Assembly: GCA_043228905.1 (NCBI GenBank)
Contig: JBHGNT010000009.1
Location: 12,586,001 to 12,650,000, forward strand
Origin: Azolla caroliniana
Taxonomy: Eukaryota > Plantae > Polypodiophyta
Direction of reading: 5' to 3'
DNA length: 64,000 bases
The position numbers were made by a program, and so were the translations under genes. A model generated the notes under the pieces. The model ran no database searches. It was not told where the DNA came from and saw only the letters and a list, made by a program, of their open reading frames with translations. Below are positions 1 to 64,000 of this stretch, piece after piece (position 1 is the stretch's first letter; each line of letters opens with the position of its first letter).

Positions 1-40
1 GAAATCAATCCTTGACATTCCAAGAACCCTAGAATATCTG
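1..40 (+). CDS. PUMY: PUMY coding exon (partial)
   Basis: Encodes KSILDIPRTLEYL; GT donor at 41. Confidence 0.88.
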
Positions 41-3000
41 GTAGATTATTATTCATATTTAATGTTTTTGAATGTGGTAAGATAGAGAGTGGATTAATTT
101 AATCAGTTGGTCATTGTGGAATGTCTTTGATTTTGTAGGAGACTCAAGGTGTTCCAGTTGTAGGCTATGGTGTTGAAGAGTTTCCAGCTTTCTTCACTCC
201 ATCAAGTGGATGTAAAGTAAGATGAATAGTTTTCAGTTTTGATATCATTCTTGTAAAAACCAGTTGTGAAAAACACCAAAATATCCCTAATGTTTTGCAT
301 ATCTACCAGGATACTCGGTTTTCAAAAGTAACTAGACTACCCCTTGCATTTAAAAAATAAAACCACCAAAATATCCCTCTGGTGTCATTTAGCTTAATCC
401 ACAATTACTTGATCATTATCAGTGACGTAATTATGTTTATTATACTGGGTCATATTGTATTCATTCAAATAGTTAGCTATTAGTAGGCTGGCCAATAAGC
501 TTAATTGGCCTATTTATTTCTAATGAAGAATTGTTTTACGAGGTAAAATTTCGCTTGAATAGTGATTAATGGCCGATTAATTAGTAAGCCTACTTTGATC
601 TGATATTTTTTTGTTAGTTTTTATAAACGTAGTGGTCTTTTGGTAACAATGCAAAAAGTTAGGGGTACATTAAATATTGGTGTTTTCTCCAAATCAATTT
701 ATATGCTAAATCTGGATTCTGATTTTTTATGGATAAAGGTGCCTTGTCGCGTGGATACTCCTCTTGACTGTGCACAATTAATAAGTAAATATGTTCCACC
801 CCTTCTAAATATATGAATAGTGACATCTATAAAGTTCTTTTAGCATTGTATTAGGATAAAATAAAGCATTAATTTATGCAAGGTAGCAAATCTAAACCTC
901 AAGTTATGTTTCCATGTATGCCTAATTTCAATTATTTGATGCAGTTTCAAGCCTGAAATTGGATTTAGGGAATGGGATTCTTATCGGAGTACCTATACCA
1001 GAAGAATATGCAGCACTTGCAAAGCCTATTGAGTCTGCAATTGATAGGGCTTTACATGAAGCAAAGTATGTATCTTTCTTTTGTTTCTGTCATAATGGGC
1101 CAGGCTGTAAACACATCTTTATTACATCATATCTTGCAACCTCACAAAAAGTTGACATAGCCATCTCAATGATTGCCACATAGGTTGTATCCCTCTTTTT
1201 TTCTGCAAATAGTAATGTATCTTTCTTTTGTTTCTGTCATAATGGGCCAGGCTGTAAACACATCTTTATTACATCATATCTCGCAACCTCACAAAAAGTT
1301 GACATAGCCATCTCAATGATTGCCACATAGGTTGTATCCCTCTTTTTTTCTGCAAATAGTAATGTATCTTTCTTTTGTTTCTGTCATAATGGGCCAGGCT
1401 GTAAACACATCTTTATTACATCATATCTCGCAACCTCACAAAAAGTTGACATAGCCATCTCAATGATTGCCACATAGGTTGTATCCCTCTTTTTTTCTGC
1501 AAATAGTAATGTATTAATTACAATCGATGAAATAGAATTACTATATCCGCTCACCACAAAATCAATCATACAGGGTTCCCATGACATCCCCCATCTCTAG
1601 ATACATCGATCCTTATAGGCCTATACAGTCCCGTGTAAATAAAAGCCAATCCAAATGATGGACATGATGCCTTGCCGACCTACAAATCCCTAATTCCTCC
1701 TTTTTCAACCTCCATTAAGGAAAACTACCATACCAGTATACCTTTTAATCCCGTTATCTCCAATACCTTAGATATTGAAAAGCTATCTCAAAATGTGGAG
1801 AAGGCATTATCAATTCCACATGATACAAACCCATTGAAAAGGGGATTTGGGCGCACTGCTTATAGAAGCTCAGTGGCTCATCAGTGGACAACTCATAAAT
1901 GGATGCCGACTATGTTCCTCTCAAAGTGTGCAGAACAAACACATTCCAGACAAAAAACTTCATCTTTACAAAGCAGCTCCCAGAGATAATCCACCCAGAA
2001 TGACCCTCCAAATAAACACTTTCCCTCTGAAAATAAGACGAGATTGCGGCCCCATTTATACAGCACTTTGCCACCAACTATTGGATCCTGTGACTCCCTA
2101 TTCTTTACTCACCTATTCTACTATCCATGCATACCTATCGATTAGTTTATGATATACAGGATTTGTTTCTACTTTGGCAAGGCTTTTATGACTTGCAAAT
2201 GTCCAATCTGCCTCAGGCATAACCTCAATTTAATCTGAAATTAGATATTGCAAATCTGGAATTTCTAGCAATTGAGACCATATAGCACGATAATTTGTAG
2301 GAATATGGAATCTTGTCCCAGCTGTCGGAAAAGCCATTATTTTTCTTTGGGCACATGGCATCTTGTTGTACATTAACCAAGCCCAAGCATACCATACTGT
2401 TAAACTGGGCTAGAAGGCAATGTTATCCTCCCATTTGAAAAGATGATATGTTGCAAACACTTACAATTGCAAAGAATTCGTATTTTCCTGTTTAGATTGC
2501 AAACAATTGCAAAGGCCACTCGACCATGTCTTTTTGGAGTACAAATATCACTCCATACCACCCAAATAAGGCTTGATTTTACTTCCTCTTTCATAATGTG
2601 AATCAAATTGTGGTTGCTAATTTCTTGATAACCTTTTCAGACTTGGCAACAATGGTAGATAATATGAAGTCATAGGAATCATGATTGATTGGATCACTTT
2701 TAATTGAACATGGAACGGCCAAGCTTGTGATTGCCAACCAATAGGATATAACCTAAATGATTAAAAATCATACCATGTTGTACTGCCACCCCTGTCCAAC
2801 CACTGTCCAACCGAGATCCTCCAAATTTCTCTTTGTACATGCGATAAGAACTGATTTGTGCATGTTAATCTTCAATCCTGAGACTGCAGAAAACAATTGC
2901 CACACCTGCATAGCCTTAATAATGTTTTCTCGCAAGGCTCCCAAAAACATAAAGTGATCATTAACTTGCACAATGCATTATTTGCATGATGGTAAGGAAA

Positions 3001-3826
3001 GTCCTACTGACCCTTTATTGCTAGCCATATTATGTAAGATTACTGAAATTGGATGAATTACAATTGTAAAGAGGCAGGAACTTAATGGGCTTCCAGAGGC
3101 TGCACCTCTCTCTCCGTTTCTTTCTTTCTCTAGTTCAAAAAGTCATTTTTGCATTATATCAAGTTTGCGTCTGTCAACTCTTGTATCCAAATGTCATGTG
3201 TCAGGCATTGTAATCCATCTCTTTTAGTATCTATCTATCTATCTATCTATATAAAGGATCATTGTGGGAAAGTTCTATAACATATATTAAGAATTTATGT
3301 TTTTTAGTAATCAACATGTTTCTGGGAGTGCCATGACTCCATTTCTTCTCCAAAGGGTAAATGAACTTACAAGTGGCAATTCTCTTGCTGCAAGTATCCT
3401 CTGAAAGAAAAAAATTCTTTTTCTTTTCCTTTCGTCATAATAAAGATTTGGTGAAAACACTAAAATGCTTGTCGGATACCCATAAGTTTTCAGAATTTAC
3501 TGCGATACCCTTTTGCAAGATTGAGTACTGCAGAGGATTATTCGGGTAAAGTTTGAAAAAAGGGTACTTTAGTGTCTGGCCATAGAAAGTGAGAATTTTC
3601 TGTTGAACTAAATTACTTCAGATATTAAGCTTGTGCAGAATAATGCCAAAGTAGGAGCACAAATATCCGTTGCCTTGAGCAGGTGAGTTTATTGCAGCCC
3701 ACACATGTTTTTTGATTCAGTTTATTTATTTATTTAAAGGAAATTGCAGCATGGACCTCCTTTTCTAACAGCATTTCTCTGATATTTTATTTTTCATTTT
3801 TCAGGCTACAGTCGGTGAAAACTTGA
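1..3826 (+). CDS. PUMY: Pseudouridine-5'-phosphate glycosidase (PsuG/IndA family), 3' part; 5' exons lie outside the window
   Basis: GT-AG exons <1-40, 139-216, 739-784, 945-1065, 3308-3393, 3622-3682 and 3805-3826 join in frame to KSILDIPRTLEYL-ETQGVPVVGYGVEEFPAFFTPSSGCK-VPCRVDTPLDCAQLI-ISSLKLDLGNGILIGVPIPEEY...-NQHVSGSAMTPFLLQRVNELTSGNSLAA-NIKLVQNNAKVGAQISVALSR-LQSVKT*. These are hallmark PsuG motifs. Confidence 0.93.
139..216 (+). CDS. PUMY: PUMY coding exon
   Basis: ttttgtAG acceptor; ETQGVPVVGYGVEEFPAFFTPSSGCK; GTAAG donor. Confidence 0.92.
264..692. mobile_element. Degenerate foldback/MITE-like element in a PUMY intron
   Basis: Left end gaaaaacaccaaaatatccctaatgttttgcat is an imperfect inverted repeat of right end atgcaaaaagttagggg...attggtgttttctcc. 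No TSD confirmed. Confidence 0.45.
739..784 (+). CDS. PUMY: PUMY coding exon
   Basis: AG at 737-738; VPCRVDTPLDCAQLI; GT at 785. Confidence 0.88.
945..1065 (+). CDS. PUMY: PUMY coding exon
   Basis: tgcAG acceptor; SSLKLDLGNGILIGVPIPEEYAALAKPIESAIDRALHEA; GTATG donor. Confidence 0.92.
1068..1514. repeat. Tandem repeat, 3 x 147 bp
   Basis: Near-identical units start with atgtat at 1068, 1215 and 1362; the motif recurs at 1509. Confidence 0.95.
1540..3100 (-). mobile_element. Decayed LINE ORF2 (reverse transcriptase C-terminal part)
   Basis: Minus-strand remnants GSPLSSCLF (about 3095), SGLKINMHKSVLI (ORF 2768-2971) and VVWSDICTPK (ORF 2400-2606) match plant L1 motifs in the expected order. 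Boundaries approximate. Confidence 0.65.
3228..3250. repeat. (TATC)n microsatellite
   Basis: tatctatctatctatctatctat. Confidence 0.9.
3308..3393 (+). CDS. PUMY: PUMY coding exon
   Basis: tttttAG acceptor; NQHVSGSAMTPFLLQRVNELTSGNSLAA; GTATCCT donor. Confidence 0.92.
3622..3682 (+). CDS. PUMY: PUMY coding exon
   Basis: ttcAG acceptor; (N)IKLVQNNAKVGAQISVALS; GTGAG donor. Confidence 0.9.
3805..3826 (+). CDS. PUMY: PUMY last coding exon
   Basis: Strong polypyrimidine tract plus cAG at 3802-3804; (R)LQSVKT then TGA. Confidence 0.7.
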
Positions 3827-4575
3827 AAACCCTATTCACGTTCATGTATACATACACATCCTTTTCTGAATAATTCTTCTTTACATTTCACAACTGTCAC
3901 TGGGTAATCAGGCACCCGAAGGAACTGTTTAGTTTTTACGACTAGACATAGTAATGGTTTTTGGTATGTAGAATTGTTTTCCAAATGAATTGCAATGATC
4001 CAGCATCGGAAGCAAGGACCTCCATAATCAATTAAGTTCAATCTGAGGTCTATCACAATATGGAAAAGATGCATAAAAGTTTTGTTTCGGTGGCCTATTA
4101 TAGTCAAGTTCTTGAGATTGTTTAGGATCTTTGTTAGTCTCTTAAAATGCTAGATGTCTATGGTTTGACAATTATATTGGAATGCTGGGAAATTTCTTTT
4201 GTATTTTCATATGGTTTGTTTGAGCTTGAATAAAGTTAGCAATTTGGATATGTGAGAAAGAATCACAAATAAAAGCTTAGGTATTCTAGTGAAATTTGTA
4301 TGCAAGGAATACAATGAGAGCAGCTTAATGAATTAAATGGAAAGGGATGAAATAAACATTAGGCAATAATCATTGAGCATAATAAAAAATAATGAGATAA
4401 TGTTGGAGGACTTGTATTAAGAGATACCAAACGAGTTTTTGAATTTGGTAAGATCATTATGGAGTTGTAGTCATACAAATATTTATTGATAAGAAAACTC
4501 TTGCTTCTGTGTATATTGCAATATCTATCATTTAAGGTTATGAACCATATTTTTTGAGAACATGTCTTTCGCTTC

Positions 4576-5455
4576 TAGGGCTCGGCAACGGCTTGGCTCA
4601 GTTAGGTTTAGGCTTGAGCCTAGCTAAATGGTTTCCAAGCCGTTTAAGCCGTTTAAGTGATTTAATAATTAGGGTTTAGAAAGTTAGAAATTAGAAGTTA
4701 GAACTTGAAAGTTGAGAGAGATTGATAGGAGGCCATAGGCAATAGACTGTTGAATCACGAGAGGGAGGGGTAGAGAGGGAGAGGGAGCTTGTAGAGTGGA
4801 CGATCAAAGGACCTCCTTGTTATATACATTCTTTTTGTATATATAGGTGAAGTTTTAGTTCCAAATTCTCTCTTAAGTTGGACCTAGCACACGGTGAGCT
4901 CGACTTGAAGGTGGTTGAGGGATGTGCAATAGCAATTGAGAATGGACATATTGGGGTTTGGAAAGGGTTACATTAACCCTCCCGTCATGAGCTCGCTATG
5001 TCGGAGGTGATCGAGGGTCGAGCGGTAGCAATGTACAAAGGAAGATGAGGGGGATGGGGGTTGGGGGGGGGGGGCATGTCAAATTTGGAGAAGGATTGCA
5101 TCACCGAGAGTCAGAGGTTGCCATAGCCTTGGGGCTCATACTTTGGGTGGTGGGAGGCAGGCGATTCGTGGATGCTAGCTGATCAATTGTAGTAGTCTAC
5201 GGAGAGGGAGTTGTGGAGGTGGAACTTGGAGTTGAATTCGGACGCATCAGTGGTAACTTGGTAAGGTTGAGGGGGTGGGAGTTATGAGAAGGAGAAGAAG
5301 AGTAGGAGGAAGTGGTCGTGGTATTTTTTGGGTTTCTTCACACCTCTAAAGCTTTTTTGTCCCAAACCGCTTCATAAACCGGTTTAGGGATCAATTTAGT
5401 TTAGGTTTGAGAACCCCAAAATAGTTTAGGCTTAACCGGTTAAGCCAATGGCTTT
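4576..5455. mobile_element. Possible hAT-like DNA transposon remnant
   Basis: Starts TAGGGCTCGGCAAC and has clustered aagccg/ggctt/aaccgg subterminal-like motifs at both ends. No matching right TIR or TSD found. Confidence 0.3.
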
Positions 5456-6589
5456 CATCTATTTGTGCTACGTCATTTAAGGTTGATGATAGTTGTTCAA
5501 TGTGCGTAACATAAATGGAAAACAAAGAGAGCAATATGCCAAATATTGGAGCCATATAATAAAGAAAAACAATCATGATTTTTTTTTCTTCCCAAATGCC
5601 ACTTTTTAATTGTATTTAATAGAACGGTCCACCTTTTGTATACTATGAAAATGATAGGATTCTAATTAACAAAGGAATGCCAAGGATATTCAATCAATGC
5701 TTAACACAAGTCTACTTATGTATTTTCAAAACATCTTAATTATTATCAACCCCTAAATGTATTAAGATTGTTGCTACATAATGAAAGCAAGATCATTAGA
5801 TGAATATAATGACAACAATTATGAACATTGGCATGCAATATGTAACTCATACATTGTTATAGTGTTTAATAAGGATCTTTGGATTCATTTGTATGATCCT
5901 TTCTTGTGAGTGGTTGCAATGCTAGGAAGGAAGTTGGTTGGATTCCTTTGACGTACCACATGTTCAAATGCAATTGCAAACTCTCCCATACCTTTGCAAA
6001 GTTTTCTTTCATGAGAATCTACAAGAATGGAGTGAAAGATGTGAACGTGACCGCTAGATTCTTGAACCAAGAAGATGCACAGGTGGCATTGTCAATGAAT
6101 GTATATGCAATTTGGATGATTATGTTGGCACCTTGTAGTGATCCTAGGGTTTTCCTCCTTGGTTCACACGTGAGCACTTGTAATATAAATTAAATGTGGG
6201 AGATAATGTGTTGTTTGAATAAATGTGTGTTTATGATCTATATGATATTTGTGTTCATGTATATAACTATGCGCTTGTGTTTTTATGTGGTTCCAAATCA
6301 AGTAGCCAACAATGAAGAAATAATTAAATTCTAAAGATCCGACTTGCATGAATCATTGAAAAAAAGAAACAAGCGGTAGGTGGCAAGCAATTCAGTTTGT
6401 TTCGTGAAAAGAGTCTCCATAGGTTCCACAAGGACACAATAGTGTTCTTTGGTGGAGAGCCTCACCTAGCATTTCTTTTGTGTTGAGCCTGTGTGAAGAA
6501 TAAGTAACATGCTTGGCCTACATGAAAGTATGTCTCTGCAAATTCTATGAGAAAAAATGCATTGTATATTCCTTGCTATCAACAATTTC

Positions 6590-6790
6590 CCTATTTTTGC
6601 AAATGTTGCCCATGTATCTCTATTGTTTTCCCAAGAACTATCATGGAATTCTAAAACCAAAGTAGTATGTTCCTCCCTGCAAACCATTGTTAGTGATGTT
6701 CCCCTCCTGTTGTTTAAGTGCTTCGAAACAAACCCCCTCCTTACAAATCCTTTGCATTTCATCCTTGAACCATGAAAAGACCGTCATTAT
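6590..6790 (-). pseudogene. Old gypsy integrase N-terminal fragment (C/D lineage)
   Basis: EFHDSSWENNRDTWATFAKI aligns with AYHDSPWAGHRGTWATFEKI of element D1 in this window. Confidence 0.7.
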
Positions 6791-6829
6791 TGAGCTCAAG
6801 AATATGTCAATATGCAACCATATTCATTG

Positions 6830-7041
6830 GCATTCCATATGTGGTGGGGTTGGACGCAAGCGACCTCCAGCAGGAACTTCGTGAGTTCGCAGAAAACCTC
6901 GTCTGGACCTGCCTGCGTCTTGTAGGCTTTGGTTGAGGAGTACTCCCCGAAATACGATTCGACTTTTTGTAGGGGTGGAACCTCCATTTCTTGGCCATGT
7001 TCATACTTCAGGCTGAGTGCTATTCGGACTTGTCCGGTCAA
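6830..7041 (-). pseudogene. Diverged fragment homologous to the N-terminal domain of the B-family extra ORF
   Basis: YFGEYSSTKAYKTQAGPDEVFCELTKFL versus YFGEYSLASKAYRTQGGEDPLFREISRVL in B1. Confidence 0.75.
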
Positions 7042-7622
7042 CGCAGGTCTTCATGCCAACCTCATGCCTCTGGGTGGGGGCGCGCATCAACGACTTTTAT
7101 AATCACCCAGGCCGTGCCTTGTTACCCTTAGGGGTAGGAAGCAGACAAGGAGTGAAGTCGAGAGGGCTAACAATCGGGGATAGTGTGGAAGCCAAAGCCG
7201 ATGTTGAAGCGGACTCAGATGAAGTAATATGAAGCCGGAAATAGAATATTAGTATTATAAGTAGCCAAAATAATATTAGAAATAGATTCGAATAGCTATG
7301 AATCTTTAGGAAGAGTTATGATCCAAAAAAGTGCGCCGATTTGATCTGACGATTGTATCATCACATGCTTACTTAGAAAAGGGGCATGCATCTTGTAAAG
7401 GAACTGTCTGTAGATGAAAACATAATTATACATAATTATACATATGTGATATGCGGAAGGATATGAGGACCTACAAGTACTATCAAGCAAACAACATAGA
7501 TAGTATGAATATGCAAGAAGATAGGAAGTTAGATAGACAAGGTTAAGCTCTAATGGAGGCTCTATTAATTTTTCTTCTGTAACTCTGTCTCTTTACAATG
7601 ATACAGTTGGGCTTATGTAAAA

Positions 7623-8200
7623 TGTTAAATGCAGAAGCTTATAAACCGACAATCAGTTGGTTATCCGGATATTGAACAGAATAGTTCGTTAACACAGAAC
7701 ACAGGATACAAGGAAAGAGAGAGTGAGAGCAGACAACAAAAGACTCTATTACAGAAAGATGCTCCGTATATTACATAATGCTTATGTGCACTTTATATAT
7801 ACAAGCTCATCTGTCAGGGCCGTTAAGAAGTATTGACATGTACTTCAAAGCTCTTAAAGGAACATTTGACACTAATTGCCTATGTTGGACCTATTTAATA
7901 AAATAGGTCTACTCGACACGTGTGATGTTCCGAATGGCTTATGCAACCCTTTGTCATTCTGTCTGAATCTGTCAACCAGATCTGACATCCGGTGCGGAAC
8001 CCAGTCCGGAGCTTAGGGTTATCAACCTAAGTGGGCCTAGCCAACTGGATCGATTCTGGTCTAGCTTACCTGCTTGTCCAACCAGTGTTGGCTGGTTTAG
8101 ACGACCAAATATGAAAAGACTAAGAAACGGTTACAGGCCGAACTGAAGACGGGTGAGGCCGAACGAAGCAATAAAGAAGGCCTAACTTAAAGCGGAAATA
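7623..8200 (-). mobile_element. Diverged solo-LTR-like sequence related to copia family A LTRs
   Basis: tgttaaatgcagaagcttataaac and aagtattgacatgtacttcaa are close reverse complements of motifs in LTR 8430-8862. Right boundary uncertain. Confidence 0.45.
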
Positions 8201-8429
8201 ATAATAATTATTATTAGTGGTTCATGCTCTATTCGTAACCGCCCATGATCCCTATGAAAAGGGACATGGAAAGCATGTAAAAGGGGATCAAATAGTCTTG
8301 TATCAAGTTGTTTTGAATATAGAAATCTGGTTGCTAATACACTGTCTTTATGTTCTATGTCGAAGTTTATCTGTGTTGAGTTTCCTTATGTGTTTTGTAT
8401 ATCGTATACGTAACCAGTAAGTTGTAACC

Positions 8430-8862
8430 TATTGAGCAAACAAGCTCAATTGGATCCGGATTGGCTGAATAAGTCGGAGCCGAATCAATATCCGGAACGA
8501 ACAACCGGATAGGTATTCGGAACCACGGGCTGGATTGGAGAGACGGATCAGATTGTAACCGGTAGGCTATTAGAGGCCTACAATCTTAGCATATTCCTTG
8601 GAGTTATGGTCAGTCGCTCATGAGCATTGAAGTACTTGTCAGTACTTCTGTCAGTCCTTTTAAGGACTTGTATAAAAAGTGTTATGTAGGACATTTGTAT
8701 GTATAGAGTAATTTTTTGAATATTGAGTCGTACTGCTCTGCTCTTGATGTCTCTCCCATGTACTGTGTGTTCTCACGCTTCCATTAAACCTTAATTTCTG
8801 TTTTCTTGTTGTTATCTGGCTGAGCCGGTTTGTTTATAAGCTTCCGCATGGAATTCTTGACA
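8430..8862 (+). repeat. 5' LTR of A1
   Basis: Homologous to LTR 33354-33840; ends CA immediately before the tRNA-iMet PBS. Confidence 0.85.
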
Positions 8863-9688
8863 TGGTATCAGAGTGCGAGGGTTGAGAACCTCTACTGCCG
8901 ACAATTGCTCAAAACGGACAAACCCTAATCACCGGTAAAGAGCAGAAGAAAGATATGGACAAAAGCATGGCAAGCTCGACCGGAGCAACTATGCATCCTG
9001 GTCATATAAAATGCACCAGTACTTGCTAGGGCACGGATACTAGAGCTACGTGGAAGGAGCAAATGAAGCAGTGCCGGATTCAGCACAGAAAAGGACTTCC
9101 TCGTGTGGAAGGAGCGAGAAGACTGCTGTATTGCCTTGCGTCCTGTGTGCACGATCAAATGCTTGGCTAAATCAGAGACGCAAAGTCGCCGAAGGAGGCC
9201 TAGGAAAATCTCTGGAAGATTTTTGCCACAAGTACCACAACTCAGAAGTTGCAGCTCTGCAAGCGCTCAACAGTATCTGGCAACGAGACAAAGATCAATG
9301 AGATCTGCGACGCGCTCGGGTACATCAACATGATGGTGGACGAAGACGAGATGGTTCAGATTTGCCTTGGTGGTCTAGCACAACGGTGCGGGCCAATACG
9401 GAGAAGCCACCGTCCTTCTTCGACCTGCAATTGATGCTAATGGTCGAAGAAAACCACGCGAGTGGGTCGAGGACCACTCAATCGGAGAGCCGGATGTTGT
9501 ACATGGAAGTGGATCGACCCCGTGGGCATGGAGGACGAGGTGGGTCGGCATGCAATAGCGGCAACCGATAAGAGTAGAACCGGTGGCACAGAGATGGTGC
9601 TGACAGTAGTTTCAGACCCTCCACAAGCAGGGGGAGTCAAAGTGGCGACAAAAACCGGCAAGGAAAGACCGACACAGAATGCTGGCAC

Positions 9689-10744
9689 CACATTTCCTCC
9701 CTGAGAGAAACAAGGAGGTTTACAACACATGGAAAGGATGGGGATCAGAAGATGGGCCTAGGGTGGCATGTTGGCAGGTTCAGAATGGACGTCAATGGAC
9801 GATTCTGGTGGGGGGTGAGGATCACACCCATAGAGTGCTCTAAAAGGGCTGATTCATGCGGCAACCTCCTACTTGAGGGTCTTGTTGAGGCATTCGGTGA
9901 AGATGGCGTGGGGATGTAAACATCTACGGACACGTAGTTGAGTTGCAACGACGTTGAGGACATCCCTCGTGGATTTGTTGGCCTTGATAGTTGGATAGGG
10001 CTAGTGACGGAAAACGAGCTATCAATCGGCGAATAGAGATCAATCACTCTTGTAGACTGAGGGCCACCTGGACTTAGCTGAGGTGGGGGATAAGAGGGCT
10101 ATCGTGTCGGAGGGGGATCGAGGAAAGATCATATGGCGGCGAAGATCAATCGCTCCTGTGGACTGAGGGCCACCTGGACTTGGCTGAGGTGGGGGACAAG
10201 AGGGCTATCGTGTCGGAGGGGGATCAAGGAAAGATCATATGGCGGTGAAGATCAATCGCTCCTGTGGACTGAGGGCCACCTGGACTTGGCTGAGGTGGGG
10301 GACAGGAGGGCTATCGTGTCAGAGGGGGATCAGGGATCGTGTAGGAAGGGGATTGGAGAAACTCATGGGACAAGAAGTTGAGGGGGAAGAGGCGGATGCT
10401 TGGACGTGGGGGACTGGTACCCCACATCTCCACCAATATGTGAAATGCACATAAGAGATCAAAACCAATCTAGTTAGCTTCTTACTTCTTACTCAATTTA
10501 TAGTTTATACAAAGGTACCCATTTGGGTTGGCTTAGCTTAAAAGGGTATGCTAAAAGGGTGGGTCGGCTTAGGTACATGCATCCTAAAAAGGGTGTGCTA
10601 AAAGAGTGGCACAAAGGCATACATGCACACCACAATATTTACAAATATGTCCTTGGATCCAGTTTGCACCGGATCCATCAGGATTCACTCGATCCGGTTT
10701 CTAGGTCTTATCTGAAACCCTTCCGAAGGGACCGAATTCCCAAT
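9689..10744 (-). mobile_element. Fragment of an unrelated LTR element (partial LTR, tRNA-Ala PBS and leader) interrupting the A1 zinc knuckle
   Basis: A1 gag ECW|...|ESECWKK is split here. The minus strand reads ...ttcaCA-tat-TGGTGGAGATGTGGGG (10420-10435), complementary to the tRNA-Ala 3' end. Confidence 0.65.
10037..10335. repeat. Tandem repeat, about 2.8 x 106 bp
   Basis: agatcaatc units start at 10037, 10143 and 10249. Confidence 0.92.
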
Positions 10745-12906
10745 AGAAAGCGAGTGTTGGAAGAAGCACGCCGATTCGATAAATCTGAATCTGGTAAGGT
10801 TGGACAAGGGAACTGACAGAGCTCACACTATGCCGAAGGATCAGAAAAATCCGAAACCAGAAAGATCGAAAAAGGGCCAGCCTTTGTGATGAAACACAAG
10901 GCGAACTCGATGAAGAAGACCACTTCCAGATCGGAGGATGTGTGGTACGTTGACTCTGGTGCATCTAACCACATGACGAGCCACGAAGAGTGGTTCTCGT
11001 TTCTAGAAAAGCCGGAGCAACCGGGAGTTTTCGAAACTGGAGACGACACTCCGTACCCAATAGTGCATGTCGGACAACAAGGGAAGCTTATGTTGGAGAA
11101 GTCCCCTTGAGTCATGTCAGACAACAAGGGAATCTTATGAACGTGCTTCACGTCCCGACAATCACAAAGAACCTGGTGTCAGTTGGGCAGATCGTCGACT
11201 AGGGGATGCAGGTATGGTTTACATTCTCGGGTGCTTCATTGAGGAAGAGGGATGGATCATTGCACAAGAGAGCCGGGATGGGAGGATGTTCATCCTCGAC
11301 ATCAACGACATCGGCATCGATTTATTTGCAAAGGGTCAAAAGGTCGATTCGGATATCGACTTATGGCACAAGCGGATCAACCACGCCAACTATCAGAGGC
11401 TTCAAGACATGCATACGGAACAAGTTGTGTTCGGACTTCCGAAATTTAGTGGCCAGAAGGCTCAGATTTGTGAAGCCTGCCAACTCGGGAAGCAACACTG
11501 GCTTCCGTTCCCCACCAAAAGAAACCAGAGCTGTAACATGCTCGACTTGATGCATTTGGATGAATGGGGACTGGCACCGAACGTTAGTCTTGGCGGGAGC
11601 CGATATTTCGTCTCCTTCATCGATGACTACAACCGACACACGTGGATCTATCTCATCAAGAAGAAAAGCGAAGTCTTCGAAAGTTTCCGGAACCTACAAA
11701 GTCTTGTCGAACGGGAAACAGAGAGAAAGATAAAGTGCCTGCGGTCGGATGACGGAGAAGAAAACTTTTCCAGCCAATTCAACAGTTATTTGCAATAGAA
11801 AGGAATTCAACTACCGATACACATCGGAACAAAATGGTGTGGCCGAAAGGAAGAACTAGTAAATCGTTGAGGCGGCATGGGAAATGTTGGAAGAGAAGAG
11901 CATGCCCAATTTCTATTGGGCTGAAGCGAACCATACGGTCGTTTACATCCAAAACTGGATCGGGGATAAGGTGTCAGCACATGAGCTATATTTTGGATGG
12001 AAGTCGAATTTAAGGCACCTTAGGATATTCGGTAGCATTGCCTATGTGCATGTGCCGGATGAGAAGAGGAGGAAGTTGGACCTGAAGTTGGAGAAGTGCA
12101 TATTGGTCGGCTACTCTCATGAGCAGAAGGGGTATACATGCTACAACCCCTGGACAAAGATAGTCTGAGTAAGCCGAGATGTCAAATTTGTCGAATCGGC
12201 ATCTTGGTACTCTCTACTGACTCCGACCTCCAACTCCGACCTGAATCTGAAAGATGAGGCCAGTGGCTCGAAAACAATCCGGGCAAAAGAAGAAGAAGGA
12301 TTCAGTACTCTAGATGAGAGTCTGATCTCATTTCAGCTGAGCGGGCCAAATGAAGAGCTAAGTCGGAAAGACCAACAGGATGAAGAGCCGGCGAGCAATG
12401 AAGACTCAGTCGTGCTTTCCTTGCGTAAGGATCTGAGGAGACGGTTCACGCACAAAGAGAAAGGGAAGAAGAAGATGTCGGGGTACGACACCGGCAAAGA
12501 ATAGTCGGATTGGAGCGAATCCGACTCCGGACAAAACGAAAATGGACCTTCGGAAATGAAGTCTGAACCGGCCAAGAGGGCCTTGAAATCGGCTAACAAG
12601 AAGTTACGCCAATCCAGAAGAACCTTGTGAAGCGGTATGGTTATAACGAGTACATGGCGCATCACTATGCATACATGATGAAAGTGGCGGAAGTGCGTGA
12701 GCCGGAGAGCTACACAGAGGCGGCAAAAGACGCGAATTGGTGTGCAACAATGGAGGAAGAATTGCGGGCACTTGATGCCAACGACACATGGGACCTGGTT
12801 GATCCTCCCTGACATTGCAAACCAATCAGTTGCAAATGGATATTCAAGGTGACATACAATGCCGATGGTTTGGTCAACCGATACAAGGCCCGATTAGTGG
12901 GCAAAG

Positions 12907-13349
12907 TGTTACGGGCATGACCATATAATATCCCGTGGTGAGAATTTACCATAGTATTCTATACACGTGGATAAGTGTGAGGGTTAAACGAGAGTGTAAA
13001 GAAGGGGAGGATTACTTTTAATCCTCAGGATTGAGACAGTGAACTTGCTTGGGGGCCTTGGGTATCGCTATAAATAAGAGGCCTAGCTACCCTCATTTCA
13101 TCATCTTTGGACTACGTCGAGACTCTGTTCTTGTGGTGGGTCAACTCTTGTAGCGCGCGCGCCAACACCAGGTACGACTCGACGCCACAACAGGATGCCG
13201 ATCGAGGCTCGAGTCCGTCTCGATCCCTTTGCTCGAGGGTGGTCAGGTGGATCGACACCCTTCTTTCTCTCTCTCCTTTCTATCTATCATTATTTTATCC
13301 TTATCATATGCTTACATTAGGGCATATCTCTAATAGTTGGTATCAGAGC
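12907..13349 (+). mobile_element. LTR plus tRNA-Met PBS of another element (E) inserted into the A1 RT
   Basis: TGTTACGGG start abruptly ends A1 homology; TATAAATA box near 13068; TGGTATCAGAGC at 13338. No coding domain recognised downstream. Confidence 0.7.
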
Positions 13350-14121
13350 TCATGTTCTAATGTTTCTTTTGTTGTGTTTGGTGTTCTTGATTGATGGTGA
13401 TCGATCGATGTGCGGTCGGCCTTGATCCAGACAACGATCAACAAAGAACTTCGGTAACTCTTTCCTTGTTTTTTTTTCTACTTTTTCTTCTCCCATCCAA
13501 TCATGTATATAGTCTATATGTAATTTTTTTCATTAATTCAATGATGTTGTAGTGGTAATTAATTGGTTATATAAAACGTTTACATATGTGTATGAGGTCA
13601 GTACCTCGATTTCGTTGTAAATGATATGCGTTTGGTCTCGTATGCGTAAGAGGTCAATGTTAACCGTTGTCGTGAAAATCCATCACTATGTGTGGATCAT
13701 GAGACGGAACCGTCGGGGTTCTGGACTAGAAGGATTTAGTGCAACACGTACAACACAAGCAAGTTTTAAGCATAAGACAAGTGGGAGAGACAAATCATTA
13801 GTTTATTGCAAAAGAAAATCGATTCTTTATCATTTCAGAATCATGTTACAATGGGTTGGGTATGGAAATGAGAGATTAATTTTTCGAAGAAAGGAGCCAA
13901 CAACCATGCAAGGAGTGGTCCGATATAAATACGAGAGATAATTTTTGACAAGAAAGATTGAGTAAACAAAGCTAGGAGTTTTGATATCAATATGTGAGAT
14001 AATTTGTTTTCTCGAATCCGAGAGGGAAGAAGAAGGAAGAAAAAAAAACTAGAGGAAAAAAATGGGACATATATCGAGCTCCTTGTTGATCCCCCGTCCC
14101 AATGTTACTTTCCATGTCCAC

Positions 14122-14216
14122 ATTTAGTTGCATGGCCTCTACTTTTAGTTGCATGCTTCCATTTTTAGTTGCATGCCTTTTACTTTTAGTTGCATGGTCT
14201 TGGCTTTTAGTTGCAT
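14122..14216. repeat. Minisatellite, 5 x about 21 bp (core tttagttgcatg)
   Basis: Five cores visible, followed by an about 350-bp block rich in acgcgt/gcgcgc/catcca. Confidence 0.85.
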
Positions 14217-14939
14217 GCGACCGTCCGTATAATTTGTCCAAATGACCCAATCATCCATAAAGTTTAGCCCGTGTGCAATCCGTACGTGTGTCGCAACCAA
14301 ACTGTAGACGTGTGCGCGCGCAAAAGTCTCGACCGCGCCGCATCCACGCATCCGCGCGCAAAAGTCCAGACTACGCCATAGTGTACGCATCCACGCACTC
14401 ATCCACACACACGCGTCCATCCGAAACGTCCACGCGTACGCCCAAAACTTGCACACGCGTGTACATCCAAAGACGTCCATGCACGTGTACGTTCGAAAAC
14501 ATCCATGCGGCCATGCACACACGCGTACGCCCGAAGCATGCACACCACACAATGTAGCCCAAGTCACCTTGAACATTCTGTGCTCCACACATTTATAGAA
14601 TGAATATGTTTTGGTTTCCCTTATATATCCTGGGTTCCAATGTTGTCCTATCTATGTGGGATATCTCACAATTTTGTCTTTTATTTCTACTTCTTCAAAC
14701 TTTACACTCACATAACTTGATACTTGTTTATCCGTTTCATGCGTAGTAAAATACGCTATGAAACTCTTGAAGAAATCTATCTATATGAATACATTAAGCT
14801 AATCTTAAATAATTTTTTACTAAGTTTCATATCGTGTGTGGAAAACCACATGACATTCACCCCCACCAAACCTGCATATCCACCGATATGTGCCTATTGT
14901 GGTGAGGTTCCTCTTTTAATTACTCTTTTGCAACCTCGA

Positions 14940-15402
14940 TGTTCGAGGCTATAACATCCAGAGCTTCGATCTCAAGATTTGAGCCAGATCGGCATCCGGA
15001 AATAAGAGCTAGATCGGTATCCAGATGCTATCCGAATACACTGGCTGGATTGGTGAGACAGATCGGACAACCGAATTCGAGTGGGAACCGGAAGCCTAGT
15101 AGTAGCCTAGACTACCAGGTAATCATTGTCTCGTAGTTAGTATCAGTCGCACGTAGGAATATTAAAGGATGATGTACTTCTGTCAGTCCTTTTAAGGACT
15201 TGTATAAATAGTGTTGTTGTAGCACATTGTACATAGAGAGTATTGTCGTTATTTTGAATCTAGCTTTTATGTTCTTCTCTCTTTGTCTCTGTCTCTCCCG
15301 TGTATATTTTTGGTGTGAAGCTTTTCCATTAAACCTTCTCTTATTCTTTGTTGCTATCCGACTGAGCCAGTTTGTCTAACGCTTCCGCACGCTAACTTTT
15401 AC
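14940..15402 (+). repeat. Isolated copia family A LTR
   Basis: Similar to 33410-33840 and ends ttccgcacgctaacttttaCA. No PBS follows and no TSD found; 5' boundary uncertain. Confidence 0.8.
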
Positions 15403-16030
15403 ACCTTTGAAGAAGAAACCTGACTAATTTCTTTTAGTGATGCAAGTTTCAACATTGCGTTTTCAGGTGGTTGAATAGTTAGTGTTGGGCATTCTGATTG
15501 CATATGACCAAACTTGTTACAGGTGTAACATGCACCTGCAAATTTGCCCCATTTCAGCTTAAAAGGTCTTGCACCAATAGTTGGATCATCCGAGTTGAGG
15601 GAGATACCTTCCAATATCGGAACATCCGTGTCCCAAAGAATTAAATCTATTAGAGGTACTTGTAGTTTTTGGGGGGCATACTACTCTCCCCATTCAGGCT
15701 GCAATTATAGGTAACAAGTGATTCCAATTTTGTGGAAAGTCAAGCACTTCTACCCAGACATGACATTTGTGATGAATTAGCCCTTGATAGTCTTTTGTAA
15801 AAGACCATGACAATGCATGAACCATTTGATCTCTATATGTTAAACGAGATTCTTCAAGTAATTGAGTTTTGTACTTTGGTTTTGATAACAATACTTCATA
15901 AAACCCTCTAGCAACTAAATAAACTCCACTAACTGCATATGCTTTAAACATGCCATTTATCCATTGAGCCACGTCATTTGCAGAAGGCATCTTCCTAGGA
16001 AAGAAAGAGCCATGAAGATTGGTTCTCCTT
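15403..16030 (-). pseudogene. LINE ORF1-like fragment (DUF4283-type region plus zinc knuckle)
   Basis: ARGFYEVLL...CHVWVEVLDFP followed by the CCHC knuckle CYTCNKFGHMQSEC. Confidence 0.7.
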
Positions 16031-17032
16031 TTTGGAAACATCGGAACAACCAGGGATTGTCGAAACTAGAGACGACACCCCTCACCCGATTGTACATGTC
16101 GAAGAAGTCCCTTTAAGCCATGTCGAACAAAAAGGGAACCTGATGAACGTACTACACATCCCGGCTATCACAAAGAACCTGGTATCGATTGGACAAATCA
16201 TCGACCAGGGAATGTAGGTGCGTGCAGTTTACGCCCCTCGGGTGCTTCATCGAGGAAGAAGGCTGGATAATTGCGCAAGGGTGCAGAGAAGGGAGGATGT
16301 TCATCCTCAACACTAATGACGTCGGCACTACCATGTTTGCCAAAGGATAGAAGATTGAATTGGACATCGATCTCTGGCATAAGCAGATTACTTTTCCGGC
16401 CAATTCAACAATTATCTGCAGCAGAACGAAATTCGGAGAGAATTCAATTGCCGATACACACTGGAACAAAATGGTGTGGCCGAGAGAAAGAACCAGTCGA
16501 TTATCGACATGACAAGGGCAATGCTGGAGGAGAAGAGCATGCCACAATTCTACTGGACTGAGGCGGTCCGGACGGCCGTCTACATCCAAAACCGGATCGA
16601 AGACAAGGTGTCAGCACATGAGCTGTATTTCTGTCGGAAGCCGAATTTGAGGCACCTTTAGATATTCGGTAACATAGCATATGTGCATTTACCGGATGAG
16701 AAATGGAGGAAGTTGAATCCAAAGTTGGAGAAGTGCATCCTAGTCAGTTACTTGCATGAGAAAAAGGGGTATAAGTGCTATAACCCCTAGACAAAGCATG
16801 TCCGAGTAAGTTGAGATGTCGAGTTTGATGAGACGGCATCATGGTACTCCCTACCGACAAAGACTCGATTCCAGAAGATGAGGCTATTGAGCCCAAGGAG
16901 GTCCAGGAAGAAGATGAAGACTTCGGCACTCTAGAAGAGAGTCCGATCTCATTCCGGGTAAGTGTGCTGAATGAGCGACTGAGTCGAAATGACTAGTCGG
17001 ATGAAGAACCGGCGAACTGTGGAGACTCTACC

Positions 17033-17950
17033 GTGCTCTCCCCGCGCAAGGAACCGAGGAGATGGTTCACACGCAAAGAGAAGGGGAAGAAGAAGATTCC
17101 GGAATACGATACTAGTAGTGAAGGGTCGGATCGGAGCGAATCTAACCCTGGAAAGGGAGAAGGCGGATCTTCAGAAAGGAAGTTTGAACCGGCCAAGAAG
17201 GGCCTCAAACCGGGTAATGAAAAGTTACGCTGGTCAACCCGTCAAAAGAAAACCGTCATGAGGTACGGATACAATGAGTACATTACGCATCACTATGCAT
17301 ACATGACTAAGGTGGCGGAAGTGCGTGAGCCGGAGAGCTACGCAAAAGCAGCAAAAGACGCAAATTGGCGTGCTGCTATGGAGGAAGATATGTGGGCACT
17401 CGACGCCAACGACACATGGGACCTGGATGACCCACCCCGACAGTGCAAACCAATCGGTTGCAAATGCGTGTACAAGGTAAAGTACACCGCTGACGGTTTA
17501 GTCAACCGGTACAAGGCCCGGTTAGTGGCCAAGGGATATGCACAAACCCACGGAATCGACTACGATGAAACCTTTGCTCCGGTAGCGAAGATGACGACGG
17601 TTTGTGTGGTACTAGCTATTGTTCCGGCAAGGGGATGGCATCTTCACCAAATGGATGTGAAGAATGCATTTCTTCAAGGTGATCTTGAAGAACGGGTCTA
17701 TATGATCCAACCCCCTGGTTTCCAATCAGAGATGAACAAGTCGGTAGTGTGCCGACTCAAGAAGTCGCTTTACGGTCTGAAACAAGCCCCCCGAGCTTGG
17801 AATGGGAAGATCACGCAACGGTTGTGTAAGATGGGGTTCGTGGCCTCTAAGTATGACTCTTCATTGTTCATCCAGAACGGTCCGGATGGTCCGGTTTGCA
17901 TCTTGCTTTATGTAGATGATTTAGTCATCACCGGACCAAGACTCATTTGA
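17033..17950 (+). pseudogene. Copia reverse transcriptase fragment of A2
   Basis: 305-aa ORF with canonical copia RT motifs; deletion after YVDD. Confidence 0.9.
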
Positions 17951-20142
17951 AATGAAGGACCTGGGGAACCTTCATTATTTTCTTGGGATCGAGGTGATCC
18001 GAACCCCCAAGGGCATATTGCTCTCACAACGCCATTATGTGTTGAATATGTTGTACAAGTTCAGCATGACGGAATCCCGACCGATCTCTACACCCTTGGA
18101 TCGGAACCTGAAGCTACGTCCCAACTCCGGCCCGACCTACGATGAGAAACGGTTCTGACAAATTGTCGGATGCCTCATCTACTTGACAATCACCCGACCC
18201 GACATCAGTTATCCGGTTGGAGTGATCAACCAATTCATGCAGAAGCCAACCGTGGAGCATCTTCAGTGTGCACATCGAATATTGCGGTATGTGAGTGGCA
18301 CGAAAGACCGAGGATTGTTGTTAATCCTTAGGGCCGGACAATGGCCTAACACAGGGTGTCTACGGAAGACACTTCATCAAAGGGTGTTACGGCGAGATAA
18401 TTTAAGACACAACGATTAATCAGACTTAATTGGCTACTTAGCAATATGGCATTAACTTAATACACGCGTAAGATATAACAATTAATACAGAACGGTAATC
18501 AATACGTGAAGATAAAACAAGAAGCTTATATTAATTCTCCGTTAAAGTTTTACATTGTAACCGGGCCTTTATATAGGTCACCGGTGCTGAGTACAAAACG
18601 GTGCCAACCGGCACCTATTCGGAACCGGTCCGTCCGTTCACGTCTCATAAACTACTTAATTATAATCTATTCTGAATAACCATTCCCTTTCACATTCTAG
18701 TCTTTAACTCCTTTGCCGGTCGGGTAACACATGGCACGCCCGTGGGACAGTACCTTGTACATCGAATCCCACTATCCAACCCTTAGCCTTCATCCAAGAT
18801 ATCCAGAGTACCCTGCTCCAGGGTGTCCAATGGTTCTTCGGAACTCTGTTGTTGTTGCTGTGGCTGTGGCTGTTGCTGTTGTGGTTGTGGTTGTTGTTGC
18901 GTCTGATCGGCTCCCGGTATCGGCGGTTGTGGCGGTACTTCCTCCGTCAGCTGCTCTGCCGGAATTGACTCCGGTTGACTCGTTCCGGCCTTGTCTCTGT
19001 CCGGTCCTTGCCCCAGTGATGGCTCCTCATCGCCGAGGTTGACGGTCGCCACCTGCTTTGCTTCTTCTCTCCGTAGCCTGGATTTCAAACTGGATTTCAA
19101 CATCCAATCGATCATCGTCTAGTTGTGCTACCAGTTGTCGAACCACTGCTGATTGTTCCTCCGCCAGAGTTACAAAATCTTCTGCTAACTAATCTCTTAC
19201 GGTGGTGAAGTCCTCTTTTGTTAGCATGTAGCAGTTGTTGCCATCCTTCTACCGGTTTTCCGTGTCCGCCCTTAGCAACTAGAGCTCGACTGTGTGCTTT
19301 GCCCATTTGTCCCACCATTGTGCAGAGCTTTAGTCAATCAAGTGTTTGGTCTTGTTCCTCCATGCCTGGACAATGAACAGGATCCACTCCAATCCCATCT
19401 TCGATTTGTCCTCCACGACTTGCCGTTCGTCCTTCAATTGCTTGATCAGCGCCACCGTATCCGCCTCCTGCTCCCGGTAATGTGACAATTGGTTTTGATA
19501 GGTGTTCTGCAACCTCTGCAATACCATTGTCGCTCTTTCCTTCTCTTCATAATGCTGCTTCCTTCATAATGCTCCATACCTTCTTGCGCGGCTTCCTCCA
19601 GCAACGTGGTTCTTTCAGCCCGTTCCTCCACTAGCGCCGTCTCAGCTCGATGCACCTCCTGCTAGAGCTCTGCCATCTTCTCCTGCAGTTTCTTATGCTC
19701 CGTATCCAGGTGCGGTCCTTTGCTCAAATGGGTTTTTGGGCATCGGTCCTCTATATGGCTTCAATCGGAATATGTTGACCCATTTGCCTAACACTTCGCC
19801 GACAAGTGTCCCTAACTGGTAGGACCCATTATACTCACGTGTTAGCCAATACGGGCCGGTCCATCTAAACCGTAGTTTACCCGGCATCTTGCCCATCCGG
19901 GCCTTTAAATAGATTTCCGGTCTGTAGTACAAAACGGTGCCATCCGCACCTGTTCGGGATCGGTCCGGATCCGGAACGGCATACTAGTTCCGGTCCGTCC
20001 ATCCACACTTATAGCTTACTTACAACCATTCCTAATAATTAAATAACTCCCCGTTTCACACTCTGGACTCCTTTGCCGGCCGGTAACACATGGCACGCCC
20101 GTGGGACAGTACCTTGTACGCCGAATCCACATCCGACCCTTG

Positions 20143-22880
20143 CTATTCTTCGTCCAAAATATCCAGAATGCTTTGTTCGAGAGTCTCCAATGGCTCATCT
20201 GGAATTGGTTGTTGTTGTTGTTGTGGTTGTTGCTGCTGTTGTTGCTGCTCCGTTCGTTGCTCTGACACTGGTGTCTCCGTCGTTGCTTCCTTCGTCGTAG
20301 TGGTCTCCGGTTGACTGGTTCCGGGCTGGCCCTCGGCCGACGACGGTTCCTCATCACTAAGGTTAACCGTTGCCTCTTCCCGTGCTTTTTCTTCCCGAAC
20401 CCGGGACCGCTCGTAGCTTTCAAACTAGATTTGAGCGTCCAACCTATCATCGTCTAACTGAGCTATGAGTTGCCGGACCTACGCCAGCTGTTCATCCGCC
20501 AAGACTTGGAAGTCATCGGCCAGCTCGTCACGTATGGCGGTGAAGTCCTGGAAGTCAACGTGTAACAATCATCTCCTTCCTTCCGCCGGTTTGCCACGTC
20601 TACCCGTAGTAATTGGAGTTCCGTCGCGTTTTGTGCCCACTTTGTCCACCATCTTACGGAGCTTTCGTCAATCAAGCGTTTTGTCTGATTCAGCCATGCC
20701 TGGAGGATGCACTGAATCCGGCCCGTTCCCAATTGTGATTTGATTTCCACCGCTTGCCGTTCCTCCTTCAGTTGCTTGATGATTTTGACATTTTCTTCCG
20801 CCTGCTCCTTGTAATGCGTCAATTGCCTTTGATATGTGCTTTGTAATTTCTGCAATACTGTTGACGCTCTCTCCTTTTCTTCCTGCTGCTACCTCTGGAG
20901 CTCCATCCGGACCTTCTCCGCCTTGTCTAACCGTCTTGTATTTTCCGCACGTTCGTCGGCAATCGCCGTCGCGGCCCGATCAACTTCCTGCTGGAGCTCG
21001 GCCATCCGTTCCGTATGCTCCGTTTCTAGCTGTTTGTAGTCCCTGTGCAGGTGCTCAAAATCATCTGTCTTTTGCTTGAGCCGTGCGTTGATCTGTCGAT
21101 GGGCCCGGTCCTCGCGGTCCTTCTGCTGGCGGAGCTCTTCCTTTAGCCATTCAATTTCCGTTTCCGCTGTCTTCTGCAGCTTGTCCTTTTCCTGCAGCAC
21201 TTTGTCTTTTTCCTCCCTTAGCCGGTCGTACGCTTGATGGCCTTTCCTGAGGCTCTCCTCTGCCCGGCGGAGGTTCTCATCAGTCTTCTTTAATTTTGAT
21301 TCAGCCACTGTCTTCAATTCCCGTTCCCGGCTCCTTAGCGCTTCTTGTGCGGCAAGTTCATCTCTCAATTCCGCAAGCTCCTGGGCTTGCGCCGCATCTC
21401 TCTCTGGAACGGGTTCCGTTGCCAGGGTCTTATTGGTATGTACAGGTTGATCTGTTTCTTTATTCTGTACACTTACCAGAGTCACCGGTGATTGGATCTG
21501 TGTTGTCGTTAAGGCCATTTTGGCCATCTCTGCCGTGACCTGATCCAAGTCTTTTTCAAGGCAACGGATTTTGGACCGGGCCATCTCTAGTTGTTCGGTT
21601 GTGACGAGCAACCGTTCACTTTGCGCTCTTTCTTCCGCCTTAATATACCCCATTGCTCCGGCAATCTGTTCGCCTATCCACCGGAGCCACAGGCTACCGG
21701 TGCCTTGTTGTTGCGTTTGCACGGAGGTTTGACGGATGGGCTCGCTTGTAGATGGGTGGTCCTGCCTGATTGCGCCGAGTTGCAATTCCGTTTCTGCCCG
21801 TGGACCACCCTGCTGTCCTGGTTCCCCTTGCGCTTCTTCTTGGTTGGCCGAGGGAGGTTGCATTGACCTTTCCGGCTCTGGCGGGATGGGACTTGCTGGT
21901 GTTGCCGGTGGTGCAGGGGCTTCTGATTTTGGTGCCATGCGCACCGGTTCCGGTTCCTCCCTTGGCGTGGGAGTCTCAGTATGGGGAGCCGGTGTTCCCT
22001 CCGTCGGAGGGTCCGAACGTTTCCCGGCTGCCTCAACGGTCCTTGCTGACGACCGTTGCTGGAGGTGCTCCGTAGGCTCCTCCTCTATTTCCTCTTCCTG
22101 AGTCCCGACATTGAGTTTTGCTGCTAAGGGGTCCGCTTCTCTATTCACCGGTCGGCGGAGTGTAACCTTTACGGGCCGTACCGGTGGTTCCTCCTGCGTG
22201 TCCGTTGGCCGCTTCCGGCTGGCGCTCTCGTTTCCCGCCTGTTCTGCGTCCGCCGCTTTCCCCTTAGTGGCCTTAGAGGCCAACAACTGTTGTCTTTTGG
22301 AAGCCGTCTTTGGGGTGCCGTCCGCCACTCTTCCCCGCTTCTTGGGCTGGACGGGTGGCACAAGCAAGGTGAGCCACTACGTTACGGCGTGCCATATCCT
22401 CCGTCCGTCTCGGCCTTCTTTGCCTCTGACGATCTCGATCGCCGCACACAAACCGTCAGCGATCAATACCGGCCAATCCACCTTGATCCCTTCATAGGTG
22501 GTGATGATCATCCCTGCCCAGTTCTGCGGCATGACAGGGGGTCTAGGGTACACATGGCCGTATTCATGGAGCACACGAGCAATCTCGCGGAACAACATAT
22601 CTCCGCCACCCTGTGTCCGGTAGACCTTGCTGGCTAGGGAGTACTCACCAAAATACTTGATGAGTTGTTCCGAGGTCGGATTGTCAATCGTGAGTATGCC
22701 TCCCTTCGGAAGGCCTGTTAACGCTCGGATCGCCTCCGCCGTTATGACCTCTGTGTCGATTTCTTTGATCACCTTGTCGGCTTCTTTGTGTGGCGGTACC
22801 TCCATAATCATCAAGAAGACCTCAAGCCTGTGTTGCTTTAGCCATTTCTTGGTGGCTTCCGACAACGTTTGCGGGTCCAT
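20143..22880 (-). pseudogene. B2 extra ORF (globular domain, basic patch, coiled coil, Q-rich tail), disrupted
   Basis: ORF pieces 22377-23186, 20889-22367 and 20463-20855 are colinear with the B4 extra ORF; starts MDPQTLSEA. Confidence 0.85.
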
Positions 22881-23242
22881 GTCTGTGTCGAGGTCGGATT
22901 GTGGTGGCGAGGTTGGATGGTGATGAGAGTGAGATTGAGAGAGAGAGAGTTCAGAAAGCTGGGGTTCTCTGTGCGTAGGTTCTCGTCTGATGATCTTGCA
23001 ACGCCTTGGTGCTTCTGTGCTCCTGGGTTCGGGAAAGTAGAGGGTCTCCACGTGCAGTGGTTTTTCTCTGTGCATTCTGGCGCCTTTCTCGAGTGTGTGC
23101 ACGTCGTGTACTAAAATAGCATTATGTCCTGTGGTGGCGCTTAAATGCCCACTACGTACCTTTTCGCTCCTCGCTCTCTCGTCCATTCATACCTCACTTT
23201 TGCATGATTACTTCGTTTTTTTTTTTAAATGTTAGTGTGAGG

Positions 23243-26200
23243 TTACTTGCCCGTTGGTCCTATCGGACCCTTACCGGCCTCATTCTCCCCAGTTACCGGC
23301 TCGCCGTCTCTGCCGTCTTGGTGGTTGCCGTTTCCCTCATAGGTTGCCGTTTCCGCTCCCGTGTCGGTCCTTTGCTCAAATGGGTTTTTGGGCATCGGTC
23401 CTCTATATGGCTTCAATCGGAATCCGTTGACCCATTTGCCTAGCACTTCGCCGGCAAGTGTCCCTAACTGGTAGGACCCATTATACTCACGTGTCAGCCA
23501 ATACGGGCCGGTCCATCTAAACCGTAGTTTACCCGGCATCTTGCCCATCCGGGTTTGAAATACTAACACCGGCTTGCCGATTGCAAACATTTTTTCATTT
23601 CCTTTCCTGTGCCGGTCGACAAATTTCCGTCGCCGTTGTTCCAATTCTAAGTGCAGGATGCTTGCCAGTCGTTGTTCCTCGAGTTCACACAGTGCTGTTA
23701 ATCGTATTGCCTCCGACTCCTTCTCGTTCAACCGTTCGCGTAACTGGATCCGTAAGCTGGGTACTTGGAATTCCACCGGCATTACCGCCTCTAGTCCGAA
23801 CGCTAACCGGAACAGTGTTGTTCGGATGCTCGTTTTATATGCCGTCCGGTATGCCCAAAGCGCGCTATGTAGCTTGGTATCCTAATCCGTTCGGTTTTCG
23901 TTGACGATCTTCCGGAGGATATTCTGGAGCGTTTTGTTCGTCGATTCAACTAACCCGTTTGCTTGCGGATAGTATGGTGTGCTCCGTTTATGGACAACGA
24001 CATAGAATGTTGTCAGGCTTTCAACTACTTGGCCGAGAAAGTGCTCCCCTTGGTCGCTTATTAATTCGATTGGGCATCCGTAACGGCACCAGATGTACTC
24101 GTATAGAAATTTTGTCGTTGACGTAGTGGTGTTGTCTCTTAAGGCTTTGGCCTCCACCCATTTTGTGCAGTAATCCATCGCGACTATGACGTACCGATTA
24201 CCTGTTCTCATTGCCGGTGGTTTGAACGGTCCAACAAAGTCCAACCCCCACTTCTGGAATGGTTCGAGTGGTAGTATAGGATGGTGTGGCATCCGAGCTT
24301 GCTCCGTTGGCTGGCCCATTCGCTGACATAGGTCACATTCATTTGCGTACCGTAAAACATCTCTTAATGTCGTTGGCCACCATAGGCCACTTTGCCATAT
24401 TTTCCTGGCTGTCACATTTCTGGCATAGTGACCTTTGACAACTCCGCAGTGGGCTTCCCTCAGTATGAGGTCCTTTTAATCGCTGCGCACAGCCCGTCTC
24501 CATATGCCGTCCGCGCCCTTGTGGTAAAGTGTGTCTTGCAGTAAGCAGAAATGTCGGCTTTGCACCGCCAGGCATTTCCGTTTGTCCCGGTTCATCTCTT
24601 CCGGAGGCAGTCCTGTGCTCAGAAACTGGTGCATGTTTGTGAGCCACTTGTCTTCCTGTGCCACCATCTCATCTGCTGCCATTTCCGTAGTGACTTGAAA
24701 CAGCTCCGCATCCGGAAACTCGTCCGCTACTCCGTCACCCGTCTCTCTGGACTCTACGCTTAAGTAATCCGCCACGACATGCTGTATACCGGGTCGGTGG
24801 AATATTTCAAACTCGAATTCCTGTAACAGTAAGGTCCACCGGGCCAACTTACCGGTGAGTGACGCCTTGGACACCAGGTAAAGGAGTGTCGAATGATCTA
24901 CATGCAAGGAAAACTTCCTTCCCAATAAACAATGCCGAAACTTTGTCACATTGTAGATCATCCCTAGAGCTTCCCGTTCCGTGGTAGAGTAGTTCCGTTC
25001 CGCTTGGGATAGCTTTCGGCTGGCATAGTACACTGGCTGGTACCACTTTGGCTCCGTAAGCTGCATCAGTACGCTTCCGATTGCGATGTCGGAGGCATCC
25101 ACGAACACATGAAATTCTTTACTCCAATCCAGAGGCTGTTCTACCGGTGCTTGCGACAATAGTACCTTGAGGGCCCTATACGCCCTATCCTCGGTGTGGG
25201 TCCACTAGAATGGTGTCCGATGTACGGCGGCATGCAACGGTGTAGCCAGGTCGGCCAAGTATCGGAGCATCCGGCTATGCCACCGGATCTGTCCTAAGAA
25301 CCGGCTCAATGCCTTTGCCGTTGCCGGCGCTGGTGCTTCTAATATGGCTTTCACTTTATCCGGGTTGACTGCAATACCTTCCTGGCTCACAATATGTCCT
25401 AATAAGGTTCCACTGGACACGCCAAATACACACTTTGCCGGATTCAAGCTTAGCCGATATACTCTACACTTTTCTAGACAAAGACGGAGGTGCTGAAAAT
25501 GGTCCCCCTCCCGGCTATAGACGGCGAAATCGTCAAGGAAAACCTGCATAAAAGCCGGGATATATTCACCAAAGATTTCCATGATGATTCGTTGAAATGT
25601 TGCCGGTGCCGTTTTGAGTCCGAACATCATCACCACGGCCACAAACACCCCCCATTCGGTGACGAAAGTCGTTTTCTTTTGGTCGTCGGGGTGCATCCGG
25701 ATCTGATTATACCCGCTGAATCCGTCTAGAAAGCTATAGACCTCATGGCCGGCGACGGCATCCAACACTCCATCTGTGAACGGAAGTGGAAACAGATCCG
25801 TTACTGTAGCCGCATTGAGTTTCCAGTAGTCCACACAAACTCGAATTTTTCCGTTCTTCTTCGGTACGACTACGATCGGGCTCAACCATGTCGCTTTCTT
25901 TACCGGACGGATAAAGCCAACTCTTAGCAGTTTGTCGATTTCCTCCTTGACTTTGGCGGCATAATTGGGATTCATCCGGTACCGTCTTTGTGCCACAGGT
26001 TTTGCATCCTTGCTCAAGTGAACCTGATGCTGGTATAACTGAGGGTCGAGTCCTCGCATGTCTTCGTATGACCAGGCGAACACGTCGCGAAATTCCGTGA
26101 GAAATGTGATCATCGCCGTTTTGTCTTCGGACTTCATCTCCTTGGCGATGTGCACCGGTTTTGCTTCGTCCGTGGTCCCTAGGTTCACTTCTTCAAGTTG

Positions 26201-29047
26201 CGACGCTTTTACGCGCTGTGAAACGACCATTTCCCGTTCCAACGCTTCCTACGCTTGCCGTAACTCCCGAATTGCGTCTTTATCCGGTTCTGCTTCAGCC
26301 TCTTCCGGCTGCGGTAAGTATGGTGCTACTGCTTCGGCAATGTCAATTTCGAAGAGGGGTATGATCTTTGGGTTTTCCTGCAAGTACTGAGCTTCTTCTT
26401 CGTCAGCTAACCCTTCTAGCATGTTGACGCACTCTGCATACAACGGTGTACATTCCTTGCCAGTGCTCATCTTTGGCTGTGTTGGTACCCGTACCTTGGC
26501 TTTTCCTCGCCGGAAGGTAATTATATTTTTCCTCCAATTCTGTTTGATATGTGCCTTTTTCAACCACGACCGCCCCAACAATAGCAGGTATGCGCCTTGT
26601 GCCTGTAATTATAGCACTACTGCCGAGATGTGAAATGTGTGACCGCCAACGGTGACTTCTAATTTTCGTATTAATTCTGTCGGCCGCACTGAGCTTGTAT
26701 CGGCCATCCGTAACCAAAACAGACACGGCTCCCACTCGTGGATTCCCAGGGCATCACACGTCCGGAGGCTTATTACATTCATACCGGAGCCTCCGTCTAT
26801 AACTGTGCCGGGGAGTTCTTTCCCTTTTACAATGGCAGTGATTACCAGACTGTTGGTGTCCACCCCCGTTGGTTCCTCCTCTGGATTCGAGAAGAGTACC
26901 GGTGCCGGTGCCGGTGATGATTCTCCTGCCGTCATGGTTGTCTTCAGTCCTTCCGTGAATCTTGGCACAAGCTGTAGGAGTCTTCCTAGTGGCAGCGTAA
27001 TCTGGCATTCTTGCAACGCCAGCCATGTCTCGTTCTCGGAGTGACTGCCGCCGGCAACCCCTACGATATTCTCCTTTTGCCGCTGTAAGTCTGTGACATT
27101 TTGCTCGTTTGCTTTTTTCACCCATTCCGTCGCTTGCTTCCGAATGGTCTCCTGCGTCTCCCATTCCTTGGCCATGCCCTTCGAACTTGTGGTCACCTGC
27201 TGCAGATCTGCCACTTCAGGGACTACCATATTTACTGCCGGTCGTTTGTCATAGCTCTTCGCCGGGCATTGATTACTATAATGGCCTTCCTGTCGGCAGT
27301 AGTAGCAATAGGCTTTCCGGGTATTGCTGGATTCGGCATTGTCTGTTGTACCCGAGGTAGGTCTCATGGTAAGCGCGGGGTTTTGGGCCGGTTGGCTGCT
27401 CGAAGCTCCTTGTTCCGGATCCCGTGGGTAGCAGCCTTTTTTGAAATGCCGTTTTTTGTTATAGTTCTTCTTATTGCGGTACTCTTGGCGAGGTTGGTCG
27501 TTATATCTGCCGTATTCCTCCTGTTGCTGATGATACCCGGGGGAGTGCTCCCGGTTGTAATGTTCGTATCGTCTATTGTAATCCCGGTACCGATCATATC
27601 TATCATGCCGGTCGTAGTTATCCCACCGATCACCGTACCAGACATCATTCTCCTGTCGATCGCCATGCCGGACATCCTGTGCCGGTCGGTCGCGGTCCAT
27701 TCGCCGCCAGCGTTCCTCTTCTTCATCCCAGCTGTTGCGTGGCTATATTTGTCGGACGGGCAGTGCTTGCCGGTTCAATAGATTATACTCGCACCTATCC
27801 GTCGTATGGCCCTTGGATTGACAGATTACAGATTGCGTCCTCATAGTGCATTCTAGTGCCGAGTGTCCGGAATTCAAGCAGGTTGTGCACTGTATTGCTT
27901 GCCGAAACCGGAGGTCTTCATCGGACGGTAACGCCCGTTGGAGTGCTCCCAGTGTGAGCCAGGAGCTTGTCTTTTCCATCTCTCTCACTCGGTCAATGAC
28001 CTGGTCGATGGTACTTGTGCGGAAGTCAATTATTGTGCACATCGTGCGTAGGGGTTCCCGGAGCGCATTCAGAAATATAGTCCGTAATTCCTCCTCTGGG
28101 GGTGCGCGGGCAAGCTGACTATGCATCCGTTGAAACCGGATGACAAACTGGGGAATGCTCTCCCCTGCCTCCTGTCGGATGGTATAAAATAAGCCCACCA
28201 TTACTGTCTGGTGCACCTCCTTTTGGAAAAAATGCAAGAATTTAGCTTTTAAATCTGCGAAGGTGGTGATGGTAGATGGGTCCTGCGTCCGACGCCATCT
28301 CGCTGCCGGTCCCTCCAATGTGACGCCAAATTCCATTATCTTAGAGCGTTCCTCTTCTTCCGGGGTCAATCGCTGGGACACATGGTTTGCTTCCCATGTC
28401 TGTTCAAAGGCGTGAACATGAGCTTCCGCGTCCGGATCATCTCTATACTTGGAGTACTGGAACGACATGTCGTCGTCCGGTATCGGTGCACGGGCTGGCG
28501 GTGTTGGTGGTTGTTCCTGGTTTTTCTCTGGTGTCGGTGGTCTTTCCTGATTTGTTTCCGGCGTCGGTGGTCTTTCCTATTCTTTTGGTGACGGAGGCCT
28601 CTCCTCCTCGACTTCCGGTGTCGGAGGTCGCTCTTCCTCTGCTGGTTCCGGAGGTTCCAGCCTTAGTAATTCCGGTTCCGGTGTGTCCGATCCTTCGTCC
28701 TCCGGTCCGCTCGGGGTTTCGTTGCTGCTACGGTAGTTCGTGTGCACGTTGTATTCCCCTTCGGAATCCGATTCATACGCTGAAAAGGCTTCTGCTTCGC
28801 CTTCTCCGCTTGCCAACGCCTGGAGAAGGGATTCGGTTTCCCGGAGGCTGCTTAGGCTGTTGCCGTCGTCCGGGTGCGAAGTTTGCTGTAACCAGAGGGA
28901 CTCCTCTGCTACTCTCCGGATTACGTTGGAAAACGAGCGATCCACTCTAATTTCCTGCGCCGCTTGCTGGAGAGCCTCACGTCTCCTTTGCCTTTCGGCA
29001 AGGCGTTGAGTTCGATCTGTAACCAGGTCGTGCGTTGATCTAGTCAT
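23243..29047 (-). pseudogene. B2 gag-pol (Gag, PR, RT, RNase H, IN) with several stops
   Basis: CYYCRQEGHYSNQC, VIDGGSG, FLDD, FVDAS, WGLDFVGP and WTGPY are colinear with the intact B4 ORF. Confidence 0.93.
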
Positions 29048-29533
29048 CCATCCGTGCCATCGTTCGCTGCAAAAACAGGAATCGTGGTCGCCAAAAATTG
29101 TGTTAACTCTTAGGGCCAGACAATGGCCTAACACAGGGTGTCTACGGAAGAAACTTCACCAAAGGGGTGTTACTGCAACAGGATTAGACTCAACGCTTAA
29201 TCCGACTTAATTAGGTTACTTAGCAAGATCGTCCTTAATAATCACACGCATAAGATATGACAATGAATGCAGAACAACAATTAACACAGAGAGATAAAAA
29301 AACTAAGCTTTATTAATTAACCGCTGCTCATTACATTGTATCCGGGCCTTTAAATAGGTTTCCGGTTTGTAGTACAAAACGGTGCCATCCGCACCTGTTC
29401 GGGATCGGTCCGGATCCGGAACGGCATACTAGTTCTGGTCTGTCCGTCCACACTCATAGCTTACTTACAACCATTCCTAATAATTAAATAACTCCCCGTT
29501 TCACACTCTAGACTCCTTTGCCGGCCGGTAACA

Positions 29534-31398
29534 GTAGTCCTGGTGCAGGTGCTCAAAATCATCGGTCTTCTACTTTATCTTTTGGTTGAGTTGCCGGCGA
29601 GTGCGGTCTTCCCGATCCTTCTATTGACGGAGTTCTTCTTTAAGTCTTTCGATCTCTGTTTCCGCCATCTGTCGCAACTTCCCCTTTTCTTGCAACGCCT
29701 TCTCTTTCTCCTCCTTCAGTCGGTCATATGCCTGATGTCCTTTCCACAGATTCTCTTCTGCCCGACGGAGGTTCTCACCAGTCTTTCTATGCTCTTCTTC
29801 TACCGCTTTCTTCAAGTCCCGTTCTCGGGTCCTTAATGCTTCTTGTGCGGCCAGTTCATCTTTCAATTCAGCAAGCTCTTCTGCTTGCGCCGCCACTATC
29901 TCCGGGACTGGTTTTGTCTCCGGGGTCTTATTGGTATGTATAGGTGACGGTGTTTCTTTATTCTGTACATCTACCGGAGTCACCGGTGCTTGGAGATGTG
30001 GTCCGGTTAAGGCCAGTTTGGCCAATTCTTCTGTGGCTAGGTCCAAGTCTTGTTCTAGGCTCCATATCCTTGACCGGGTCGTCTCTAGTTCTCCAGTTGT
30101 GACGAGCAACCGGTCCATCTGTGCTTTCTCTTCCACCTCTATGTAGTGCACCACTCCGGCAATCTATTCTCCAATCCACCGGAGCCATTGGCTACCGGTG
30201 CCCTGTTGTTGTGTTTGCCCGGAGGGTTGCCTGTTGGTGTCGCTGGCCAGTGGTCGGTTTTGTCTGGTTGCGTTGAGCTGCAACTCTGTCTCTAGTTGGT
30301 GGCCACTTTGCTGTTCTGGTTCTGGTTGCGGCTTCGTTGGCTGCTCCGCCTCTGATTGCTCTTGACTTGTACTTCCGACACTTGCATTTCGGGTCTTGTT
30401 GTATCCTGACCCGCCGGTAGAGGTTGTTGTGTAGGGAGCTCTGTGACCGGTTCTATCCGAATCGGTTTCGGTTCCACCCTTGGTGTGGGATGCTTGGTGC
30501 GGGGTAGAGGCGTTCCATCCTTCTTTGGGTCCGAACGCTCCCCGGCCTGTTCGGAGGTGCTTGCCTTTTGGCGCCGCTGGAGGTGCTCTAACGGTTCCTC
30601 CTCCGCTTCCTCCTCCTGAGTCCCGATGTTGATTTTTGCTGCCAAGGGGTCCGGCTCTTGTTGAACCGGTCGGTGAAGTTTGATCTTGATTGGCCGTGTC
30701 GGTGGCTCCTGCTGCGTTTCCTCCTGCCTCTTTCTATTGGCGCGCTCCTTTGCCGCCTGGTCCGTGTCGCCCGCCTTCCCTTTGGTTGCCTTAGAGGCCA
30801 ATAGCTGCTGCCGTTTCGAGGCCGTTTGAGGGGTGACTTCGGTTGTTCTTCCCCGCTTCGTGGTTTTGACGGGCTCGATAGGTGGCGCCAATAGAGTGAG
30901 CCATTGTGCCACTGCCGTCCATATCTTCCAACCCTCCTTGCCTCTAACAGAGTCGATGGCCGCACAGAGGCCATCCGCAATCAGTACCGGCCAGTCCACC
31001 TTCACGCCTTCATATGTTGCTATGATTAAGCTGGGTGGGTTCTGAGGCATGCACGGGGGTCGAGGGTATACATGTCCAAATTCATGGAGCACACGGGAAA
31101 TCTCTCGAAATAGTGGATCTTCGCCGCCCTGTGTCCGGTAGGCCTTGCTGGCTAGAGAGTATTCCCCAAAATATTTTCGGAGTTGCTTCGGGGTAGGGTT
31201 TTCGATAGTGAAGATGCCCCCTTCCGAAAGGCCAATCAAAGCATGGATGGCCTCCTCCGTGATCAGTTCTGTGTCGATCTCCTTTACTATCTTCTCCGCC
31301 TCCCGGTGCGGTGGAGCCTCCATGATTGTGAGGAAACCTTCTAACCCGTGTTGCCTTAGCCACTTCTTGGCTGCTTCAGAGAGTGCTTGGCAGTCCAT
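29534..31398 (-). pseudogene. B1 extra ORF, N-terminal part (C-terminal part at 18783-19712)
   Basis: MDCQALSEAAKKWL...YEGVKVDWPVLIADGL; coiled-coil piece 29621-30154; the C-terminal part ends ...EQGTLDILDEG* at 18783. Confidence 0.85.
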
Positions 31399-33353
31399 GG
31401 CTTCTTCAAGGTCGGTGACCACTGGTGAGGGGTGTGTTTGAGGAGACTCTGTGTGCGTGGGCTCACGTCTGATGATTTTCAATCGCATGTGCTCGTTTGT
31501 GCTCCTCTATTCGCGAAATGTGAAGGCTTCCACGCGGTGGGAGTTTTCTTGGTGCATGTTGCCGCCTTTTTCTGACTCGCGCGTGTGCACGTCGTGTTGT
31601 GCGGATACTTGTCTTATATGGATGTCCGATAGAGCTAATAAGTGACCAAGGTGATTCCGCTCCCCCGAGGCTGCTTAGGCTGCTTCCTTCGTTCAGGTAG
31701 TCATTTTGTTGTAAACAAAGTGACTCCTTGGCCACTCTCCGGATCACTTTGGAAAATGAGCGATCCGCTCTGATTTCTTCTACCGCTTGCTGGAAAGCCT
31801 CTCGCTTCCTCAGCCGTTCAACAAGTCTCCTTGCTCGCTCCATAACCGGGTCGTTCATTGGTCGCGTCATCCATTCCCGCCACTGTTCGCTGCGATTGTG
31901 CAGGATTCGTGGTTGCCAAAAACTGTGTTAATCCTTAGGATTGGACAATGGCCTAACACAGGGTGTCTACGAAAGACACTTCACCAAAGGGTGTTACGGC
32001 GAGATAACTTAAGACACAACGATTAATCAGAATTAATTGGCTACTTAGCAATATGGCATTAACTTAATACACGCGTAAGATATAACAATTAATACAGAAC
32101 GGTAATCAATACGTGAAGATAAAACAAGAAGCTTATATTAATTCTCCATTAAAGTTTTACATTGTAACCGGGCCTTTATATAGGTCACCGGTGCTGAGTA
32201 CAAAACGGTGCCATCCGGCACCTGTTCGGAACCGGTCCGTCCGTTCACGTCTCATAAACTACTTAATTATAATCTATTCCAAATAACCATTCCCTTTCAC
32301 ATTCTGGTCTTTAACTCCTTTTCCGACCGGGTAACAATTGTTATACCGACAGGGTACAACTGAAGAGCTAGTCAGATACACAAATGCCGACTGGACCGAT
32401 GATGCATCAAATCACCGATCCACCTCCGGATCGAGGTGCCGACCCCGATCCTGATCTACTGCGACAACATAAGCAACATACAGCTTGCCAAGAACCCCGT
32501 GTTCCATGCTCGGACAAAGCACATAGAAGTGCATTATCACTTCGTGCGTGAGCAGGTTCTGAGCGGTGAAGTCAAACTTTAGTATGTTTAGACGGATCGG
32601 CAGATTGCCGATATCTTCACCAAACCGCTCAAATCGGACAAGTTGCAACACTTCGTTGAAATGCTTGGTGTTCTGCATCTCGGCGTGCCGCACTTGAGGG
32701 GGAGAATGGGCACAAGCAAAGAAACTGCTGACGGCACCGGTGAAGGAACCGGAAAGAGAAAAACAAACAAAGGGGGAGACCAGAGGAAAAAGAGGGCCAA
32801 GTCAACGAAGGGAGTCGGCACATTTGAACAAGTCAGAACGAGCGGCAGAGGCGGCAGAGTCAAGAAGGACAGAGTCGACTGGAAGGAGAAGGCCAAGACC
32901 CGGACATGGTGTGATGTGGTGAAAGGCCTGAAACCGGAAGACGAGTTGGAGAACACCAACTCGGAGAAGAGCTTGAACGAATCAGGACTGACCGATTTAG
33001 ACAAGAGTTAGAACGAATCGGAGGAAGCTGATTCAGTTCAAGATTCGGAGAATCCGGATCAACTAAAGGCCAACCGGGTGAGAAGGTAGCGGAAGTCGAC
33101 ATCGACATGGAGGAACTGATGGATCAACAAGCGTCGGAGTCATAACAGCGAAGGAGCTGAACTGGGCTTGTTGAACACACAAGCCGACCAAGGAGGTCAA
33201 GGTACGCAGTACCGGGAGGGTCGCAGGAAGTGGAACCAGACCAGACGACGAGTGCGAGCAAGACGGGAGGACGTAAGAAGGAGCTGGAGGAAAGGACCGG
33301 CTACCACAGACACTCACACCACGATCCGACCTTAAGTTGAGCTTGAGGGGGAG

Positions 33354-33692
33354 TATTGAGCGAGCAAGCTCAACCGGATCCGGATTGGTATCCGGATGAT
33401 ATCCGGAACAATGAGCCAGATCGGTATTCGGAAACAAGAGCCGGATCGGTATCCGAATACAACCGGCCGGATCGGGGAGATGGATCAAAGAGCCGGATTC
33501 GAGTGCGAACCAGAAGCCTAGTAGTAGCCTAGACTACTAGGTAATCATTGGCTCGTAGTTAGTGTTAGTCACACGTAGGCATATTGAAGTACCTGTCAAT
33601 ACTTTTGTCAGTCCTTTATGGACTTGTATAAAAGTGCTCTCTGAGCACATTCTATGTACACAGAGTATTGTCATTTTGAATCAAGTTTATGT

Positions 33693-33735
<43 letters not shown>

Positions 33736-33840
33736 CCACGCGTATTCTTTGTGTTAAGTTCTCCATTAAACCTTTTCTCATTTTCTGTCGTTATCCGGTC
33801 GAGCCGGTCTGTCTAACGCTTCCGCACACTAACTTTCACA
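33354..33840 (+). repeat. 3' LTR of A2, containing a (CT)n tract at about 33696-33733
   Basis: Follows PPT TTGAGGGGGAG; starts TATTGAG and ends ttcaCA. Confidence 0.9.
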
Positions 33841-33926
33841 TTATACATGAATTATCAACATATTATGCAGTAGTACATAAGAAAAGTACTCCATACTACC
33901 CTCAAGCTAATGGGCTAGCAAAATCC
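33841..33926 (+). pseudogene. Short old gypsy integrase fragment
   Basis: ELSTYYAVVHKKSTPYYPQANGLAKS matches the B-family integrase but is AT-rich and on the opposite strand. Confidence 0.8.
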
Positions 33927-33963
33927 ACTATAGACAGAAAATGTCATCTTTTGAATGGATAAG

Positions 33964-36900
33964 TGTAGAAAGTAGTGTGCGGAAGCAGGTATGAAGACCG
34001 AACAAGAGGAAGGAAACTCAGGTTCAATGGAGAGCTTGAGCTTACACGGTATACGCAGGAGAGACAGAGAGAGTAGACACAAAAAAATATATTCAACAAT
34101 AATACTCCTGTCTGTACATAAGACGTGCTCAGTGAACACTTTTATACAAGTCCTAGAAGGACTGACCGAAGTACTGACAGTACTTCAATGCTCATCAAGA
34201 GCTCCTACACTAACTCCCAAATATATTCCGCACGGAATATCTTTCCTAACGACCTCCCGGTTTACGCACTCAGCCTAATCGATCGGTCCCAACCGATCCG
34301 GTCCTCGGCTTCTTCAGCCGATCCGGCCGATGTTGAGCTTGTCTCTGAACAATAAGGTTCTTCCACCATGAATACTTAGACGTCAAACAAAAGTTCGGTG
34401 TGAAGCTACACCCCGGCCTCCAATGTCAATGTCTTCATGGGGTCGGCATTGTGGCAAAGCAATACAATACCCTGCTCGCCGATTGCTCCCACAACGGGAA
34501 GTCTCTGTGTGTCGATTCGGGTGCCGCGTCATTAGCTCCTTCGACATAACTCCAGTAGCCATGCCCGAGCAGGTACTGGTGCATCTTGTAGGACCAAGAC
34601 GCGTAGTTGGTTCTGTCGAGCTTCTCTATTGGAAGCAAGCTCGCCATGCCTCTATCCATCGTTCTTCTTGTTCTTCTTCGTCAAGCTGTGTCGGCTGCAG
34701 AGAGGTTCTCAACCCTCGTGCTCTGATACCATGTAGAAAGTAGCGTGCGGAAGCAGGTATGAAGACCGAACAGAAGGAAGGAAACTCAGGTTCAATGGAG
34801 AGCTTGAGCTTACACGGTATACGCAGGAGAGACAGAGAGAGTAGACACAAAAAATATATTCAACAATAATACTCCTGTCTGTACATAAGACGTGCTCAGT
34901 GAACACTTTTATACAAGTCCTAGAAGGACTGATCGAAGTACTGACAGTACTTCAATGCTCATCAAGAGCTCCTACACTAACTCCCAAATATATTCCTCTC
35001 GGAATATCTTTCCTAACGACCTCCCGGTTTACGCACTCGGCCTAACCGATCGGTCCCAACCGATCCGGTCCTCGGCTTCTTCAGCTGATCCGGCCGATGT
35101 TGAGCTTGTCTCTCAACACTCCCCCTCAAGCTCCACTTGAGGCTCTTCAGGACCTTCACAGCGCCGGTTCCTCCTGGCTTCTCGCCTTGCTCGCGCTCCT
35201 CGACATGTTCGACTCCGCACACTTCGACCCTTCCGGTCGGCTTGTCTGCTCATGCGGCCTTTATCAGCTCTTCTGCTGTTGCGGTGTTGACGCTTCTCTT
35301 GCTACCTTTTCTTCCACTTGGGCCTCGGTTGATTCAGCGTATCTGAAATCAAACATCCGAACCGACTCGGCTACCTCCGATCGGTCTTCGCTCTCGTCCG
35401 AGTTGGCTGTCTCCAACTCATGTTCGGTCATCTCGCCCTCGATGGCGTCATCTTCCCCATGCGTGGTTGCCTTCGGCTCTCTCCTTCGGTTGCTCCCCTT
35501 CTGTCCGCTTCCGAACTTTTCCGCGGGTCCGCCCTCGGCTTCTTCAGCCGATCCGAAGTCGAACTTGACAACCGACTCGGTTTCGTGGTCTCCGCTCCTT
35601 TCCTGCTGCCTTGCTTGGTCGTTCGGGACCATTCTCCCCCTCAAGTTCGGCACATCAAGGTGACGCAATCCGAGCGCACCTGAGAATTGCCGCAACTTGT
35701 CTAGACCAAGAGGTTGGTGAAGATGTCGGCAGCCTGCCGATCCGTCGGAACGTACCGAAGTTCAACTTAACCAGAAAGGACACGCTCACGGACGAAATGG
35801 TAGTGCACCTCAATGTGCTTGTACCGTGCGTGGAAGACGGGTTTCTTCGCGAGTTGGATGCTGCTGAGGTTGTCGCAGTAGATCGTCGTCAGATCTGACA
35901 CCTCCTCTTGCAGGTCCGTAAGTAGCCGCTTCAACCATATGGCTTCGCATGTCGCGACAGCCGCTCCTCGGTACTCAGATTCGGTGCTCGACAGTGCAAT
36001 TGTCGGCTGCTTCTTACTGCTCCACGCGATCGCGGCACTCCCAAGGAAGAACGCGTATCCAGACATGGATCGGCGATTGGCGGCGTTGCCAGCCCAATCA
36101 GCATCGGTGTAGCCGACTAACTGCGCGGCTGCACCGGTCCGATATAGCAGTCCGCGGTCCTTAGTGCCGCTTACGTACCGAAGTACGCGTTGCGTACACT
36201 AAAGGTGCTCCTAGGTAGGTCGCGCCATGAACTGACTGATCACCCCGACCGAATAACTGAGGTCGGGTCAGGTGATGGTCAAGTATATGAGGCTTCTGAC
36301 AATTTGTCGGAACCTCCTCGGGTCGCATTCCTTTCCCGTATCGGGACGAAGCTTGACGGTTCTGTCCAGAGGAGTCGAGACGGACTTACAGTCGGCCATC
36401 TCGAGCTTGAAGAGCATACTCAGCACGTAATGACGTTGGCTGATCAATATGCCTTCGGGGGTACGGATCACTTCGATCCCGAGGAAGTAATGAAGGTCCC
36501 CCAGATCCTTCATGTCGAACGATGCCGCAAGCTGGAGCTTCACGCGGTCGATTTCACCTAGGTCGACGTCGGTGATGACCAAGTCATCAACATATAATAA
36601 AATACTAACCGGTCCGAGTCGACCTTTCCGGATGAACACGGAAGATTCCGATTTTGACGTTACGAAGCCCATCCGACGCAGTTGTTGTGTGATCTTTGCG
36701 TTCCACGCACGAGGGGCTTGCTTCAGTCCGTAAAGGGATTTCTTCAGTCGGCATACTACTTAGGAGTTCGTTCCGGAGTGAAATCCGGGGGGCTGTACCA
36801 TGTACACCTGTTCCTCAAGGTCACCTTGCAAGAACGAATTCTTTACATCCATCTGATGTAAGTGCTACTGCGAGCAAAACTACTGCGAGCAAAACACGGA

Positions 36901-39900
36901 CGATCGTCATTTTCGCGACCGGCGCAAACGTCTCATCGTAGTCGATGTCGTGTTTCTTAGCGTAGCCCTTTGCCACTAGCCAAGCCTTGTACCGGTTAAC
37001 GGAGCCATCGGTGTTGTACTTGACCTTGTACACCCACCTACACCCGATCGGTTTTACCCCTGTTGGTGCGTCAACCAGGTCCCAGGTCTCGTTCTCCGCC
37101 AATGCGTGCATCTCTTCCTCCATCGCGGCACGCCAATTCGCGTATTTAGCCGCTTCTGCGTAGCTCTCCGGCTCACGCACTTCCGCTACACGGGTCATGT
37201 ACGCATAATGATGCGCCATGTACTCGTTGTATCCGAACCACAAAACAGGATTCTTCTGGCGGGTAGATCGGCGTAATCTCACATTAGCCGATGTCGAGGC
37301 CTTCTCGGTCGATGCGGTCTTCACCTTTAAAGACCCGTCACCGGTTCCCTCGGAGTCAGACTCATGTCGGTCTGACTCGTTCCTATCCGTGCCGGAATCT
37401 GACACCTTCTTCTTCCCTTTCTCTTTGCGCGTAAGCCGTCTCCTCGGCTTCCTGCGCGGGGAATGCACGGCCGAGTCTCCACTACTCGCCGGCTCTTCAT
37501 CGGACTGGTCGTACCGACTCAGTCGTCCAATCGGTCCACTTAACCGGAGTGAAATCGGACTCTCGTCGCGGATCTCGATTTCGGGCTCATCTGGAGGTAT
37601 CTCGGCCTCGCTGACCTCATCGTCAGAGCTCGGATTTGAGTCGGGGTTCCGAGTCGAGCTGGTACCAGGACGCAGACTCTTTCCCGCCATCCGACCGCAG
37701 GCACTTGATCTTTCGTCCCGTTTCCGTTTCCACGAACCCTTTGAGGTCCCGAAAACAGTCGAAAACTTCGCTCTTCCTCTCAATTAGGTAGATCCACGTG
37801 TGCCGCGTGTGGTCGATGAAGCAGACGAAATATCGGCTCCTGCCAAGACTAACGTTTTGTGCCGGCCTCCATACATCGGAGTGTAAAAGGTCGAGCTTAT
37901 TCCGGCTCCGGTTTCGCTCATTTGGGAAGGGAAGTCGGTGTTACTTCCCGAGCTGGCAGGCTTCACAAATTTGTGCCTTTCGGCCACTAAATTTGGGCAA
38001 TCCGAATACTACCTGTTTCAATTGCAGATCTTGAAGCCGTTGGTGGTTGACGTGGCCTATCCACTTGTGCCACAAGTCGATGTCTGACTCGGTGTTTTGT
38101 CCCTTCACGAACATTTGCGGTGTCGCCGTTAGTGGAGTCGAGGATGAACATCCTCCCGTCTCTGCGCCCTTGCGCAATCACACGGCCTTCTTCCTCAATG
38201 AAGCACCCGAGGTGTGTAAACCGAACCTCCATCCCGTGGTCGACGATCTGTTTGACCGAGACCAAGTTTTTCGTGATTGTCAGGACGTGCAACACGTTCA
38301 TGAGTTTCCCTTTTTGCCCGACATGGCTAAGGGGAACTTCTCTGACATTCGCGATCGGATGCGGAGTGTCGTTTCTAGTTGCGACTACTCCAGGTTGTAT
38401 CGGTTTTTCAAGGTACGAGAACCACTCCTTATGGCTCGTCATGTGGTTTGACGCGCCAGAGTCTACGTACCACACCTCGTCCGATCTCGGGGTGGTCTGT
38501 TTCATTGAGTTTGCTTCGTGTCTCGTCACGAAGGCAGTCCCTTCTCCGGCTCTCCCGGAGTCTTCGGCGTAGTGCGATCGCTGCCGATTTCCCTTGTCGG
38601 TATGTCTGGAGCCGTTTCCGGATCCAGTTCTCTCCGAATCGGGGCGCTTCTTCCAGCACTCACTTTCCCTGTGGCCTTTCTTGCCACAGTACCAGCACTC
38701 CGTGATGGATTTCCCTTGCCGGTTCTCATCGTTTCGACTCCCCCTGTTTCCGGAGGATCCAGAGTTGCTGTCGCCATCAGTTTGGTGCCTTCTTCCTTGA
38801 TCTCGTCGGCCGCCTCCATTGCGCGCCGACTCGCCTCGTCCTCCACATCCACAAGGCCTATCTCCCTCCGTGTACAACATTCTGTTGTCGGTGTGCGTGC
38901 TTGTAGACGCACCGACGTGGTTCTCCTCTACCAGGAGCATTGACTGTAAGTAAAAAAAGAACGGCGTATTCTCCCGGGTACACACAGCCATTCGGAACGC
39001 TCCGAACTTCGACGCCAAACCTCCGAGACAGATCTGGACCATCTCGCTCTCCTCGATGTTCACCTCTATGGAGGTGAGGGAGTCGCAGATATCCTTGATC
39101 TTCGAGGTATAGTCCGCCATCGACAAGTCGCGTTGTCGTAGGTTGCTCAACTCCTGTCGGAGCTGAAGCTTCCTGGCTGTGGTGCTCGTGGCGAAAATCT
39201 TCTTCAGATTTTCCCACGCACCCTTCGGCGTCTTTGCATCCCGAACATAGCTCAATAGTTGTTCGCCCACACACGACGTGAAGCAGTACAATACCCTGCT
39301 CGCCGATTGTTCCCACAACGGGAAGTCTCTGTGTGTCGATTCGGGTGCCGTGTCATTAGCTCCTTCGACGTAACTCCAGTAGCCGTGCCCGAGTAGGTAC
39401 TGGTGCATCTTGTAGGACCAAGATGCGTAGTTGGTTCTGTCGAGCTTCTCTGTTGGAAGCGAGCTTGCCATGCCTCTATCCATCGTTCTTCTCGTTCTTC
39501 TTCGTCAAGCTGTGTCGGCTGTAGAGAGGTTCTCAACCCTCGCGCTCTGATACCATGTAGAAAGTAGCGTGCGGAAGCAGGTATGAAGACCGAACAGAAG
39601 GAAGGAAACTCAGATTCAATGGAGAGCTTGAGCTTACACGGTATACACAGGAGAGACAGAGAGAGTAGACACAAAAAAATATATTCAACAATAATACTCC
39701 TGTCTGTACATAAGACGTGCTCAACGAACACTTTTATACAAGTCCTAGAAGGACTGACCGAAGTACTGACAGTACTTCAATGCTCATCAAGAGCTCCTAC
39801 ACTATCTCCCAAATATATTCCTCAGGGAATATCTTTCCTAACGACCTCCCGGTTTACGCACTCAGCCTAACCGATCGGTCCCAACCGATCCGGTCCTCGG

Positions 39901-39943
39901 CTTCTTCAGCCGATCCAGCTGATGTTGAGCTTGTCTCTGAACA
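33964..39943 (-). mobile_element. Ty1/copia A3 with three LTRs (33964-34351, 34732-35118, 39556-39943)
   Basis: TSD ATAAG before 33964 and after both 34351 and 39943. PBS at 39545-39555 and 34721-34731; PPT at 35119-35129. Integrase core deleted near 37680. Confidence 0.93.
37987..39483 (-). CDS. A3 Gag-protease ORF (498 aa, frameshifted after the protease)
   Basis: EKLDRTNYASWS, CWYCGKKGHRESEC and WYVDSGASNHM. Confidence 0.85.
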   Translation of the reverse strand: MDRGMASSLPTEKLDRTNYASWSYKMHQYLLGHGYWSYVEGANDTAPESTHRDFPLWEQSASRVLYCFTSCVGEQLLSYVRDAKTPKGAWENLKKIFATSTTARKLQLRQELSNLRQRDLSMADYTSKIKDICDSLTSIEVNIEESEMVQICLGGLASKFGAFRMAVCTRENTPFFFYLQSMLLVEENHVGASTSTHTDNRMLYTEGDRPCGCGGRGESARNGGGRRDQGRRHQTDGDSNSGSSGNRGSRNDENRQGKSITECWYCGKKGHRESECWKKRPDSERTGSGNGSRHTDKGNRQRSHYAEDSGRAGEGTAFVTRHEANSMKQTTPRSDEVWYVDSGASNHMTSHKEWFSYLEKPIQPGVVATRNDTPHPIANVREVPLSHVGQKGKLMNVLHVLTITKNLVSVKQIVDHGMEVRFTHLGCFIEEEGRVIAQGRRDGRMFILDSTNGDTANVREGTKHRVRHRLVAQVDRPRQPPTASRSAIETGSIRIAQI

Positions 39944-41160
39944 ATAAGGTTCTTCCACCATGAATACTTAGACGTCAAACAAAAGTTCGGTGTGAAGCTA
40001 CACCCCGGCCTCCAATGTCAATGTCTTCATGGGGTCGGCATTGTGGTGGATGATAATGTTAAGTCGGATGGTCTTCGGATATATGAGTCTTGGTTTCAAC
40101 TTGCCTTCAAAGATGGAGAAGTATGGGACCTACAAGATCAAATATTCACAATGTGGGAGAATAAGGAGGTTAAGTGTCAACGACAAAAGAAATGTAAGGT
40201 ACACCCTCAACTGGAATTAAAGACACAAGCAGCCAAGAAAATTGATTTAACTATTGAGGAAGCGGCCGACGACATGAAGTTGTCTCTATGGAGAGCAATG
40301 CAAGGTATTAAGGAGGAGCAGCTTCTTGTGTCTGTTTTGTCAAGGGTTGTGGTGAAAGAATTAAGCCTTGAAGAAATGGTCACTGAGTTCAATAAGTAAG
40401 TCTTTCAAATAGTTAATTGAACTCAATATTGTTCAATCGAAAATTCTAATATCATTTTTTGATTCGAAAAGTCCTAAGTTTACATGAAGATCCAATAAGT
40501 TATGATGAAACAACTTGGATGCATAACTTGGGAACAAGTGACCGAGGATTATCCTATAACATCTTCATATAAGGCGTTATCCGAGTATTTTATTGCATTC
40601 AAGGATTGGGTTAGTATTGGTGTTTTTCATACAATTTTTCTTATATGTAGAGGATTTGTAATAATACTTGATGTCTTATTGCCTCTATTAGAAACCTTGT
40701 CGTGGCAAGAAACCTTTTAGGTTCAAACATTTCGAATGGCCTGTCGTGGCAAGAAACCTTGTCATCATACGACGATGAACCTTTTAGGTTCAAACAATTA
40801 GAGAAGATGGTCAAGGATTTTGCTAAGCTGACAACCGCATCCTTGTGGAGGATAGTTGTCTTTCATAGTATGGACCAAGGATACTCGGTAGCTCAAGCTT
40901 TGAGATCTCACTGCGATGGCATCGAGAACCTTGCATGGTAAGGATTATTTATAAGTCTCATTTACTATATTTCTTTCTTAATATTGTTGAGTCTATTCTT
41001 CACTTGATACAATATTTTCATAGGATAAAAACAAATGTCAATAGAGGGCCAACCTTTTGGTTCGTAAATGCCATTGAATATATTACGGTTGGCTACTTCG
41101 ATGAAATAAAGAAACAAAGAATCAAGGAGCATTCAAATGAAGTTGGAGGTTCATATCTGT
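39944..41160 (+). pseudogene. Intron-containing disrupted gene, putative N4-cytosine/N6-adenine DNA methyltransferase-like (upstream piece 33927-33963)
   Basis: The reading frame runs across the A3 TSD. Donors at 40396 (GTAAGT), 40610 (GTTAGT) and 40938 (GTAAGG). Intron 40938-41023 restores WRIVVFHS...IENLAW/IKTN...FVNAIEYITVGYF. Confidence 0.55.
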
Positions 41161-43295
41161 TGTTAATCCTTAGGGCCGGACAACAGCTTAACACAGGGTG
41201 TCCACTTAAGACACTTCACCAAAGGGTGTTATGGCGAGATAACTTACGACACAACGCTTAATTGGACCTTAATCGGTTACTTAGCAATACGTCATTAACA
41301 CGCGTAAGATATACAATAAACACAGAACGGTGAACAATACTCAATGATTAAACAAAAGGTTTATATTACTCTTCGTTAATGACTACATTGTAACCGGGCC
41401 TTTATATAGGTCACCGGTGCAAAGTACAAAACGGTGCCAACCGGCACCTATTCAAGATCGGTCCGGATCTGGATCGGCATACCGATTCTAGTCTGTCCGT
41501 CCACATGTTCTCTTATATTAATATATATATTAAGACTAGTAATTTCAACAGATTCCCAAATAACAATTCCCCTTTTCACACCCTGGTCTTTGCTGGCCGA
41601 GTAACACATGGCACGCCCGTGGGACAGTACCTTGTACGTCGAATCCCACACCGGCCCCTTACTCTTCGTTCAAGATATCCAAGATGCTTTGCTCCAGGGT
41701 CTCCAATGGCTCGACGAGAATCTGTTGTTGCTGTGGTGGCTGTTGTGACTCCGATTGTTGCTCTAGCACCGGCGTTTCCGTCATTGTTTTCTCCTTTGGA
41801 GTTATCTCTGGTTGACTTACCCCGGCCTGGTCCCCGTCTGGTCCTTGTACCGGCGACGGTTCCTCATCACTAAGGTTGACCGTTGCTGCCTGCCTTGCTT
41901 TTTCTTCCCTAAGCCGGGAACGCTCATAGCTCTCAAACTGGATTTGAGCATCCATCCGATCGTCGTCCAGGTGAGCTATGAGTTGTCGGACCTGCACCAC
42001 TTGCTCATCCGCCAAAGCTATGAAATCTTTTGCTAGCTCATCCTTTATGGCGGTGAAGTCCTCCGATGTGAGCATGTAACAGTCGTCACCTTCCTTCCGC
42101 CGGTTTTCCGCGTCTGCCCTGAGCAACTGGAGTTCAACCATATTCTGCGCCCATTTCATCCACCATCACATGGAGCTCTCTTCAATCAAGCATTTGGTCT
42201 TGTTTAGCCATGCCCATAGGATGCACTGGATCCGTTCCATTCCCATCTGTGAATTGTTCTCCATGGCTTGTCGCTCCTCTTTTAATTGCTTGATGATTCT
42301 AACCGTGTCCGCCTCCTACTCCCTATAATGCGACAATTGACTTTGATAGGTTGTTTACAACCTCTATAACACCATTGTCGCCCTCTCCTTTTCTTCATTG
42401 TGCTGCTTGTGGAGCTCCATCCGGTCCCTCGCCACTTCCTCCAATAGCTTTGTATTCTCAGCCCGTTCATCGGCGAGTGCCGTCGTGGCCCGATCAACTT
42501 CCTACCGGAGCTCGGCCATCCTTTCCTCCTATTGTTTATGCTCCGTGTCCAAGCTCTTAAAGTTCTGGTGCTGGTGGTCGAAGTCCTCTGTCTTCTGCTT
42601 CAGCCTCTGGTTGATTTGCCGGAGAGCGCGGTCTTCCCGGTCCTTTTGTTGACGGATTTCTTCTTTCAGCCTTTCGATTTCCGTTTCCGCCATCCGTCGC
42701 AGCTTGTCCTTCTCCTACAACAATTTTTCTTTTTCCTCTAGCCGGTCATAAGCTTGATGCCCTTTCCGCAGATTTTCTTCTGCTCGACAGAGGTTTTCAG
42801 CAATCTTCATTAACTCCTGTTCTGCCGCTTTCTTCAAATCTCGTTCGCGGCTCTGTAGTGCTTCTTGTGCGGCAAGTTCGTCCCTTAATTCGGCAAGATC
42901 TTGGGCTTCCACCGCATCTTTCTCTAGGACGGTTTTTGTCTCTGGGGTCTTATTCGTGTGTACAAGCGTGGTTGTTTCTTTATTCTGTACATCCACCGGA
43001 GTCACTAGTGCTTGGATCTGTGTTGCGGTTAAGGCCATTTTGGCCATGTCTTCTGTGACCCGATCCAAGTCTTGTTCAAGGCACCGGATCCTTGACCATG
43101 CCATCTCTAGTTCATCGGTTGTGACTAGCAACCGTTCCATCTGCGCTCGATCTTCCTTCTCTACATACAATATCACTCCGGCAACCTGCTCTCCTATCCA
43201 CCGGAGCCATTGGCTGCCAGTACCCTGTTGTTGCGTCTGCACGGAGGGTTGGCTGATGGGTTCACTTGCCAGTGGCCGGTCCCGCCTAATTGCGT
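41161..43295 (-). mobile_element. Ty3/gypsy B3, 3' LTR and extra-ORF C-terminus; the rest is displaced by C1
   Basis: LTR 41161-41606 resembles the B1 LTR; ORF pieces 41659-42159 and 42715-43290 are homologous to the B4 extra ORF. Confidence 0.9.
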
Positions 43296-43821
43296 TGTCG
43301 TAGTGTAATTCGCACACTACGTGAAAAATTACATTTTTGGTTTCTCCGGATGTTATTCTCTGGCCGGACAAGGCCTAACACAAGGTGTCACGGAGACACT
43401 TCACCAAAGGGTGATTACGGCATAGGATTCAGATTCAACGATTACACTGACTTACGTAGGTTACACGATTAGAATGCTTTGGTTAATTACACGCGTAAGA
43501 TATAACAGTAAGTACAGAACGGAAATCAACACAGAAGTATAAACACCATATGCTCTATTAATTATCCGCTGCGATTACAATGGGGTCCGGGCCTTTAAAT
43601 AGGTTTCCGGCCCGTAGTACAAAACGGTGCCTCTCGCACCTATTCGGGATCCGTCCGGATCTGGAACGGCATACCGTTTCCAGTCCGTCCGTCCACACTA
43701 TGCTTATTTACAACCATACTTAATTAATTCCTTCACTCCGTATTTTGGACTCCTTGCCGGCCGGTAACACATGGCACGCCCGTGGGACAGTACCTTGTAC
43801 GTCGAACCCTTCTCGGCCCCT

Positions 43822-46545
43822 TCATTGTTCACCCAAATTGTCCAAAATACTTTGTTCCAGAATTTCCACTTGTTCTTCCGGTTGTGGTTGTTGCGGCTGT
43901 GCTTGCTGCTGCTGCTGTGGTTGCGGTTGGGACTGAGGCTGCTCCGGCTGCTCTGCTTGCTGCTGCTGTTGTGGTTGCGGTTGGGACTGAGACTGCTCCG
44001 GCTGCTCTGTAGGCGGCTGCTCCGTTTGTTTCTCTGACTCCGGCATCTCCGTTTGACTGCTTCCGGTCCGGTCTCCTTCCAGTAACGGTTCCTCATCACT
44101 GAGGTTGACCGTAACCGGTTCTCGTGCTTTCTGTTCCCGGATCCGGGACCTCTCATAGCTTTCAAACTGGATCTGCGCCTCCAGCCTGTCGTCGTCCAGC
44201 TGAGCTACAAGTTGCCGGACTTGCCCTAGTTGGTCCTCTGCCAAGGCTTGAAAGTCTTCGGCCAGCTCATCTCTTATGCCGGTGAAGTCTTCGGAAGTCA
44301 GCATATAGCAATCTTCTCCCTCCTTCCGCCGGTTCTCTACGTCGGCCCGGAGCAATTGGAGTTCCGCCGCGTTCGTGGCCCACTTGGTCCACCATTTGAC
44401 GGAACCGTTGTCAATCAAGCTCTTGGTCTGGTTCAACCAGGCCCGCATGATATCCTGGATACGACTTGCTCCCATTTGCGCTCTACTTTCCACAACTTGT
44501 CGTTCCTCCTTCAACTGCTTGATGAGATTAGCCGTATCCTCCGCCTGCTCTCTGTAGCGCGTCAGCTGCCCTTGATATGTGGTCTGCAGTCTCTGCAGTA
44601 CCTCCGCCGCTCTTTCTTTTTCCGCCTGCTGTTGCCTGAGGAGCTCTGTCCGAACCTTCTCCGCCTCTTCCAACCGTCTTCTGGTTTCCGCTTGTTCATT
44701 AGCGTATGCCGTTGCGGTCCGATCAACCGCTTGCCGGAGCTCATCCGTCCGTTCCTTGTGCTCCGTTTGCAACCGTTTATACTCCCAGTGCAATTGCTCA
44801 AATTCCTCCGTTTTTTGTTTGAGCTTGCCGTTGATCTGGCGATGGTTCCGGTCCTCCCGGTCCTTTAGCTGCCGGAGTTCCTCTTTCAGGCGCTCTATTT
44901 CTGTTTCGGCGTTTCTCCGGAGCCTGTCCTTCTCTTGCAGCATTTTCTCCTTTTCCTCCTTGAGCCGGTCGTACGCTTGGTAGCCTTTTCGTAAGCTCTC
45001 CTCGGCCCGGCGTAGATTCTCAGCCGCCTTTTTGAGTTCCGCCTCCGCTGCCGTCTTCAATTCTCTTTCACGGCTCCTCAGCGCTTCTTGGGCAGCTAGC
45101 TCATCCTTTAAGTCCGCAAGCTCTTGGGCTTGTGCCGCATTTCTCTCCGGAACGGTTTCCGTTGCCGGGGTCTGATTGCTATGTACAGGTTGATCTGACG
45201 CTTTATTCTGTACATTGCCCGGAGTCACCGGTGCTTGGACTTGTGTTGTCAAAGCCAATTGAGCCATTTCCCTTGTGACCCTGTCCAAGTCTTGTTCAAG
45301 GCTCCGGATTCTGGACCGGGCTGTCTCTAGATCTACGGTTGTGACGAGCAACCGTTCGTTGTGCGCTCTCTCCTCCGCCTCTATGTACTCGACCGCTCCG
45401 ACGATCTGCTCGCCTACCCACCGTAGCCACATGCTACTGGTGCCTTGCTGCTGTACTGGTCGGGTCGGCTCGTTTACTGTGGAATTGTCTGGCCTGAGTG
45501 CTTGTATCTGCCGTTCTGTTTCTACTCCTTGGCCGCCGTGTGTGCTGGCTGGGCTCGCCGGCTGTTGAGTTCCGGTTCTCGCCGTCTCCGGAGCCGTTGG
45601 AATGACTTCTTCTATAGAAGTCGACAAGGCCGGTTCCATACGCACCGGTTCCAGTTCCTCCCTTGTGGTTTGCTCAGGTTGAGTTGGGGACGTTTCTTCC
45701 TCTTGCAGGTACGAACGGTCCCCCGCTGTCCCGGCGGTCCTACTTCTTGACCGTCGTTGGAGGTGCTCTTCTGGCTCCTCCGTTTCCTCTTCCTGGGTAA
45801 CGGCATGTTTCTGTGCCGTCAAGGGTTTCGGTTCCTTCTGTCCCGGTCGCCGTATGGTTATCTTAACGGGTCGGACCGGTGACACCTCCTCTGGTTCTGG
45901 GAGCCGTTTCTTTCCTTTCGTCGCCTTTGACGCCAGCAGCTACTGTCGTTTGGACGCGGGTTTCGAAGTGCTTCCTTCCGATAATCTTGGCCGCTTCTTT
46001 GGCTGAACGGTCTCGACCGGCGGCACGAGCAATGTTATCCACTGAGCTACAGCATGCCACAGCTTCCGGCCCTCCTTGCCGTCCTTCCCTCGTACCATGT
46101 CGATTGCCGCGCACAAACCGTCTGCAATCAACACCGGCCAGTCCACCTTGATCCCTTCATAGGTGGCTATGATCATCCCTGCTCGATTTTTCGGCATGAC
46201 AGGGGGTCGGGGGTACACGTGGCCGTACTCATGGAGCACTCGAGCTATCTCCCTGAATAGCGGATCTTCGCCGCCCTGCGTTCGATAGCCTTTGCCGGCT
46301 ACAGAGTACTCACCGAAATATCGGATGAGTTGCTCCGAGGTTGGGTTATCAATCTGAAAAATACCTCCCTCCGGAAGGCCTGTTAGCGCACGGATCGCTT
46401 CCTCGGTGATGACTTCCGTGTCGAGCTCCTTGATGACCCGGTCGGCTTCTCTGTGCGGTGGTGCCTCCATGATGGTGAAGAACCCCTCCAGTCCGTGTTG
46501 CCTGAACCATTTCCTGGCCGCTTCCGACAACGTTTGTGGTTCCAT
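43822..46545 (-). CDS. B4 extra ORF, about 907 codons with one in-frame TAG at 45940-45942
   Basis: ORFs 45940-46845 and 43822-45885 are in the same frame. The start MEPQTLSEA is conserved in B1 and B2, which have Q at the TAG position. Confidence 0.8.
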
Positions 46546-46929
46546 GTCTGCTTCGAGGTCGAGGAAGGATGGCGAGGTAGAGTGGTGATGAGAGTGACAG
46601 CGAGAGAGAGAGCGTTCCGAACGTGGGGGTTCTTTGAGTGCAGGTTCGCGTTTGCTAAGCTTCCACTGCCTTGGTGCTTCTGTGCTTCTTGGCTCGCGAA
46701 AACAAAAGGTCTCCATGCGTTCTTCTTTTTCTCTGTGCGTCTTGGCGCCTTTTTCGAGCATGCGCACGTCGTGTACCAAATTAGTATTAAGCAATGTGGC
46801 GGCTCTTAAATGCCCACTACGTACCTTTTCGCTCCTTGCTTTCACGTCCGTTCATACCTCGATTTTTAATGATTTTTTTTTTTTTTTTTTTTTTCTTTTC
46901 TTTTCTCTTTTTAATGACGGTATGTGATC

Positions 46930-49900
46930 TTACACATCCGTAGGTCCCTTCGGACCCTTACCGTTTTCCTTACGGGTTGCCGTGTCTTCCTTCGCCTCTG
47001 CTACGGGTTCCCCGTCGTCTTTTCCTTCCATTCGTACCGTTCTCGGACAGGTTCTCGGTATAGTGCCGGTGGGCTGCATAAACGGGTTATTTGGCATCGG
47101 TCCTTTATACGGCTTTAGTCTAAATCCGTTCACCCACTTGCCTAGTACTTCACCGGCAAGTGTCCCTATCTGATAGGACCCGTTGTATTCCCGTGTCAGC
47201 CAATACGGGCCTGTCCATCTAAACCGGAGTTTACCCGGCATCTTGCCCATCCTCGTTTGGAATACTAGCACCGGCTTTCCGATTTCGAACATCTTTTCGT
47301 TACCTTTCCGGTGACGGTCAACGAACGCTTTCCGTCGTCGTTGCTCCAGTTCCATGTGTAGGATGCTGGCCAACCGTTGCTCCTCCAGTTTGCATAGTGC
47401 TGCTAGCCGCATTTCCTCCGACTTCTTTTCATTCAGCCGTTCCCGTAGTTGGATCCGTAAGCTTGGTACCTGAAATTCCACCGGCATGACCGCCTCTAAG
47501 CCGAACGCTAACCGGAATGGCGTTGTCCGGATACTTGTCTTGTATGCCGTTCGGTACGCCCATAGCGCGCTATGGAGCTTTGTATCCCAGTCCGTCCGGT
47601 TTTCATTGACGATTTTGCGGAGAATGTTCTGCAGCGTTTTGTTGGTGGACTCTGCTAACCCGTTCGCTTGTGGGTAGTACGGTGTGCTCCGTTTATGGAC
47701 CACGGCATAGAACGTTGTTAAGCTTTCAACTACCTGGCCGAGGAAGTGCCCTCCTTGGTCGCTGATTAATTCAATCGGACATCCATATCGGCACCAAATG
47801 TTCTCGTACAGGAATTTTGCTGTGGATGACACGGTATTGTCTCTCAAGGCCTTAGCCTCCACCCATTTAGTGCAATAATCTGTTGCCACGATGACATAAC
47901 GATTACCCGTTCTCATTGCCGGTGGCTTGAACAGTCCGACAAAATCCAACCCCCACTTCTGAAATGGCTCTAGTGGAAGTACCGGTTGGTGTGGCATCCG
48001 TGCTTGCTCCGTAGGCTGGCCCATTCGTTGGCATAGGTCACATTCCTTAGCATACTTGACGGCGTCTTTTAACGTCGTGGGCCACCATAAGCCGCTCTGC
48101 CATACTTTCCTTGTCGTCGCTTCCCCGGCGTAGTGTCCTCCGGCAACCCCACAGTGTGCTTCCCGTAAGATTACTTCTTTCTCGTCACTACGGACTGCCC
48201 GTCTCCATATTCCATCTGCTCCCTTGTGGTAGAGAGTGTCCCGTAACAGACAGAAATTGCGGCTCTGCACCGCCAGTCGTTTCCTCTCGTCCCGGTTCAT
48301 TTCCTCCGGTGGCAGGCCTGTGCTTAGGAACTGGTGCATGTTTGTCAGCCACCTATCTTCTGATACCACCGTGTCGTCCGTTGCCGTTTCCGGGGTGATA
48401 CGGAATAACTCTGCGTCCGGGAATTCATCCGCTACTCCGTCGCCTGATCCTCCGCACTCTAACCGGCTCAGATAGTCTGCTACGGCATGCTGGATACCGG
48501 GCCGGTGGAAGATCTCGAATTCGAACTCCTGCAACAGCAAGGTCCAACGGGCCAACTTACCGGTCAGGGACGCCTTGGACACTAAGTACAGGAGCGCCGA
48601 GTGATCCACATGAAAGGAGAACTTCCTTCCCAATAGGTAATGACGAAACTTTGTGACACTGTAGATCATACCCAGGGCCTCCCGTTCCGTAGTCGAATAG
48701 TTCTTCTCCGCTTGGGACAGCTTCCGGCTGGCGTAGTATACCGGCCGGTACCATTTGGGCTCCGTAAGTTGCATTAAGGCGCTGCCGATAGCGATGTCGG
48801 AAGCGTCAACGAACACATGAAATTCCTTGCTCCAATCCGGAGGCTGCACGACGGGTGCTTGCGACAAAAGTATCTTCAGGGCGTTGTATGCCTTGTCTTC
48901 CGTATCCGTCCATTGGAACGGTGTCCGATGTACCGCGGTGTGTAATGGTGTAGCCAAGTCAGCCAAGTGACGGAGCATCCGGCTGTGCCACCGGATCTGT
49001 CCTAAGAATCGGCTGAGTGCTTTGGCCGTTTTCGGCGCCGGTGCCCCTAGTATCGCGTTTACTTTGTCCGGGTCGACCGCAATGCCCTCCTTACTTACAA
49101 TGTGGCCCAGTAAGATTCCACTTGAAACCCCAAAGATGCATTTTGCTAGGTTTAAGCTTAGCCGGTATAACCTACACTTTTCAAGGCATAACCGTAGGTG
49201 TTGCAAATGGTTTTTTCCTCGGCTATAGACTGCAAAATCATCCAGGAAAACCTGCATGAAGGCAGGAATGTATTCGCCGAAGATCTCCATGATGATTCGC
49301 TGGAAAGTTGCTGGTGCCGTTTTTAGGCCGAACATCATTACTTCGGCCACAAACACCCCCCATTCGGTGACGAACGCTGTCTTCTCCTGGTCGTCGGGGT
49401 GCATCCGGATTTGATTGTATCCGTTGAACCCGTCTAAAAAACTATAAACTTCATGGCCGGCGACGGCATCCAGTACTCCATCCGTGAACGGAAGAGGGAA
49501 TGCATCCGTAATTGTGGCTGCATTTAATTTCCTGTAATCTACACACACGCGGATTTTACCGTTCTTCTTTGGGACGACGACGATGGGGCTTAGCCACGTC
49601 GCTTTCTTTATCGGCCGGATGAAACCCACTCTCAGGAGTTTGTCGATTTCCTCCTTCACTTTGGCAGCGTAGTTGGGGTTCATTCGGTAACGTCTTTGCG
49701 CCACTGGTTTCGCGTCCTTGCCTAAGTGGATCTGATGCTGATATAATTGAGGGTCCAGCCCTCGCATGTCTTCGTATGACCAGGCGAATACGTCGTGAAA
49801 CTCCGTGAGAAGTTTGATCATTGCTGCTTTATCTTCCGGCTTCATTTCTTTGGCGATGTGTACCGGCTTTGATTCTTCCTTGCTTTCGAGGTTCACTTCG

Positions 49901-52776
49901 TCGAGCTGGGATGTTTTTACCCGTTGGGAAACGACCATTTCCCGTTCCAACGCCTCCTGTGCTTGCCGTAATTCCCGAATTGCATCTTTGTCTGGTTCGG
50001 CTTCGGTTTCGTCCCGTTGTGGCAAGTATGGCGCTACGGCTTTAGCTACGTCAATCTCGAAGAGTGGTACGATCTTCGGGTGTTCCTCCAAGTACTGGGC
50101 TTCTTCGTCGTCTGCCAACCCTTCAAGCATGTTCACGCATTCCGCATACAGTGGTGTGCATTCCTTACCGTTGCTTGTCCGTGGTTGTGTCGGTACCCGG
50201 ACCTTGGCTTTTCCGCGCCGGAAGGTAATCATATTTTTCCGCCAATTTTGCTTGATGTGTGATGTTTTCAACCATGGTCTGCCCAGCAACAGTGGGTACG
50301 CGCCTTGCGCCTGTAGCTGCAGCACTACAGCCGAGATGTGAAATGTGTGACCTCCTATGGTGACTTCCAATTTCCGTATTAAGCCCGTCGGCCGTACAGA
50401 GCTCGTATCCGCCATCCGTAGCCAGAACGGACATGGCTCCCATTCATGTATACCCAAGGCATCGCACGTGCGGAGGCTTATTACGTTCACCCCGGAACCT
50501 CCATCGATTACTGTGCCGGGAAGTTCGTGCCCTTTGACAATAGCTGTAATCACCGGACTACTAGTGTCCACCACCGTCGGTCCCTCCTCCGGATTCGAGC
50601 AGAAGACTGGTGCCGGTGGGGCTATACCGTCTGTCATGACCGTTTTTAGTCCTTCCGTAAATCGCGCCACGAGCTGCAAGAGTCTTCCTAATGGCAACGT
50701 GATCTGACATTCTTGCAGTGCTTGCCATGTCTCGTTTTCTGCGTGGCTACCGCCGGCACTCCCTATGGTATTCGCCTTTTGCCGTTCCACGTCCGCGACG
50801 TTCCTTTCATTGGCTTCCTTCACCCATTCCGTCGCCTGTTTTCGTATGGCCTCTTGTGTTTCCCACTCTTTGGCCATGCCTTTCGACCGTGTGGTTACTT
50901 GTTGTACATCCGTCACTTCCGGAACCACCATATTAACTGCTGGTCGTTTCTCGTAGCTCTTTACCGGGCACTGGTTACTGTAGTGGCCTTCCTGCCTGCA
51001 GTAGTAGCAGTACTCTTTACGGGTATTGCTGGATTCAGCATTGCTGGTAGCCGGAGTCAGTCCCGTAGTGAGTGGTGCGTTCTGTGCCGGTTGGCTCCTT
51101 GGGGTTCCAAGTTCCGGGTCCCTAGGGTGACCACCTTTCTTGAAATTACGTTTCTTATTATTCTTATTTTTATTGCGGTAGTCCGGTCGTGGTGGATCGT
51201 AAAATCGGCCGTAGTCCTCCTGGTGCTTCCGGTAACCAGGGGAATGGTCTCTGTTGTATTGCTCGTGTCGTCTGTTGGACTCCCGATAACGGTCCGATCG
51301 CTCATACCGGTCATAGTTATCATGCCGATTCCCGTACCGGCCATCATTCTCTTGTCTATCTCCGTACCGGGCATCCTGTGCCGGTCGGTACCAGTTCATT
51401 CTTTGCCAACGATCGTCATCTTCGTCCCGGCTGCTTCTTGGCTCGATCCGTCGGACGGGTGGTGCTTGTCGGTTTAACAGGTTATACTCGCACCGGTCTG
51501 TTGTGTGACTCTTGGATTGACAAATCACACACTGGGTTCGCATGGTGCACTCCACTGCCGAGTGTCCGGCATTCAAGCAGATTGTGCATTGAATTGCCTG
51601 CCGGAACCGGAGATCTTCCTCGGTGGGTGACGCCCGTTGCAGTGTTCCCAGTGTAAGCCATGAGCTTGACTTTTCCATTTCTCGGACCCGGTCAATGACC
51701 TGGTCAATGGTGCTTCCTCGAAAGTCGATTACCGTACACACCGTGCGTAACGGTTCCCGGAGTGCGTTTAAAAATATCGTCCGTAATTCCTCCTCTGGGG
51801 ATGCACGGGTAAGCTGGCTATGCATTCGTTGGAAACGGATGACGAATTGGGGAATGCTTTCCCCTGCCTCCTGTCGGATCGTATAAAACAGGCCCACCAT
51901 TGTCGTCTGGTCGACCTCCTTGTGGAAAAAATGCAAGAATTTTGCTTTTAATTCTGCAAAGGTTGTGATGGTCGCCGGGTCCTGCGTCCGCCGCCATCGT
52001 GTCGCTGGTCCTTCCAACGTGACCCCGAATTCCGCTATCTTCGAGCGTTCTTCTTCCTCCGGTGTCATTTGCTGGGATGGGTGATTTGCTTCCCATGTCT
52101 GCTCGAAGGCATGAACATGCGCTTCCGCGTCCGGGTCATCGCGATACTTTGAGTATTGGAACGGCATGTCGTCGTCCAGTATTAGGCCGCGGTTTAGTGG
52201 CGTTTGTTGATATCTTTCAGGTTTTCTCTCCGGTTCCACTTCCGGTTCTTTTTCCGGTTCCTTCACCGGCTCTTCTTCCGGTGCCTTTGTCGGCTCTTTT
52301 GTTGGTGTCGGTGGCTTTGCTTCTTCCACTTCCGGTGTTGGTGGGTTGACGGCTTCCGTTTGTGGTTGTGGATAGCCCTGGTCGAACGGTTCCGGTTCTG
52401 GAGTCGGTACGGTATCCGACCCGTCGTCCTCCGGGCCGCCGGGGGTATCGTTGCTGCTCCGGTAGTTCGTGTGCACGCTATATCCCCCTTCGGAATCCGA
52501 TTCGTAGGCTGAAAAGGCTTCTGCCTCGTTTTCTCCGCTTGCTAGCGCCTCGAGGAGGCGTTCGGTTTCCCGGAGACTACTTAGACTGCTTCCGTCGTCC
52601 TGGTCGCGAGTTTGCCGTAACCGAAGAGATTCCTCCGCGACTCTCCGGATCTCGTTGGAGAACGAACGATCCGAGCGAATTTCGTGCGCTGCTTGCTGGA
52701 AAGTCTCACGCCGTCTTTGCCGTTCGGCGAGGCGTCGAGCTCGGTCTGTAACCAGGTCGTGCGTTGGTCTCGTCAT
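46930..52776 (-). CDS. B4 Gag-Pol polyprotein, single intact ORF of 1948 aa
   Basis: Gag with zinc knuckles, PR VIDGGSG, RT FLDD, RNase H FVDAS, IN HHCC plus WGLDF...SDQG...E and GPY motif. No chromodomain seen. Confidence 0.96.
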   Translation of the reverse strand: MTRPTHDLVTDRARRLAERQRRRETFQQAAHEIRSDRSFSNEIRRVAEESLRLRQTRDQDDGSSLSSLRETERLLEALASGENEAEAFSAYESDSEGGYSVHTNYRSSNDTPGGPEDDGSDTVPTPEPEPFDQGYPQPQTEAVNPPTPEVEEAKPPTPTKEPTKAPEEEPVKEPEKEPEVEPERKPERYQQTPLNRGLILDDDMPFQYSKYRDDPDAEAHVHAFEQTWEANHPSQQMTPEEEERSKIAEFGVTLEGPATRWRRTQDPATITTFAELKAKFLHFFHKEVDQTTMVGLFYTIRQEAGESIPQFVIRFQRMHSQLTRASPEEELRTIFLNALREPLRTVCTVIDFRGSTIDQVIDRVREMEKSSSWLTLGTLQRASPTEEDLRFRQAIQCTICLNAGHSAVECTMRTQCVICQSKSHTTDRCEYNLLNRQAPPVRRIEPRSSRDEDDDRWQRMNWYRPAQDARYGDRQENDGRYGNRHDNYDRYERSDRYRESNRRHEQYNRDHSPGYRKHQEDYGRFYDPPRPDYRNKNKNNKKRNFKKGGHPRDPELGTPRSQPAQNAPLTTGLTPATSNAESSNTRKEYCYYCRQEGHYSNQCPVKSYEKRPAVNMVVPEVTDVQQVTTRSKGMAKEWETQEAIRKQATEWVKEANERNVADVERQKANTIGSAGGSHAENETWQALQECQITLPLGRLLQLVARFTEGLKTVMTDGIAPPAPVFCSNPEEGPTVVDTSSPVITAIVKGHELPGTVIDGGSGVNVISLRTCDALGIHEWEPCPFWLRMADTSSVRPTGLIRKLEVTIGGHTFHISAVVLQLQAQGAYPLLLGRPWLKTSHIKQNWRKNMITFRRGKAKVRVPTQPRTSNGKECTPLYAECVNMLEGLADDEEAQYLEEHPKIVPLFEIDVAKAVAPYLPQRDETEAEPDKDAIRELRQAQEALEREMVVSQRVKTSQLDEVNLESKEESKPVHIAKEMKPEDKAAMIKLLTEFHDVFAWSYEDMRGLDPQLYQHQIHLGKDAKPVAQRRYRMNPNYAAKVKEEIDKLLRVGFIRPIKKATWLSPIVVVPKKNGKIRVCVDYRKLNAATITDAFPLPFTDGVLDAVAGHEVYSFLDGFNGYNQIRMHPDDQEKTAFVTEWGVFVAEVMMFGLKTAPATFQRIIMEIFGEYIPAFMQVFLDDFAVYSRGKNHLQHLRLCLEKCRLYRLSLNLAKCIFGVSSGILLGHIVSKEGIAVDPDKVNAILGAPAPKTAKALSRFLGQIRWHSRMLRHLADLATPLHTAVHRTPFQWTDTEDKAYNALKILLSQAPVVQPPDWSKEFHVFVDASDIAIGSALMQLTEPKWYRPVYYASRKLSQAEKNYSTTEREALGMIYSVTKFRHYLLGRKFSFHVDHSALLYLVSKASLTGKLARWTLLLQEFEFEIFHRPGIQHAVADYLSRLECGGSGDGVADEFPDAELFRITPETATDDTVVSEDRWLTNMHQFLSTGLPPEEMNRDERKRLAVQSRNFCLLRDTLYHKGADGIWRRAVRSDEKEVILREAHCGVAGGHYAGEATTRKVWQSGLWWPTTLKDAVKYAKECDLCQRMGQPTEQARMPHQPVLPLEPFQKWGLDFVGLFKPPAMRTGNRYVIVATDYCTKWVEAKALRDNTVSSTAKFLYENIWCRYGCPIELISDQGGHFLGQVVESLTTFYAVVHKRSTPYYPQANGLAESTNKTLQNILRKIVNENRTDWDTKLHSALWAYRTAYKTSIRTTPFRLAFGLEAVMPVEFQVPSLRIQLRERLNEKKSEEMRLAALCKLEEQRLASILHMELEQRRRKAFVDRHRKGNEKMFEIGKPVLVFQTRMGKMPGKLRFRWTGPYWLTREYNGSYQIGTLAGEVLGKWVNGFRLKPYKGPMPNNPFMQPTGTIPRTCPRTVRMEGKDDGEPVAEAKEDTATRKENGKGPKGPTDV

Positions 52777-54354
52777 CCATTAAGCCGTCGTTCGCTGCGA
52801 GAAAGCAGGAATCGTGGTCGCCAAAACTGTGTTATTCTCTGGCCGGACAAGGCCTAACACAAGGTGTCACGGAGACACTTCACCAAAGGGTGATTACGGC
52901 ATAGGATTCAGATTCAACGATTACACCGACTTACGTAGGTTACACGATTAGAATGCTTTGGTTAATTACACGCGTAAGATATAACAGTAAGTACAGAACG
53001 GAAATCAACACAGAAGTATAAACACCATATGCTCTATTAATTATCCGCTGCGATTACAATGGGGTCCGGGCCTTTAAATAGGTTTCCGGCCCGTAGTACA
53101 AAACGGTGCCTCTCGCACCTATTCGGGATCCGTCCGGATCTGGAACGGCATACCGTTTCCAGTCCATCCGTCCACACTATGCTTATTTACAACCATACTT
53201 AATTAATTCCTTCACTCCGTATTTTGGACTCCTTGCCGGCCGGTAACACCGGATAGGATATGGAGTACCCAGTGAGAACCGGAAGGAAGAACCGGTGAGG
53301 ACCGAAACTGGTAAGGAGACTGACAAGAGCCGGATGAAGAAGGCCGGTGAGAGTTGTTGAGAAACGGACGAAGAGGACCAGTAAGAAGGATCCGGTAAGA
53401 ACCGCATGAAGAAAACCGGCAAGAACCGGATGAAGCAGAATCGGCAAGAGCAGGACGAAGAAGGCCGGTGAGAGTCTCTCACCAGATGAAGAGACATATT
53501 TGTAAATAGAACCTTGCACCTCCATGTTAATAATGTTAAGCCTTATCAGTATACTAGCGTATTATGAATTTTAAAAGTTATACTAAACTTTATCCCATGT
53601 AAAATTTCTAGACATGCATGGTACAAAAAGTTATTCATGCATAAACACTCGAGTTAAAAGAAAAGATGAGATAGGAAGCTAATCATGCACATGCAGTGTG
53701 CATGAAAACTAAAAATAGGAAAAGCATGATGCTTGCATGTGACAAACTTAGACTCTTCCAACACTATATAAGGAAGAGAGAAAGATGTATAGAGGTTGTT
53801 GATTATTTTACAAGGATTTTGATCAATCTAATATATTCGTGGGATTCACGATTTTTTTCCATCTATTTCTCTCTTACATTCTCAGTATCAATTAATACAC
53901 TGTACTCGTGGGATTCACGAGTTTCATATCTTCTTTCAAATATTTCTCTTTCTTGCAATCGATTCATAAGGAGCCTTATCTCATATTCTTCTTTCTCCTA
54001 GTCCAAAACCTCAACGGTTCCCACCCGACTCACGCAACGATCCGGAGCCGAAAGGCACGACACAAGTGGTGAACCCGACGTGAACACGGGTGGCAAGGAG
54101 ATGGAAAATCAACCGGAGGCTAACAACATGATGATGATGTTCAAGCGGATGCTTCAGGAACAACGTGCGATGTCGGAGATAGCGGCGGTAGTAGAGCGGC
54201 TCGTGCAATGGATCGGGCAATTCAACGGAAAGGATGTATCACGCTATCTTCGGGACTACAAGGCAAAAATGCTACGGTGTAGGATTTCAGAAGGACTGCA
54301 AGTGGCATCCTTCAACTGGCTGGCTATCGACGGGCTTCAAGCAAGTATCCACGG

Positions 54355-57300
54355 TGTCGAGGTATTCCTCGCGGATGCGTGGAATGAGGCGGGGCCTCAG
54401 GGGGTCTTGTACCGAAGAGCAAGAGACAAAGGAGAAGGGAAGGGACCCACTACGTGTGGGCGTAGATTCACAGGGACACGGCCCTTCGACACAAAGACGC
54501 GAGTGGGACACCGACGCAGAGAGACACGAATGTATGTATATATATATTAACAAGGACAAACAACAAGAAGCACGAAGTCGGTTATAACCGAACAGGCTGG
54601 CGAACAGATGCCGATGCCTGTTCGTAAACGCTCAGAAAGAAAGGAGTAGGTTGGAGGTGCTGCCGGAAGCACTCAGGCATTCCTCAGAGCAGCGCGAGCC
54701 TCTCGAAAACCTGCACAGGAAGAAGCTACGGAGTATGGAAGAGAGAGAAGCCTTCGGCCGACAACTCGACAACACTTCGTCTTCTCTAACCGTGATCCCC
54801 CCCTTTCCTCCTCCCCGTCTCCCTCCTTTTATAGGCAAGAAAGGAGCCGTTTCCCATTAACTTCCTACCTACCGAATCTACCTACCTAGGATCTTCTATG
54901 TACCTAATTCTCTCTTATGTACTACATAAGGCTTACGTGCATGAAGAGCCGGTTCCTACGCTCCGGTGCACCGATTCCGCTTGTGGACGGTTTTCTTCAC
55001 GACATCCGCCCCCACCTAACCGCGCATCCACCGGCATGCGCCAAATTGAGTTGGGACGGAGAAAACCGGTCCAGCCTTCATTCCCCGCCCGTCGGTTCTT
55101 CCTCGGTTTCAGATCGTTCGTCGTCACGGCCCAGGTTAACCGGATCCGGCTCGTCGTCGTGATGCTTCTTGAACGCTTTGATCCGCTTCCCAGCTACCGG
55201 TATCGCCATTCTCGTGCCGTCGAGTTCCGCCAAATGGTATGTCCCGTTGTTGTTGGCGCTTTGTACCACGTAAGGCCCGAACCACCTTCTTGCGATCTTC
55301 CGCGTTGCTCGGTGCTGGTTGTCGAGGCTGCTGTCGTAGACTAGCACCCAGTCGCCTTCCTCGATCTTCTTTGGTCGGAGCCGGTGCGTCCGGTCGAACC
55401 GGGCTTTGTTCCTCGTCCTTGCCACCCGAAGCTTTCCCGCAGCCTGCTCCACGTCCTCCGATCTTCGCTCGAGCTGTCGTATGCGCGCCGCCAACAGTTC
55501 CTCCCGGCTCATCTCGTCTCTCCAGTCCACAGTTGCCCATGAGGATATCGTACGTTCCATTGGCATGATCGGCTTCTACCCAAACATGAGCTCGTCCGGC
55601 ATGAATCCGGTTACCGAACTGTGCGTAGTTCGGTCAGCCCACAACGCGTAAGGCAGTAGCCGCGGCCAGTTCCCGACTTGACCTCCGCATGCCCGAACTA
55701 ACGCCTTGACGATCGGTCCGTGTCCGCGCTCCACCTTCCCATTCGCCTCCGGATTGTACGCAGTGGTAAGCGAGAGCTCGACTCCTAGCCGGTCGAACAG
55801 CTCCTCGGCCTCTTCGGCGTCCAACTCCCCGCGATCAGCCACGATCTTTCCGACGCACCCGTACCGGCATATCACGTCCTCGATCAGGAACCGACATACG
55901 GTCGCGGTCGTTTTCTTCTGAAGGGCTCGGCCTTCCACCTGGTTCGTCAGATCTTCCCGGGCCAGGACCAGATACCGCATCTGTCCTACTCCCATCGGCA
56001 TCGTCACCAGATCTACCATCCATTTGAAGTGGATGGTCGGAGGGTACGTAGGGTGAAGCTCGTCCCGATGTCGGACTATGGAGTGCATTTGACAGCTCTC
56101 GCAAGTTGTCACGAACCGATGCACGTCCCGGTACAGTCCCGGCCACCAGTACTTCCCCTTTATCTTCTCGAATGTGGCCCACGTTCCACGGTGTCCAGCC
56201 CAAGGGCTGTCGTGGTAGGCCGTCAGCAGCTCCTCCTGTTCTTCCTTCATCGCCACTACCCGGAGCGGGACGCCATTCCTTATCTTCGGGTGCTTCCATA
56301 AGTATCCGTACCGGAGAAAGAATCGGTATGCTTTCTTCCGGATCCGGTTGGCCTCGTCCCTCGTCCATGATGCATCCGGCATCATTGTCCTCAAAAAACC
56401 ACCGATCTGTAGCCACTCGCCGTCGTACTTGCTCTCGTCGAAGCCGTTAAGTGCCGGAGTGCTCGCCCCATCGGTCATCACGTACGCCGCCTCGAAGAAG
56501 TCCACGCCGACTTCTTCGTCCTCCGAAACCATGCCGCCCTCGTCATCAAACCTCGCCCTCGAAAGCATGTCGGCCATGGCGTTGTCCTTTCCGGAAATGT
56601 GTCGTATTTCCGGGTCCAGGGACTTGATGTACGCTATCCACCTGAGCATCGCCAGGTCCGGTGTTGCGCATCCGGAGACCATGTTGAGAATTGGCAGGCA
56701 ATCCGTCTCGACAATCACTTCTGTCCCGATCAGGTAGTCTTTGTCGGCCTTTACTGCTAAAACGATACCCCAGAGTTCGCGTTTAACCTGGGCGTACCCT
56801 CGCTGTCGCTCACTGAGGACCTTTGTGCCGAATCGGATCGGGAACCGAATGCCGTCCTCGTCTTCTTGGTTGACGACCCATCCGATCCCGGTCGGACTCG
56901 TATCCACCGTTATGTATACCGGGGTACCCTTCTCGTAGACAGCCTTCCGGAGCACCGGTGCTGCCGCAAGAGCTTCCTTCAGCTTCCGGATTGACTCCGT
57001 GTGCTCGTCTCGCCACTCGAATTTTCGCCCTTTCTTCAGCAACCCGTATAGCGGCTCCACAACGTGGGCGTAATGCGGGATCCATATGTGGTAGAATGCG
57101 CACGCCCCCAGGAACCTCCGAACTTCCGTAACCGAGCTATAGTCAGTCTTCATCGCGGAGATGGCTTCTACCTTTGCCGGAGACGGCTTCCGGCCATATG
57201 GTCCACATAGGTGTCCGACCACCAGGATTTCTGATTGCCCGAAGGCCGATTTCTCCCCGGAGAAGGTGAGCCTCGCAACCTCTAGCCTTTGTAGCACCTT

Positions 57301-60300
57301 CTCGCAGTCGTCGATGTGTGTTGCCACGAATCGCCGGCATCCGTCCGGCCCAAGTGTCTCGACCTTCTCTTCCACCGGGCACCCCTTGATCGGGATGTCG
57401 TCTAGAAATGGCATGGTGATGTCCGGGATGCAATCCCTCAGTACCTTGTTCATTGCATTCACCATGTGGGCCACCGAGTTGGTCCCTCCTTGTGGCAGGG
57501 TACACATTCGCACTAGGCCGAGGGGAGTTCGCATTGTCGTAATGTCTCTGCTCTCCACGGCTAGCTGGAACTGGTCGTACCCCGAGTACAGGTCACCGAC
57601 CGAGTAAATCGACCTTCCGGCGAAGGCCTCCGCGAACTCGTCTATGGTCGGTCCGATTCTTGCGTTCCGAATGGTCACTCTGTTGACCGGCTCCAGGTCT
57701 TGAATGAAGCGCAATGTTCCGTTTTTCTTTGGTACGGTAAACCATCGGTTCGAGTATGGGGCACCTTGACGGTTCGAGAATGCCCATATCGACTTTCTGC
57801 CTCAATAGCTCCATCAACTTCGGGATGTGAGCTCTCGGTACCGTGAATATCACCATCGGCTCCATGATTGTCGGGTCTACGCACCCGATCTCTTCCGGTG
57901 AGAACGCGAAGGCTTTCCCGTGCCTTCCGAGCATTCTCCAAAACCGGTCTTCCTCCGCCGGCAGTAGGAACCCGCCCCCACTGATTTTGAGCTCCCGGAG
58001 CGTCCCGTCGGTGAAGGTGTGTCCTATGCAGACCGGATCTCGCAAACTGGGGTCCGACGCAACCCCTCTGATCCGGGACTCGCTGCCCTCTAGTAAGGGT
58101 GTCGGAACTGGCCTTACCTTCCGGTCCACAGTCTTGTACTTCGTGCTAACCCGGGCCGTCCGATCCGACCCGAGCCCCTGACTGAAGTTCACGATGACCG
58201 GCTCCTGAACATCTCCGATCTTCACCGGGGTCTCCGTGGTCGCTCGGGCCCAGTGTGGCCTCGAATAGTGGCTCTCCACCCACTCATCTTCCAGTGCCAT
58301 GTCGTCAATGTGCGTCGTCTGCACCTCCACCGGTCCTTCCGGTTCTGTCTCCGTCGACAGCCTCTTCCGCTTTACCAAGTCCACAATGGAGTCGTGGAAC
58401 TCCTTCTTGGCGATCCCTAGCAGCTCCCGCAATGATAGCTCCACATTGCTGTCGAGGATCCGTTCTTCTAGGACCTTTCGTAGGTCCGTGGTCCTTTCTA
58501 TTTCCGTCCCCAGTCGGTATCCGCCCTTCCTGGGGTTATCTTGCGCGCTGGACCCACCGGCTTCGTTCTGTCGTTGCCCAAATCGGGTCTCCTATCGTTG
58601 CGAGGGCCCGGCCGCTCCGGCTTTCCCCACTCGCTTGTCTTCTACCAGAGCCTCGTAGTTCCGGCAGGCGGCTTCTACGAAGCCCGTCTTCTCCTCGACC
58701 GGGTCGCTCCACCCGATTATTTCCCGAATCCGTCTCTCAGCGCAGTCCGCTTCATCTTTTCTCAGCCGTGCGCCGGCGAGGCCTTCCAGCATTGCCGACT
58801 AGAATCCGTCTTTGCTCTCCTTTCGGGCCTCGCTACCCCCGACCCGAATGCCAGCCGACGCCGAGTAGTGGATGGTCTCCACGTGTCGGGCCGCTGCCTC
58901 TTCCATCAGTCTCTTCATACCTCCTCGCCCGTCGTTTCGGTTTAGGGCCCTTCTGGTGTCGCTGGCGTGCACCCGACCTTCCCACAGATACACCACTCGG
59001 TTCCTAAACGCCTCTGCGAAATCGCCGCAGTCCTTCCGGATGTGGCCGACCTCGTCGCACCACATGCACTTGTTCCCTGCTGTCGGCCGTCGGTCACGAG
59101 CCGGTTCGCCGCCTTCCCTTCAAGCCTGGGCGATCTGGAGATCCTTTATCGCCCGCGTCAACTCCTCCAGCGCTGCTCCTCCGGACAAGCCATTGACCAT
59201 GCCGGTCGAAGCCGAACTGGTTTCGAGCCACTCCCGGGTCTCTTCCCTTCGCCCTTGCGGTGCCGGTTCAAGCCTCCTTGCTGTGACAGAGCCCGCACCG
59301 GCCGCCCCGTTATCAGCCTATTCTTGCCATTTGTCGAAACGGCCACAGACTCTCTTAACCGCAGCCCAGTCGGTCGTCAGCCTGTCTTCGGTTTCCAGCA
59401 AGGAGCCGACTTGATCCCGGTCCCGCTCGTCCACCGACTTGACGAACAGTAGGACCCGGCTCGTATCCAGAACGGTTCGGTCAAGCGCCGAAAGGCGCGC
59501 AAAGCGTTCCTAAAACTCCCGGAGGAGTGCCGACGCGTTTCTTCCCTTGCCGGGGGACTCCACCCATTCCATGAAGTCCCGTTTCGAAAGCCAGAGCGCG
59601 TCGTCCAGCCCGTATTTTTCTAGGAGTCAGCCTTCGAACTCCTCCCAAGTACGGCTCTCCGCCCGTACCTCGAGCACCTCCGCATGGATGCTCGGCATCG
59701 CCACTCGAGGGAACCCGGCAAGACGCCTCTCTTTCGGAATGCCCCGCATCAGCATTTCTACCCCGTATGACGCCACATACTTTGTGGCATCCTTCCCACT
59801 GAACCGGCCGATCGTACCGACGACCACCTCAATGGCTCTGTCGAGGGCGCCGGTGCCCTCGCGTGCGCTCAATATCTGATCCACGGCCGAAGCCATGGCC
59901 TCCGCAAGATCCGATCCCTTCATCTTCTGCTCTTCTGTCACCTCCTTCACGTCGGGTTCACCAAGATGTCGAGGTATTCCTCGCGGATGCGTGGAATGAG
60001 GCGGGGCCTCAGGGGGTCTTGTACCGAAGAGCAAGAGACAAAGGAGATGGGAAGGGACCCACTACGTGTGGGCGTAGATTCATAGGGACACGGCCCTTCG
60101 ACACAAAGACGCGAGTGGGACACCGACGCAGAGAGACACGAATGTATGTATATATATATTAACAAGGACAAACAACAAGAAGCACGAAGTCGGTTATAAC
60201 CGAACAGGCTGGCGAACAGATGCCGATGCCTGTTCGTAAACGCTCAGAAAGAAAGGAGTAGGTTGGAGGTGCTGCCGGAAGCACTCAGGCATTCCTCAGA

Positions 60301-60617
60301 GCAGCGCGAGCCTCATGAAAACCTGCACAGGAAGAAGCTACGAAGTATGGAAGAGAGAGAAGCCTTCGGCCGACAACTCGACAGCACTTCGTCTTCTCTA
60401 ACCGCGATCAACCCCCTTTCCTCCTCCCCATCTCCCTCCTTTTATAGGCAAGAAAGGAGCCGTTTCCCATTAACTTCCTACCTACCGAATCTACCTACCT
60501 AGGATCTTCTATGTACCTAATTCTCTCTTATGTACTACATAAGGCTTACGTGCATGAAGAGTCGGTTCCTACGCTCCGGTGCACCGATTCCGCTTGTGGA
60601 CGGTTTTCTTCGCGACA
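54355..60617 (-). mobile_element. tRNA-Trp-primed gypsy D1 (6263 bp) nested in the C1 gag; protease deleted
   Basis: About 650-bp LTRs 54355-55004 and 59967-60617, 4-bp TSD ACGG, PBS 59947-59963 and PPT-like AGGTGGGGGCGGA at 55005-55017. Confidence 0.95.
55078..57714 (-). pseudogene. D1 pol (RT, RNase H, integrase)
   Basis: LPQGGTNS, PFLDD, TVDTS, HDSPWAGH..CESC, WMVDLV, ADRGE and WFGPY; one stop at 55576. Confidence 0.92.
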
Positions 60618-62702
60618 ACGGGCTATGACAACAAAATCCGACGTGGGAACCGTTTGAAGAGGCGCTAAAGACCACGTTTGCTATCGAGGACTCCTCCAAG
60701 GCAACGCGGAGAGGATTCGAGGATTGGGTAGAAATGCTGGAGAAGGGGATGAAGGTCCTCGATGTGTTCTCGGCATTCGAAAGTTGGTTCGGGAGGTTGT
60801 CTGCGAGAGATCAAGCTATCCTCGCACCGGACAAAGTTATCATGTTCTTACGAGCCGTAGATGTCCGGGACCGGAAGGATCTTGGAGTGCTTCTAGAGGA
60901 CATGACTACCGAGAGCGGCCTCACCGAAACATGGGAAAGCGTGCAGGATATCGTCGCGCGATACAAAAAGAGCGGGCAATGGCTTGCCAACGAAGAAAAG
61001 AGGGTTTCGGAACCAATTCTGAAACCGAGATCCGGATCAGAAGACCATCAACCGTGGGCTTGGGAAGCTACGACTGAGAAGGGAATCGATGCAACTACGG
61101 TGGAGCAGTTGCTGAAGGAGATGGAGAATCTAAAAATCACGATGGTGAAGAAGTCGGATGACCGTCCCACAAGTTCCAAGTATATGGACCGTCGATGCAT
61201 ATGGTGCGATAGCACCGAACATGATCGGAGGGATTGCGACGAGCACAAGGAAGCGCTATGACAGGATCTTATCTATTACGAGGGAAATCGGATTCATTCG
61301 ATGGACTCTCGGAAGCCGCTCCGACCGAACTTCCGAAAAGGCGGCATGAAGAAGGTCCTAGAGGAGGAAATAGCGGCGAAGAACAATTACGCGACAACCA
61401 CGGGAATACGTGTCGGGGAGTCATCGGGAGCAAAGGTGTCTTTTTGGCCAGAAGTGCTAGAAAACACCGAGAAAACCGACTCTAACGAGATCCGAAGCAT
61501 CGCGGAAGGCATCCGGGAAGCTACGGGATGGGAGTGCCCCATCGATAAGAATAGCGTGTTTGCTTTATGCCAATTGCATGAAGTGTATGTAGATGAGAAG
61601 CGAGGGCGCACGGATGAGGCGGCCGGCCGGTCCATCGAAGACACTGGAAAGCTGGAACTCCGGAGGTAAGGGAAAAGAAAAGATGATTCCGGCATTAAAG
61701 CTCGCCTCGGAGATTGAACAACAAACGGACTTGAGAAAGGTGTTCGAGGAGAGAATCCTCGATAGCCAGGTAGATTTTTCGCTTCGAGAATTACTCGGAA
61801 TAGCGAAGAAGGAGTTCCACGATCTTCTTGTGGATCTCATGAAGAGAAAAAGGCAAAGTACGAAGGAGAACGCTCCAAGGGTGAATGCAAATACTGTTCT
61901 AATGAATGACACCGAATTGGAGGACGAAATACCGAATTCTCACTACACAAAGCCACACTGGGCACGCACAACTACAGAGACTCCGGTCTGAATCGGTAAC
62001 ATCAAAGAACCCGTGCTAGCATTGATTGATCACGGATCGGAGATCAGCTTGATGTCCAAGGAATTCTACCGGAAGGGTAAGTGGCCTATTAACACGAATC
62101 ATGGGTGGAAGATCCGGGCGGCCACTAAAGCAACAGAAGATCTATTTGCGGCTTGTCCGGATGTGACGATGAAGATCGGGGATGTCGAGATCAACCAAAA
62201 TTTCTTCGTACAAGACAAGGTCTCACACTCCGTGATCCTCAGGCAACCTTTTATCACAGCATCACGGATGGAGACGAAGGTGCTCGATAGCGGTGCGGAT
62301 TTTGCGCGAATTTGGAGCCAAAACGGAGGGAAATCCGTCCAATTCCTAACTGTGCCGGCAAATCATGAAAGGAACAAGAGAGAGCTCTTGTCCCAAACAA
62401 GAATGGATTTTTAGAGCGGACTGTTGCGGAGTGGGGAAGTGATAGTCCGAGAAGCCTTGATACCCCACACAGGAAGATACCTCTCGGTGCAAAACAAGTA
62501 CGAATCGTTCTGGATGGGGCATCCACGTACACGGCCGTAACCGGAGGAATGAAGAAAGAATACCGAAAAGTGGAGGATAAGTTACGGTCGGCATCAATAA
62601 TAAAAGAAGACGAAGAAATCGTGGGAATAGTCGAAGAAGTGTTCTATGGGAGCACACTACAACGGCTTGAAGAGCTCACGGAAGATACAAGCTAGGGAAA
62701 CC

Positions 62703-63330
62703 GGGTAATTCCGGTGGAGTTGGTCGAGATGTACGAGATCATTGTGAAAATGGGGCTGGATGCGATCCGCAAAGAATAAGCAATGGTAAGTACGAAATAC
62801 AAGACCGTGGAGAAGAAAGTGAAACCGGCCACGAGACCGTTACCCACAGATAGCGAACAAAAGAGGATAGAAGTCTCGGGGGATCCGACACTTCGGAAGT
62901 CCATGGATATCAGACATGCCTTCACGGATGAGACCCGGAGAAAACTTCGGATCGGTGGAGGTGGGTTCCTATTAAAGAATGAAGAAGAACGATTATGTGG
63001 GATGCTAGAGCGACATGGGTAATTCCGGTGGAGTCAGTCGAGATGTACGAGATCATTGTGAAAATGGGGCCGGATGCGCTCTGCAAAGAAGAAGCAATGG
63101 TATGTACGAAATACAAGACCGTGGAGAAGAAAGTGAAACCGGCCATGGGACCGTTACCCGCAGATAGCGAACAAAAGAGGAAAGAAGTCTCGGGGGATCC
63201 GACACTTCGGAAGTTCATGGATATCGGACATGCCTTGACAGATGAGACCCGGAAGAAACTTCGGATTGGTGGAGATGGTTTCCTATTAAAGAATGAAGAA
63301 GAACGATTATGTGGGATGCTAGAGCGACAT
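62703..63330 (+). repeat. 314-bp tandem duplication in C1 pol
   Basis: gggtaattccggtggag units at 62703 and 63017 with GGG microhomology at the junction. Confidence 0.92.
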
Positions 63331-63459
63331 GGGAGACTATTTGCATTTACATCGAAAGAAATAGGATGCGCTGACCTGAAGATAGTGGAGCCGATGGTGA
63401 TCTTCACGATTGACCATGTGTCATGGAACCTGAAGCCGATTCCGGTGCCACGGGCGCAT

Positions 63460-64000
63460 TGTAGAAAGTAGCGTGCGGAAGCAGGTATGAAGACCGAACA
63501 GAAGGACGGAAACTCAGGTTCAATGGAGAGCTTGAGCTTACACGGTATACGCAGGAGAGACAGAGAGAGTAGACACAAAAAATATATTCAACAATAATAC
63601 TCCAGTCTGTACATAAGACGTGCTCAGTGAACACTTTTATACAAGTCCTAGAAGGACTGATCGAAGTACTGACAGTACTTCAATGCTCATCAAGAGCTCC
63701 TACACTAACTCCCAAATATATTCCTCACGGAATATCTTTCCTAACGACCTCCCGGTTTACGCACTCGGCCTAACCAATCGGTCCCAACCGATCCGGTCCT
63801 CGGTTTCTTCAGCCGATCCGGCCGATGTTGAGCTTGTCTCTCAACACTCCCCCTCAAGCTCAACTTGAGGCTCTTCGGGACCTTCACAGCGCCGGTTCCT
63901 CCTGGCTTCTCGCCTTGCTCGCGCTCCTCGACATGTTCGACTCCGCACACTTCGACCCTTCCGGTCGGCTTGTCTGCTCATGCGGCCTTTATCAGCTCTT
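63460..64000 (-). mobile_element. Ty1/copia A4 (A3 subfamily), 3' end, inserted in C1
   Basis: LTR 63460-63846 is nearly identical to 34732-35118 and is followed by the PPT ctccccctcaa and the same 3' region. Confidence 0.93.

Follow-up and report, generated by a model that had tools for sequence, protein, structure and literature searches.

A dead fragment of a Sola1-like transposon gene in Azolla caroliniana, and its intact relatives as likely ParB-guided adenine methyltransferases

Transposons that carry a DNA methylase together with a ParB-like domain have been described in algae. The Ectocarpus element Sola1-1_Ec32 is 21.5 kb long, with 282-bp imperfect terminal inverted repeats (TIRs), AACCG termini and a 4-bp target site duplication (TSD) leaning to a final A. 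Opposite its transposase, whose best match is a moss Sola1 transposase, lies a gene encoding a ParB-like domain and an N4/N6 methyltransferase, for which self-binding and self-modification were proposed (PMC12477816). Red algal Plavaka (EnSpm) elements carry as cargo, in PAG2/PAG3, a PF01555 methylase and a ParB-like domain, and the available text of the same study names VANDAL elements as the only ones described as binding and modifying their own sequence (10.1101/2025.02.11.637652). MpDN4MT1 of Marchantia and N4CMT of bdelloid rotifers are reported as domesticated host genes with an SPPY motif that write N4-methylcytosine (4mC) (10.1101/2021.02.12.428880, PMC8885841). DIRS and LTR retrotransposons carrying DAM are also on record, with raised N6-methyladenine (6mA) and transcription reported for the LTR elements; that account treats 6mA as thought lost from major multicellular lineages, and its available text makes no reference to PF01555, land plants or bryophytes, and DNA transposons come up in it a single time, in the introduction (10.64898/2026.05.21.726589). 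Land plants are reported to have few N6A methylases (PMC4738411). A land-plant account of the ParB-methylase design was not found in the literature searched; Repbase, subscription papers and supplements were beyond reach and may describe moss or fern elements.

We analysed 64,000 nucleotides of the Azolla caroliniana genome (the window; contig JBHGNT010000009.1, positions 12,586,001 to 12,650,000, assembly GCA_043228905.1), in which a sequence-only reading had proposed a hidden, spliced methyltransferase gene. The stretch in question derives from a real spliced gene, an accessory gene of a Sola1-like cut-and-paste DNA transposon, of which it is a dead fragment. We give a probability of about 0.65 to the reading that the window holds a dead piece of such a gene and that the intact gene encodes a ParB-guided adenine methyltransferase marking the promoter region of its own element. 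Metagenome contigs yielded 133 relatives, of which 80 loci were kept; because all 80 come from one assembly series, up to 11 from one assembly, they do not represent independent genomes. Counts of introns and motifs below cover the 31 of these 80 loci that match exons 2-5 in full; the remaining 49 are short or broken.

The gene fragment in the window

The DNA of the window is plant-like and crowded with nested copia and gypsy elements. The surviving scrap of the gene, on the forward strand, amounts to ~1.25 kb and is broken at both ends. To its left lies a forward-strand gypsy integrase fragment (33840-33931), 73% identical over 30 amino acids to the window's gypsy integrases by tblastx. It is fused to the methylase gene via a 4-nt overlap (ACTA), as placed against relatives L001, L002 and L010, and the junction marks a deletion that took the 5′ part of the gene and element. 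The first piece of exon 1 (33927-33963; 86% identity to L010 1211-1247, E 9.5e-6) is separated from the remainder by a reverse-strand copia LTR retrotransposon (33964-39943), recognized by self-BLAST, Pfam gag and protease matches and the TSD ATAAG (33959-33963 and 39944-39948). As the sequence-only reading had held, removal of this element joins exon 1 in one frame, with 162 stop-free codons; the frame runs from 33926 rather than from 33927. The first residue, H, which had been counted as part of the gene, derives from the junction, because the gypsy integrase fragment lies left of 33927; the relatives have D there.

The 3′ part of exon 1 (39944-40395) shows 89% amino acid identity to L001/L002 and encodes the helical region that follows the ParB/sulfiredoxin (Srx) core, residues 168-318 of the folded model of a relative. 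Nine exon 1 residues that are fixed in five relatives differ in the window copy. Exon 2 (40472-40609) is flanked by intron 1 (40396-40471, 76 nt) and intron 2 (40610-40691, 82 nt), both GT..AG and both at junctions used in the Ceratopteris model P0073. The start of exon 3 (40692-40712), as aligned to L010 and L002, is followed by 49 nt of filler (40713-40761) built from copies of 40778-40798 and 40693-40712. The 3′ part of exon 3 (40762-40937), with the methyltransferase helix and strands that come after motif IV, is 93% identical to the DIPY-bearing proteins P0001-P0011, and alone scores 56 bits on a profile of distant homologues. Intron 3 (40938-41023, 86 nt, GT..AG) splits a W-x-K strand that is contiguous in Ceratopteris P0178 and in the intron-free P0190-P0192. 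The 5′ half of exon 4 (41024-41160), also placed by alignment to relatives (85% to L004 exon 4 over 47 amino acids), stops short of the NPYQKP and DLFSGTG (SAM-binding) motifs.

The support for the predicted splicing is comparative. GT..AG is present at all four intron positions in 31/31 full-length relatives (intron lengths 68-128 nt), the exons predicted for the window are joined in the same way in Ceratopteris models P0073 and P0178, and the exons tile the intron-free relatives P0190-P0192 with no gap. A profile built from 16 distant homologues, all outside the window's own subfamilies, gives the peptide spliced from 40762-41160 a score of 82.8 bits; the best unspliced frame reaches 53.7, and none of 200 shuffles exceeds 3.5. 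The short introns of the sequence-only reading, including 40938-41023, and its spliced peptide thus stand as written. No clean spliced joint was seen in the contigs of three possibly-RNA runs compared with L002 and of one compared with the window, which is uninformative either way. Summed contig depth over the fragment is high, depth not being copy number.

The window copy, 83-90% identical in nucleotides to L002 and L010, can no longer produce the enzyme: it is a pseudogene fragment of this family. It has been damaged by deletions and two LTR insertions, and contains no catalytic and SAM-binding motifs in an open frame. Exon 2 has lost 1 nt near 40478 and has a TAA stop at 40496-40498. In exon 3 a deletion of ~270 nt (L002 2446-2715), filled by the 49 nt of local duplicates, removed the catalytic DIPY motif; the duplication that was thought to have scrambled a PPY region is thus real, but the motif was deleted, not scrambled. 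The 3′ end is cut at 41160 by the LTR of gypsy element B3 (41161-41505, reverse strand, preceded by TCTGT). A far end of B3 with a TCTGT TSD had been predicted, and a SAM-binding motif beyond B3 and a further insertion, C1; there is no matching far B3 LTR within the window, and blastn (word size 7) and tblastn revealed no further part of the gene or element there. Transposase and terminal repeats have no match anywhere in the window, the ParB core is missing from it, and so is the palindrome array of the relatives (1 match at 2 mismatches, 0.57 expected).

Other features of the window were noted in passing. The copia element carries an extra LTR and an exact copy (103/103 nt) of 39944-40046 at 34352-34454, so that 33964-34730 comprises the extra LTR, the host-gene copy and a primer-site-side internal piece; since the copia LTRs differ by 3% yet the host copy is identical, this region suggests a recent template switch or an assembly artefact. 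A young gypsy element at 43351-53249 has a CCGGA target duplication, LTRs identical at 418/420 positions and a gag-pol frame of 1949 amino acids; a 705-amino-acid frame within this region (43822-45939) has no Pfam match. Positions 1-3830 translate as the 3′ exons of an intron-rich host gene, presumably a pseudouridine-5′-phosphate glycosidase, and three tandem 147-nt copies lie in one of its introns (1068-1514).

Intact relatives and their carrier element

The intact gene has five exons, which encode a ParB-fold N-terminus followed by an N6_N4_Mtase domain in exons 3-5, in line with the intron-containing gene with a long N-terminal region that had been envisaged. The catalytic motif reads DIPY in 31/31 full-length loci and lies in exon 3, before the SAM-binding motif DLFSGTGTT, which spans exons 4-5 and is found in 30/31; L034, among the short or broken loci, reads GIPY. 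Stops occur in four of the full-length loci (L026, L031, L055 and L065), the other 27 of 31 being stop-free over the region tested. In 13 pairs, pN was 0.016-0.11 and pS 0.19-0.82 (dN/dS <0.1), so selection has long maintained the domain. By these substitution ratios, the intact gene is under strong purifying selection.

Profile and motif comparisons place the intact relatives in the beta-class N6/N4 amino-methyltransferase family, PF01555, as the sequence-only reading had predicted. PF01555 exceeds its cut-off (26.7 bits) on the relatives' exon 4/5 (E 1e-8 to 1e-10), with 35-42 bits on L002, L004, L008 and L054 and 57-66 bits on P0178 and P0187; E values for the Ceratopteris and Ginkgo models are 3e-15 and 8e-18. 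A family profile first matches CcrM, MboIIA, RsrI and DpnA (E 5e-11 to 3e-7), while the 4mC enzymes reach E 1e-3; profiles of exon 3 or exon 4 taken singly find solved methylases only at E 0.1-0.8. The predicted structure of P0192, a distant intron-free relative and not a spliced member of the window's subfamily, gives a Rossmann-like fold match, to CcrM at E 3e-13, and BceJIV is also among the best by fold. DIPY aligns with the DPPY of CcrM and MboIIA, the first Pro of the (D/N/S)PP(Y/F/W) consensus being replaced by Ile; we found no paper on DIPY as a motif IV variant in a literature search. The D/SPPY motif that had been anticipated is thus not what the relatives carry, and the SPPY of N4CMT/MpDN4MT1-type enzymes is absent from all 31. 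There are closer comparisons than the one drawn with these rotifer and Marchantia enzymes, which also belong to PF01555: the best solved matches are N6-adenine enzymes.

The exon 1 domain of a relative folds in silico (pLDDT 79) as a ParB/sulfiredoxin N-terminal domain. Its top Foldseek matches are Noc/ParB (E 5e-6 to 9e-4), it superimposes on PadC with Z 10.1 (rmsd 3.0 over 100 residues) and on Srx with Z 8.2, and an Atlas cluster search gave a ParB_N lead; Pfam gave no ParB match on this domain. For the helical part, matches to ParB/KorB DNA-binding domains are weak (Z no higher than 5.3). GxxR is the CTP-binding motif of the clamp-forming bacterial ParB proteins. Here the corresponding loop reads GGSHS or GGNHS in 13/13 aligned rows and has no GxxR arginine, which makes clamp-like behaviour doubtful. 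In the Atlas, the ParB part most resembles unnamed clusters from sponges and molluscs, and fungal DUF3723, a hint that this type of domain is widespread in eukaryotic elements.

The relatives lie within transposons, as had been suspected. L004, L050 and L031 hold both ends of elements of 6-8.6 kb with TIRs of 33-34 nt (AACAC...GTGTT), which match at 33/33 nt in L050, 32/34 nt in L031 and, up to the contig end, 26/26 nt in L004. Thirty termini were found, 27 of them starting AACAC, with unrelated flanks. Head-to-head with the methylase gene stands a divergent transposase gene containing DUF7869 (Pfam E 1.8e-53) and three conserved Asp motifs; we take this protein to resemble Sola1 transposase, and DUF7869 was not found in the literature searched. 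A full or near-full transposase lies upstream in 6/80 loci (L004, L005, L031, L047, L050 and L054) and a partial one in L049. Most contigs that lack it begin inside the array spacer; L065 has 4.7 kb upstream without a transposase. Between the two genes is an array of the palindrome TCGAT(A/G)C-N3-G(C/T)ATCGA, spaced mostly 40-52 nt apart. Of its 90 matches, spread over 25/80 loci, 88 lie upstream of the gene and two belong to a nested sister element; L047 alone has 14, compared with none in 200 shuffles. The anatomy of the family is thus very probably a TIR element with a DUF7869 transposase, a five-exon ParB-methylase gene and a palindrome array. The gene travels as cargo of a transposon and is no epigenetic gene of the host.

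The base outside the terminus is A in 15/30 flanks. Neither L050 (ATTG/GCCA) nor L031 (TATG/TTAC) has a 4-nt target duplication, though collapsed assemblies may mix the flanks of different copies. Insect Sola1 is reported to prefer AWWT targets (PMC3845634), which were found in 0/30 flanks. An AA^TT target without duplication was considered and rejected, because the empty site of the element nested in L014 runs on differently. That element, a sister, lies within intron 4 of the methylase gene (L014:3280), and L051:3960-4052 is flanked by a sister transposase; family elements insert into each other. The C-terminus of the transposase at L004:387-2873 has conserved aromatic motifs (HQFWIGKV...VHWY) that recall chromatin-reader barrels. 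The TIR pattern was absent from the viral contigs searched, and nothing usable emerged from the CpG content of the element.

An exon 3 profile found 165 representatives at E ≤0.001. Thirteen of the 20 looked up carry a plant name (Chara braunii, Riccia sorocarpa, Diphasiastrum complanatum, Adiantum nelumboides and Ginkgo), and further homologues are present in Ceratopteris and in a second Ginkgo model. In a midpoint-rooted tree with long branches and no outgroup, which names no donor, the window fragment groups with the metagenome subfamilies (100/99), and this group falls within a set that includes Ceratopteris and Diphasiastrum (98/99); its nearest named homologues are those of a fern and a lycophyte. 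None of 45 candidates in GTDB genomes was confirmed, and the best phage and plasmid matches were below 30% identity. Because no close prokaryotic relative was found in these sources, the prokaryotic origin appears to be old, and no donor can be named. The horizontal derivation that had been proposed therefore holds only in a deep sense; against a more recent one stand homologues from Chara to Ginkgo, the missing close prokaryotic relative and a design already published for algae. The Chara model P0220 has two ParB-methylase units in tandem. In the Diphasiastrum model P0198 an apparent cytochrome P450 is joined to methylase exon 3, probably a mis-joined prediction.

What the intact protein may do

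We consider it probable that the intact protein is an active DNA amino-methylase, and we lean, if only slightly, towards self-marking with 6mA at the array. The ParB part would dimerise at the palindromes in the manner of bacterial ParB at parS, and binding would bring the methylase to the promoter common to both genes. There the methylase would convert adenines within or close to the TCGA cores to N6-methyladenine, beside the CG that the host would methylate. Since the array lies in the shared promoter and each TCGA contains a host-methylatable CG, such a mark would likely shield the element, keeping the transposase and methylase genes from silencing. The Asp of motif IV and the ranking of the solved matches point to 6mA over 4mC. 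The broadest version is tentative, and we rate it somewhat below even odds. It holds that a large and long-lived transposon family is present in streptophytes from Chara through ferns to Ginkgo, and that this family, by means of its ParB-methylase fusion, deposits its own 6mA of bacterial type on a parS-like palindrome array.

Two other readings keep the protein functional. It could be a catalytically dead pseudo-methylase, a palindrome-binding scaffold that aids transposition or blocks silencing factors and writes no mark. DIPY is non-canonical, more distant relatives drift further (DIPH in Ginkgo, DAPY in Adiantum, DFPY in Chara, DLPR in P0271), and the methylases of DIRS retrotransposons were judged inactive (PMC4738411). 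We nevertheless regard this as unlikely, given that the Asp, the second Pro, the aromatic residue and DLFSGTGTT are kept in subfamilies only 52-57% identical and that these motifs align with those of CcrM and MboIIA. Alternatively, the enzyme could be active but write 4mC, or act elsewhere, on new insertion sites, the transposition intermediate or host DNA broadly. The N6_N4 fold is reported to have switched repeatedly between 6mA and 4mC, and the nearest bacterial kin of the rotifer enzyme to recognise TCGA, the core of the array (PMC8885841); PvuII ranks 6th and the rotifer 4mC enzyme 10th in our fold search. This, too, seems improbable: motif IV begins with Asp as in 6mA enzymes and not with Ser, the top five matches by fold and the top four by sequence are 6mA enzymes, and the fused ParB domain and the array argue for local targeting.

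Introns, strong purifying selection and annotated fern and Ginkgo models would suit a domesticated host gene, or a recent bacterial transfer, with a Marchantia- or rotifer-like epigenetic role. This interpretation is already largely refuted and very unlikely for the ParB-methylase family, in view of the many divergent subfamilies, each ending in TIRs with unrelated flanks (30 termini), the presence of up to 11 of the 80 loci in one assembly, the lack of a close GTDB, phage or plasmid relative, and the death of the window copy. Last, Pfam finds no methylase in the window's own exons, and the fold search does list METTL3 and MTA1 (at ranks 44-50, with E about 1e-6), as it might if the fragment were a chance resemblance or an MT-A70 (METTL3/METTL4-type) pseudogene. 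The chances of this are negligible, as relatives at 89-93% identity pass the PF01555 cut-off, prokaryotic beta-class enzymes rank seven orders of magnitude higher by fold, and the shuffles stay far below the spliced peptide. We thus favour the ParB-guided, self-marking adenine methyltransferase. If this is true, the family would carry a self-addressed mark against silencing, and multicellular plants, in which 6mA is held lost or artefactual, would have a genuine source of DNA 6mA that can be mapped. For plant 6mA the family supplies a named enzyme together with a predicted site and a location to examine, testable with existing long-read data, and a compact ParB-plus-methylase protein with a 17-nt address could serve as a targeting tool.

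Comparison with known systems

Among prokaryotic enzymes, CcrM, M.MboIIA, M.RsrI, DpnA and M.BceJIV share with the plant protein the fold, the order of catalytic before SAM-binding motif and a KP before the SAM loop. The plant protein differs from them in its low structural identity (15-19%), DIPY for DPPY, four introns and the fusion to a ParB fold. Like MpDN4MT1 and N4CMT it is a eukaryotic, bacteria-derived, beta-class PF01555 enzyme, but those, as described, have no extra domain or a chromodomain, whereas this one has DIPY and a ParB domain and moves with a transposon. The DAM-carrying elements resemble it in having a transposon-borne, prokaryote-like adenine methylase; unlike the carrier here, they are retrotransposons. 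Beside the VANDAL elements, self-modification by a writer would, if it takes place, be a second route.

The algal transposons come closest. Plavaka also has methylase and ParB cargo, and its ParB gene is described as lying beside tandem inverted-repeat arrays; there, however, methylase-SET and ParB-2OG oxygenase are separate genes, whereas here ParB and methylase form one protein, and Plavaka belongs to a different transposase superfamily. Green algal cases were reportedly covered by Iyer in 2011. With Sola1-1_Ec32 the plant elements share a ParB-methylase gene opposite the transposase, termini that start AAC and an outside base that leans to A. They differ from it in being 6-8.6 kb long, in TIRs of 33-34 nt, in AACAC termini and in a land-plant host, the proteins being compared by description only. 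The window copy itself adds little, being dead and of a design already published for algae; with its relatives, that algal design is extended to land plants, with a testable target site.
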